DNA from: Octopus sinensis
Taxonomy: Eukaryota
Direction of reading: 5' to 3'
Length of the DNA: 64,000 nt
Assembly (NCBI RefSeq): GCF_006345805.1
Contig: NC_043000.1
Location: forward strand, 10,106,001-10,170,000
Part shown: positions 1-64,000 of the stretch, piece after piece
How the letters are laid out: each line of letters starts with the position of its first letter
Position numbering within the stretch: the first letter of the stretch is position 1
Notes under the pieces: model-generated
Told to the model about the DNA's origin: nothing
The model's input: only the letters and a program-made list of their open reading frames with translations
Databases searched by the model: none
Translations under genes and position numbers: made by a program

Positions 1-62
1 CATGTTTTTTCACATGATTTTATGTCTATAACATATACTGTGTTGGTTTTACTGTGATTACA

Positions 63-111
<49 letters not shown>

Positions 112-1255
112 GCGTCCGATGGTCAGGCGATCCATTTGCTGTCAACACCCGTTAAAAGGAGGGCTGGGCATGCCGTGGTTGATGATGCGCAGAACACGCG
201 CTGAGACTGCGACATCTCTGGCTCTATGTAGACGACGGTGAACAGTGTGTCGCCGTTTGTGAGGCACGCTTTCCCGCAGCTCGTCTCCATGACCGAACTG
301 CAGTCGTGGATCAAAAAGACCGAGGAAGGGCGAATGGCACCGCGAGTGTCGCGTTGCTCTCAAGCAACTCTGCCGTCCTGGGTCGACCTTAAGTGACTTC
401 AAACACAACCAAAGCATTCATAGGGGTTTAGTGGAGGGGAGGTACGACGACGAGCTCGGGGCGAACCTGGACGTCGACGAGGAGTACCTGACCCGCCTGT
501 TCGGGACGACTTTCGGGCCAGGCCCATGGACAACATTCCAGAGATCCCTGGCCTGGCAGTGCTACCGAGAAGCGCTACCCGTTCGGGATAAGCTCTACAG
601 ACACGGCTCGAGAAACCGGGGCCGACCTGCCCGAGATGCGGTCAGAGCGACGAAACCGTTCTGCACGCACTCGTTCAGTGTCCAACAATTTCCGACCTGT
701 GGGCTTATGTCGAACAACTGCTGTCACTGTGTTGGGACGAGTCGGTTTATCAGCTGAGTCTATCGTCAATATTGTCACGCCTCCTTCCTCAAACGGGAAG
801 GAAGAGCTATTTTCATCATCCTTGTGGCTATGGCGAAAGAAGTATCTGGTGGACGCGTCTGAAAGGATTGGAGACAAACACTTTCCTCTCTGGTCAATCT
901 CTCATCAACTTCTTCAAGTACCACTTGAAAGGAAAGTGAGAGTAGAGGGGCAAGTTTTGTCTAGCGAATGTTTTAAAAAAAAGATGGGTGAATGTAGCAA
1001 GAATGGCACGTTAGAAAGACGAAGCCACCTTGAGCATAGTCCTATGAACCAGAAATCGAAAACAGAGAGTTGCTTATTTGCAAAAAAAAAAAAAAAAAAA
1101 AAAAAGAAATATAAAATGTGACTTCATTGACCGAGGTTACCGTGGTCTTTTCCGTAGGCTTTTCTTTCCACGGTTAAACCTCACCGTCCTCCCCTTTTCA
1201 CTTCATATTGACATTCTGTGATAACGATCCCTATTGATCAATTTTTTTTTCCTCT

Positions 1256-1286
<31 letters not shown>

Positions 1287-1450
1287 CCCCCCCCCTTTTT
1301 TTTGTCCTCTTTCTCTCCTTTTACGATCCCTTTTGATCGAAACTCCCCTTTCCTTTTTTTTTTTTTTTTTTTTTTTTAAACCTTCAAAAGAAAAGCTCTA
1401 CCTTGTAATTTGTTCTATCTGTGTGCAGCCCTGTGTGGCTAATAAAGAAA
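112..1450 (+). mobile_element. 5'-truncated Tx1/L1-clade non-LTR retrotransposon (ORF2 C-terminus plus 3' UTR), frameshifted
   Basis: Translation across frameshifts gives PLKGGLGMPWL, RSLAWQCYREALPVRDKLYRHG and the CCHC finger PTCPRCGQSDETVLHALVQCP typical of L1/Tx1 ORF2 C-termini; 3' end gtggctaataaagaaa; flanked on both sides by acata(tcta)n. Confidence 0.85.
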
Positions 1451-1452
1451 CA

Positions 1453-1527
<75 letters not shown>

Positions 1528-1954
1528 TCCATCTTATCATCTCTCTCTCAGTCACTCTCTCTCTCTATTCTCTATATACACATACAGACACACACACACA
1601 CATGTACGTATAATGTTCTTTTGTCTCGTGAATCGAGTTTCAAACCACTGCGATCGTCAGGCGAAACATGCCTGCAAATCTGAGTATATGTTCTTCAACG
1701 TCCAATTTGTTTATCGGCTCGCTGGGATTCTTCAGTCTCCAGAGGGCTGTGTATTTGTACGTTGCTTACGGTAGGCGGAATGAGACTGGAGTGCTCAATA
1801 CATGTTGTAAAGGATATGATTTTTCATATTTGAACTAGAGCTGAGACTCGCCTCACGACTCGAGTTTTCCTGCCAATGTGAGCTTCAGGAGAAACTACAT
1901 ACACACACACACACGAATATCTATCTATCCATCCATCCATCCATCCATCCATCC

Positions 1955-2023
<69 letters not shown>

Positions 2024-2050
2024 CCAATCTATCTATCTATCTATCTACCA

Positions 2051-2127
<77 letters not shown>

Positions 2128-2151
2128 CCAATCTATCTCTCTCTCTCTCTC

Positions 2152-2212
<61 letters not shown>
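1451..2212. repeat. Compound microsatellite field: (TATC)n, (CATC)n, (TC)n, (CA)n, (TA)n with a unique spacer at about 1610-1895
   Basis: Directly visible tandem repeats. Confidence 0.95.
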
Positions 2213-2216
<4 letters not shown>

Positions 2217-2764
2217 CTGCTTTATTTGCTTTGGTAGAAAGATAACAATTGCAGCGTGGAAGGTGTTTATAAGCCATTTACAAAACACACAAAATCCGTT
2301 AGATGCACTTCAACATTTAAATTTAATTTGTCAAAATATTTTCGTCGCTTTAAGACCGTGACCTGTTTTTTTTTTTTTAATCATTGTAAATAAATAAATA
2401 AATGCATTGGAAGTTGAAAGCTCAAAACAAATTCTTTTGAATTTTCAACTGCCAATCCATTTGTTTATTTGTAATGCCTTTTTTTTTCTAAAAAAAAAGT
2501 CATCTTTCTACAATATGCGGATAAATTTGAAATTACATCCATTTATTCTCAATTTTCTTCTTTTTCCCCCTCAATATTAAAAAATTCAGTAATCCTAAAC
2601 ATATACCAATAACTTTACCATTATATGATACGGATTGAACCAGTGGAATACGTTGGATTATATAATCCCTAATGAGGACTTAACTTCCTCGGATTAACTA
2701 TATATATATATATATACACACACCCATATACACACATACATACATATATATATACATTCGCCAT

Positions 2765-2955
2765 GATAGATCTGTAGCCACTACACACATTTTTTCTCTC
2801 TGCTTCTTTCTCTCCTTGTTTCTGTCTCCTTTCTGGGGAAGAGCGTAGGCTCGAAACGTTAAAGACTTTTTCAATTCCCGAGCGTTATACTAATACATCT
2901 GTTTGTTTTCTGCACCACTTGTCTTCGTCTTTTGTTTTTTTGTGAATTCTCCCCT
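2765..2955 (+). mobile_element. Penelope-like terminal repeat, family B, with variant hammerhead-like motif at 2829-2864
   Basis: Same sequence at 26090-26300 (-), 52881-53012 (+) and partially 3608-3690 (-); ends in ctccc next to (TA)n; motif CTG-N-N-GA-A-GAGC-gtag-GCTC-GAAAC-GTH. Confidence 0.6.
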
Positions 2956-2983
2956 CGTATATATATATATGTGTATATTTATG

Positions 2984-3046
<63 letters not shown>

Positions 3047-3572
3047 TATTCGCATTGCAATGCCATATCACATTTGCGTAGACATGATACATTTGCAATG
3101 CAGCAAACATACCTTACAATTTTCAGATATTGTTGTAAGTGAAAGCGCAGTTAGGTTTATAACATTGATATGTTTCATGGCTAGCGGACAGTAAATAATA
3201 TCGATGTTATATTCGGAAGGATTTTTGAAACAAGATTCAATATACTTTCAGTTAATTCATGATACAATTATTGACTGTGCTTTGAAATGCAGACATGTTT
3301 GAAAATCATGGTGCATTGTTCTACATGCATACGTGCACAGAAACTCATCTTGAATGTGTCAGCAGAAATAACAGAAATAACAGCAATATATATATGTATA
3401 TATATATGTGTGTGTGTGTGTTTTGTGTGTATGTGTTTATGCTTGTATGTGTATGTATGTGAATGTGTGTGCTGTCTGTATATGTCTGTCTGTATGTATG
3501 TATGTATGTATGTATATATGTATGTATATATATATATATATATATATATGCATATGTGTATGCATATGTGTA

Positions 3573-3611
<39 letters not shown>

Positions 3612-3698
3612 GAAGCTTTATGAAAATAGAAAAAGACGAAGGTAGGTGGAAAACAAACAAACAATTGTATTAGTATGGCGCTCAGGAATATATATATA

Positions 3699-3831
<133 letters not shown>

Positions 3832-3840
3832 CACAGAGAA

Positions 3841-4070
3841 GGCGGCGAGCTGGCAGAAACGTTAGCACGCCGGGCGAAATTCGTAGCTGTATTTCGTCTG
3901 TCGTTGCGTTCCGAGTTCAAATTCCGCCGAGGTCGACTTTGCCTTTCATCCTTTCGGGGTCGATAAATTAAGTACCAGTTACGCACTGGGATCGATGTAA
4001 TCGACTTAAATCCTTTGTCTGTCCTTGTTTGTCCCCTTGTGTTTAGCCCCTTGTGGGTAGTAGAAATATA
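3841..4070 (+). mobile_element. tRNA-derived SINE family M, long-tail type, monomer
   Basis: Head ggcggcgagctggcagaaacgttagcacg (A-box-like), B-box-like gagttcaaattcc, central gcctttcatcctttcggggtcgataaattaagtacc, tail ccttgtttgtccccttgtgtttagccccttgtgggtagtagaaata. Confidence 0.9.
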
Positions 4071-4071
4071 T

Positions 4072-4105
<34 letters not shown>

Positions 4106-5159
4106 TTCTTTGTTCTGTAGGCACAATGCGTTGAAATTTGGTGGGGTGGGAGATGGTAATAATCGATTACATAGATCTCAGTGCTCGGCTTGTATTTATT
4201 CTATCGAACAGAATGAAAACAAAGTCGATCTGGGGTCGACTTACTCTACTAAAGGCGGTGCTCCAGCATGGCCACAGCCAAATGACTGAAACAAAGCTAC
4301 AGACACACACACACACATACACACACACACATATATATAGGTACAGGCGTGGCTTTGTTGTAAGAAGTTTGCTTCACAAGCACATGGTTCTAGGTTCAGT
4401 TCCACTGCGTGGTAAGTCGAATAGTAATTAGGTTGTAGGTTGGATTGCGATAGAAATACTTAAATATTCGAATTTGGTGTTATCTTGTTCAAAATTTAGT
4501 GTAAGGTTTACAATATCGCATGGGAGTATAGGAAATTTGATCAAATTCCGAAGTTAATTGATTGTAAAAGACGACTGCTGCGATCCGAAAGTAAGGATAT
4601 ACCATTAAATGCTGGTAATTATTTTATCTTATGCTCAACAGGTTCTGACACCTAACGATGTCTATGAAGAGGATTATGTAGCCAGGTGTTCGTGTTGTTG
4701 AGGTTAGTTTTTCTCATCAGGGAACAGTAGCTAAATACTGCTCATTTTATACAAACCTATATTTAAGTGAACGTATTTAACACACGGGAACATCTAGTTC
4801 CAGTTTTGAATGAAGGCTTCGCTCTCAAGACATTACTATATTCACAATAAATTGCCAATATGAATCTCGTAGTTCCGAATGTTATATTTACGGTTCAGTG
4901 ATTATTTCATTAGAAATGTCTAAAAATACCATTTAGTTTCCCTATAGAGTTTGCAATACGAAGGCCAATATTATCAATTATTAGCTAACACAAAGACAGC
5001 CAACCAATATATTTAATAACTTTGCCTCTCAAGTGGAAATAAATATCTGTTTAATGCATAGCATCTGTATTTTAGATCTCGTTTCCATTATTAGTAAAAC
5101 CTTCGTAACTTTGTATTTAGGGTAAGCAGCAGCAACAACAACAACAACAATAATAATGC

Positions 5160-5372
5160 TTTCAAATTTTGGCATAAGGCCAGCAATTTCGGGGATGGGG
5201 GGGCTAAGTCGATTACATTGACCCCAATGATCAACTGCTACCTATTTCATGAACTCCGAAAGGATGAAAGATAAAGTCGACCTCGGCAGAAGTTGAATGG
5301 AGAACGTAAAGACGGACGAAATGCTGCGAAGCATTTTGTCCGGCGTGCTAACGATTCTGGCAGCTCGCCGCC
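5160..5372 (-). mobile_element. SINE family M, short-tail type, beside (AAT)n
   Basis: Reverse complement of family M head and central domain; tail ggccttatgccaaaatttgaaagc. Confidence 0.8.
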
Positions 5373-5380
5373 TTTTGAAT

Positions 5381-5435
<55 letters not shown>

Positions 5436-5564
5436 TATAATAATAATAATAATGATAATAATAATAATAATCTAATAATAATAATAATAAATAATAATGA
5501 TAATAATAATAATAATAATAATAAATAATAATATAATGATAATAATATAATAATATAATAATAA

Positions 5565-5656
<92 letters not shown>

Positions 5657-5692
5657 TAATAATATGAACAACAACAATAATGATAATAATAA
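5381..5692. repeat. (AAT)n microsatellite
   Basis: Directly visible; source of the poly-I/poly-L ORFs in the track. Confidence 0.97.
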
Positions 5693-6199
5693 AGAGACCA
5701 AAATTAATTAAGAGCAATGATATTAGGCTAAATAAAGAATCGGGGACAAAATAATTGGACTAAACACAAACTTGCAAAATACACTGGAATTAATGAATTA
5801 GACAGAATAAAAGAAACAGTTTTTTTCGAGCTCTAGGACTCTAATTACTCGGTTTCCATGGCCTATAAGTGACCGAGATCACAACATTTTTATGAACGGG
5901 ACGCTGGCCCATTTCAGGGTTCAAGGTAAACAATCTCAATGGGAGAAGGTCTGTCGATTACACCGACCCCCCTCCCAACACTTACCCATTACTTTATTTT
6001 TTCGACCCCAAAGGTTATGAAAGTGAATGTTGACCCCAGCAGCATTTGAACTCTGGAGATAAAGAGTAGAATTAAAAGCATTTTGTCCGACGTGCTTGCG
6101 ATTTTGCCAGCTGGCCGTCTTATGAGAAATATTAGGAAGTTATATAGACCAGTAAAATCAATACTTAGACAGAGGTAAATGCGCAAAAGTAAACCTTTT

Positions 6200-7104
6200 A
6201 TATCTTTTATCTTTTATCTTTTACTGGTTTCAGCCCAGGGCTGAGGTCACGCTGGTGCACCATCTGTAGTTGGTGAAGTAGCGAGTTGGACAGAGCCGCT
6301 CTTCTTTGCGTTTCCTGTCGTGATGTGGGTTCATCTGGTATCTCAGACAGAAACCTGTCCAGACATTCCTTGAAAACTTCCACATCAACACCATATAGAT
6401 CTCTAAGGTTGCCTGGAAGGATGTTGAACAATTGTGGGACCTTGAAACCCAGACAATTGCAGTACTGTGTCCTTATTTTAGATAGAGAAGACGGGATCTT
6501 TGGTATGATGCAGTGCGGTCCAGTTCGAGGATTGGTATAGCTGTCAATTCCAAAATTGGGAGCTAAACCCTCCAAGATCTTCCAAATACATATCACCGCA
6601 TTTATCTCTTGTCTTCTCTCCAGGGAATAGAGACTCAACTTCTTTAGCCTCTCTCAGTAGCCCATCTTTTGCATCGATCGATTTTCTTTGTCTCTTAGCG
6701 CTGGATCGCTTCGAGTTCCACAGTTTGTTTCACACTCTCTGGGGACCATAGTTGGGCGCAGTAGTCCAAGCGGCTGAGAACGAAAGTCTTCCACTGGGGC
6801 AGCAGGGCTTCCCTTTTCCTGGTTCTGAATGTCCTCAGAATCCTCCCAGCTACTCGCCTACACAGTGTTGCCAACTTGGTAATATTCACATGGAATGTTG
6901 CATCATTGCTCATGTGAATCCCCAGGTCACGCACCGACTCTGACTCTGGGATCATATTATCATCTGGTCCAGTGTATTCAGATTTTATCCTAGTGTTGGA
7001 CCGATAGTGGAGTGCCTGAAATTTCATAGCATTGAACTGCATGTTATTTTTGTTAGCCCATTTGTAGATTTCGTTTAGGTCTTTCAGCAGTTTTATGATA
7101 TCCT
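6200..7104 (-). mobile_element. 5'-truncated CR1-type LINE (RT C-terminal region and 3' end)
   Basis: KWANKNNMQFNAMKFQALH, VRDLGIHMS, LSRLDYCAQLWSP, LEAIQR, LYSLERR, PQLFNILP are typical CR1/L2-group RT C-terminal motifs; ends in (ataaaag)n tail. Confidence 0.88.
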
Positions 7105-8041
7105 GAATAAAAATAACGAGAACGTGGGGGGAAAAGGAAAGCAGAAATAATTCCTAATAAAAATAGGTGGCTTGGGGATCATTAAAAGAGATGCATTCAC
7201 ACGCATAACAAACCTGCCTCCAAGACTCACAAATATTCAAGCATATTGTAAAGAGCGCTAATTGGTAGTTAAAGTATATCACGTAGAGTATTTTTCAGTG
7301 CAATCGATAATATAAAACCCCAACAAAATACTGCACATTCCCTCGTTGAATACATTCATCATGCAGTAAACCCGCGTAATTGTAATCTTGTAGCTTTTCC
7401 TTCCAACCCGTACATTGCATTATTTATTAGACTATAAACCGCTCCTAATGCACCTATCCACTTATAAATCACAAATAATCCACAAGCGAAGGATCATATG
7501 AATTTTGCGGTTGTCGAAGAGTTCTTCATCCTGCACTGAAGTATTAATGACTTTTTAAAGGCCTTTATAGCAGAGGCGGAGAATCCTTTCATATTTTAAG
7601 ACTACATTATATTACATGTAACTTAAAACGTGGCTTTATGTTTATGCCAGAAATATCGACCATTTTTTCTATTGTTGCATATATAGCGGCTATGTCAATA
7701 AGTACAATTCTCCTTCTAAGATGTGTTAGAAGCTTGGATATTTTTTATCAGTCAATTTGCGAGCGCTTTTCTTTATGTCAATATATATATTTTCTGGCCA
7801 AATGGTAAAGAAGTTTGAATCGTAGTTACGAGGACGCGAGTTCGATCTCATTGGGGGGTGGTGGTGTTTTTGACATATCTTCAGGTTTACTCAGGCTGTG
7901 TATATAAAATTGGGTTGATGGAAATTGAGTGGAAGTCAGTTAGATGGATTGTACCCATAATATCACCGTTCGACCTGCTCATATGTTCAACCTTAATTCA
8001 CATTCAACAACTTTGTTAGTTCTATTTGTTAAAGTCTTTAC

Positions 8042-8115
8042 AGATTATGTCATTGCTTCTCAAACAGTACGCCGCATTGAGTATCCAGGTGCATCGCTGA
8101 GTTTTGAAAGCGTAA
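8042..8115 (-). CDS. Possible small coding exon (YAFKTQRCTWILNAAYCLRSNDII), product unknown
   Basis: tttctaataatttcAG acceptor, ct/GTAAAG donor, one open frame; no homology recognised. Confidence 0.15.
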
Positions 8116-8476
8116 CTGAAATTATTAGAAAAATCAAAATAATGCTTGAGGGCCCTGAAAAACTCATTATTCATAATTTTCGTTATTCACAAGGATAATT
8201 AAATGTTTCTGATACAGAAACAAAGCCAAAAATTCGAGAGAGGGTGCATCTACTACACCGGTTCTAGTATTTGAATGGCACTTTTTTTTATCCACTCCAA
8301 AAAGATGGAAAGAAAAGAAAAGTTGACCTCTGCGAGATTTTGAACTCAGGAAATGAAGAACTGGAAGACATACCGCAGAGAATTTCTCCCGATGCCTGAA
8401 CGATCCTGGCAGCGCGCCACATTGTACGGAAGTTAAAAATTTAGAAAAAAATATTTAGAAAACTATTCTTCGTTAT

Positions 8477-8588
<112 letters not shown>

Positions 8589-8771
8589 CATGGAAATGCA
8601 CTGGTCTAGATATTGGAACGGCTTAAACTTCTTTGAGTTTCCAGTTTTCAGTGAAATAATTTCAGAGAAATATTTTCAGTTGTTAGTGCAACATCTAGAA
8701 ACAGTTTTTAAAAGTATGGAGTAAGTACTATTTTCCTGTACTTGTTTGTCTATAGAATAATTGATTTAGAT

Positions 8772-9432
8772 TAGTGGTTCTCAACCATTTATTGCCTATG
8801 GACCTCTTTCATTCATGTTTTACTCAAGTGGATTTAATTAGCCATTCGCTGTATTTAAAAAGTTTTCTTTCCTACTGTATTCTGTTGTGCCCGCGGAGAA
8901 TCATTTTCTTAATGTGCCTTATAATTTAACACACTCACCGGTAAAATTTCCACTTATTTCTTTTTTTTATTTTCCTAAAATGTTCGTTGCGTCTTGCAAC
9001 CTTTTCAATAGTCTTGACTCTGTCCGTTATTTACACTGCGTTCCTTTTTGTTTGTTTGTGCGCATGTGTGTGGATCAGTGTGTGTGTGCGTGCCTATGCA
9101 TGCATGCATGTACGTATGTATGTATGTATGTATGTATGTATGTATGTATGTATGTATGTATGTATGTATGTATGTGTGTGTATGTATACATGTGTGTGTG
9201 TGCATATGTATATATGTATGTGTGTGCATATGTATATATGTATGTATGTGTGCATCTGTATGTATGTATTCTGCATTCTACTGTATTAATATAAATTAAT
9301 TATTATTAATATAATTAATTATTATTAGGAATTGTATACAAAAATTAAAATATTTTGTGTATTGTTGAAGTATAAGCAATTTATTGCATATAAAATTTAA
9401 AATATTGTACGGATCCCTGTTGAAAACCATCG
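8772..9432. mobile_element. Degenerate hAT-like (Charlie-type TIR) non-autonomous element with nested repeat and microsatellites
   Basis: Left tagtggttctcaacc versus right gttgaaaaccatcg imperfect TIRs; internal 8895-9020 recurs inverted at 61555-61685. Confidence 0.35.
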
Positions 9433-9589
9433 AGTTAGATATTGGAAAATCTCAATCTTTGATTTTTCTAGATTTCCAAGGAAATAATGTCATACATATA
9501 TTTTCGGTGAAATATTTTCGGTTGTTGGTAGTGCAACATCTATAAACAGCCTTTTAGAATATGTTGTTTTAACGCTAACAAATATCAAG

Positions 9590-11335
9590 GCAGCCTTCCT
9601 GTATCATTCTGTCTGTATGAATACCATTTCCTACAATATCGCCACCCTATAATTGTTAGACACTGTCTGCGACATATGTCTATAACATCTGTTTTCTGTG
9701 TCAGTATTCTGGGAGTGAAACATCTTCCACTCAACATAGCTTCACTTTCTGTTGTGTCTGCCGATCTATTCAGGTTTGCCAAGACTTTACTTTCCTTCCA
9801 TTTCTCTTCTCCTCATCTTTTTCCTCTTCCTTGCCAAATCTTGCGTTTAATAATTGTTTCTGGCGTAGGCGCAAGGTTACAAGTTTTGTACCAGGTGGTT
9901 CATCGATTAAAATGACTTCAGTGACTGGTACTTTAAGTAATTCGCTTCAGACAGGTGTAAGGTAAAGCAGAAGTCGGTGAGATTAGTAACCTTGTGGTTT
10001 CGGGTTCAATCCTACTCCGCGACACCTTGGGCAAGTGTTAATTACTATAGTTCCGGACCGACTAATGCCAACCCACCGCCCTAATAATTATGAAGGTACA
10101 AGACCATAAAAGTTGTTTGGGTGATAGTAGGTTAAGGTGGGTGGTAAAAAGCTTGCTTTCCTATCCATGTGGTTCCGGGTTCAGTCCCAATGCGTGACAC
10201 CTCGGGTAAGTGTCTTCTACTATAACTTCGAGCCGACCGAAGCCTTGTGGGTGGATTTGGTAGACGGAAACTGAAAGAAGCCCGTCGTATGCTTATATAC
10301 AGAGTGATTCAAAAGTTTCCATACACAGGAAAAATTAAATTTTTTTATAAGAGACAGTTTATAAAATCCCCTAGATCCCCTGATCTGACCGGTTCTTTAG
10401 GGGCATTTGAAAGATAAAAAGACATAAAAGATAAAAGACATAAAATCATTTGAAGGAACGCATCACCAACTCATTTGCACACTATCACCAACTGTGCTAT
10501 GACGAGTTCACAATGAGTGGGGTAAACGTATTGCAATGTGTATTCAAAACAATGGTAACCATATAGAGCCTGTTAAATAAAAAAAAACTGTTCTTATAAA
10601 AAGATAAATTGTTCCTATGTATGGCGACTTTTGAATCACCCTGTATATGTATGTATGTATGTATGTATGTGCGTGTGTCTGTGTTCGTATTTGTCCCCCA
10701 TCAACATCCCGTAGCTTAGCGATCCCAGAACTTGACATAGGACAGAGATAGTGGTGTCTTCAGCGTTTAACAAGCCTCATATCTTTTTCTTTTTATTTGG
10801 TAGGCAGAGCCAGATGTTATTTTTAGAGTGGTGAGCGTTCTGCACTCTAAGTTGCTTCCTAGTTCTTCTATCAAATTCCTGTAGGCTTCACTTTGTCCAA
10901 TTTAGAAAAAGAGCAGAATATCTTAATACTGGCATGACTCACGAATACACAGCTTTGATAACATTTCCTCCATCTGGTTTTGTTTCGAGTACTTTCTTAA
11001 TCCTTCGGACATTTTCTCCCTCATTTCTCCTTCCATTATCTTATCGTCCTGCTGCATCCCTAGGTAGTTCTATCCCTGATAATTTCTCAGAGATCTAATG
11101 GTATCTTGTGGTAATTTTATACCATCAGAATTTAATCTTTCAGAACTTTTCATAATTAAAACTGAACAGTTCTATATCTCAAACTGCATATCAATATCCT
11201 TGTTAAAGATTCTTACTGCTTGGATCAGAGAGACGAAGTGGTTTTCATTTTTGGCGAAGTCTCAGGTCACCCATATAGAGCAGATGATATATTTTCATCC
11301 TGGTTTTGGCATGCTTTTAGGCGAACTTAGTTTTC
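9590..11335 (-). mobile_element. Decayed R4/Dong-clade LINE: RT at about 10780-11335, C-terminal remnant at about 9590-9860, interrupted by SINEs and a mariner derivative
   Basis: HLLYMGDLRL (YMDD motif), NYLGMQQDDKIMEGEMREK, KVLETKPDGGNVIKAV..VLRYSALFLNWTK..DRRTRKQL resemble R4-clade RT. Confidence 0.75.
10300..10643 (+). mobile_element. Tc1/mariner non-autonomous deletion derivative inserted into the internal microsatellite of a family C SINE
   Basis: TA-flanked TIRs cagagtgattcaaaagt / acttttgaatcaccctg; internal transposase tail remnants PPRSPDL and KRIAMCIQNNGNHIE. Confidence 0.85.
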
Positions 11336-11398
11336 TCATTATGCTGGTCAGAGTGATTAAGGTAATGGTGCTGTTGCTGTCGTTGTTGTTGCTGTTAC

Positions 11399-11470
<72 letters not shown>

Positions 11471-11602
11471 CATCATCATTATTATTATTATTGTTGTTGT
11501 TGTTGTTGTTGTTGTTATTATTATTATTATTATTATTATTGAGTGAATGAGAGAGCAGTGCATGCCATCAAAGTGACACCGAGGTAAAATATACGAAGCC
11601 CA

Positions 11603-11683
<81 letters not shown>
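11399..11683. repeat. (ATT)n microsatellites enclosing a 60-bp minus-strand 3'-end fragment (11540-11602) of the (AAT)-tailed family
   Basis: Directly visible; the fragment matches 12530-12590 and 62640-62700. Confidence 0.85.
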
Positions 11684-11863
11684 TAAGGCGGTGAGCTGGC
11701 AGAATCGTTACCGCACTGGGCCAAACGCTTAGCGGCATTTCATCTGCCTTTACGTTCTGAGTTCAAATTTTGTCGTAGTCGACTTTGCTTTTCACCCTTC
11801 CTCGATCGATAAAACACTGGAGTTGACGTAATCGAGATTTACCCTCTTCCCGAACTTGCTGGT

Positions 11864-12620
11864 CTGATGCAGACCAGGCAGAGGTTCTCATGGATTCTCT
11901 GATGCAGTACTAGACATTGGCTCTCATAGATACCCTGATGCAGTACCAGGTAGTGGCTCTCATAGATGCCTTAATGCGGTACGCAGCTGTGGCTCTCATA
12001 TATGCTCTGATGCAGTACCAGGCATTGGCTCTCACGGATGCCTTGGTGCAATACCAGGCAGTGACTACCAGGCACTGGGTATCATGCCTTTTGATCTTAA
12101 CTGATTGAAAGTGCTATCATGTACATGTTTGTCTTATTGTAAAAGATGGGCTACAGCAAATATTTTGCTCAATGCCACAAATTTGCCTGTCAGTTGATTG
12201 AACTTAATCAGATGTCCCTTAGTGGCTGATGATGTGTACATCTCTGATCACAGGCAGAAGCAGTGGGGGAATATCATAGCCATGTGTCTCTGGAGTTTAA
12301 ATAATTCACCTCTGGAATCATGGGGTGTTCCATTCATCCTTAAAAAAATCTTATTCAGTGACCTTTTGAGTTGGATGGGATACTCGACCAGAAGAAATTT
12401 CTTACAGGGCCCCACCTATAAGGTCATGCGGTGTTTATCTTGATATGAGATCCTATGTGGCGCACATATCTTTGTGATACATATGCCTGGTGTACCCTTA
12501 TCAGAAAGGTTGTCATGACGGGTATATTGGGCTTCGTATATTTGTACCTCAGTGTCACTTTGATGGCAGGCGCTACTCTCTCACTCAACAACAACAACAA
12601 CAGCAACAACAATAATAATA
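11864..12620 (+). mobile_element. (AAT/AAC)-tailed retroelement 3' region, beginning with a 36-bp minisatellite
   Basis: About six copies of ctgatgcagtaccaggcagtggctctcatagatgcc at 11864-12070; 12380-12590 recurs inverted at 62640-62855; ends ctctctcactc(aac/aat)n. Confidence 0.6.
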
Positions 12621-13170
12621 ATAGTAGTGCATGTTGTTATAGTAGTAGTATCAGCAGCAATGGTATTAGTAGAATACTTGAGAAAAGTACAGAAGATACT
12701 TCTCTCAATAATTTAGCTAATTGTGACTAATTAATAAATCAGCATCATTAACTTCATTAATCACGATGGCAGTGTTATCACACGGAACATCTCTTCCAGG
12801 CCAAGACGTTTAACCCAACTTGTCTAAAACTTAGTGGCTCCAAGAGAAATTATTCATAATTAGTTTTGAGAAAATATATTGTTGTTGTTGTTGTCAAACA
12901 GATAACGTTATAAAAGTTGCACAATTTTGGTTCTTGATACAGAACGTTAGTATGTGGTTGATTCTCATGTAAACAGTCTGATGAAGGGAGAACACGGGCT
13001 CAGGGGATTAACAAGCTCGGTTTACAATCGTGTCGTTTCGAGTTTAGTCCTACTGCGTGGCCCCTTGGGCAACTATTTTCTACTACAATTCTAGACACAC
13101 CAATGCCTCTTTAGTGAATTTAGAAACCGGGAACTGTATTGAAATTTATATTTCAATACACAAACACACA

Positions 13171-14224
13171 CAGGTGGGCACCGTTAATTATTAATCCGTT
13201 AACCAAAAGGTTAACTTCGTTAATTGTTAATCCGTTAATTCTTTGAAAAGGTAACGGAAGTTAAGTTTTATCCGTTAACGTTAACTTTTATTGAAAAAGG
13301 CATAACTACAGTTCAATACGCCATCGACTTTGTTGCTTTATAACTTCCAGAAAATGGATACTTTTTAACGAAACTTTCACCGAATAATCGCTTATATCCT
13401 TTATACTGAGTATATGTAATGATTTGTTGGAAAAAAATTCCGAGGAGTTGGGGAGAGGAGTTTCGGAAAATTCACAGGACCCGACATTTCACCCCGTCAT
13501 AACTTTCTGAAAAATAGGTATTTTTAAAGAAATTTTATACAAATACCTTTCGAACGGTGTAGATTACGATTACAAGGGATTTTGTAGGCAAAACATTTGG
13601 AAGGGGGCGGCGGGGTGTTTCTGGAAAACGGAGTTTCGGATCAGACAGCCCACATATGTTGGAATTTCTCCACTTTGACGGGGATTTTTTTCAATATTTT
13701 TCTCCTCATAAACACATTTTATGGAATGGTGATGTCTAAGGAACACACCTGTAGTCCCAACCGAGTGAGGCCGTATTATGTCTGTGTGTAAGAACCCCCC
13801 CCACCTAAAAACATCTTTAATGTTCATATTAATCTGTCAAATGTAATGCTTATTTGTTCACGTTATTTTGAATTATTCAGGTTCAAGAGGGGTGTCCACA
13901 ATATTTGCTTGAAACTTTTTTTTACATATATATTTGAAATTTTGTCAGTAGGTGCTTTATATACCACTAGTTTATTGTTATGCAACTTTAGATGATTTTG
14001 CAGAGTAAATTTGCCTTGTATGGTCAAGTAAATTTAATTAACAAGTGTAAAAGCAATAACTTTATGGATAAACACTAAAACTGAAATTCTTAATGCATCT
14101 TACCTGTTTGAGTTGTTACTAGAATTATCCCAGATGGCAACCGCCAAAAATTTTGTTACTTTTCAAGAAAATGTTAACTTCGTTAATTAACCATTAACGG
14201 ATTAACTGACTTATGCCCAGCTTT
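13171..14224. mobile_element. Probable DNA-transposon remnant with subterminal ttaa-rich inverted repeats
   Basis: tgggca..ttaatccgttaa..ttaacttcgttaa at the left end; inverted ttaacggattaactg..tgcccag at the right end. Confidence 0.4.
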
Positions 14225-14229
14225 GCATG

Positions 14230-14264
<35 letters not shown>

Positions 14265-14280
14265 TATGTATATATAATAA

Positions 14281-14585
14281 TAAATATTAGGGAATAAATC
14301 CAAAATTACAGGGAAAAAATCAGATTTAGGATTAAATCCAATTTTATAGTAAAAATTATATAATATTAATTCGTGACAAAACCACTATTTTGCAAATCAA
14401 ACAAGGAAAAACTTAATCAATACATAAAAATTTTTAATATAAAGTAAATAAATCGCCACTACAATTGTTTCATGTCTTCAAATGACATTCGTCAGGTGGA
14501 TTTCCGATCTTCTATTTTTTATGTATTGATTAAGTTTTTCCTTGTTTGATTTGCAAAATAGTGGTTTTGTCTCGAATTAATATTA
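14281..14585 (-). mobile_element. Penelope-like terminal repeat, family A, with inverted truncated copy, in (TA)n
   Basis: Same unit at 32983 and 56741; 14520-14585 is an inverted copy of 14360-14425; contains a hammerhead fold. Confidence 0.75.
14456..14499 (-). ncRNA. Minimal type-I hammerhead ribozyme (predicted)
   Basis: CCAC-CUGACGA-AUGUC-auuugaa-GACAU-GAAAC-aauu-GUA-GUGG: core boxes present, 4-bp stem I, 5-bp stem II, short stem III with palindromic loop. Confidence 0.8.
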
Positions 14586-14591
14586 TATATG

Positions 14592-14622
<31 letters not shown>

Positions 14623-14707
14623 CTATGTAATGTATGTATGTATGTATATATCGGTGCCCCAACATAGCCACAGTCTAATGACTGAAATAAATAAAAGAGA
14701 GCAAAAG

Positions 14708-14757
<50 letters not shown>

Positions 14758-15249
14758 TGTGTGTACGTGTGTGTGTGTTGCTATTGTGCTAGTGTTTGTC
14801 CCCACCTCGCCGTTTAACAATCGATATGAATATATATCAGATTTAAAAATAAGTTCTGGGGTCAATCTCGAATCTAGTTTTTTTTCATTCTCAAAATATG
14901 TATTTGTTTTTAAAGGAAGTAAAATTCCGAAAATCGGCTATAATAATGTAGGTTTCCAGTCTCATTGCTATGAAGGTATGATGTTGGGGAGATAAAAATT
15001 GGAGGGAAAAGTTACAGACGTTTAAAAATCGGAAAAGCTGTGTATTTTTAGCCAGTAGCGAGACAGAAATTTTCTGCGTTTAGCGGAGCGATGTCAACTT
15101 TAAGGTTGTACCCCGTGAAATTTATAGTTTAGCGTCTGTGACATGACCTGTTCATTGTAGGTTTCTAAATAAACAGAAATACCTAATAAAATCAACATGT
15201 ATCATCTTACTGTTTGTTTTGTCTCTTCATTGATAGTATGTTTTTATTA

Positions 15250-15406
15250 TTTTAAAAAATTTGTTATATTAATACATCTCTCTGTCTATGTTTACTTTAT
15301 GCGTATTTCAGTATTGTGTATACCTGTCATATATTTGTGTACATCATTAATAAGTGCATGTGGATGTATCTATTCATATATAAGTTTAGGTGTACATTTA
15401 TGCATT

Positions 15407-15444
<38 letters not shown>

Positions 15445-15705
15445 TGTCTGTCTCCAAAACTCCAAACAGTTTTAAAAATTTGTTATATTAATATATTTCT
15501 CTGCCTGTGTTTACTTTATGCATATTTCAGTATTATGTATACCTGTCATGTATGTATGTACATCATTAATATATAAGCGCATGTGGATGTATGTATTCAT
15601 ATATAAGTTTATATGTACATTTGTGCATTCATATGTGTGTGTATATATATATATGTGTGTGTGTGTATGTGTGTGAAAGGGGTGTCTGTCTCCAAAACTC
15701 CAAAT
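15250..15705 (+). repeat. Diverged tandem duplication, two units of about 225 bp each ending (TG)n..tctgtctccaaaactccaaa
   Basis: Direct comparison of 15250-15470 with 15472-15705. Confidence 0.85.
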
Positions 15706-15954
15706 TTGAGAAACGTTTTTATGCTTGGATTTGCAAACTACGATAAGAATAACATATATGAAATGAACAATATGTAATATACCAACACAGAAAAAGTTAA
15801 GCAAAGCACGCGGGTGAAGAATCAAGTGTGTAAAATCAACACAGAACAACGAGCGTCACAGGCAGCAGTGAAGTGAACCACGAAGTCGCAGACAACAATG
15901 AAATGAACCACAACACAGCGTGAGGTTGCCATGATAACAAGCTTCTTATTTTTT

Positions 15955-16371
15955 TATTGTCCGTAAGGGGCTACACACAGAGGGGACAAACAAGGACAGA
16001 CAAACGGATTAAGTCGATTACATCGACCCAGTGCGTAACTGGTACTTATATAATCGATCCCGAAAGGATGAAAGGCAAAGTCGACCTCGGCGGAATTTGA
16101 ACACAGAACTTAGCGGCAGACGAAATACCTATCTCTTTAGTACCCACAAGGGTCTAAACACAGAGAGGACGAACAAGGACTGACAAACGGATTAAGTCGA
16201 TTATATCGACCCCAGTGCGGAACTGGTACTTATTTAATCGACCCCGAAAGAATAAAAGACAAAGTCGACCTCGGCGGAATTTGAACTCAGATCGTAGCGG
16301 CAGACGAAATACGGCTACGCATTTCGCCCAGCGTGCTAACGTTTCTGCCAGCTCGCCGTCTTCATGATAAC
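15955..16371 (-). mobile_element. SINE family M dimer (head plus two bodies)
   Basis: Junction aaagagata/ggtatttcgtc at 16130/16129. Confidence 0.9.
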
Positions 16372-17186
16372 ATGCTTCTAATGCCACGCTGTCTGTGGAT
16401 TGGCTAAAATTGCCCAAATTTCCCAACTTTAATTTTGAATAAGGAACAGATTCTTTAATTTACGAGATAAAGTAATTTGTTGATCGTAATACAAATTCAG
16501 AGTTGCATCGATGCACTGAAATTGAAAGCAATCTGAACAAAATTAAAGGGGGCTCATTTTGCGAATAACAAACACTGGATCCCCAATCTCTTCGACTAAA
16601 ATCCCTTTAAGGCGGTGTCTCAGCATGACCGCAATCCAATTGACTGAAAAAAGTAAAAGGTAAGAGAAGGTAGTTCAACGACTGCAGGTATAAAAGAATG
16701 TATAGATGAGTGAGAGAGAAAGAGAGAGAAAGAGAGCGAGAGAGAGAGGAAGGAAAGAGGTTCAAGGAAAGAGTAAGAGGAAGAAGAGGCATCAAACTGT
16801 CGAATAGCATGTCGAACTGTTAATAGCATGTCAGTGGCCAGATGTGTAAGTATGTGTGTGTGCGAGTGCCTGTATGTGTATTTGTATATGTGCCTGCATG
16901 TGCATAGAGATAGACATTAAAACAAAATACTAAGAGCAATAGCAGACTGGGAGGCGCTAAAAGCTTTAGGAGTTCTCTAAGTTTATAAACGTAACATGTA
17001 CATATAATTTGTTTATTTATTTATTTACTTATTTATTTATTTATTTGTTTGTCTATCTTCTATTCGAATTTATGAACAACAGCGACGATACACGCACAGC
17101 TTTTATAACGGACCACTTACTGGTTTCTGGCATTTCTAATTGGGGAGTGTTTTAATTCGGGAAACATCGTTCGATATACGGTGAAA

Positions 17187-17417
17187 GGCGGCGAGCTGGC
17201 AGAAACGTTAGCACGTCGGGGAGAAATGCTTAGCGGTATTTCATCTGTCGTTACGTTCTGAGTTCAAATTCCGCCGAGGTCGACTTTGCCTTTCATCCTT
17301 TCGGGATCGATAAATAAAGTACCAGTTACGCACTGGGGTCAATGTAATCGACTTAATCCGTTTGCCTGTCCTTGTTTGTCCCCGCTATGTTTAGCCCCTT
17401 GTGGGCAGTAAAGAAAT
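17187..17417 (+). mobile_element. SINE family M long-tail monomer with 13-bp TSD
   Basis: atatacggtgaaa at 17174-17186 and 17418-17430. Confidence 0.92.
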
Positions 17418-17494
17418 ATATACGGTGAAACATATATACACATACACACACGCACACACGCATATGTATCGTTTATCTTTTATTTGTTTCAGTC

Positions 17495-17700
17495 ATTGGA
17501 AAAAATAGAGTACAACACATACAACACAAGGAAATGCGGAGTAGATGAAACAGAGGCGGCTGAAGAAGGGGAATGTTCCTTGTTTTGTATGTCCTGTACT
17601 CTATTTTTTTGTTGTTTAAGAAAAATGTCCATTTCCTTGGTTTTGTGTTTATGTTTTCGTTTCTCATTGTGTTCGAAGTTTTTTTGGTGTCCTGTACCCA
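17495..17700. mobile_element. Penelope-like terminal remnant with internal inversion and truncated hammerhead core
   Basis: aaaaaatagagtacaacacatacaacacaaggaa is inverted at about 17577-17610; CTGAAGA-aggggaatgttcctt is cut off at the inversion junction. Confidence 0.4.
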
Positions 17701-17832
17701 TATATGCATGTATATATACATGTAGCGGTAGGTACGTACATATATGTATGTATATATGCATATGTTTTATTTATTTATTAACTTATTATATGACGGAACG
17801 CATGCATCCATCTCTAAGTAAGATTGTTCTTA

Positions 17833-17867
<35 letters not shown>

Positions 17868-18873
17868 ATATATATATAAAGATAAATTAAATAGAGATAC
17901 AATTGATATTCCAATAATTTATTTATATTATAATATAACATAATATAAGATACCATAGACAATTATTAAAACATCAAAAGGCCAACAATTTATTTCGACT
18001 TATATAAAGTTTTGATCTTTAAGGAAAAGGTTCAAGTCCTTTTTTTTGTAAAGAGTTTTAAGTTAAGTTAAACTGTAAGTTTTCAAGACTTGTAATAAAT
18101 AATGTTGTTTAAATTCTGTATGATGTGGTCGAAATTTTAGTCGGTAGATTGTAAATCTATTTATAAGTGTTTTACTTTCTCGCAGTTTGATATATAAACA
18201 ATTCCCTTACATATAAATCTCATCAGAGCCAGAGTTTAAAGATATGCTTCCACACAGTTTACGTCTATCAAATCCATTCACGAGGCATCGATCGGCCCGT
18301 GGCTATAGTAGAATATACTTGTCAACCATAATTATCACAACGAAAAAGAATTATTCGCTAACACATTAATAGCAAGTCAAAATCGAAACTTTAGTAGGAA
18401 TAAGCTGTTCTTCAGAAACATTAGACATATTACATGTTCAAGCACTGTCCATTATGGCATTCCATTTTCCTTCTGATAGACTTGGGAAATCGAAAACTAC
18501 TTTATTGATTACAAATGGAAATACTCAAATATCCTTCATATTTACTGGAATTACCAAAGTTTCTATTTGGAGAGAAAACTTTATCGTATCATAGACAGTG
18601 TGTGATTTAAACGTTGCTTCAGTTAGAATTTCCATCTGCAGGCGAAATGATAAATTTCTTATAGATTACGGAAACGAAGAGGAAACATTGACAAGATATC
18701 TAGCTGTTGACATTTCTCTGGTGAAATATTACCCAAATTTTATCCCCGCAGCAGAATTTCATTGACACTTGGGCTTTATGTATTTTTATCTCCATATTTC
18801 AGATATGAATGATTATGCTAGATTGCCAACAGATACACATGCGTTCTTTTTCTTTGAATAATAACAACACACG

Positions 18874-18874
<1 letters not shown>

Positions 18875-18940
<66 letters not shown>

Positions 18941-19020
18941 TAATAAATAACAACAATAATAATATTAATAATGACAATAATGATAATAACAACAATAATA
19001 TTAATAATGACAATAATAAC

Positions 19021-19071
<51 letters not shown>

Positions 19072-19155
19072 GCACTAATAAATAACAACAATAATAATAT
19101 TAATAATGACAATAATGATAATAACAACAATAATATTAATAATGACAATAATAAC

Positions 19156-19192
<37 letters not shown>
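18875..19192. repeat. (AAT)n microsatellite with a higher-order internal duplication
   Basis: An approximately 85-bp interrupted block occurs at about 18940 and again at about 19078. Confidence 0.9.
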
Positions 19193-19230
19193 GTAAACAA
19201 ATAAAAAAATTATTGGAACATGTAGATACA

Positions 19231-19581
19231 ATGAGGGTACGTAACTATCTACGTCTGACACATAAGCAATGATGGCTATTCTCCTTGTGTTCAAACACTC
19301 AGGATATTTATCTTAGTTCTGCAAGTAACTATGATATTTCACTAAAGTAATCAAACAGAGACGTAGGCACAGCTGTGTGGTTAAGAAGCTTGCTTTGCAA
19401 TCACGTGAGTTCGGGTTCAGTCCCACTGCGCAGCACCTTGGCCGTGTATCTTCCTCTATAACTGCAAGCTAACCAATGCCTTGTGAGTTAATTTGATAGA
19501 CGGAAACTATGTGAAAGAAACTATAAGGCGGCGAACTGGCAGAATCGTTAGCACGTCGGGCGAAATGCCTAGCGGTTTTTC
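19231..19581 (+). repeat. 351-bp inverted duplication, copy 1 (partner 24407-24757)
   Basis: Reverse complement of 24407-24757 with only two mismatches seen; includes unique DNA, a family C SINE head and a truncated family M head. Confidence 0.92.
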
Positions 19582-19703
19582 ATAAATTCATAGATTTTCA
19601 GCTAATGTTCATCTTCGTGCTTCAATAAACGTACATACATATATATACGTAGATACATGCATACATACATACTTACGTACGTACGTTCATACATACATAC
19701 ATA

Positions 19704-20180
19704 TTGGGTTGTCCGGAAAGTTCGTGCCGATTTATAGTAGCTTACCTTTCGACTTATTTTAGAAGATGGTTGAGTCCATGAAATAGGATTTGGCTACACC
19801 TCCATTTAGAGCATAGTTTAAGCTATCTTTTCGTGGAAGAAGTTTTATGTTCCTATAACCTGTGTTAATTCTGTAACCCTTTAAATTGGAAGATAAGAAA
19901 GTTCATTTTTGGCACTTGATGCTTTGGGAACCAGACAAAAATTGCTGCAGCTTGGCTGGGATGTGTTACCCCACCCTCCATATTCACCAGATATTGCTCC
20001 TTTGGATTTCCACTTATTCAGGTCTCTGCAGAATAGTCTTAATGGTAAAAATTTCAATTCCTTGGATGATGTAAAAAGATACCTTGATGAATTCTTTGCC
20101 ATGAAACCACCCCAATTCTAGGAAGAGGGTATTTTCAAGTTAAAGGAAAGATGGAAATGCATTGTGCAACAAAATGGTTC
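19704..20180 (+). mobile_element. Internally deleted mariner (cecropia/Hsmar1-like) element
   Basis: TA-ttgggttgtccggaaagt TIR; MEDKKVHF..HLML fused to TRQKLLQLGWDVLPHPPYSPDIAP.DFHLFRSLQNSL. Confidence 0.9.
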
Positions 20181-20294
20181 CGGATTTAGTCCCACCGCGT
20201 GACACCTTGGGTAAGTGTCTTCTACTATAGCCTCGGGCCGATCAAGGCCTTGTGAGTGAATTTGGTAGACGGAAACTAAAAGAAGCCCCTCGTA

Positions 20295-20351
<57 letters not shown>

Positions 20352-20578
20352 AATGCATGTGTGTGTGTATATGTTTGTGTGTCTGTGTTTGTCCCCACAA
20401 ACATTACTTGACAACCGATGGCGGTGTGTTTACGTCCCCGTAACTTAGCGGTTCGGCAAAATAGACCTATAGAATAAGTACTAGACTTACTAAGAATAAG
20501 TCCTGGGGTCGACTTGCTCGACTAAAAGCAGTGCTCCAGCATGGCCGCAGTCAAATGACTGAAACAAGTAAAAGAGTA
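20180..20578 (+). mobile_element. tRNA-derived SINE family C (CORE-like), 5'-truncated
   Basis: gacaccttgggtaagtgtcttctactatagcctcgggccg core-like segment, internal (TA)n(TG)n, 3' stem-loop cagtcaaatgactg and gtaaaaga tail. Confidence 0.88.
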
Positions 20579-21064
20579 ACGACTATAGTATCCCACTAGT
20601 TCCACTACTATCTTTAGAAAGGATTTTCCTTCATATTTTCATACAACCCTACTCCTCGGAATCGGAGTGTATCCACACCTTTAACAAAGAATACTGATGG
20701 AATGTTCGCATACAACAGCATTCTGGTACAAGCAACAAATTTGATATTGTATGGAAGAGGGAACAAAAGTTATCTGATTGTGGAGGCTATCAGCTCAGTG
20801 AATATGAACGTCTCGTCTAAAGTTTTGAAAAAAAGAACATCTGTGGTGAACTAACGTGAACTTACAACTCGAGTATCTTGACTCTATATCCCCGTTTGCA
20901 TCTTTTATCAGAGGTGCATTGGGATTTGTCATAACAGATTTGCATAAAAGCCTCTAAATGCTGGATTTTTCCAAGAAAGACTAAAACAGAAAAAAATCTC
21001 ATCTGTCAAATTCAATTGATTGGTGGTGCAGCGAACATTTGCAAAACGTTCAAAAGATTCATTA

Positions 21065-21530
21065 GTCTTGTATTCTTTTACTTGTTTCAGTCATTTGACT
21101 GCGGCCATGCTGGAGCACCACCTTTTTAGTCGAGCAAATCGACCCCAGGACTTATTCTTTGCAAGCCTAGTACTTATTCTATCGGTTCTTTTTGCTGAAC
21201 CGCTAAGTTACGGGGATATAAACACACCAGCATCGGTTATCAAGCGATGTTGGAGGGACAAGCATAAACGCACGCACACACACACACACACAGGCACATA
21301 CACACACACCACACACACACAGACACACACACACACACACACACACCACATACACAAACACACACACACACACATATACGACAAGCTTCTTTCATCTACA
21401 AAATTCACTAACAAGGCTTTGGTCGTCCCGAGGCTATAGTAGAAGACACTTGCCCAAGGTGCAACGCAGTGGGACTGATCCCAGAACTATGTAGTTGGTA
21501 AGCAAGCTACTTACCACACAGCCACTCAAT
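21065..21530 (-). mobile_element. SINE family C, near full length
   Basis: Reverse complement of the 39088-39575 copy. Confidence 0.88.
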
Positions 21531-24049
21531 TCTCCTAAGATTTGAACATGTACCCACAATCACATATGTGCATGCAGTATGCACACACATACATAAAATG
21601 TAATCACACAACAACAATTCTAACAAAATATAGTATGTACTCATGAAACGAACGCAAGTACATTCCCACATACACCCACAAATATGTACACATTAACTTG
21701 TACTCACATATTCACATATTCCACGAACTGTTTTATCTCAAACAAAGGACTTTCGTCAATTCGTTTATGGTTGGCTTGAATTCTGAAGACAGGAACTTAA
21801 GTATATCGCAAAATATTGGCAAAAAAAAATTGCGATGTCAAAGCGCAGACAAATCTTATAACTAAGAATGAAAACACTGACTTGGCAAAATTATGAGCCC
21901 ATTGTTTGTCTAAACATTATTTATATACTTTACAGAAGCTGTGTCAACCACTTTCTCATAAACCATTAAGCATCTACCAAAGTGGTGATCACTGAGTAGG
22001 CGAATAAAAAGAAAGTAGTTTGGGGATGTGCCAAATAACTTTTGATAAATAACCTTTGCTGTCAGAGACCTTTTACCCCAATAAATCACCACAGATACAA
22101 TAATCGGCATAAATGCAATTAACTTTTTAATATGAATAACGTAAAGGTCAGCTAGTCTTTCAGGATAAAAAGGCTTCTCAGTTCTAATTCTATAACTAAA
22201 GATATCCAACCAATCTTACAACTTCAGAAACTTTTCATTCTCCCCACGTAGTTCTGGGGTCGATGTGCTCGGCTAAAGACGGTGCTCCAGCATGACCACA
22301 GTCAAATGACTGAAACAAGTAAAAGAGTAAAGCAGCGTTATAGAGAACAGCTTTAATACCTCCTGATGGTATTGAGAATAATTGTACAATGTTCATCGCA
22401 AACACATCCAAAAGTCGAAACAATCAGTATTTACAGTTATTCAAATCGTGAGGCGAAGAGAGCTCCAATTCTTTCTTCTACTTTATTTCGAAAATAAACA
22501 ACTGTAGATCTTAACGCGTCCCAAGGATTAGAAACATCATGGGAAAAGTTATTGTGTATAACATCTGAGACATTCCAAAATAGTCAGTGATATTTTTAAA
22601 CAGAGCGTCCGAGGTACTGTACATCTGAAGTCTTCACAAGCAAATCCTTTTGAACGTTTGCCACCGTCCGACAGAGTTGTCAATCTATATAGGTATCAGA
22701 GACGACACATCATAATCATTGCAGAAAATCCTCTTCCCAGACACTCGCTTGTTAAATTTGAGTATATTTTCTCTACAGTACAGTAAGGCACCACTAACAG
22801 TAGCAACCTGATTTGCATGTCTGCAACAGGAACTACAACCTAACCACCGTTCTGGATGAATGAGTATCGGCATACTAGGGGTTTCGACATTTCCCAGTTC
22901 ATTACTCCATTTCATTACATTATTGCCTGAACAAGGACAAATAAGGTGACATTCCGAGTAGTAACGAAAGAATCATTAATGGGTTAATGTATTCTGAAAC
23001 ATACCCACACACATGTATGTATGTATGTATGTATGTATGTATGTATGTATGTATGTATGTATGTGTAAATATATGTATGTATGAATCCGTAAGTACGTAT
23101 GTATGTCAACTTCTGGAGGCATACATGCATAATAACTTAGCTGCCAATCATGACTGAAGCGTCTGTCAGCATTGGTATCGGGAATAATTCATAAAGAATT
23201 CATCATTCAAATGTTTCTTCCTGTAAGTGACAAATGAAGAATAAATCAGGATTTCTTTAGAATATTAATGAAAGACAAAGGACGACATATCGTAGATTCA
23301 GTAGAAAGCGGGATAAAAATGCCGTGCGATATTTAGCTACGTCTCTGTTTCTCGAGGTTCAAATGACGCCGGGGTCGACTTTAACCATTTCCCGTATGGC
23401 ATGGGGAGGTGTGTCAAGAAAATAGAGTACAAGTCAAGTACTGGGGTCGTGTAATAGGTTATGCTCATCCGACTAAATTTTGGGCTTTGTATTTTTGTCA
23501 GAAACCAATATTGATTTCGAATTTTGGCACAAGGCAGGAGTAAATCGATTATATCGAACCCAGTGAACAACAGGTACTTATTTCGTCAGATATCAATATT
23601 TATGAGAGATTTCAGGCAGCGAGTTGGCAGAATCGTTAGCACGCCGGGAAAAATGCTTGGCGGCATTTCGTCCATCTTTACGTTGTGAGTTCAAATTGTG
23701 TCGAGGTCGACGTTGCCTTTCGTCCTTTCAAGGTCGATAAAATAAGTACCAGTTCAGCAATAGGATCGATGTAATCAACTCACTCCCTTTCTCCGAAATT
23801 GCAGTCCTTGTGCCAAAAGTTGAAACCAATATTAAAAAAAATATTTATTTCTGGAAAGATACCAAAGTGATATCTTTTTTTTCAGTCATTTGACTGATGT
23901 CATGCTGGAGCATTGCCTTGATGGGTTCTAGTCGAACAAATCGACTCCAGTGCTTACGTTTTTTTTTAATAATTTTATAATTTTTGAGTGTGAAAATCAC
24001 AGACACTAGGACACACCCATACACAACGGCCTTCCACATAGTTTCCTAT

Positions 24050-24461
24050 TTCTTTATTGCCCACAAGAGGCTAAACATAGAGGGGACAAACAAGGACAGA
24101 CAAAGGGATTAAGTCGATTACACCGACCCCAATGCGTAACTCGTACTTAATTTATAGGTCCCGAAAGGATGAAAGGAAAAGTCGACCTCGGCGGAATTTG
24201 AACTCAGAACGTAACTACAGACAAAATACCAATTTCTTTACTACCCACAAGGGGCTAAACACAGAGGGGACAAACAAAGACAGACAAACGGATTAAGTCG
24301 ATTACATCGACCCCAGTGCGTAACTGGTACTTAATTTATCGACCCCGAAAGGATGAAAGGCAAAGTCGACCTCAGCGGAATTTGAACTCCGAACTTACCG
24401 GCAGACGAAAAACCGCTAGGCATTTCGCCCGACGTGCTAACGATTCTGCCAGTTCGCCGCC
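24050..24461 (-). mobile_element. SINE family M dimer nested in a family C SINE
   Basis: Junction taaagaaatt/ggtattttgtc at 24231/24230; the 3' unit ends gggcaataaagaaata. Confidence 0.9.
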
Positions 24462-24757
24462 TTATAGTTTCTTTCACATAGTTTCCGTCTATCAAATTAA
24501 CTCACAAGGCATTGGTTAGCTTGCAGTTATAGAGGAAGATACACGGCCAAGGTGCTGCGCAGTGGGACTGAACCCGAACTCACGTGATTGCAAAGCAAGC
24601 TTCTTAACCACACAGCTGTGCCTACGTCTCTGTTTGATTACTTTATTGAAATATCATAGTTACTTGCCGAACTAAGATAAATATCCTGAGTGTTTGAACA
24701 CAAGGAGAATAGCCATCATTGCTTATGTGTCAGACGTAGATAGTTACGTACCCTCAT
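24407..24757 (-). repeat. 351-bp inverted duplication, copy 2
   Basis: See 19231-19581. Confidence 0.92.
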
Positions 24758-25604
24758 GTCATCTCTCTCTCTTTCTCTCTCCCTCTCTTCTCTTTCTCTC
24801 CCCTCCTCTCTCTTCCCCCTCTCTCTCTCTCTCTCTCTATCTTGCTTTATATTTAACTAAGAGTAATAGACTGAATGTTCCGTTCAATTAGCAAGTGACA
24901 GCTTGACCATGTTTGAAATATCCGTCAAATGTCCTTCCAATCAAACCCTAGCACCTTAAGAGAAAATAATAAGTGGCTGAAACGCCATAGTCTTGCTTGT
25001 TCGGTACCCAGCTGGGAGTGAAAAGCAAGATCAGCAGAAGCGACAGGCTGCCTGTGTTGTCGCTCGTCGTGCTAGATATAGCAGTAGCATCTTACTCAAA
25101 TTACATTACATAGTACACACACACACTCCCTCACTCACACTCACTCCCCCACTCACACACACTCCCCTACTCACACACATGCCCCTCTCCCACTCACGCA
25201 CAATATATATTATGATAAAGACACAGACAAGACAACTTACATTTTCTAATTAACACATAAATGTACTTTATTAGTGACTTCTAAATTTGGCACATTGCCA
25301 TAATTTCGTACTACTCTTTGATTGCTGTATATCGGCTTCTCTCGGCAAGATTCAAATTAAAGGGGCGTAATAAAATATGTCTTCCGTTTCAGTCGCCCAA
25401 TATCTTAAAAATGTATATATTAGCACTGTTAGTAATTCTTCATGAAGTAAAAAAATTCATAGTTATGGGGTTGTGCAACATTATACTGTGACTGTTTACG
25501 AAGCTTTTTAATGTTGTAATAGAAGCCAACCAGGAAGAAATATATGAAACCAGTGGGGTTAGGTCCGATTTCATTCTGTTTCTCAATAATTTTTGTTTTT
25601 TTCA

Positions 25605-26065
25605 TATATTGAAAATAAGGCGGTGAGCTGCTAGAATCGTTAGCACGCCGAGCAGGATTAGCGGTATTTCGTCCGTTTTTCCGTTCTGTGTTCAAATTCC
25701 GCCGAGGTCGACCTTGCCTTTCATCCTTTCTGGGTCGACTAATTAAGTACCAGTGAAGCACCGAGGTCGATGTAATTGATTAGTCCCTTCCTCCAAAATT
25801 TCGGGTCTTGCCCCTTTAGTAGAAAGGATTCTATATTGAAAAATAAGGCGGTGAGCTGCAGAATCGTTAGCACGCCGGCCAAAATGCTTGGTGGCATTTC
25901 GTCCGATTTTTTTCCGTCCGGTGTTCAAGTTCCGCCAATGTCTCTTTTGCCTTTCATCCTTTCGGGGTCGATGAAATAAGTAGCTGTTGGCCAATGAGGT
26001 CAATGTAATCGATTAGCTATCTCCGCACAAAATTTTAGGTCTTGTGCCTATAGTAGAAAAGGTTT
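25605..26065 (+). mobile_element. Two tandem short-tail family M SINEs, each preceded by tatattgaaaata
   Basis: The same flank-plus-head sequence repeats at about 25605 and about 25833. Confidence 0.8.
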
Positions 26066-26089
26066 TTTATATATATATATATATATATA

Positions 26090-26300
26090 GGGAGAATATA
26101 TATATATATAGGGAGAATTCACGACAAAACCCCCACAAAGGACGAAGACAGGTGGTGTAGAAAACAAACAGACGTATTAGTATAACGCTCGGGAATTGAA
26201 AAAGTCTTTAACGTTTCGAGCCTACGCTCTTCCACAGAAAGGAACACAGAAAGAAACGAGGAGAGAAAAAATGTGTGTAGTGGCTACCGATCTATCAAAT
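26090..26300 (-). mobile_element. Penelope-like terminal repeat, family B (motif at 26206-26241)
   Basis: Reverse complement of 2765-2955; adjacent to (TA)n. Confidence 0.6.
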
Positions 26301-26659
26301 ATATATACCGTTACTATTATGCCAAAGTGTCGTGAGCCCAAAACGTTGCTTTTTCAGAAAACGGAAAAATAGTTTCACCATTCCATTTTTACATTAGCAA
26401 CAGTTTCAGCTTAACAATAATTCTTTGTTGGGAGCATAAAATCGTAACTCCATGCTTGTATGATATTTTCAGTCAGAAATATTTTTGTAAAACTGTCGTA
26501 TGTGGGACTTACTACACCTTTGAAAAATGCTAAGCCGTTGTACTACACTTGACAATTTTCATATCTTGGCATCTGAAGCAGCTGGAGATACGATAGTTTA
26601 ACCAAAAGAACTGGCTATTGCAAGCAAAATTAAATACTGAAAACACGCGTTTGGTCAAA

Positions 26660-27245
26660 TTCGGACAGATCTAACAGAATAGTTAACACGCCAGACAAAA
26701 TGTTTAGTGGTATTTAGTCTGCTGCTACGTTCTGAGTTCAAATTCCGCCGAGGTCGACTTTGCCTTTCATCCTTTCGGGGTCGATTAAATAAGCACCAGT
26801 TACGCACTGGGGTCGAAGTAATCAACTTAATCTGTTTGTCTGTCCTTGTTTATCCCCTCTGTGTTTAGCCCCTTGTGGGTAGTAAAGAAATAGGTATTTC
26901 GGCTGCCGCGACGTTTTGAGTTCAAATTCTGCCAAGGTCGACTTTGCCTGTCATCATTTCGGGGTCGATTAAATAAGTACGAGTTACGCACTGGGGTCGA
27001 TATAATCGACTTAATCCGTTTGTCTGTCCTTGTTTGTCCTCTCTGTGTTTAGCCCCTTGTGGGTAGTAAAGAAATTGGTATTTCGTCCGGCTGCATGTCC
27101 TGAGTTCAAATTCAGCCGAGGTTGACTTCTGTTTTCATCTTTTCAGGTCGATAAAATCAGTACTATCTGAGCACTGAAGTTGATGTAATTCACTAGTCCT
27201 CTTCACACAAAAATCTCAGGCCTTGTTCCTATAAGTAAAAAGGAT
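26660..27245 (+). mobile_element. Family M composite: diverged head, two young long-tail units, diverged short-tail body
   Basis: Junctions gaaata/ggtatttc at 26892/26893 and gaaatt/ggtatttc at 27076/27077. Confidence 0.88.
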
Positions 27246-27621
27246 TTCAATTTAACGCAACAAAATTGTAGGAGTTAACAGCAAATTTTTAGTTGTGTGT
27301 TTCCCGTATGAATTTGAACCACACAGACTCGCGCATACATGATGTGCTTGAAAGTAAACAAAATTACTTCTATTTTCAATGAAATTTAATCTCCAAGGCA
27401 ATAGCTGTGTAAGCTAAAAAATAGTATTTTTATCACATTTACATGAAGGAAGTGCAAACTTTCCGTTAGTAAAATGCGATGCCAAATCTAAACGTTATCA
27501 GAATCACTGTGGAAGGAAGTTGGAAGAATGCTACATGAATAAAAACAAAATAATTATTACTGTTTAAGCAAGGTTACCTTGTCACTGGTGGTAGCAAAAG
27601 TGACATTCAAATCACTTTGTC

Positions 27622-27664
<43 letters not shown>

Positions 27665-28209
27665 GGCAGGTAGGAGTTGTTTCTTATCTTTGTGAATTTT
27701 TATCGTGTCTCGTTTTTGTACATTTCCCAATATTTATGTCATCTTTAAAAGAAGCTTCATGAAGAGAGAAAGAGATAAGCAACTCCGAAACTATTAAAGG
27801 GGAGAGATACAGTGTGTGTGTGTGTATGTGTGTGTGTGTGTGTGTGTGTATGAAAGAGAGAGAGAGAACAAGCGTAAATATATAGAGGATGTTTGAAATT
27901 AATGGGTGATATGAAACCTGATAGATGCAGTCAGAGATATACAGATATAACACGCACGCGTACAGATACATATACCTTTCTAGTATAGGCAGCTATTTTA
28001 CCGGCTTCGAAAGAATGAAAGGCAAATTCGAACTTGATGGTATTTGAACTCAGAACGTTAAGCCAGAAGAAAAGCTGCTAAGCATTTTTGTCCAGCGCGG
28101 TAGCGATTCTGCCAGCTCGCCGTCTGAAACACACGCGTATTATTTAGTTACATGGACAGAATGTTGACAGAGAAGTAAATGGTGAGAGACAAATAACAGC
28201 AAATCAAAA

Positions 28210-28242
<33 letters not shown>

Positions 28243-28243
<1 letters not shown>

Positions 28244-28450
28244 ATGGCCTAGTGGTTAGGGCAGCGGACTCGCGGTCGCAGGATCGCGGTTTCGATTCTC
28301 AGACCGGGCGTTGTGTGTGTTTATTGAGCGAAAACACCTAAAAGCTCTACGAGGCTCCGGCAGGGGGTGGTGATCCCTGCTGTACTCTTTCACCACAATG
28401 GCGGTGCCCCAGCATGGCCACAGCTCAAGAGCTGAAACTGGAAAAAAAAC
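28243..28450 (+). mobile_element. Third tRNA-derived SINE with CR1-type 3' stem-loop
   Basis: tggcctagtggttagg A box, ggtttcgattc B box; 3' ggtgccccagcatggccacagctcaagagctgaaact. Confidence 0.7.
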
Positions 28451-28467
28451 AAAAAAAAAAAACAAAA

Positions 28468-28499
<32 letters not shown>

Positions 28500-28579
28500 A
28501 AACACACACGCAGACATATAAATACACACATATACATATGTGTTTGCGTCTATATGTCTTTGTATTTGTATGTATATAC

Positions 28580-28623
<44 letters not shown>

Positions 28624-28624
28624 G

Positions 28625-28655
<31 letters not shown>

Positions 28656-28916
28656 GTGTGTGTATGGGTGTGTGTGTATGTGTGTGTACATGTACTGAAA
28701 TGTGTTTAAACAATAAAATGCTGAGGAATGTATATCGTTTTAAGTGATTCATCATGGGCCACACAATGTTATGTGAGAATATTTATAACAACAACCCAGT
28801 TACAGTTTTGAGGCTCCCGTCCCCTATTTCAACAAACTCACCTATATACCAACCAACCACCATCGACAAATATTGCATTACCCTTTAGATAACACAATAA
28901 AAGCTAGAGGGCTCAC

Positions 28917-29328
28917 TTGGAAGTGTTTGTATTTTTAGAATGGCATAATACTCGCAGTGTTTTTACGTGTTCTTGATGTTTGCTTGGAGGTGATTTTGTG
29001 TTGTGAAAGCGTTTGTGATTGTTGAAGTTAGTCGCAGCAACTAACTGTCCTTTCCATGCAAAGACTGGGAGAGAAATTTTGCAAGGAGGAATGACTCCCT
29101 TCGGGCTCCGGTGAGAGTGCCTCCTTTTGGTATTTGAAGGGTGCTGTGATATTTTTTGTTTTGATTTTGAGGTGGACTCATCAGATATTCGCGTGCCTCT
29201 TCTTTGGCTCTCAGAGTCCTGGAACAATGTACCGGTTGAACTCTGCTCTACTTTAGTAAACCCTGCTGACATGTCCAGTAGATGAGGCAGAGCAACTATT
29301 GCTCCCTGACAGAGTCCATCGCCCGAGG
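28917..29328 (-). CDS. Candidate coding exon, Ser/Lys/Thr/His-rich, product unknown
   Basis: Long polypyrimidine tract and gtttcAG acceptor; about 137 open codons; in-frame stop just upstream of the acceptor and inside the aa/GTGAG donor; GC higher than flanks. Confidence 0.45.
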
Positions 29329-29552
29329 CTGAAACTTAGACCGAGTTTGAAGAAGAGGAGAGAGAAGGAAACCAAGGGAATTTAATCAGTGAGTTATACC
29401 GTTAGCATCTTTAAATGAGAACTTACCCGCCTTAATCCCCTCTTGTTTCCTTTACAAATTTTCCAGTGTGCCCAAATCCCACATTTTGTCTTTATAAGTT
29501 TTTCTCTGTATTGTTCAGATTTGGAGGAGAGTATCTTGTTTTTGTTTTGCAA

Positions 29553-29980
29553 ATGGTGAGCTGGCAGAATCGTTAGCACGCCGGGCGAAATGCGTAGCAG
29601 TATTTCGCCTGTCGTTACGTTCTTAGTTCAAATTCCGCCGAGGTCGACTTTGCCTTTCATCCTTTCGGGGTCGATAAATTAAGTACCAGTTACACACTGG
29701 GGTCGATATAATCGAATTAATCCGTTTGTCTGTCCTTGTTTTCCCCCTCTGTGTTTAGCCCCTTGTGGGTAGTAAAGAAATAGGCATTTCTTTTGAATCT
29801 TTATATTCTGAGTTCAAATCTCATTGAGGTCAACTCCGTTTTTCATCTCTCCAAGGTCAGTGAAATAAAGTACCAGTCAAATGGGTACTTGACATATGAA
29901 GTACACGTACAAGTAAGTAGGTCGATAGTATCGATTATTCTCCTTCCCTCAGTATTGTTGGATTTGTACCTAAATTAGAA
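29553..29980 (+). mobile_element. Young long-tail family M SINE joined to an old short-tail body
   Basis: Junction gaaata/ggcatttc at 29782/29783. Confidence 0.82.
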
Positions 29981-31797
29981 ACCATTTATTTAGTCTATAG
30001 AATGCATGAAAACAAGACAGCAATCTTTATAATTATCCATACTTCCTTTTCTCCAGTATGTAATATCTACGATAAACACCCCCCCGCCCCCCCCACACAC
30101 ATACATGTACAGAATTCTTCAATTCTTATATTCAACTTTAGATTATTATTGAGCTGCATCCAAATTACTACTAAATAGTTTTCTCTCGAAACTTCCTCCG
30201 TTCACATCGTACAAGAGTCATTGAGGTTGCTAAATACCCAGGCCGGGAAGATTTTCTTCTGCTTCAAAACCCATCATTACACATCGTTTAGTGAGCATAA
30301 TTTCTATTTCTTACATTGGTTCCCATAATATATCCTACATCAACCGTTGCAAACGACGAACATTATCTATAAGAAATTCGGCAGTTTTTATGATACTCAA
30401 TTACTCTGCAAATACCGTACATCATTAGTTTGTTTTCATAGTTTTATCGTTCTTTCCCGTTTCCTTATGCTTTCATATTACTATGTTCCTATTTCTAACT
30501 TCTGTTTATCAAGACTATATTTTTCTTTCGTTTACTGTACCATATCTGTCTGCTCAAGATTTTCGACAAATTCCTGTTTTATTTACTCTTTATGTGTCAT
30601 TCCCCACTTATTCTCTTCTCCTCTTCATATAACTCTCTATCACCATCACTTTTTTACACTTTGTTCCATATTCCCTCCATTACTACTTATCTTCAGACAC
30701 CCATTCCCATACCATTTCATTCTCTCCTAGCTACCATCTTGTTACTTATCACATACCCGCCAAGCATTTGCTTTCCTTATCTTCTTCATCCAACATAATA
30801 GTCCTCAACATTTTTTTTCAATCATCGCCCTCTGGAAACTTTTTGCCAATTCTGTTTTCAGATCACTCTCTCCGCACAAAACAGTGAAATACTAAAACGA
30901 CATTTTTAACTCACTATTTTATTTAATGAGGTACTTGAAACCGATGTTTGTTACTAAATATGCAATTTTCGGTTTAATGTCGTTGAGTGTAAGAGATATC
31001 TCACCCCTTTTGTACACATCCAATTTGTCTCAACTAAATAGCATAATAGAAAACAGACAATTATTTCTGCAATTTCGGTCGACGACTTTAAATATAGTGT
31101 TTTATAGACTTTTAATGATCAATTTTGATGGATAATTCGAAAATAATTTTACTCCTTGTCTGAATAAAAATAAACCCACTTTCAGTGAAATATTCTCCTA
31201 ATTTCACCTCCAAAGAAGTTCATCCCCATCACAAGGGAAATAAAATAGTCTTATTAAGAAACCCTGTTGTAATACACTATATCATATATGCTTCTTCTCT
31301 ATTTTATATTTCGCTAAAGCTACTGATCTTCAGTTATTTATTTAAGCCTCGTCTTGTTATCTAATCCTTCTGCAGGTCATTCGTATCCCTACTCTGCCCC
31401 TTTACTGTTTTCTTTTTACGTTCTCTATATATTTTTTACTTCTACATCTAAGCTCCTTATTACAAGCTAATGAAGAAACCTCTATATGGTCGCTCGACTG
31501 GTTAAAAATAGTAGACGAATCTTCTTCAAACCATCTTAAAACATGTCATTTTGGATAACATAGTCTGCTGTACACTATTTATGTGTCACGATGTTCATGG
31601 GTTGACTGTCTTTGATCCATATTTACTTGACCAGAGCCGACTCGAGGCCCAACAACGTCAAGGATATCAACAATTTCTTAACTACAACCAGTTCCACTTG
31701 ACCATTTTAGTTAACAATCAACAAGTCTTCATATTCTAGGTTCTGATTAGTTAATTTTCACATAAATTGACTTTTAAGTTTCATAAATATCCCACAA

Positions 31798-32170
31798 AGC
31801 GGCGAACTAGCAAAACCGGTAGCGCGCCGGACAAAATGCTGAGCGGTATTTCGACTGCCGTTACGTTCGGTGTTCAAATTACGCCGAGGTTAACTTTACC
31901 TTTCATCCTTTCGGGGTCGATAAATTAAGTACCAGTTAAGCACTGGGGTCGATATAATCGACTTAATCCGTTTGTCTGTCCTTGTTTGTCCTCTCTGTGT
32001 TTAGCCCCTTGTGGGTAGTAAAGAAATAGGTATTTCCTCTCACTCTTTTCATATTGAGGTAGACTTTTCCTTTTTATCTCTTCTGGTCGATAACATGTGT
32101 ACTTGTAGAGTACCAGGTTCGATGTAATTGACTGGTCCCCTCTTCCAAAATTCTAGGCCTTGTATTTATA
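31798..32170 (+). mobile_element. Family M composite: diverged head, one young unit, diverged short-tail body
   Basis: Junction gaaata/ggtatttcc at 32028/32029. Confidence 0.85.
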
Positions 32171-32925
32171 AGTAGAAAGAATTCTCACAAATAGTCCACC
32201 TATATTGGTTTCAAATTTTAGGACAAGGCCAACAATTTCTGGGGAGGTGGTAAGTCGACTACATCGTCCCGCAGTTCTCAACTGGTACTTATTTTATCGA
32301 CCCCGAAAGGATGAAAGGCAAAATCGATCCCGGTGGGATTTGAACTCAGAACGTAAAATCAGAAGAAATGCCGCTAAACATTTTGTTCGAAGCGGTATCA
32401 ATTCTGCCAGCTCACCGTCTTAAATTCTGCCTTTATTAAAACAAAAAATTATGACAATTTTGGTATGTCATACTTTCTCATCTGTTATGTTAGATGGGGG
32501 TACCTTATCAAATCTACCGAATTTCTGTTGTAACTGAGATGTCATTGACACTTGGCACACGATATGATGCCCTTAAACCAGCATAATTTTCATTGCAATG
32601 AACAATAGTATCACAATTATAAACATACATAAAAGAAATAGAAATATCAACTCTCATTATAACATTGCTCTCGTGCCTATGACTCTCTCCTCATTTGGCG
32701 TCACACATCAATAGCATTAATGACTTCAGAGATAGTCTTCCCGATAAAATAAAAAATTATTTAAGATAAAATATATAAACATAGGCAAGGCTTCGTGTTT
32801 AAGAAGCTTGCTTTGTAACCACGAGGTTTCGGGTTCAGTCCCACTGCGCAGTACTTTGGGCAGAAGTCTTCTTCTCTAGCCTCGGGCTGACGACTGCCTT
32901 GTGAGTGAATTTGGTTAATATATAT

Positions 32926-32982
<57 letters not shown>

Positions 32983-32984
<2 letters not shown>

Positions 32985-33331
32985 AATATTAGGGAATAAA
33001 TCCAAATTTACAGGGAAAAATCAGATTTAGGATTGAATCCAATTTTATAGTAAAATATATAATATTATTAGAGACAAAACCACTATTTTGCAAATCAAAC
33101 AAGGAAAGACTTAATCAATACATAAAAAAATTTAATATAAAGTAAATAAATCGCCACTACAATTGTTTCCTGTCTTCAAATGACATTCATCAGGTGGATT
33201 TCATATCTTCTATTCAATTTTAAAGTTATGATGAATGTCATTTGAAGACAGGAAACAATTGTAGTGGCGATTTATTTACTTTATATTAAAATTTTTTATG
33301 TATTGATTTGCAAAATAGTGGTTTTGTCTCT

Positions 33332-33340
<9 letters not shown>
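32983..33340 (-). mobile_element. Penelope-like terminal repeat, family A, with inverted truncated copy, in the (TA)n of a family C SINE
   Basis: Matches 14281-14585; inverted part at about 33229-33340. Confidence 0.75.
33154..33197 (-). ncRNA. Minimal type-I hammerhead ribozyme (predicted)
   Basis: CCAC-CUGAUGA-A-UGUC-auuugaa-GACA-G-GAAAC-aauu-GUA-GUGG; A/G mismatch at the base of stem II. Confidence 0.72.
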
Positions 33341-33371
<31 letters not shown>

Positions 33372-36300
33372 TAATGTTTGTATGCGACATTTACTGGTTT
33401 GGTTGCATATACATGCCATCTGCTAATTATGGGCAATGCGATTATTACGTAATTTCGAGCTTCTAGTAACAGCTATCGAGTTAAAAATACTATGCATTCT
33501 CGCCTTAGTATTCCGTATTTTTTATGTTCCATGTAAATGAGAATTTATTTGTCTATATATATAAATATCTATAGTCATGTACATATGTGTTTATTTCCTA
33601 AATATATTTAGTTTTTTGTATCTATACATACATACACACATACATACATACGTGTGTGTGTGTGAGTGCACCGTTTGTACATCTGATGAATTATCTTTTA
33701 TGCAAGTATTACATGTTAAATAAATTAGATCAGACTTTGACAAGCAGAGTCTGTTTTTGATTTTGCGAACGAACTTCTCAGACACTATTCATAAATTTAT
33801 AAGTAGATTAAGCAGATTATAGTACGAAAAGTATTTAGGCTTGACCCCGTGACGTTGATCAGTGTCATGTAATCCATTCTTTAGGATTCAAGGGAAAATT
33901 AAAATACGTGACTTCTCCGTGGAGATAATAAACGAAAGAAAATATGTACATATCAAAACAGAAGCATGTTTTTGTAACTCTATCACCGCCATTGTATCCT
34001 TCATTTTTAACACGTTTCTTGTTTGTGACATTTTACTACTCACATTTTCGGTACCAGATTACCAAAAAAAAAAAAAAAATATATATATATATAATAATAA
34101 ATAAATAAAATGTACATAAGCATAAAATAAAAAAAAAATGAAACGATATAAGACTGCTCTTATCATATCTCGTATTACTGATTGCCGAGATCCTGACATT
34201 ACTGAAAATGTAATTCAAATAGCAAATAGCTTGGAAGATTACATTTAATATGGTATACCAAAAGAGAAATCTCTCAAATCTAAGAATTCTATTTCTACTC
34301 TTCATATAAAAGCAAAAATAAATATAGCCATCCATCTTCGCCCAATATTCCTGGGAGGGTCGTGAGGAGTCCTCAAGCACCTCCTTCACAAGGTCCTATC
34401 AGAAGCATCTGCCATCAGACTTTCCTGTTTGATTCCCAAACATGATTAACTGAGGCTATGGATATTATTCACTCCTCTCGTTTTGGTCTACACCTAGGTC
34501 TATTACCTGATGGCCCGGCTGGAATAATCCGTCTGGCGATTCTTTGCTCCGATATTCTAATCGAATGGGGTTTCTCTGAAGGATCTCTTAAGTAACGTTA
34601 CTCGACACGGTGCGTAGCTCGGGGATCAGGGTGTCTTTCCAGGCTGAGCCCTACTTCTCCGTATTGAAAGGTCACAGTTTCACTACTTTAGACATGTGAT
34701 CAGAATGTCACAAGAAAGAATTCCACAATGGATTTTTTTTCGCCGAGCTAACTAGCAGGAGACTTAGGAGTAGAAAAACGTTGGCAGAATCGTTAGAGCT
34801 TCGGAAAAATTGCTTTGCAGTATTCTTTCCGGCTCTTTAATTAATGATTTCAAATCCTACTGAAGCCGACTTTGTCTTTCATATCTTCGGCCGCGATATA
34901 TATAATAAAGCAGCATTTTACCTTTCATCTTTACCTCATTCCGGGTATTTATAAAATGCAGTACTACTTTGCCTTTCATCCACCTCGGGATGCATACAGT
35001 AAAGTACCAGTCAAGTACTTGGGTGGATGGTATCGGCTTGTCCCTCTAAAGTGCTGACCTTGTGCAAAAACTAGGAACAATTTTATTAAATAACATTTTT
35101 AACTCAGCTGAACGTATCCAGATGGTTGGCATTTGAAATGCAAAAGTACAATAAACATTGAACGAATGGATGGTCGGCCATATTTGCAATGTAGTTTTGT
35201 TTTCTACTGGAACCAGAACTTTTCTGATAAACACTTTTATTTATGAAAGACTATACAACGTTCTTAATGTGTACCAGCAATATTTACTCAGTATACTGAT
35301 TTTACCAGTGTTTATGTTAAGAGAAACCGTATATATATTCTATTATATACAACTGAGTGATCTGCGCTGTAAACGCATTCTCACTGACATTTTCAGTCAA
35401 GTGTTACGTGTTATTGTCGAAAGTTGTGTTATTGGAAAACTTGAACATGTTGTTTGTTATTTTTGTTTTACCATATGGCCTTTAGTTTGTTATTTGTATA
35501 ACATTACACTAACAAATGCAGAGCAGCATTGAACAATGGGTGCATATTCACGTGTTTTGTTCTTCAGTGGAAACAAAACGAATAAGCATTAAATGTTTGT
35601 GGAGAATGTAGACAAATACAATACGAGAATATCACAGGTCATCACTGCTTCCTTTCATTATTCGAAGAAAATTTATGTTACAGTGAACAAAATGCATCTG
35701 AAGCTTTCTGTTTCCGTACCCAAGGCAACGTAATATTCTCTCAATTTAATTATTTGCTGTTCTACATAGAACACAGACAAAAGGAGGGGAAAAAGTAAAA
35801 AAAAAATAAGAAAACCGCTACCACGAATTATGAAATATATTGCATTTCATCTTCACAAAATGATTTGATTATGTGAGAAGGAAAATGCTTTTCTTTAAAA
35901 ATAAATCTTTCTATCTTCTATTTTCTTTTCTTATCTCTTCATTCTCTCCTATCTCATCTCGTCTCTATTTCTCAAATATCTGCTATGTTTCATTAAATGT
36001 GAAATGGCGGTGCCCCAGCATGGCCACAGCCTGTGAGCTGAAGCTAGATAAAAATAAATAAATAAATAATAAAATGTATTTCTAACAGAAATACGTCAAA
36101 TATTTAAAACTTCAGGGGCTTTTGCTGCAAAAAAAGTCTTATTAATCTTCATTGAATACGTACATTAACATCTAAACACAATGTAAACAAGCTAACAAGG
36201 AACTTCCACATGGTCCCTTGATGTGCTCAAAATAGCAGCCTACTAGGATTCTATTATCAATTGTACCCTTCATTTTAAAAGAAAGAAATTTGACTGTTAT

Positions 36301-36442
36301 TTCGGACCGGTTGACCGACCACGTAAAAGATGTGTCAAAGGTGATTTGAAAGCAATGATGTAGCTAGAATTTGCGCCGCCCGGGGCAGCTCTTGAGTTTG
36401 CCCCCACCACTTCACCTATCCCGAGCCTATTCAGGATCATAC

Positions 36443-36552
36443 AGCAGATCCAAAAGTGCCGCCCACATGAAAGCGTATCTCGAAGTGGACTTCTCCACTA
36501 ACTCCCAGCTCCGTTACTGTTTGCAAGGGGACAAGAACCTGGATAGGTGCAT
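36443..36552 (-). CDS. Possible coding exon (APIQVLVPLQTVTELGVSGEVHFEIRFHVGGTFGSA)
   Basis: ttatttttctcggtatAG acceptor, gct/GTATGA donor, open frame ending at a stop inside the donor; loose resemblance to a C2-domain terminal strand, unverified. Confidence 0.25.
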
Positions 36553-37899
36553 CTATACCGAGAAAAATAACGATCTTTAATTTTACAAATTCATTAAATT
36601 GCAAGTTATAATAAATTATAATAAATTATAACTTATAATAAATAAATTATAACATTTTGGTCTACTAAATCAGTCATTTGTTATTTCGTATGACTTATTT
36701 CTTATGAGTTACTTCCTCAGCGGATAGTTTCAAATTTTTATGTAGTCACATTAGGCCCATGGGCAACGATTTCTTCACATCTAGGGTAGAGTATTCTCCT
36801 TGTCTCATTATGATTGTAATGATGTTATAGTTATAAGGTCGGTGTAATGATATTGATGTAAATAGTTTAAAACCACCATTAAACAGTTATTGTTTAAGGC
36901 CATCATTTGATAAAGCAGAAATTATTTTCAGAAAAAGGGTCCTTAAATTGTTTGTTGCAGCAACAAATAAAGCAAAATTATCTTTAAACAGCAATAGGAA
37001 CTGAATTAATTAATTGAGCTACTAAAAATCATTTGGAAGGTGTCTTTCCCGCTCAGTTTTGATTAGAGATTTGATTGAATGTTTCTGATTCAAAAGTATT
37101 TCTCATCCATTAACATCATCTTCTCATTGACAACTTGAATGACACATTAAAGAGTTAATATATCAATCCTGCTAGTTTTGACAACAAGTCTATTGATAAA
37201 ATATTCTTTCGGGAGCTCTTCACGCTGGGAAACATCCCGACGTCAACATGTCATCGGTGACAGGAATCTATAATAGCATCATCAGCGCATATTACTTAAC
37301 CTGTGTAGACACTTTTAGCTGGGCGGCCGGTTTTTCGAAGCCAGTGTCGAATCCATTTGACGTGACGTCAGCGACGACATTATCTTTCTTTTCAACATTT
37401 CTCTCTCTCTCTCTCCTCTCTCCCCCCTCTCTCTCTTTCCACAACAAATATATAAATATATACGTACATACATGTATGTGTGTGCGTGCGCGCTTGTGTA
37501 TGTATGTGTATATTTGTTGCCGCAGAACAAAAAAAAAATGCATAGAAAATAATTCGGAGATATCTTTAATTCCTCTGTGAATACTTTTATTGTTTTAGAT
37601 TTCTGCTATTGTTCTATACTTTAAACATGCTGATATCTTCCAATTCACTGTTTACCATACGACTGGCGTCTCAGGATTATTTAGATTTTAACAATTTTAC
37701 ATTTTCTTTTTTGCAGCTTATAAATATATATATTTTATATGTGTATATACATACTTCGATGATGGCACCTACAAGGCTGGTCATGTTATATTTAAATGTT
37801 TGAATTTATCTGCGTGCAAATATATTTAGTTAATAACTTCCTTTGTTACTACTGTAAATTATTTAAGTTCTTCGCTCCCTACAGTACATAGGCAATTGA

Positions 37900-38680
37900 T
37901 GACTTTTATCTACTCTGTTCGACTCGGGGCTGTCTTTTCGTCTTTAATAATGGAAGGCAAGGTTTATGATATCGGAGGAATATCATTTCCTTCCATCATT
38001 ATTCTTGTTCTTTATGTAGTTCAGGCTTTCGGCAGGCGAAGAGAAAAGACTTCAAGTACAACTGCTATTTACAACTGGTTTATTTACAGGAAAAGTGAAG
38101 TGTGCTACCATCTTAAGCTCCGATGGTGTGGGCGCATTGCCTCTGGAGATAGACAGGCAGAAAACCTCTGCCAGTGTTGGTGTTCAGCCAGTGCTGCTGT
38201 GTAATGGCGCCGAAGAAGAGAAATTTGAAGGTTTTCCCTTTATATACTTTTCTCCATCGCGAGCCTCGTTGTGATCTCGCGCATGGCAAATGGATGCAGG
38301 TGAGGTCTCGCTCCAGTCTCGGAGATGGTAATGGCTGCCGCGAGATCTTATCCAATATGGCGCCGACTGCTTGTACCGCTACACGTCTCTCACGTCTTGT
38401 TGGCTTTCAGTTACCATCAATGCTTCTTAATTTACTTTTTTCTTGGTAAGGACGTTGGCTCTTCGCAAACCCATGTTTCCTTCTGTGAAGAAGTGATCTA
38501 TATTAGTTTGGCCTCCATGGGAATCCCTATCAAGAACACGCACTCTACTGGCATACTTCTCAGGGTCATTGCGGTATACAAGCCACCACATCGCAAAAAG
38601 GACTTGACCATGTGGTGGATTATCGTAACCTACCAGATTTATTTACTTCGCAGCAAAAGCCATAACAACGCGTAACCTCT
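37900..38680 (+). mobile_element. Possible highly decayed LINE fragment (ORF1/endonuclease region)
   Basis: GC-richer island; LRVIAVYKPPH resembles the APE-domain VYxPP motif; otherwise unrecognised. Confidence 0.25.
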
Positions 38681-39087
38681 TTATTTGTCTTTCGTACAGA
38701 ATAAAAGAGTAACATGTTCTTCCATACTTTCCAAAATCCCACCCAAATTATATTGATTTTAAATTTTGACACAAGATCAGCAACTTTCGGGGAGGGAATA
38801 AGTCGATTACATCGACACCAGTACTCAACTTGGTACTTATTTTATCAACCCTGAAATGATGGAAAGGTAAAGTCGACGTCGGCGGAATTTGAACTGAGAA
38901 CGTAAAGATAGACGAATTGTCACTAAGCATTTTGCCTGGCCTGCTAACGATTCTGCCTGCTCGCTACTTCCAACGAAGAAAGTAATTTTGGACATAGATA
39001 AAAATAAATGCATTCTCACGGTATATTTCACTCCACTTTCGTTAGAATTTTAATGATCTGCATATAAAAAATATGCTATAAAAAATA

Positions 39088-39259
39088 GGCGCAGGAGTGG
39101 CTGTGTAGTAAGTAGCTTGCTTACCAACCACATGGTTCCGTGTTCAGTCCCAACTGCGTGACACCTTTGGCAAGTGTTTTTTACTATAGCCTCGGGCCGA
39201 CCAAAGCCTTGTAAGTGGATTTGGTATACGGAAACTGAAAGAAGCCCGTCGTATATATA

Positions 39260-39306
<47 letters not shown>

Positions 39307-39575
39307 CGTGTGTGTGTGTGCGTGTGTGTGTTTGTGAGTGTGTGTGTGTCTGTATATGTTTGTGTGTCTGTGTTTGTTCCCCAACATCGCTTGACAACCG
39401 ATGCTGGTGTGTTTACGTCCCCGTAACTTAGTGGTTCGGCAAAAGATACCGATAGAATAAGTAGTAGGCTTACAAGGAATAAGTCCTGGGGTCGATTTGC
39501 TCGACTAAAGGCGGTGCTCCAGCATGGCCACAGTCAAATGACTGAAACAAGTAAAAGAGTAAAAGAGTAAATGAG
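39088..39575 (+). mobile_element. SINE family C, full-length reference copy
   Basis: tRNA-like head ggcgcaggagtggctgtg..ggttccgtgttcagtccc, CORE-like segment, internal (TA)n(TG)n, 3' stem-loop and (gtaaaaga)n tail. Confidence 0.9.
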
Positions 39576-41307
39576 TAATGTCTACATAGACTTATTTATA
39601 TGTTAGTGAAGGTGGTGAGCCGGCAGAATCGTTAGCACGCCGACCGAAATATTTAGTAGCATTTCTTACGGTTTTACGTTCAAATTCCGTCATGGTCGAC
39701 TATTTTGATAAAATAAATACCAGTTGATCACTGGGGCCCATGTAATCGATTTTCCTCACTTTCCCTAAGTATGCTGGTTTTGCGCCAAAATTTGAAATTA
39801 TTTTATCAAATACACGATAATGAATTATTAGCTTTGAAAAAAGTTACTATTTCGTTTGAAGAGAAGAGAATTTTGTTGTTGTGTAATACAGTTGTTGTTA
39901 TTAAACAGCCGTGACTGATTCCTGAAATAATGAGATCAATTAAAACATATAGCTGTGAAATAATTCGATATCATTTTTCCGACTGAGAAAAATATAATTA
40001 CTTTATAATATAATATGGATTAATAATTAGAATTGATTGGTCTAATCCGAAACTAATTGAATAGCTTTTTGGCTTGCTAATTTACAGAAAAGGAATTTTA
40101 ATATTTAAATATTCGAAATACACAGGAGAGACTTCAACAGCGAAGCTGAATCAATACTTTTAAACGAAATAAAACACAAGACTAGTCGTGTGTTTCAGTT
40201 CATTTATTTTTATATTTTTGTGTATCAAGTTCATTATGTGTATTTTCAAACTATGTATTAAGGATCTCGTTAAGACGGTACTGTGTCATTCGAGGACGAT
40301 TTGGCTGTTATTTCTTTTATGTCGAGCATCAAATGGAAGGCTGCCTCTCATTTAGTTCGTGGAAGATTTGCTTGTGATTCTCGATAAGAGAAATTAGTTC
40401 AGATTATTTAACACTGAAACGATTATGGCTCAACTACTTAAACATGCTTTAAACTCTTGATTGTTTGATTAATAATTTCAATCCCAATAAATCCGAGACC
40501 ATACGTATCAAAGTATTCATATTCAAAGTGAAATTAAAAAAAGAAAAAATTATTACATGGATATATTCAGATATTTTAAATATATTTCAATACTAACATA
40601 ATATATACCACTATATAAAGTTACAGATATTTTGTTGAACTCCTCTACAATCTTGATTATATTCAAAATTAATAGAAAAGCATTGACAGCCTAACTTAGT
40701 AATGTAATCACGAAAGGATAAAAGTAGTTTTGTTCATATTGTGATTTTCATCTGTTAAATGTTATATGAAAGCTAATAATTTGATGCAGGAGGGAAATAT
40801 TTATCAAGCGCTATACTTGGACGTTTTGTAACAATGAATTTGAATATAATTAAAGATATTTGTTAAGATTTTACTAATAATTATTGATGGCTGTCGTCTG
40901 CTCTATGCCTCATTATTTGAAGTTTGCAGCTGACTAATATTAAAATAAACATTAGAAGACAGTATTCAAAATATTAAAATAAGACCGAACGAAATAACAA
41001 TTCTGCATTTTAACTGTCAAATATATCTGTGATTTTAAACAAAGCAAAGTGAAAGCATTTTATTTCTAACTGTCCTTTTTTCTTCTTCTTCTCATTCTTC
41101 TGTTAATGCTTAGAAGATATTTTGTTGAAAATATTCTCACATTTACACAACGTATGTTTTCATATCTGCGTGGACATGACAGCTTAATAAGCAATATCTC
41201 GAAAGATAATTGGAAAATATTAGCTGCCAATCATCCAAGAGAGTGGAAGGACTTCTTGCAAAATATTATATATATATATATATACATATATTATATAATA
41301 TATATAT

Positions 41308-41366
<59 letters not shown>

Positions 41367-41641
41367 ATATACATGTGTATGTGTATGTATCAACACAGCT
41401 GGTTACTAGAAGACATGTGGAGCAATTAGTCCATCTCATTGAGGCTAAATATGGGATAAAATGCAATGTGCTCTTACTCTAATCAAACGCTACGAATTTA
41501 GACTATAAGCATTTGTAAATGAAGAAAGGGATGTGTCTAAGTAGATGCGTAATACTAAATTAATAAATTAAACTATGACGCACGTTTTCTTCACTTTATA
41601 CGATGTATGTATGTATGTATGTATGTATGTATATGTATATA

Positions 41642-41704
<63 letters not shown>

Positions 41705-41708
<4 letters not shown>

Positions 41709-42030
41709 TAATACAAAATGGGTGCAAGAACGTAGAACATCCGGAACATCCAGATAGACGTTACAAAGAAAACAAGGAGGGGGTCATTCGAAGTTTTCTT
41801 TCCTCAGTCAAGCACCAGATTATCCTCGCAATTTTCCCTGATTATTCTTGAGATTGCTCCAATCTGGCCAACCCCAAGGAAAAACTAAGCTAAGACCATT
41901 AGATTCCTTGGAAGAAAGCAGCGAATGTATACAAAACCAAGGACGGAAAAAACGGACAATGTTACACAAATATTAAAACAATAACAAAACACGATAAAAA
42001 TAATAACAGGACATAACAACAGGTGTCTTA
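41705..42030 (-). mobile_element. Repeat family in (TA)n, probably another Penelope-like terminus; related copy inverted at 55620-55810
   Basis: Shared sequence between the two loci; degenerate CTGAGGA-aag..ctt-c-GAA core. Confidence 0.4.
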
Positions 42031-42360
42031 TATATATACCTTTTACTTGTTTGGATTTTTCGAATGTGGTCGCGCTAGGGCACCACTTTGAATTTTTAGT
42101 CGAGTGAACCGAGCCCTATACTTTTTCCTTAAAGCCTTGTACTTATTCTATCAGACGAGCTGCTAAATTACGGGGATGTAAACACACCAACACTGGTATT
42201 TAAGCAGTGGCAGGGTACAAGAAAAGGACGCACACAGGCACGCACATTTACGACGCTTCTTTCAGCTTCCATGTACCAAATCCACTCACAAAGCTTTTGT
42301 CAGCCTGGGGCTATAGTAGTGAACATTAATCCAAGCAACTTTTTTCCACATAGCCACATC

Positions 42361-42362
42361 TA

Positions 42363-42450
<88 letters not shown>

Positions 42451-42452
42451 CA

Positions 42453-42485
<33 letters not shown>

Positions 42486-42511
42486 CTGTCTGTTTGCCAG
42501 TCTGTCCGTCC

Positions 42512-42546
<35 letters not shown>

Positions 42547-42562
42547 CATCCATCCATCCATC

Positions 42563-42606
<44 letters not shown>

Positions 42607-42617
42607 GTCTATCTGTA

Positions 42618-42701
<84 letters not shown>

Positions 42702-42713
42702 AATCTATCTATC

Positions 42714-42744
<31 letters not shown>

Positions 42745-42759
42745 CTATCTGTCTATCTG

Positions 42760-42813
<54 letters not shown>

Positions 42814-42836
42814 ATCTATCTATCTATCTATCTATA
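42361..42836. repeat. (TATC)n/(TGTC)n/(CATC)n compound microsatellite
   Basis: Directly visible. Confidence 0.97.
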
Positions 42837-43559
42837 TATGTCAATATTTACATGGCCGCAGCTCTGGAGCTGAACCTATTTCAATATTTATTTAGGATGT
42901 GATATATATATAAGCCGTATTTAGTGACTGGCATATACACGATCAATTATCTGAACAACCTGTCAAAAGCAACATCTACAAAAAAAGATTTCAAGCTGCG
43001 AATATGTAAATCAAGCAGGGAAGAACATAAAATGGCTATTCACTCTTTATTCATATTGTATTTTTTTCCTCTTATCCAGGAGCCGCAGGGGAAATGTCCG
43101 AAGAAATAAGGTTTTCTGGTAACATATTTGATCAATCGTTTGATCAATATTGAGAGTCGCAATTTTATTTTTACATACCTTTGTCACCAGAGGAAGCGCA
43201 GTACCCTAAGATCCTTTGGAATCCTGAATGATTGATCGGACGTAGTTATACTCAGGTTGTTGTTGTTGTTGGTGGTGGTGGGGAGGGATTGTACCAACGT
43301 TGTTGAATTTGTTGTAGCTTTTTGTTGTTGTTGTTGTTGTTGTTATTGTTGTTGTTGTTGTTGTTGGTGGTGTCTTATCTATGCAGGCCTATGGCGTTTC
43401 AAACATATTTATCACGGTCTCTTTTCTTTTAGAAGTTTCCTATCAAGGTTTACATTATTCAATATGTTCATACGTTTTCTCTTCTGCACTGTGTATAGAA
43501 TCTTCCTCGTTAGCTCACTGTGGCAGCAATGTTTTGCAGGCAGCTATTTCAACAGTGAG

Positions 43560-43606
<47 letters not shown>

Positions 43607-43667
43607 TATATATACATATATTAAACTTATATCTATACATACATACATACATACATACATACATACA

Positions 43668-43703
<36 letters not shown>

Positions 43704-43707
43704 TTTA

Positions 43708-43839
43708 CACGATAGCGATATATAATATATATATATATATTATATATATATATATATATATATTAAACTTCGGGATTCAAGTGAATAAGGTCCTTAGATA
43801 CTAAAACATCATGGTCGCGTCAGTGATATCGCTATCGTG
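43708..43839. mobile_element. Small TA-flanked MITE with perfect 14-bp TIR
   Basis: TA-cacgatagcgatat ... atatcgctatcgtg-TA. Confidence 0.65.
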
Positions 43840-44314
43840 TACAAACAGTATTCGAAAACAAATATGTACTTACTAAAGCAAACACGGATTTACATTCCGG
43901 TTGTATGTATAATCACAAATGGCCAACTCTCTGAATTCTTATTGAGATGTTCAAAATGTTTAATTCTTACATGTATTCACCTGATGAAAATGTTTATTTT
44001 TGCATGATGTAATGTTTCTATTCATCAATAAAAACACGTTTGAAACAGCTGTAATGAACCACAATCTATCTGTTGTCATTTGTTCATATATATATATATA
44101 TGCATTCGGTGCGAATGTTTTTTTACAATGTGTTTTTCTTTGGAATAGAAAAAAGTCTATCTTTATTTCTTCCTTTGCTGGTGTCTCAAATTTAGGTTAA
44201 ATCAGTGTTTCTCGAAGGGGAGGCCTATGGGACAGTCGGGCAAGTTGTTTTGAGAAAATTTGGTTTAAATGTTTGACAACTCAGCACCGTCCATTGGACG
44301 GCGCGGGGGGGGGC

Positions 44315-44346
<32 letters not shown>

Positions 44347-45233
44347 CAGTAACTATTGACATTTGTCCCGGACCTATGGGTTTCCAACAAACATTGCATC
44401 GTCATTAGCAAAGAAGATAAACGTAGATTGTACAACAGTTCTATTTTTATAGGTAGGGACTGTACCGTCTCATCTGAAATTTGAGGTGGCAGTGAGACTG
44501 CTTTATGAAATATTCTTCTGTTCAGCGAATGAACATTTTGTGAAGAACATGGAAAGTGCCTAATCCACCCTATTATGTGTTTGTGTATTTTGCTCTATAC
44601 ATAGAACAGGGCTTGTTTCATCAATGGAAACTGGGAGCTAAATACAGAAATTACTCAATAAATCTTCGTGTGTATGTTTGTTTTGAGTAACATAGAAGAG
44701 TAACAGCCAAAATAAAAACACAATCTAACAGATACATATAATATACTTAATAAAAATACATACACACACGCACATATACACCCCCACCTCACACATATCA
44801 ATTACATATATTTCTCATTCTGTCTCAAAATATCACAGAATGAACGATGCATGAAGCGGAGCCAAATTAATATAATCTATTATACGTGTAAGAATTTACA
44901 CGGAAAATTCTTTTAGAAATGCGATATTAATATTAAAGACATTTTTATTTTTTATTATGTTTTTTTTTCTTTTTTGCTCTTTGTTCCTAAAAATCATTTA
45001 AGTACATTTCTAACCAAAAATAATACACATTGAGTAATATCTGTATTTAGCTCCCAACTTTATTTGGTGAAACGCGCCCTCGTGTCTGCTTAGAATATAT
45101 TATATTTACACGATGTTGGCATTTTTCGTGTTTATCAACATAGCTTCACAACAGATTCATTTGCGAAATGAAAAAGTTCATAAAACAATAATTTCATCAT
45201 CATTGCAGTTATTGAAAACATACAACTGTTCAG

Positions 45234-45462
45234 GCGGCGAGCTGGCAGAATCGTTAGCGCGCCGGGCGAAATGCGTAGCCGTATTTCGTCTGCCGTTACG
45301 TTCTGGGTTCAAATTCCGCCGAGGTCCACTTTGCCTTTCATCCTTTCGGGGTCGATAAATTAAGTACCAGTTACACACTGGGGTCGATGTAATCGACTTA
45401 ATCCGTTTGTCTGTCCTTGTTTGTCCTCTCTGTGTTTAGCCCCTTGTGGGTAGTAAAGAAAT
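45234..45462 (+). mobile_element. SINE family M long-tail monomer with 14-bp TSD
   Basis: atacaactgttcag at 45220-45233 and 45463-45476. Confidence 0.93.
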
Positions 45463-46030
45463 ATACAACTGTTCAGCGCATAAATCTATATAGAACAATT
45501 CTATGATACAACCCTCATTTCGCTCGTTGATGACGATACGAAGATCTGTGTCCCTTGCAGCTGGCAAAGTTAATGATTATATTGATATTCCATATCTGTA
45601 TTCCCACACATTGTGCACGCGTGTATTTACATTTATATTAGATAACACTATTGTGTAATTTAATATTGTATTATTGTGCACACATATATTTACATCGATA
45701 TTACATTATTATTGTGGCTCTGCGTCATTAATCGAGCACTTTGTGATGATATAACATAAATATATATCTAAAGGTATAATGAAAAGTTCTCTTAATCGAA
45801 TGATTTCAGATATTTTTCCTACCTCATTTTATTCTCTTCTTGTCTATCCGTTTTTCTAGAAGAAAAGTGAATAAAAGATATTTCCACCTTTTAATTCTTT
45901 TTCACTTCCTGAGCGTCAGCCCTAGCACACTCTGTGTTTGCTTTTAAACCTCCTCTTCAGGTTGTATTATTTTTTTGCACTATATATGTATGTATATATA
46001 TATATATATAATATATATATATATATTATA

Positions 46031-46077
<47 letters not shown>

Positions 46078-46169
46078 CATGTGTGTGTATGCATACACAC
46101 ACACACATATATATATACATATATGCATATATATATGTGCATACATATACATATATACATGAATACACA

Positions 46170-46237
<68 letters not shown>

Positions 46238-46887
46238 ATATAATATTATATGTACATATACAATCAGAAAGACAAACACAGATCATTTGATAGATAGAGA
46301 GATAGAGGGAGAGAGAGAGAGAGAGAGGGAGAGTGAGTGAAAGAGAGTGAGAATGAGGGAGAGAGAGACAGTGAGAGTGTGTGCGTGAGAGAGAGAGAGA
46401 CAAAGGGAGAGAGAGAGAAGTAGGTATATCTTCCACCCGTCTTCTCTACTCATCCATCTATGTCTCAAACGAGACGTGCACACATATATTTCTGTACATA
46501 TAAAGTGGTGCACTTATACAGCTAAATCAATACCGAATGTACATAGCAACTAATGTATTTCATTTCATTTCATTTCATTTTTCATTTTGTCTGCTCAAGT
46601 CGAGAGTTTTGTCGCTTTCCATTTCCTTCCTCATATGCAACTAAACTCTGCAATCTCATAATTCTGAATCGTTTACCTAAATGTATGCAGCTGACATAGA
46701 AATGAATACACAGCCTGCAGTCTCTAGAGGATGCTGATATGACTTATGCTAGATCATCCACAAAGCGAAAGATAACGTCCTATGGAGCATGACCCCACTG
46801 CTTTTGTCTAGGTTGCACTCCGATATCAGTTCTAGTATAAAAGCTTGCTTTATATTCTCAATCTATGTTCCTTTTATAATAATAAAT

Positions 46888-47142
46888 AATAAATACGCCC
46901 TTTTTAAAGCCTAGCCAGGCTCATGGGTCCGATTTCCCGGTTTCAATGGCGTATGTGTTCCCTAGCTGGACGGGACGCCAGTCCATCGCAGCATTACTCA
47001 TTTTTGCCAGCTGAGTGGACTTGAGCAACGTGAAATGAAGTGTTTTGCTCAAGAACACAACGCGTCGCCCGGTCCAGGAATCGAAACCACAATCTTACAA
47101 TCATGGTGCTGACACCCTAACCACTAAGCCACGTGCCTCCAC
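46888..47142 (-). mobile_element. tRNA-derived SINE with V-domain-like segment; partial copy at about 54690-54810
   Basis: Minus strand: gtggcttagtggttagg A box, ggtttcgattcc B box, gatggactggcgtcccgtccag segment (family assignment from recall). Confidence 0.7.
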
Positions 47143-47413
47143 ATGTTCCTGTTATACTTCACCTTTATATTGGAGATCAATTCAGTTGATACGTTGATCG
47201 CATTAAATTTAATGATTTAATAAAAGAGAAATCTACACAAATGTATATAGGAGCAGGCGTGGCTGTGTGGTTAAGAAGCTCGCTTGACAACCATATGGTT
47301 TCAGGTTCTGCTCCACAGTACGACACCTCGATTAAGTGTCTTCTACAATAGCACCAAACTGACAAATAACTTACGAGTGAATATGGAAGACAGAAACTCT
47401 GATGGAGCCCGTC

Positions 47414-47480
<67 letters not shown>

Positions 47481-48021
47481 TCTCTCTCCCTCTCTCTCTC
47501 TCTCACGTATATATGTGTGTGTTTTTGCGTTTGTCTTGTGTGTGTCCTCTTAGCGCTTGTGAAATGGTGGTGGTTTGCTTGTGGTCCTGTAACTTAGAAG
47601 TTGACAAAAGAATAAATAAGGACTAGACTCTAAAAAAACAAGTACTGGAGTCGATTTGCTCGACTAAATCTATGCATGCGGTGCTCCAACCTGGCCACAG
47701 TCCAGTGACTAAAACAAGTAAAAGGCATAAATATAAATAAAATGTATACGAAAATACAAATGTGTGTTGTAGAAGTGACTCCCTTACGGTATATGATTTC
47801 GTCCCTTTACTTTCTATGTTCAAATCTAGTCAGAGTTCTTTTTGCCTTTCACCCACCCTAGGTAAATTAAATAAATACCAATAGCATATAGCTATATCAC
47901 TAAATTATAAATGTATCACTATAAACCTATGTTTATGATAATTATTTGAAAAAAAAAAAGAAATGAAAGGTTAATTAAAGCTAGAACAAACTGCAGTTAA
48001 CGCGGCTTCAATTTTATTGTT

Positions 48022-48136
48022 ATTTTATGAAGATCTCTATGGATTTACTAGATACGTTTACGGAAATTACAGGAACTTTAAGAACAATATTTTTTATTGC
48101 AACAGGCGAAAATAGCGACTCACGTGTGATATTTTG

Positions 48137-48182
<46 letters not shown>

Positions 48183-48295
48183 ATCGCGCGAATTGCTATT
48201 TTCGCCTGTTGCATTAAGAACAATTATTCTTAAAACCCCTGTAATTTCCATAAACGTATCTAACAAATCCATCGAGACTTTCAATATCATAAAAT
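48022..48295. mobile_element. Foldback/MITE-like element with about 115-bp diverged inverted arms around (CA)n
   Basis: ggattt..tagatacgttta.ggaaattacagg..aagaacaat..ttattgcaacaggcgaaaatagc mirrored on the right. Confidence 0.65.
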
Positions 48296-48382
48296 TACGA
48301 TAAAATTGAAACCCATTAAATGTATATATACATGTATGTATGTATGTATGTATGTATATGTATGTATGTATGTATATGTATA

Positions 48383-48437
<55 letters not shown>

Positions 48438-48946
48438 ATATATAAGCAAGAAGGGTAGTAATATTATTTACTACCAGGTGCCCAGCACAAAAGACGAATT
48501 AGTCATAAGACAAAAATATTATTCATATAGAAAAATATTATTCATGTGGTTATACAATTAAGGGCTCCTAAATAAAGATGCCGAGTGCTGGGGACACAAA
48601 AAGGGGATGAATTTATCGAGAGTGAAAATCAAAAACGTTTACCGATAACTTTAACAACTCGTACCGCGGTTTCTGCTTCTTTCTAGCAAAACACAGAATA
48701 TGTTTGCTAAGGCTGGCTTCATCAGCGAGTCGCCTGAATTTAATCGAGGTCTGCAGCGATGTGGGGCTATATGTTAAACCCGACTACTAGCAGATCTTAA
48801 CTTTTCAAATCTCTGCGCAGACGCAAAATTTACACGGGCATGCCGGGAAGAATTTTACGAATAAATTCATCATGTAGTATGCGAATATAAGCAAACACAC
48901 GCACATATATATATATATATGATATGTATATATATATAATATATTG

Positions 48947-48999
<53 letters not shown>

Positions 49000-49805
49000 G
49001 ATAGATAGATAGGTACACACACAACACACACACACGTGCGCACATATATACTGTAGAGAAGGCGAGAAGGAGAGAGAAGTAGGTATACCTTCCACCCGTA
49101 TTCTCTACACCTCCATCTATGTCTTAAACGTGACATGCACACATATATTTCTCTACATACAAGTGGCGTACTAATACAGCTACGTTTATAGTGATATATT
49201 TTTAGTATACTAGTACAGCTGATTGAATCAGTTCTATTGTATTACTGGTATCTCTTTAATCAGACTAAGGTGGCTGAAAGGGTAAAAGAACTCTCGCTAG
49301 ATTTGAACTCAGAAAATAAAGGGACATAATATAGCGTAAAGGAGACACCTCCACAACACTTTTGTATTTTCGTATAAATGTATTCGACTTAACTACTCCA
49401 GGGTATGAGTAAATAAACTGCATTCTTCTGCCAAGCCAGGTCGAGTCAGTGTGGTAGAACAGGCTCATCAAACCAGTATGATCTCAAGATCAAATTCACA
49501 GCCTGTATATCAGGGTGTGGTTCGTGGAGAGAACATACCGAGGCCTTCATCCTGTAGTGGACTGAACATAAGCAAGCCAATCCGATACAATACTGGTGTT
49601 GATAATGGTGAATAGAGACAGGTACATATAGTGGAGGAGTGGGAAAGAGAGAGAGAGTAGAGAGAGAGAAACGAGAGAGAGAGAGAGAGAGTGTGTGAGA
49701 GAGAGAAAAAGAGTAAGATAAAGGATTCTAAAAAGGAATGGAGGCTGTATGACGTCACTGCTCATTTACTTATCTCTTTCTCTTTCCCCCTCTATTTATC
49801 TACCA

Positions 49806-49879
<74 letters not shown>

Positions 49880-50178
49880 TTTTGCATATTTCTCTATACA
49901 CCATTATCAATGTCAACATCACCACCACCGTCTCCGGCTTCACTACCACAACACCTAACAGTTTCATGTGCGTGAGTGTGTGTGTTTTCTGTGATGAATG
50001 ATTATTTACGTGTAAAGTAGATATTTTTGATTGTGCAAGTTTTTATCATTCAGTATATACTACCGCAACTTAGACTATATAGAATGAATAGATATGTTAT
50101 AATGCGAACATATTGCAAGGATTTTTTTTCTCAAATGCAATTATGTATGTTGCCTATTTCTAGAGTGATTTCACTTAC

Positions 50179-50359
50179 CATCTTCATTCATTCCATCTGT
50201 CGTCATCGATTCGACTGCCGATATTTTGAGTTGAATTGAGCTGCAAATTGGATTTGTTTTGCATTGTACAAAATCACGGCATGCAAAAATTTCTGCCATT
50301 TTGATATACAAGCATGAATTAGAAATGTGCGAATACACAAATGTTTCTGAAATAATTTC
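50179..50359 (-). CDS. Candidate exon (EIISETFVYSHISNSCLYIKMAEIFACRDFVQCKTNPICSSIQLKISAVESMTTDGMNED), product unknown
   Basis: actttttcacAG acceptor and consensus atg/GTAAGT donor; one frame open for all 181 nt; internal aaaATGg start context. Confidence 0.4.
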
Positions 50360-50843
50360 CTGTGAAAAAGTTGTTCTTTTATTTCGTTCAATTTATTTTG
50401 TAGTACAGTATTCATGCATTATACATACTGTACAAGCATGTAACGTATTGAGTGATTAAAGCTCCAGTATTTCGACATTTATTTATTTGAACCCGTTATG
50501 AATATAGCAGAGAAGCATTGAAGACACAGTATCAGATAGAACCCTCTTCCCTGTCTGTATAGTATAACACAAGGGAAAAAGACCAGATATGTGAAGTCTA
50601 TGAATTTGTTCTCTCGTTATTCCTTAATTTCAAATTCAATTTATTAATCCTGCCTGTTGTTGTGAGGGGATGGTTATCTCCCTTGTATTAGTTTCCATCA
50701 TTAGAGAGAATCACGCGTTTGCGTCCCATTCAGGGGGAATGTTGTGACTTCGGTAACATATGCTTAGTGGAAACCTGGTAACCTGCCCTACGAATCATCA
50801 GGCTCGAGGCAGTGGTTTAATGCCTCCAGAATTATACCATTTT

Positions 50844-52346
50844 GGCGGCGAGCTGGCAGAAACGTTAGCACGCCGGGCGAAATGCTAAGCGGTATTTCGT
50901 CTGCCGTTACGTTCTGAGTTCAAATTCCGCCGAGGTCGACTTTGCCTTTCATCCTTTCGGGGTCGATAAATTAAGTACCAGTTACGCACTGGGTTGATAT
51001 AATCGACTTAATCCGTTTGTCTGTCCTTGTTTGTCCCCTCTGTGTTTAGCCCCTTGTGGCTAGTAAAGAAATAGTATTTCGTCTGCCGTTACGTTCTGAG
51101 TTCAAATTCCGCCGAGGTCGACTTTGCCTTTCATCCTTTCGGGGTCGATAAATTAAGTACCAGTTACGCACTGGGTTGATACAATCGACTTAATCGTTTG
51201 TCTGTCCTTGTTTGTCCCCTCTGTGTTAGCCCCTTGTGGCTAGTAAAGAAATAGTATTTCGTCTGCCGTACGTTCTGAGTTCAAATTCCGCCGAGGTCGA
51301 CTTTGCCTTTCATCCTTTCGGGGTCGATAAATTAAGTACCAGTTACGCACTGGTTGATATAATCGACTTAATCCGTTTGTCTGTCCTTGTTTGTCCCCTC
51401 TGTGTTTAGCCCCTTGTGGCTAGTAAAGAAATAGTATTTCGTCTGCCGTTACGTTCTGAGTTCAAATTCCGCCGAGGTCGACTTTGCCTTTCATCCTTTC
51501 GGGGTCGATAAATTAAGTATCAGTTACGCACTGGGTTGATACAATCGACTTAATCCGTTTGTCTGTCCTTGTTTGTCCCCTCTGTGTTTAGCCCCTTGTG
51601 GCTAGTAAAGAAATAGTATTTCGTCTGCCGTTACGTTCTGAGTTCAAATTCCGCCGAGGTCGACTTTGCCTTTCATCCTTTCGGGGTCGATAAATTAAGT
51701 ACCAGTTACGCACTGGGTTGATATAATCGACTTAATCCGTTTGTCTGTCCTTGTTTGTCCCCTCTGTGTTTAGCCCCTTGTGGCTAGTAAAGAAATAGTA
51801 TTTCGTCTGCCGTTACGTTCTGAGTTCAAATTCCGCCGAGGTCGACTTTGCCTTTCATCCTTTCGGGGTCGATAAATTAAGTACCAGTTACGCACTGGGT
51901 TGATATAATCGACTTAATCCGTTTGTCTGTCCTTGTTTGTCCCCTCTGTGTTTAGCCCCTTGTGGCTAGTAAAGAAATAGTATTTCGTCTGCCGTTACGT
52001 TCTGAGTTCAAATTCCGCCGAGGTCGACTTTGCCTTTCATCCTTTCGGGGTCGATAAATTAAGTACCAGTTACGCACTTGGTTGATATAATCGACTTAAT
52101 CCGTTTGTCTGTCCTTGTTTGTCCCCTCTGTGTTTAGCTCCTTGTGGCTAGTAAAGAAATAGGTATTTCGTCTGCCGTTACGTTCTGAGTTCAAATTCCG
52201 CCGAGGTCGACTTTGTCTTTCATCCTTTCGGGATCGATAAATTAAGTACCAGTTACACCCTGGGGTCGATGTAATCGACTTAATCCGTTTGTCTGTCCTT
52301 GTTTGTCCCCTCTGTGATTATTGCCCTTGTGGGCAATAAAGAAATA
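50844..52346 (+). mobile_element. Family M SINE: one head followed by eight tandem 180-183-bp units, inside a single TSD pair
   Basis: Unit starts at 50892, 51074, 51254, 51434, 51616, 51798, 51980, 52163; TSD agaattat(a/t)ccattt at 50828-50842 and 52347-52361. Confidence 0.95.
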
Positions 52347-52713
52347 AGAATTATTCCATTTAGTTATTTCTTTCCTACTCATGCGTGAACTTTCAGGAAT
52401 TCAAAACTTAACAAATCACTTGCATTGATCTCAGCCGTCTGAAAAGGCTTGTAAACATAATGGTAATGTCTCCGCCGCTTTATTGTCCTATTAATTGATA
52501 ACACACTCGCACGCACACACGCGCGTGTACGTGCGAGCATGCATATACCTACTTACCTACCAACCTACCTACCTACCTACCTACCTACCTACCTACCTAC
52601 CTACCTACCTACCTACCTACCTGCCTACCTACCTGCATACATACATACATGCGCACACACACGTGTATGTGTATGTATTTAAGGAAACATTAATGCATAG
52701 CAATCAATATCTG

Positions 52714-52795
<82 letters not shown>

Positions 52796-52820
52796 AATCT
52801 ATCTATCTATTTATCTCTCA

Positions 52821-52880
<60 letters not shown>

Positions 52881-53012
52881 GTCCCTTTCTGTAGAAGAGC
52901 GTAGGCTCGAAACGTAAAAGACTTTTTCTATTCCTGAGCGTTATACTAATACATATGTTTATTTTGTACACCACATGTCTTCGTCTTTCGTTTTTTTCGT
53001 AAACTCTCCCTA
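52881..53012 (+). mobile_element. Penelope-like terminal repeat, family B (motif at 52885-52920)
   Basis: Matches 2765-2955; (TA)n on both sides. Confidence 0.6.
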
Positions 53013-53801
53013 TATATATATATATAAATATATATATATATATCAGTACATGTGTATGCGCGTGTGTGTATATACATACATACGCACAAATACAAGCTCT
53101 CTCTCACACACACACCGCACACATACATACACAGAGAGAAACTAATAAGAAAGGCTCAGACACTGTTTATAATGTTATTCGGTGCTCTTATGTCACGAAT
53201 CTCATATTTAAGCAATTTGAACACACTCGATATGACGACGATGACGACGACGAAGACGACGACGATGCTGGGGATGTGATAATGAATATTATACGATGAT
53301 AAAGATATTTGTTTTAGTGGTTATTAGTTATAGTCATAGCAATGATATTAATATGAACAATAGAGACAGATGTCAGTTTTCGAATCAATTAAGATGGTAG
53401 GACAGGGGCAGCAGGATTGGTTCGTTGTTGTAGGTAACTGTAGTGTATAGTGTATCGATTGTTCCATTTCCACAAGCTTTCAACCCTGGAGGTAACTTGT
53501 ATTGATTAAGCAATATATAGTTTAAAAAAAATTACTGCTGACCACTGCAACAACAACGACAATAACAACTATATTTACAATACCAAGCGAAGCATGCATA
53601 AGCTGCAGCAACACTAGTAGCAGCAACAGTAGTAGCAGCAACAGCAGCAATGAGAAGAGCAACTGGACTGATAACTATTAAAAGAACATGAACAAGAAGA
53701 ACGACCAAGTCAGCTGTTCTGAGTGAAACTTCTGTAAAGAGTACTATAGTGACAGGAAGCAATAGGAAACCTTTACGTGGTGCTGGATATAGCAACCAAA
53801 T

Positions 53802-54011
53802 GGCGGTGAGATGGCAGAATCGTTAGCACGCTGGACGAAATGCTTACCAGTATTTCGCACACCGCTAGGTTCTGAGTTCAAGTTTCGCCGAGGTCGACTT
53901 TACCTTTCATCCTTTCGGGGTCGATAAATTAAGTACCAGTTACGCACTGGGGTTGATGTAATCGACTAGTCACCTCCCCCACAATTTCAGGCCTTGTGCC
54001 TATAGTAGACA
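53802..54011 (+). mobile_element. Short-tail family M SINE with 17-bp TSD
   Basis: ggatatagcaaccaaat at 53785-53801 and 54012-54028. Confidence 0.9.
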
Positions 54012-54304
54012 GGATATAGCAACCAAATACCTCGTAAATCACAACCTCGTTGTGTTAAAGAAGGAAGGACAGGTTACATAATGTATGTGGCTGTTGTTGT
54101 TTGATCATAGATCTTCATAACAAGGCTTGGCTTCACCTACGGTCAAACAACAACAACAACAACAACCTCTAACAACAAGTAAAAGTCAACGAGGATCTTC
54201 TACATCAGGCCTGGCCAACTCGAATTACATTGCGGCCACTTCAATCACAGAAAGTTTGTAAACTGACAGAATTGAAAGCATTTTGCTTTCTCATGCTATT
54301 ATTA

Positions 54305-54687
54305 TTGGGTCGTCCTGAAAGTTCGTGCCGATTTATAGTAGCTTACCTTTCGACTTATTTTAGAACATGGTTGAGTCCATTAAATAGGATTTGATTACAC
54401 CTCCTTTGTGTTTACAGTTTAAGCTATATTTTCGTTGAAGAAGGTTTATGTTCTTATAACCTGTGTTAATTCTGTAACCCTTTAAAATGGAAGATAAGAA
54501 AGTTCATTTTCGGCACTTGATGCTTTGGGAACCAGACAAAAATTGCTGCAGCTTGGCTGGGATGTGTTACCCCACTTTCCATATTCACCAGATATTGCTC
54601 CTTCGGATTTCCACTTATTCATGTCTCTGCAGAATAGTCTTAATGGTAAAAATTTCAATTCTTGGATAACGTTAAAAGATACCTTGG
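54305..54687 (+). mobile_element. Internally deleted mariner, second copy with the same deletion junction as 19704
   Basis: TA-ttgggtcgtcctgaaagt TIR; identical gatgctttgggaaccagac junction. Confidence 0.9.
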
Positions 54688-55251
54688 TGAACTGGAGCAA
54701 CGTGAAATAAAGTGTCTTGCTCAAGAAGACAATACCACAGCTCGGTCCGGAAATCGAACTCACTACCTCATGATTGTGAACCCGACGCTCTAATCACTGA
54801 GCCATGCGCCAATAATATATAATTATTTACATTAACTAGTATCCAGTATTTAACTAGTATTTACATAACTAGTATCCTGAGTTGCCCTGTGTAATCTCTG
54901 AGAGAAACCAACCAAAAGGTTGAGCTTATAATATTGTATGTCCCATGATGTGTATGTTACATAATTTAACAGTGAACTAGTTCCTGTTGTGTTAAGTAAT
55001 TAATGTCTGAATGAGAGAGAAGGAGGGAGAGAAAGAGGGGGAGGGAGAGAGAGACAGTAAGAGAGAAGCTGGAATGTTTTTGTAATGTTTTTGCTCAGGA
55101 TAACACTATATATTCAGGCAGTTGTTGTGGGGGACGACACACATAAGCCCTTAAACGATAGGGGATTACATTGTACGGTGGATCTAAGAGATTAATAATC
55201 ATAATCATTAACATTTAAATTGTTATTTAATGGAGTGCAGAAACAGAAATG

Positions 55252-55318
<67 letters not shown>

Positions 55319-55824
55319 ACAAACACAGAGTCTTTATATTAATTATTCGTAGATAAGATAACTTGTATCTAGACTGTTTCTAGCCTACGTCCGCAAGTTG
55401 ATAGTAGTACTAGTAAAACGACTACAAATTAACTTTATACACTTAGGGTTAAATAGGAATTTCAAAAGAAAAAAGTAACCGCTCCTTTATTGTACGAAAT
55501 CATACGACATATCGAACCATTGTCTCACTGTAAAGCCATGTGTAAAATTAACCACAAATAGTGCAAAACTATTGAAAATAAACAAAGTGGTTTGTAAAAA
55601 TATTTTAGCAATAGATAGAGATTTATTAACGGCAACAAAATCTAACTAAACTAAAGTAACGAACTATCAGCCGAAATTGCAAAGATAATCTGGAACTCAA
55701 CTGAGGAAAGAACACTCCGTATGACTCATCCTTTTTTTTTCTTGTCCCTTTTTTTGTATCATCTAATTGTCTGGATGTTTTGCGTTCTTGTCCCATTTTT
55801 TTGTATTCCATTATATATATATAC

Positions 55825-55872
<48 letters not shown>

Positions 55873-55876
55873 ATAT

Positions 55877-56065
55877 AGTTAATCCAAACAAGAAAGCAAA
55901 AAGACAACAACGCAAGGATGTGGAACAAATAAAGTATTATTGGACGCTCAGGAAAGAAGGGAAGAAGGAGGGTTTGACGTTTCGAGCGGAGCTCTTCGTC
56001 GGAAGCATAGGAGAAGGGAAGACAGAGGAAAAAAAATCGCTCGTGATACAGACGAGGTCACATAC
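55877..56065 (-). mobile_element. Penelope-like terminal repeat related to family B, hammerhead-like motif at 55972-56006
   Basis: CCGACGA-A-GAGC-ucc-GCUC-GAAAC-GUC; flanked by (TA)n. Confidence 0.55.
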
Positions 56066-56456
56066 TATATATATATAAGTACAACGATTACAAAGGATAA
56101 GTCCTTGGGTCGATTTGTTCGACTAAAGACGGTGCTGACTGAAACAAGTAAAAGAATAAAAGGAAAAAATATATATAGTAAAAGAATATATATATTCTTT
56201 TATTCTTTTACTTGTTTCAGTCATTTGACTGCGGTCGTGCTAGAGCAGCATCTTTAGTCGAAAAAATCGCTCCCAGGGCTATTTCTTTGTAAGACTAGTA
56301 ATTATTCTATCGGGGTCTTTTGCAGAACCACTAAGTTGCAGAAATGTAAACGCACTAACATAAGCTGGTGGTGGTAGTGGGGGGGGGCACAAACACAGAC
56401 ACACACAAATACTCCCAAATACACACAAACACCCCACCGCACACACACATATAAAC

Positions 56457-56502
<46 letters not shown>

Positions 56503-56701
56503 GATAGTTTTTTTTTCAGTTTCTGTCTACCAAATCAACTCACAAGGTTTTGGTCAGCCCCAGGCTATCGCAGAAAACACTGGGTTAAGGTGCCACGCAG
56601 TGGGACTGAACCTGGAACCATGTGGTTGCGAAGCAAGCTTCTTGCCACACAGCCACGCTGCGCCTCTCTCCCTCTCTCTCTCTCTCTCTCTCTTTATATA
56701 T

Positions 56702-56739
<38 letters not shown>

Positions 56740-56740
56740 A

Positions 56741-57133
56741 TAAATATTAGGGAATATATCCAAATTTACAGGGAAAAAAATCAGATTTATGATTAAATCC
56801 AATTTTATAGTAAAATATTATAAAATATTATTTGAGACAAAACCACTATTTTGCAAAAACAAAAAGGAAAGACTTAATCAATACATAAAATTTAATAAAT
56901 AGTCAAAAAAACCGCCACTACAATCGTTCTTGTCTTGATCGACAATCTTCAGGTGGACTTCCAATAATCAGTTACAAATTTGTAACTGAATTATTGGAAG
57001 TCCACCTGAAGATTGTCGATCAAGACAGAAGAAACGATTGTAGTGGCGGTTTTTTTGACTATTTATTAAATTTTATGTTATGATTAAGTCTTTCCTTGTT
57101 TGTTTTGCAAAATAGTGGTTTTTCTCAAATAAT
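56741..57133. mobile_element. Penelope-like family A element forming an approximately 300-bp spacerless palindrome with two opposed hammerheads (56915-56956 minus, 57002-57046 plus)
   Basis: Centre gttacaaa/tttgtaac at 56978/56979; CCAC-CUGAAGA-UUGUC-gaucaa-GACA(A/G)..GAA(A)C-gauu-GUA-GUGG. Confidence 0.78.
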
Positions 57134-57423
57134 ATTTTATTATATATATATATATATATATTACTATTTATTAAAGCTGAAAACATTTTCACAAACTACT
57201 ACGTCCATCAGACATTTGTGATAATACTGAAATTCTGTATTATCATAAATGTCTGATGAAGGATCCCGTGAAACTTTGAGCAACAATTTTGTGATGACTT
57301 TTTCAGCTTTGATATAATAGTATACTACTCTACCTTTGGTATTAGAGTACTATTTCTTCCACATTGCCTTGCACCTATGTGCTTACCTCTGTGTGTGTAT
57401 ATATATACATACCTAAATACATG

Positions 57424-57480
<57 letters not shown>

Positions 57481-57612
57481 CATATATATATATATATATA
57501 TATATGTGTGTATGTATAAAATATGATTGATGTAAGAGGTGGAAGGCATTGAGAATAACAAAAATATGTCATCGTGAACCGTAAGTGATATTGAGACATT
57601 GTGTTTCATATG

Positions 57613-57681
<69 letters not shown>

Positions 57682-57720
57682 GTGTGTATGTGTATGTATG
57701 TATATATATATATAAATTGA

Positions 57721-57758
<38 letters not shown>

Positions 57759-57787
57759 TATATAATATATGTATGTATGTATATATA

Positions 57788-57818
<31 letters not shown>

Positions 57819-58174
57819 TGATGTATGTATGTATGTATGTATAAATTATTGCCACTCAGAAAATGACGTGGCTGGCATTCAACGCTGAAAGTATTCAGCA
57901 TTCTATTATCATTTATCCACTTGATTAGCTATTCTGAGACACTAGGATTACATCTTGCAATTTATTACGTGCTCTACAAAGGAGATGATGAATTCCTTAC
58001 CTATTTTACAGAAACCATGAAGGCAAAGTTTACCTCAAACCAAAATTGGTTGGGGATTTGTCGCGTACAGCAGAGTCAATTACCGAGTTACTATTTCTCA
58101 GAATTGCCAACGGCCTTAAATAGTAGCAAAGATGCGCGCGCACACACACACACATACACACACACACATACACG

Positions 58175-58233
<59 letters not shown>

Positions 58234-58879
58234 CACAACACACACACATGCACGCATGCACGCACGTACAAATATGCACAAATATATATATGCATATAGG
58301 CGTAGGCGTGGCTATGTGGAAAGAAGCTTGCTTCCCAACCATTTGGTTCTGGGTTCAGCTCCACTGTGTGGCACCTTGGGCAATTGTCTATAGCCTCGGG
58401 CCGACCAAAGCCTTCTGAGTGGATTTGGTAGAAACTGAAACAAGCCCGTATATATATATATATGTTTATATCTATGTGTGTGTCTTTGTGTTTGCGTTTG
58501 TTTCTCATTACCGCTTGACAAACGGCGTTTGCGTGTTTACGAGCCGAAAACCTAGCGGTTCAGCTAAAGTGTCTGATAAAATAAGTTCTAAGTTTTAAAA
58601 AAAGTCCTGGGGTTCAATTTGTCCGACTAAAAAATTCTTCAATTCGGTGCTCTAGCATGGCCGCACTCAAACGACTGAAACAAGTAAAAGAATATACATG
58701 CATACATACTCACACACACACACACACACACACACAACACACACATATACATATATATATATATACTACTTAAAAGCACCCACTCCACACTGTGAAGTGA
58801 TTGGTGTTAGGAAGGGCATCCAGCTGTAAAAATCCTGCCAAAACAGTTACAGAACGATGATGATGATGATGGTGATATA

Positions 58880-59920
58880 TATATATATATATATATATTT
58901 ATAAAAGTGAGATTCTGTCCGTTTGTGTGTTTGTTTGTTCCTTACAGTGAAAGTAAATGGTTCAAGGGAGGCAACACTAATTGTGCACAAACCTATGACG
59001 AACTGCATTGGGGCAAATATTTTCACTGGTTGTGGTAAACGTGATGCTGTTTTCGTTCCTCGCATACTAGTTATACCATCTAATGTCCCATTAAATTTAA
59101 GCCCTTACAGTTTATTTTGCCATGAGCATTAATAAAATTCAGGATCAAGCACTAAAACTTGCTGGATTGCAACTTGAAGAACAAACAGAAATTCGTATAT
59201 GAAATCCATCGTTTTCTACTTCATTTATTACATGTTTTTCTCTTATATAATACACACATACAGGACAAGTAAACCTAAATCTGACTGACAGGATAGCATT
59301 TGTAATTTCATTGGACTATTGCTTACTGTATTCCATTCCAATAATATAACGTCGGAATTTTAGCACTAATATTGACAGGGCACAGCATTTGTAATTTAAA
59401 CCCCCTGCAATCCTCCAAAGCCTAGAGCCATTGAAGAAACTGTTGTCATCAACTGACCAAGATGCCAAGCACTTCCAAAACAAAATTAGACAAAGCAACT
59501 CTACGCTACAGATGACATCATTTGGAGCCACAAGAGATTTAACTGAGCTAGGAGTCATGCAAACTTTCAAGATCCAAGATGAGATTTATCATCGGATTGG
59601 CTCTCTGCTACCTCTGTAAAATGAATCACCAAAATCCGCCTTCAATTGTTTATAATCTGCACCTGTTTTTTGGTTACGAAATATACTACACAAAATGTGT
59701 TTTTGAATTACGTGTATTTACTTTATATACATATACGAGTTGAAAACTTTCTTTTAACCTTTCACTTAACGCATATGTTCCATGCTTGCATAGGTTGGAA
59801 AATTATTAATGTAGAAAGTTGGTATTTTAGCTACTAGCAGTTGAGACCTGCGTAATCTAGACAGCGTTTTAAAATTTTATCATGCTCTTTAACCCGGGCA
59901 ACGCCGGGTATTTCTACTAG
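58880..59920 (+). mobile_element. Non-autonomous Helitron with Rep/helicase N-terminal remnant
   Basis: FQNKIRQSNSTLQMTSFGA..TFKIQDEIYHRIGSLLP; 3' hairpin acccgggcaacgccgggt (59892-59909), then CTAG at 59917-59920 followed by T. Confidence 0.88.
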
Positions 59921-60185
59921 TGTGTATGTATATATATACATATATATATACCGGAGTAAACACATAAATGTGAAACAAGGTGGAAAAAAGAGTACTCAAA
60001 TACCAGTGGTAGAGTAATATGCTTTATTTAAAGCAGTGTGTGTGTGTGTGTATGTATGTATGTATATGTATGTATATATATAAATCATATATCACATCTA
60101 TCTATTCTCTGTGTGCCTGTTTTCCTGCCTGTCCATCCGTCTGTCTGTCTATCTATCTACATATGTATGTATGTATGTATGTATG

Positions 60186-60216
<31 letters not shown>

Positions 60217-60724
60217 ATATGCGTACATTTATATATGCATGTTTGTAAGTGTGTTTGTGTATATGTATGTATATATGTTTTAAGAGAACAAGTTGAGAAA
60301 GAGAATAATATAATCAAAAGTGAATGAAAAATAAAAATGAGGAATGATTACAGAATATATGAAGGTTATGGAAACTCTCAACCTCTCAATTCCATTGAAA
60401 GTGGAACTAAATATTTTCACATCGATGACCTTTGTAACCTATAGTCAGTATTGCAATTACGGTGATTGTTATGATAGTGGTAGTAGCAGTGAGAAGCATT
60501 AATTGTGGTGGTTTCGAGTCTGTGAATAAGAGAAATTATTTCTTTGTCAATTGTATCTTTGTCACATCCCATCGGAATTTGAACTCCGAACATTAACTGA
60601 ACGGAAATATATGGTGTATGACATTCAGTTCTAACTCGTCACTGTTTCTTTCACACCACACTTCGTTTATCATACTACGATTATTATAGTAGGTAATAGT
60701 GATAACTTATTATCACTATTACCT

Positions 60725-61133
60725 ACGAACTGGCAGAAATGTTAGCGCGCCGGTCGAAATGCGTAGCCTTATTTCGTCTGACGTTACGTTCTGAGTTCAA
60801 ATTCCGCCGAGGTCGACTTTGCCTTTCATCCTTTCGGGGTCGATAAATTAAGAACAAGTTACACACTGGGGTTGATATAATCGACTCAATTCGTTTGTCT
60901 GTCCTTGTTTGTCTCCTCTGTGTTTATTCCCTTGTGGGTAGTAAAGAAATAGGTATTTCGCCTACCGCTACGTTTTGAGTTCAAATTCCGCCGAGGTCAA
61001 CTTTGCCTTTCACCTTTTCGGGGTCGATTAAATAAGTACCAGTTACGCACTGGGGTCGATATAATCGACTTAATCCGTTTGTCTCTCCTTGTTTGTCTCC
61101 TCTGTGTTTATTCCCTTGTGAGTAGTAAAGAAA
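60725..61133 (+). mobile_element. Family M SINE dimer
   Basis: Junction gaaata/ggtatttcg at 60951/60952; TSD taggtaatagt. Confidence 0.9.
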
Positions 61134-62173
61134 TAGGTAATAGTAATTATACTGGTCGTGCTTCAGTTTCGGTTTATTAATTGTCCAATAAGGTACTGGT
61201 AGTGTGTATAAACCCATTACTGAGATGGAGTTGTCGCATAATATGGAAATATGACTGGCCAGGGAAATAAACATGTTGGTATAACAATGGTACTACTAAC
61301 AGCTGATGATGAGGTCATCGACACCAGAGAACCAAAAGAAGATAATAAAATAAAAGCATTAAGAAGAGTGTAAGAGTTAAAGATTATCGGTCTGTGTTTA
61401 ACAACGAAGATGACTAATCGATTACTTCGGAATATTTTATCTGGTTTTCTACATGTCAAATCTGTGTAATGGCACTCAATGCATTGAAAGGTAAAGAAAG
61501 CATTATCCCAGGGAAGAGAAAAGTAGAAATAAATACCAAAGTTAATAGATTTAAAGAGAGTCAAGACTATTGAAAAGGTTGTATGACGCAACGAAAATTT
61601 TAGGAAAATAAAAATAAGAAATAAGTGGAAATTTTACCGGTGAGTGTGTTACATTATAAGGCAGAAAAAGAAAATGACTCTCCCCAGACACAACAGAATA
61701 TGCTTCAACACACGAACTCATATAAAGTATCTTGCAAACCAAATCCAAAAACGAATGATTTAAAGAACTTTTGTCTGAAAATAAACTGAGCTTAGCAGCA
61801 TTTCGTTCGTCTTTACGTTCCGAGTTCAAATTCCGCCAAGGTTGACTTTGCCTTTCATCCTTTCGGGGATCGATGAAATAAATACCAGTCAAGTACTGCA
61901 GTCGATGCAATCAACCAACCCCTTGCTTCTAAAGCTACTGGTCTTGTGCCCAAAATTTTAAACAGTTCTTGGCACTATTTTATCCACGTTTTCAAGATCC
62001 ACAAGTGAGAAACATTGTCACAAACTTTCTAGTTGTCAAACCATGCTATACTCAGATCATCCTCTTTTTCCTCCATCCATAGCATTGTTGATCAATAATT
62101 GACCTTTGCAGTCATGAGAATCATTGCACCATCTCTTCTGAAATAAGTCAGTACATCTTGATGTTTATCATTT

Positions 62174-62223
62174 GCGATATCATTGCAGGATGGACAATAA
62201 TGTCCATCCTGCAATGATATCGC
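62174..62223. repeat. Perfect 23-bp inverted repeat with 4-nt loop
   Basis: gcgatatcattgcaggatggaca-ataa-tgtccatcctgcaatgatatcgc. Confidence 0.95.
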
Positions 62224-62599
62224 TGTAGAAAGAAACTCGAGAGTTTTAAAATTTAGGATTTACTGCTTATATATATAGATGAGATTAAAATGGTTATTCT
62301 TTTCAGTGAGTAAGTTAGTTGTTACCAGTTTTTTCCTATCTTCTTAAACTCAAACTAACACTTTATCTGTGTCCCTGTAAATATATTACTCGGAAGTGTA
62401 AGACAGAAACGTTAGTAAGCCGGGCGAAATGCTTAGCGGTATTTCGTTTGTCTTTACGTTCTGAGTTCAAATTCCGCCGAGGTCGAATTTGCTTTTCATC
62501 CTTTCGGGGTCGATAAATTAAGTACCAGTTGCGTACTGGTGTCGATCTAATCGACTGGCTCTCTCCGCAAAAATTTCTGGCCTTGTTTCTAGAGAAAAG

Positions 62600-62641
<42 letters not shown>

Positions 62642-62884
62642 GAGTGAGAGAGCAGTGTATGCCATCTAAGTGTCCCTGGGGTACAAATATACGAAGCCAA
62701 GTATACCCATTATGACTACCCGTCTGATTAGGGTACACCAGGCACATGCATCACAACCCTATGTGCGCGACATGGTGACATCATATCAAGATAAACAGCG
62801 CATGATCTTGCAGGTGGGCCCCAGTTAGAATTTTCTTCTGGTCGAGTAACCCATATATTATTATTTTATTATTATTATTATTAA

Positions 62885-62915
<31 letters not shown>

Positions 62916-62925
62916 TATTATATTA

Positions 62926-62989
<64 letters not shown>

Positions 62990-63664
62990 TAGACTACTTT
63001 GCATTATTAATTTCTTTATATATACTTATCTCAGTCTATTTCAATGTAGTAATAAATTCTCTAAAGACAGATCGATAATAGACTCTGTCACTATTGTTAT
63101 TGATGAGAGTGACTGATAATCTGGTAAAACATCGTTTTAACATCTAAACATTGTTATCTGCACAGGCTACTAATAGAATACTTTAGTTATTTTTATTTGA
63201 ATGTCCACAACACTGTCTCTTTAGAAAATACATTTACAGTTTATCTACATTTTCTCAATTGTTATTTTTTCCATTAAGCTGAAATTTTTTTTTCTGCTGT
63301 ATCCGGGTGTCACCAAGAAAGTTGAGCTATTGTGCAACAGTTGAAAATTCGATTTTGCTAGAAATGAGTATCGAAGTAAATTTAGAATTGACGTAAATAA
63401 GACAGTAGCACTGCGGACTTTTTAAGCGCGAGTGAACCATGATAAATTTGTAAATCAGGAAAAAAAGAGGGAAACAAATAAATGGAATTATAGTCGTGGA
63501 TTTTAGAGTTGTTGAATAATTGATGGTGTGAAAATAAAGAACGATAAGGGATTGTAAAATGTTTTACTGAAAATAGTAACCATTAGTCGTACGGTAGTCA
63601 GAGTAAATGATTGTTAGTCAACCGAGAACGAAAAAAAAATGCTTTTATTAATAAAATGTTTATA

Positions 63665-63791
63665 ACCAACCACATGGTTCTGGGTTCAGTCCCACTGCGT
63701 GGCACTTTAGGCAGGTGTCTTCTACTATAGCCTCGGGACGACCAAAGCCTTGTGAGTGGATTTGGTAGACGGAAACTGAAAGAAGCCCGTC

Positions 63792-63841
<50 letters not shown>

Positions 63842-64000
63842 ATGTGTGTGTGAATGTTTGTGTGTCTGTGTTTGTCTACCCAACATCGCTTGACAACCGA
63901 TGCTGGTGTGTTTACGATCCCCGTAACTTAGCGGTTCGGCAAAAAGAGACCGATATAATAAGTACTAGGCTTACAAAGAATAAGTCCTGGGGTCGATTTT
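63665..64000 (+). mobile_element. SINE family C, running off the window end
   Basis: Matches 39120-39500. Confidence 0.9.

What the first reader, a model, noticed from the sequence alone, without database searches (positions are those of the whole stretch)
26660..32170. A SINE that appears to insert into its own family at one fixed internal site
Seen: seven loci have the long-tail family M 3' end (gaaata or gaaatt) joined to the same internal position of another family M copy, gg(t/c)attt. The junctions are at 16129, 24230, 26893 and 27077, 29783, 32029, 60952 and throughout 50844-52346. The site lies in the loop of the head hairpin gcgaaatgc-ttagc-ggtatttcgt, between the A and B boxes. At 26660-27245 and 31798-32170 a diverged old head and a diverged old short-tail body are split by one or two near-consensus young units, so the young unit entered an old host. 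In dimers the 3'-most unit is usually the older gggcaataaag variant. Inference: site-biased target-primed reverse transcription into the SINE itself, with the 5' junction resolved by annealing to the homologous target, would add exactly one ~182-bp unit per event and build head+(unit)n arrays. Established parallel: Xenopus Tx1L inserts site-specifically into another mobile element, and many Tx1-clade endonucleases are sequence-specific. I do not know of this being described for a SINE.
Basis: partly seen in the sequence, partly recalled or inferred. Interest (0 to 1): 0.82.

Follow-up and report, generated by a model that had tools for sequence, protein, structure and literature searches.

The report
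SINE nesting at one hairpin site
In this octopus-type genome a short mobile element (SINE) sits again and again at one exact nucleotide inside older copies of its own superfamily, most likely by targeted insertion that adds a headless 184-bp unit each time and seeds small tandem arrays; human Alu has a comparable self-insertion hot spot, so this is a new variant of a known behaviour.

Summary
The long-tail SINE ('M') 3' end (…AAAGAAAT[A/T]) is joined to the same internal position (|GG[T/C]ATTT) at 8 junctions in 7 loci, against 0.09 expected by chance. Six more junctions in the octamer lack one G. The site X is the boundary between the UAGC loop and the 3' arm of a 13-bp hairpin in the SINE head.

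Three loci (26660-27246, 29555-29989, 31798-32183) are true age mosaics. M units are 4-7% diverged and sit beside short-tail bodies that are 18-28% diverged. In two loci the heads are also old (19-25%) and of short-tail type. The young-to-old switch lies within 3-12 nt of X in all three. This excludes a single dimeric master, template-jump chimeras and variable gene-conversion tracts for these loci, and supports repeated insertion at X.

The M-M dimers cannot be told apart from copies of a dimeric master. The octamer grew by local tandem amplification, not by repeated insertion. The M tail matches the 3' end of an L1/Tx1-like LINE (zf-RVT), but no LINE copy seen sits at X, so the basis of the specificity is unknown.

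Precedents exist: the Alu self-insertion hot spot, and SINEU-3 with Tx1-Mar. All evidence for X comes from one 64-kb window.

The parts
26660..26708 (+). Old short-tail-type (S) head of the host SINE. It carries the S-diagnostic GGACAAAATG and ends at site X.
   Evidence: 12 differences in 48 (25%) against 6-7% for the adjacent M units, p=2e-4.
26709..26892 (+). Young family M unit 1 (184 bp, headless), ending GTAGTAAAGAAATA.
   Evidence: 6.0% diverged from the M consensus.
26893..27076 (+). Young family M unit 2, ending ...GAAATT. Its start is the tail|X junction at 26892/26893.
   Evidence: 7.1% diverged. It differs from unit 1 at 18 sites, so it is not a recent local copy.
27077..27246 (+). 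Old S1-type body of the host, starting exactly at X (GGTATTTCGTCCG...) and ending ...TATAAGTAAAAAGGATT.
   Evidence: 18% diverged from the S1 consensus, p=1e-4 against the M units. S-type bases begin at +12.
29555..29782 (+). Near-complete young M monomer (its own M-type head plus one unit).
   Evidence: 96% identical to the M consensus. Head has 2 differences in 44, unit is 4.3% diverged.
29783..29989 (+). Old headless S2-type body starting at X (GGCATTTC...), with a 33-bp internal insertion.
   Evidence: 27.5% diverged, p=5e-11 against head plus unit. No old head within 1.1 kb upstream.
31798..31844 (+). Old S-type head of the host (GGACAAAATG).
   Evidence: 9 differences in 47 (19%) against 4.9% for the unit, p=0.003.
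31845..32028 (+). Young M unit.
   Evidence: 4.9% diverged. M-diagnostic TGCC appears by +12.
32029..32183 (+). Old S1-type body starting at X, with the B-box region deleted.
   Evidence: 23% diverged, p=8e-7. Body-to-body divergence from the 27077 body is 24%, against 10-11% between the M units of the two loci.
15947..16357 (-). M-M dimer (head, unit, unit). The 3' unit is the GGGCAATAAAG-type variant. Junction at 16129/16130.
   Evidence: A 17-bp TSD with 1 mismatch flanks the whole dimer. Units are 8.2% and 8.7% diverged.
24047..24458 (-). M-M dimer. Junction reads GAAATT|GGTATTT at about 24230. The 3' unit is the GGGCAATAAAG variant.
   Evidence: A TSD of about 16 bp flanks the whole dimer. 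Units are 4.3% and 8.7% diverged.
50847..52346 (+). Head plus 8 units. Units 1-7 are near-identical. Unit 8 is the GGGCAATAAAG variant.
   Evidence: TRF period 182, 8.0 copies, 97% matches. Shared private variants and the G-less junction. A 15-bp TSD flanks the whole array.
60724..61135 (+). M-M dimer, junction at 60951/60952. The two units share private tail variants (GTCTCC, TTTATTCCC) but differ elsewhere.
3844..4068 (+). M monomer (control, X unoccupied).
17190..17418 (+). M monomer with an intermediate GGGCAGTAAAG tail and a perfect 12-bp TSD (control).
45236..45463 (+). M monomer, 13-bp TSD (control).
112..1452 (+). 5'-truncated L1/Tx1-like LINE 3' part. Its end (...CTGTGTGCAGCCCTGTGTGGCTAATAAAGAAACA) resembles the M tail. 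It is a relative of the probable partner LINE.
   Evidence: Tail match of 79% over 42 bp. zf-RVT match at E=1.3e-4, below Pfam's cut-off. Relatives in O. sinensis and Argonauta end in the same tail.

Best explanation
Family M is a non-autonomous retroposon whose 3' tail is copied from an L1/Tx1-like LINE.

Proposed mechanism: a large share of its insertions, about half in this window, are started by a nick at one nucleotide, X (…UAGC|GG[U/C]AUUUC…). X is the loop/3'-arm boundary of the conserved head hairpin in resident SINEs of the same superfamily (M, S1, S2), always in the sense orientation. Reverse transcription starts on the M tail, which gives the fixed tail|X junction. Because the new cDNA is homologous to the target, the upstream end of the target can pair with it and prime second-strand synthesis. 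The host then keeps its head and gains exactly one headless 184-bp unit. When this fails, a full M copy is joined non-homologously and the host head is lost, as at 29555. Once two units lie side by side, unequal exchange can expand them, as in the octamer.

Shown:
- the fixed junction;
- young M sequence bounded at X by old host sequence at three independent loci;
- the LINE origin of the tail;
- local amplification of the octamer.

Inferred:
- that the nick is made by a LINE endonuclease;
- what makes X about 100-fold preferred over other sites with the same short motif;
- the annealing step;
- that the M-M dimers arose in the same way.
For: 1. Eight junctions match the pattern against 0.09 expected. 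All are in the same orientation and all carry an intact M tail.
2. Age mosaics:
- 26660 locus: head 25% and body 18% diverged, units 6-7% (p=2e-4 and 1e-4).
- 31798 locus: head 19% and body 23%, unit 4.9% (p=0.003 and 8e-7).
- 29555 locus: body 27.5%, head plus unit 4% (p=5e-11).
- Control: heads of six other M loci do not evolve faster than their units (p=0.23).
3. The hosts differ (two S1, one S2). The two S1 hosts differ from each other by 24-33%, while their M units differ by 10-11%. There is therefore no common composite master.
4. The young-to-old switch lies 3-12 nt 3' of X in 3 of 3 loci. The old-to-young switch lies between -8 and +11 of X in 2 of 2 loci.
5. Only M tails are joined to X: 8 of 15 M 3' ends, against 0 of about 14 short-tail 3' ends.
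6. No solitary headless unit starts at X among about 27 SINE loci.
7. The base after the junction is G in 8 of 8 cases, although only about half of the SINE copies in the window have G there.
8. Four of seven free M target sites start RGWW (AGAA, AGAA, GGAA, GGTA), like X (GGTA) and like the O. sinensis LINE site (GGAT).
9. LINE copies with a zf-RVT domain in the window, in O. sinensis and in Argonauta end in the M-type tail.
10. Precedents: the Alu self-insertion hot spot in sense orientation (PMC2836564), and target-specific SINEU-3 with sequential tandem insertions mobilised by Tx1-Mar (PMC4494074).
Against: - All evidence for X comes from one 64-kb window, with three decisive loci.
- The three related LINE copies seen are not at X. 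They lie in (TATC)n, in a 31-bp minisatellite and next to (ATT)n.
- Free M target sites resemble X only in a 4-nt start. Other RGWW sites inside the SINE are never used. A further determinant of roughly 100-fold is unexplained.
- M-M dimers show no old/young asymmetry: 8.2% against 8.7%, and 6.5% against 7.6%.
- In 15947 and 60724 the head loop (GCGTAGC|C) pairs with unit 1. They look like an intact monomer followed by a headless unit.
- At 29555 the host head is missing, which needs an extra deletion.
- No duplication longer than 8-11 nt is visible at X, although free M insertions have 12-17-bp TSDs.
Confidence: 0.6

Rival explanations
1. Dimeric or multimeric master. The tail|X junction arose once or a few times in a source gene (head, Ma unit, Mb unit). 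Multimers then spread by ordinary retrotransposition of the whole transcript, as with Alu. Arrays change length afterwards by unequal exchange.
For: - TSDs flank whole dimers and the octamer.
- Three of four M-M multimers have the same order, with the GGGTAGTAAAG-type unit upstream and the LINE-like GGGCAATAAAG-type unit at the 3' end.
- The units of a dimer are equally diverged.
- The consensus unit has no T4 run, so Pol III could read through.
- For B2, Dip and Ves multimers the literature itself leaves this question open (PMC8466645).
Against: - It cannot produce old head / young unit / old short-tail body mosaics with three different hosts.
- The dimers share no dimer-specific variants. 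Their unit-1 sequences belong to different subfamilies (GATTAAATAAG against GATAAATTAAG), and the unit tree is star-like.
- It may still hold for some or all M-M dimers.
Confidence: 0.15
2. Template jumping. SINE RNAs are cut at the loop (C|G), or the reverse transcriptase stops there. On reaching that 5' end the enzyme jumps to the 3' end of another M RNA. One insertion event then yields head+(unit)n.
For: - X lies in a single-stranded tetraloop at a CpG step of a tRNA-like hairpin.
- End-to-end template jumping is established for non-LTR reverse transcriptases (background knowledge) and is invoked for SINE module exchange (PMC4758252).
- Dimers at 15947 and 60724 look like a complete monomer followed by a headless unit.
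Against: - It makes an insertion of one age, but the bodies and heads of the composites are 3-5 times more diverged than the M units. One body lacks its B box.
- It predicts many solitary headless units starting at X. None is seen.
- It predicts other acceptor RNAs, but only M tails occur at X (0 of 14 short tails).
Confidence: 0.08
3. Fragile hairpin plus cDNA capture. The 30-bp quasi-palindrome breaks at its loop. The break is repaired using M cDNA, which pairs with the head and is end-joined to the body. No endonuclease specificity is needed.
For: - It gives the same product as the best explanation.
- A recent 359-bp inverted duplication has a breakpoint 8 nt past X.
- LINE copies are not at X.
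Against: - The M tail is intact at every junction, and only M, never S, is captured.
- The first base after the junction is always G.
- The junction is to the nucleotide, which is unlike break repair.
Confidence: 0.1
4. Ectopic gene conversion or unequal recombination with multimeric M donors copies a unit plus junction into old short-tail SINEs.
For: - The dimer 60724-61135 is itself a mosaic. Its units share private tail variants but differ elsewhere, so exchange between units does happen.
- Subfamily markers tend to agree within a locus.
Against: - Tract ends should vary, yet the 3' switch is within 3-12 nt of X in 3 of 3 loci and the 5' switch within -8 to +11 in 2 of 2.
- The hosts are only 72-82% identical to the donor.
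- It does not explain where the first junction came from.
Confidence: 0.05

Closest known systems
Alu self-insertion hot spot (Levy et al. 2010, PMC2836564)
   Same: A SINE inserts into copies of its own family at a single prominent internal position, in the sense orientation. [quoted passage not shown]
   Different: The Alu site adjoins an A-rich stretch and is explained by L1 poly(A) priming. Here the site is the loop boundary of a GC-containing hairpin, with no A-run and no visible microhomology to the tail. The product is a headless unit added in register, which builds head+(unit)n.
SINEU-3 / Tx1-Mar in crocodilians (Kojima 2015, PMC4494074)
   Same: A SINE mobilised by a Tx1-type LINE inserts almost exclusively at one site of another mobile element. 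Tandem copies arise by sequential insertion at the regenerated target.
   Different: That target is an unrelated Mariner transposon, and the partner LINEs were shown to share the same target. Here the target is the SINE's own superfamily, and the partner LINE's target is not shown to be X.
Tx1L into Tx1D (Xenopus), and Keno, Kibi and Koshi (as summarised in PMC4494074)
   Same: L1/Tx1-superfamily elements with endonuclease-determined sequence-specific targets, including repeated genes, other transposons and microsatellites. The LINE copies found here lie in tandem repeats.
   Different: Clade membership of the octopod LINE has not been tested by RT phylogeny. No LINE copy was found at X.
Head-to-tail SINE multimers (B2 40%, Dip 49%, Ves 11.5% of copies; PMC8466645)
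   Same: A large fraction of copies sit in tandem multimers of up to eight units. It is an open question whether they arise by insertion into a resident copy or from multimeric templates.
   Different: Those multimers are made of full-length SINEs joined at A-rich tails. Here the repeated unit lacks the head and is joined at an internal site.
SINE-derived satellites in squamates (PMC10702118)
   Same: Tandem arrays are built from part of a SINE with primordial SINE sequence at the ends, and they are homogenised locally. The octamer fits this description.
   Different: In squamates the unit phases differ among taxa and are ascribed to unequal recombination. Here the phase is fixed by a recurrent junction at independent loci.
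Dimeric SINEs amplified from dimeric masters (Alu; Bov-A2, from background knowledge)
   Same: Repeated modules within one transcribed element. The 3'-most module carries the tail most like the LINE's.
   Different: The composites with unrelated old hosts show that the junction forms repeatedly, not once.

Membership tests
Target-site-specific LINE-mobilised retroposon (Tx1L/Tx1D or SINEU-3/Tx1-Mar type) | Independent insertions at the same nucleotide of a repeated target, in one orientation. | tested here: met
   Eight junctions against 0.09 expected, all in sense orientation. Three have hosts of different family and age.
Target-site-specific LINE-mobilised retroposon (Tx1L/Tx1D or SINEU-3/Tx1-Mar type) | The SINE shares its 3' tail with a LINE. 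| tested here: met
   The window LINE end matches the tail at 79% over 42 bp. The O. sinensis LINE end matches at 86% over 43 bp. The Argonauta LINE ends ...CCCTTGTGGCTAATAAAAGAAATA.
Target-site-specific LINE-mobilised retroposon (Tx1L/Tx1D or SINEU-3/Tx1-Mar type) | The partner LINE shows the same target preference. | tested here: not met
   None of the three related LINE copies seen is at X. Their 3' flanks are (TATC)n, a 31-bp minisatellite (GGATGTTC...) and (ATT)n. They come from different families and species, so the true partner may not have been sampled.
Target-site-specific LINE-mobilised retroposon (Tx1L/Tx1D or SINEU-3/Tx1-Mar type) | Nearly all copies lie in the target. | tested here: not met
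   Seven of about 15 inferred M insertion events are at unrelated sites with ordinary 12-17-bp TSDs. This is a strong bias, not strict specificity.
Tx1 clade of the L1 superfamily | Placement of the reverse transcriptase and APE endonuclease within Tx1 by phylogeny. | not tested
   Only the C-terminal zf-RVT region is present (PF13966, E=1.3e-4, below the curated cut-off). Homologues carry PF13966. A repeat annotation of O. vulgaris lists L1-Tx1 as the only L1-type LINE class (PMC13282606).
SINE amplified from a dimeric or multimeric master | All segments of a copy have the same age. | tested here: not met
   Not met for the three composites (p from 0.003 to 5e-11). Compatible for the three M-M dimers.
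SINE amplified from a dimeric or multimeric master | Position-specific diagnostic variants are shared by copies at different loci. | tested here: inconclusive
   The 3' unit is the GGGCAATAAAG type in 3 of 4 multimers. However, the unit-1 sequences belong to different subfamilies, and there is no junction-specific shared variant.
SINE-derived tandem repeat (sSat-like) | A locally homogenised array of partial SINE units flanked by primordial SINE parts. | tested here: met
   In the octamer 50847-52346, units 1-7 differ by about 1 position from each other and share three private variants. Units 2 and 4 share a further variant.
tRNA-derived SINE with a conserved central domain | The head is recognisable as a tRNA. 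| tested here: not met
   ARAGORN finds no tRNA in the window. Rfam gives no tRNA hit on a monomer at E<=10. A-box-like and B-box-like motifs and an anticodon-like hairpin are seen only by eye and by folding.
tRNA-derived SINE with a conserved central domain | The central domain is shared with SINEs of distant animals. | tested here: met
   More than 120 JGI metagenome contigs from another host share only consensus positions 91-135.

The most novel reading that the evidence does not exclude
The retrotransposition machinery that moves family M recognises the tRNA-anticodon-like hairpin of resident SINEs, by sequence plus structure, as a preferred landing site. The SINE superfamily thus serves as its own safe harbour. 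Each hit adds one promoter-less unit in register, giving a regular, insertion-driven route from a dispersed SINE to satellite-like arrays.
Probability: 0.3. Interest if true: 0.75.

Novelty: new variant of a known kind. Interest (0 to 1): 0.52.

Why it matters
If confirmed genome-wide, this would matter in four ways.
- It would show that a SINE occupying several percent of an octopus genome directs about half of its insertions into its own relatives. That lowers its cost to the host and may help explain how octopus genomes tolerate SINE loads above 10%.
- It would give a concrete, phase-fixed mechanism for turning dispersed SINEs into tandem arrays. The literature on SINE-derived satellites leaves that link open.
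- It would add a non-A-rich, hairpin-associated target to the known list of LINE target preferences.
- In practice, repeat annotators would miscount and misdate these composites unless head, unit and body are treated separately.

Tried and rejected
Attempts to obtain more copies of the family all failed.
- A protein search with the SINE's open antisense frame gave one 543-bp ENA contig holding a monomer.
- A 31-mer scan of JGI metagenomes gave 0 hits.
- A 25-mer scan of viral contigs gave 0 hits.
- A 21-mer scan gave more than 120 contigs, but these share only the 45-bp central domain and belong to another host.
- A CR1-like RT query returned no same-species genome.
- The Argonauta locus has no M copies.
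- The one O. sinensis locus has no M copy, only the LINE tail.

No genome-wide or orthologous-locus test was therefore possible.

Other points considered and rejected:
- An old head upstream of 29555: the alignment score is at chance level, while positive controls score 26-30.
- A common composite master for 26660 and 31798: heads and bodies differ two to three times more than the units do.
- Microhomology between the M tail and the primer strand at X: none. The tail GAAATA is complementary to TATTTC on the same strand, which would give the opposite orientation.
- Recombination at the shared GAAAT of the tail and the 5' arm: the product would retain the loop, and that is not observed.
- A tRNA call for the head by ARAGORN or Rfam: negative.
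- The octopus genome papers I read do not mention SINE multimers.

Full report
WHAT IS THERE

The window is AT-rich eukaryotic DNA full of microsatellites and SINEs of octopod type. Its LINE fragments find their best relatives in Argonauta hians and Octopus sinensis.

blastn of head plus unit against the window gives ten long-tail loci:
- three monomers (3844, 17190, 45236);
- three dimers (15947-, 24047-, 60724);
- one octamer (50847);
- three composites (26660, 29555, 31798), in which one or two M units are followed by the body of a short-tail relative.

The short-tail relatives fall into two tail types. S1 ends …GGCCTTGTGCCTATAGTAGAAAGGATT. S2 ends …GCCAAAATTTGAAACCAATATT. About 15 such copies are present. 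ARAGORN finds no tRNA, and Rfam gives no tRNA match on a monomer. The tRNA origin therefore rests on box-like motifs and on the hairpin.

Shuffles give 0.09 expected. Six further junctions inside the octamer read ATA|GTATTT.

Folding the head gives a 13-bp stem with a UAGC loop. The junction site X is the phosphodiester bond between the last loop base and the first base of the 3' arm. Positions 43 and 48 co-vary: T…G in the short-tail families and some M copies, G…C in GCGTAGCC heads. This suggests the hairpin is maintained.

TSDs of 12-17 bp flank the monomers, the whole dimers and the whole octamer.

THE DECISIVE LOCI

I measured divergence for each segment against the best family consensus and tested the differences with Fisher's exact test.
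- 26660 locus: head 12/48 differences, units 11/184 and 13/184, body 31/172. p=2e-4 for the head and 1e-4 for the body.
- 31798 locus: head 9/47, unit 9/184, body 37/159. p=0.003 and 8e-7.
- 29555 locus: head plus unit 10/228, body 49/178. p=5e-11.

Heads do not evolve faster in general. In six other M loci the heads have 19/289 differences and the units 52/1103 (p=0.23).

Both old heads carry the short-tail diagnostic GGACAAAATG instead of the M-type GGGCGAAATG. Two bodies are S1 and one is S2. The two S1 hosts differ from each other by 33% in the heads and 24% in the bodies. Their M units differ by only 10-11%. They are therefore not copies of one composite master.

The switch from young M sequence to old host sequence comes 3, 9 and 12 nt after X in the three loci. 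The switch from old head to M-type sequence lies between -8 and +11 of X in the two loci that keep an old head.

At 29555 the M copy has its own head, and no old head exists within 1.1 kb upstream. The alignment score there is at the level of shuffles, whereas the positive controls score 26 and 30.

WHAT THIS EXCLUDES

- A single dimeric master cannot give old/young/old mosaics with three different hosts.
- A template-jump chimera is of one age. It would need RNA from badly decayed copies, one of which lacks its B box.
- Template jumping also predicts many solitary headless units beginning at X. None is seen among about 27 SINE loci.
- Template jumping predicts a mixture of acceptor RNAs. Yet M tails are joined to X at 8 of 15 M 3' ends, and short tails at 0 of about 14.
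- Gene conversion from multimeric donors should leave tract ends scattered over the 160 bp of shared sequence, not at X.

What remains is insertion of M at X of a resident SINE. The base after the junction is G in 8 of 8 cases, although only about half of the SINE copies have G there; the others have A, C or T. This points to recognition of sequence rather than random breakage of the loop.

HOW THE EXACT UNIT ARISES (INFERENCE)

In target-primed reverse transcription the bottom strand is nicked at X and the cDNA starts on the M tail. Once the cDNA passes X it is complementary to the end of the host's own head. The upstream top-strand end can then pair with it and prime second-strand synthesis. 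This keeps the old head up to the top-strand cut and copies everything downstream from the young cDNA. It explains why both boundaries lie at X and why exactly one unit is added.

I found no microhomology between the primer strand (…CGAAATACC-3') and the tail. The free insertions likewise show little microhomology.

WHAT IS NOT SUPPORTED

The octamer is not a series of insertions. Units 1-7 differ from one another by about one position. They share three private variants (GGGTTGAT with one G lost and C>T, plus GGCTAG) and the G-less junction. Units 2 and 4 share a further variant, GATACAATCG. This is stepwise local amplification of one unit next to an older GGGCAATAAAG-type unit.

The M-M dimers are undecided.
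- Their units are equally diverged, 8.2% against 8.7% and 6.5% against 7.6%. Only 24047 differs, at 4.3% against 8.7%.
- Units within a dimer are not each other's nearest relatives, and the unit tree is star-like.
- Three of four multimers have the GGGCAATAAAG variant at the 3' end.
- In 15947 and 60724 the head loop is of the type that pairs with unit 1 (GCGTAGC|C), so these look like a whole monomer followed by a headless unit.

Insertion with a crossover further upstream in the head would explain these dimers. So would a dimeric master or a template jump.

THE PARTNER LINE

- The only other M-like tail in the window (1409-1450) is the end of a 5'-truncated LINE at 112-1452. Its last ORF has a CPRC…H…C motif and a weak zf-RVT match (E=1.3e-4, below Pfam's cut-off). 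It lies between two (TATC)n arrays.
- Its protein relatives all carry zf-RVT.
- The O. sinensis copy (LOC118766888) ends …GTCCCCCTCTATGTTTGGGCCCTTGTGGCTAATAAAGAAATT|GGATGTTC. This is 86% identical to the M tail over 43 bp. It sits inside a 31-bp minisatellite.
- The Argonauta copy ends …CCCTTGTGGCTAATAAAAGAAATA followed by (ATT)4.

The M tail therefore comes from an L1/Tx1-like LINE lineage that is conserved across octopods, and all three copies seen lie in or beside tandem repeats. None is at X. Four of seven free M target sites begin RGWW, as do X and the O. sinensis LINE site. That motif is far too common to explain X. It also occurs at several other places inside the SINE that are never used. 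The extra preference of about 100-fold is unexplained. Candidates are a longer recognition sequence, the hairpin itself, or breakage at the palindrome.

COMPARISON WITH WHAT IS KNOWN

The behaviour has precedents.
- Alu self-insertions in the human genome use one prominent internal hot spot in the sense orientation (PMC2836564).
- SINEU-3 of crocodilians inserts almost only into one Mariner family, together with its Tx1-Mar partners, and forms tandem copies by sequential insertion (PMC4494074).
- Up to half of B2 and Dip copies lie in head-to-tail multimers of unresolved origin (PMC8466645).
- Squamates have SINE-derived satellites (PMC10702118).

What is different here:
- the target is a hairpin loop boundary, not an A-rich stretch;
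- the target is the element's own superfamily;
- homology turns each hit into an in-register, headless unit.

I found no mention of this in the octopus genome papers I read, and I could not examine any further octopus sequence.

VERDICT

Recurrent, site-biased insertion at X is the best explanation for the three composites. It is the most economical explanation for the dimers. It is wrong for the bulk of the octamer. Confidence is 0.6, because everything rests on one window. I class this as a new variant of a known kind, of moderate interest.

Noticed in passing
window 19225-19582 and 24408-24765: A 359-bp inverted duplication at 98.9% identity. It copies the 5' flank, TSD and head of the dimer at 24047-24458 and stops at GGTTTTTC, 8 nt past site X, where this copy has a T5 run. 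It could reflect breakage near the hairpin, a retro-copy ending at a Pol III terminator, or an assembly artefact.
   Followed up: partly
window 63-111, 112-1452, 1453-1527: The 5'-truncated L1/Tx1-like LINE fragment is bracketed by (TATC)n on both sides. This suggests insertion into, or generation of, that microsatellite. All eight TATC-type arrays in the window read TATC on the + strand and none reads GATA.
   Followed up: partly
window 60692-60723: At the 5' junction of the dimer 60724-61135, the target GGTAATAGTGATAA is followed by its own inverted copy TTATCACTATTACC. The SINE is also about 7 nt short at its 5' end. This is an inverted-duplication scar at the 5' junction.
   Followed up: no
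window 24459-24498 (-): At the 5' junction of the dimer 24047-24458, eight extra bases (AAACTATA) lie between the TSD (GGAAACTATGTGAAAG) and the SINE start. They repeat part of the TSD.
   Followed up: no
loci L004-L123 (JGI metagenome contigs): More than 120 contigs from host-associated metagenomes contain CATCCTTTCGGGGTCGATAAA but match only consensus positions 91-135 of family M. The 45-bp central domain is thus shared with a repeat of some other animal, which makes it a conserved SINE core domain.
   Followed up: partly
window 25605-26066: Two S1-type SINEs lie in tandem (TRF period 233, 78% matches). Each is preceded by TATATTGAAAA(A)TAAGGC. Either one inserted 12-13 bp upstream of the other, or SINE plus TSD underwent an old tandem duplication.
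   Followed up: no
window 5135-5692, 11395-11860, 62394-62641: S2/S1-type SINEs adjoin long (ATT)n/(TTA)n arrays at their ends. The short tails …AATATT appear to seed or target these microsatellites.
   Followed up: no
locus L124 7236-9600 and 11071-19141 (Octopus sinensis CM016876.1): A long 31-bp minisatellite (AGATGTTCCAYCACAGTTGCCACCAGTCTCC…) gives open reading frames of up to 381 aa. The LINE LOC118766888 is inserted within it.
   Followed up: partly
window 6207-7153 (-): This is the C-terminal part of a CR1/jockey-like reverse transcriptase, broken by a stop and a frameshift. An old short-tail SINE lies immediately downstream of it. The best relatives are at 55-62% identity in Argonauta and ENA metagenome contigs.
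   Followed up: partly
window 28244-28465: A different tRNA-like SINE (GGCCTAGTGGTTAGGGCAGCGGACTCGCGGTCGCAGGATCGCGGTTTCGATTC…) with an A-rich tail, set between TA/TG microsatellites.
   Followed up: no
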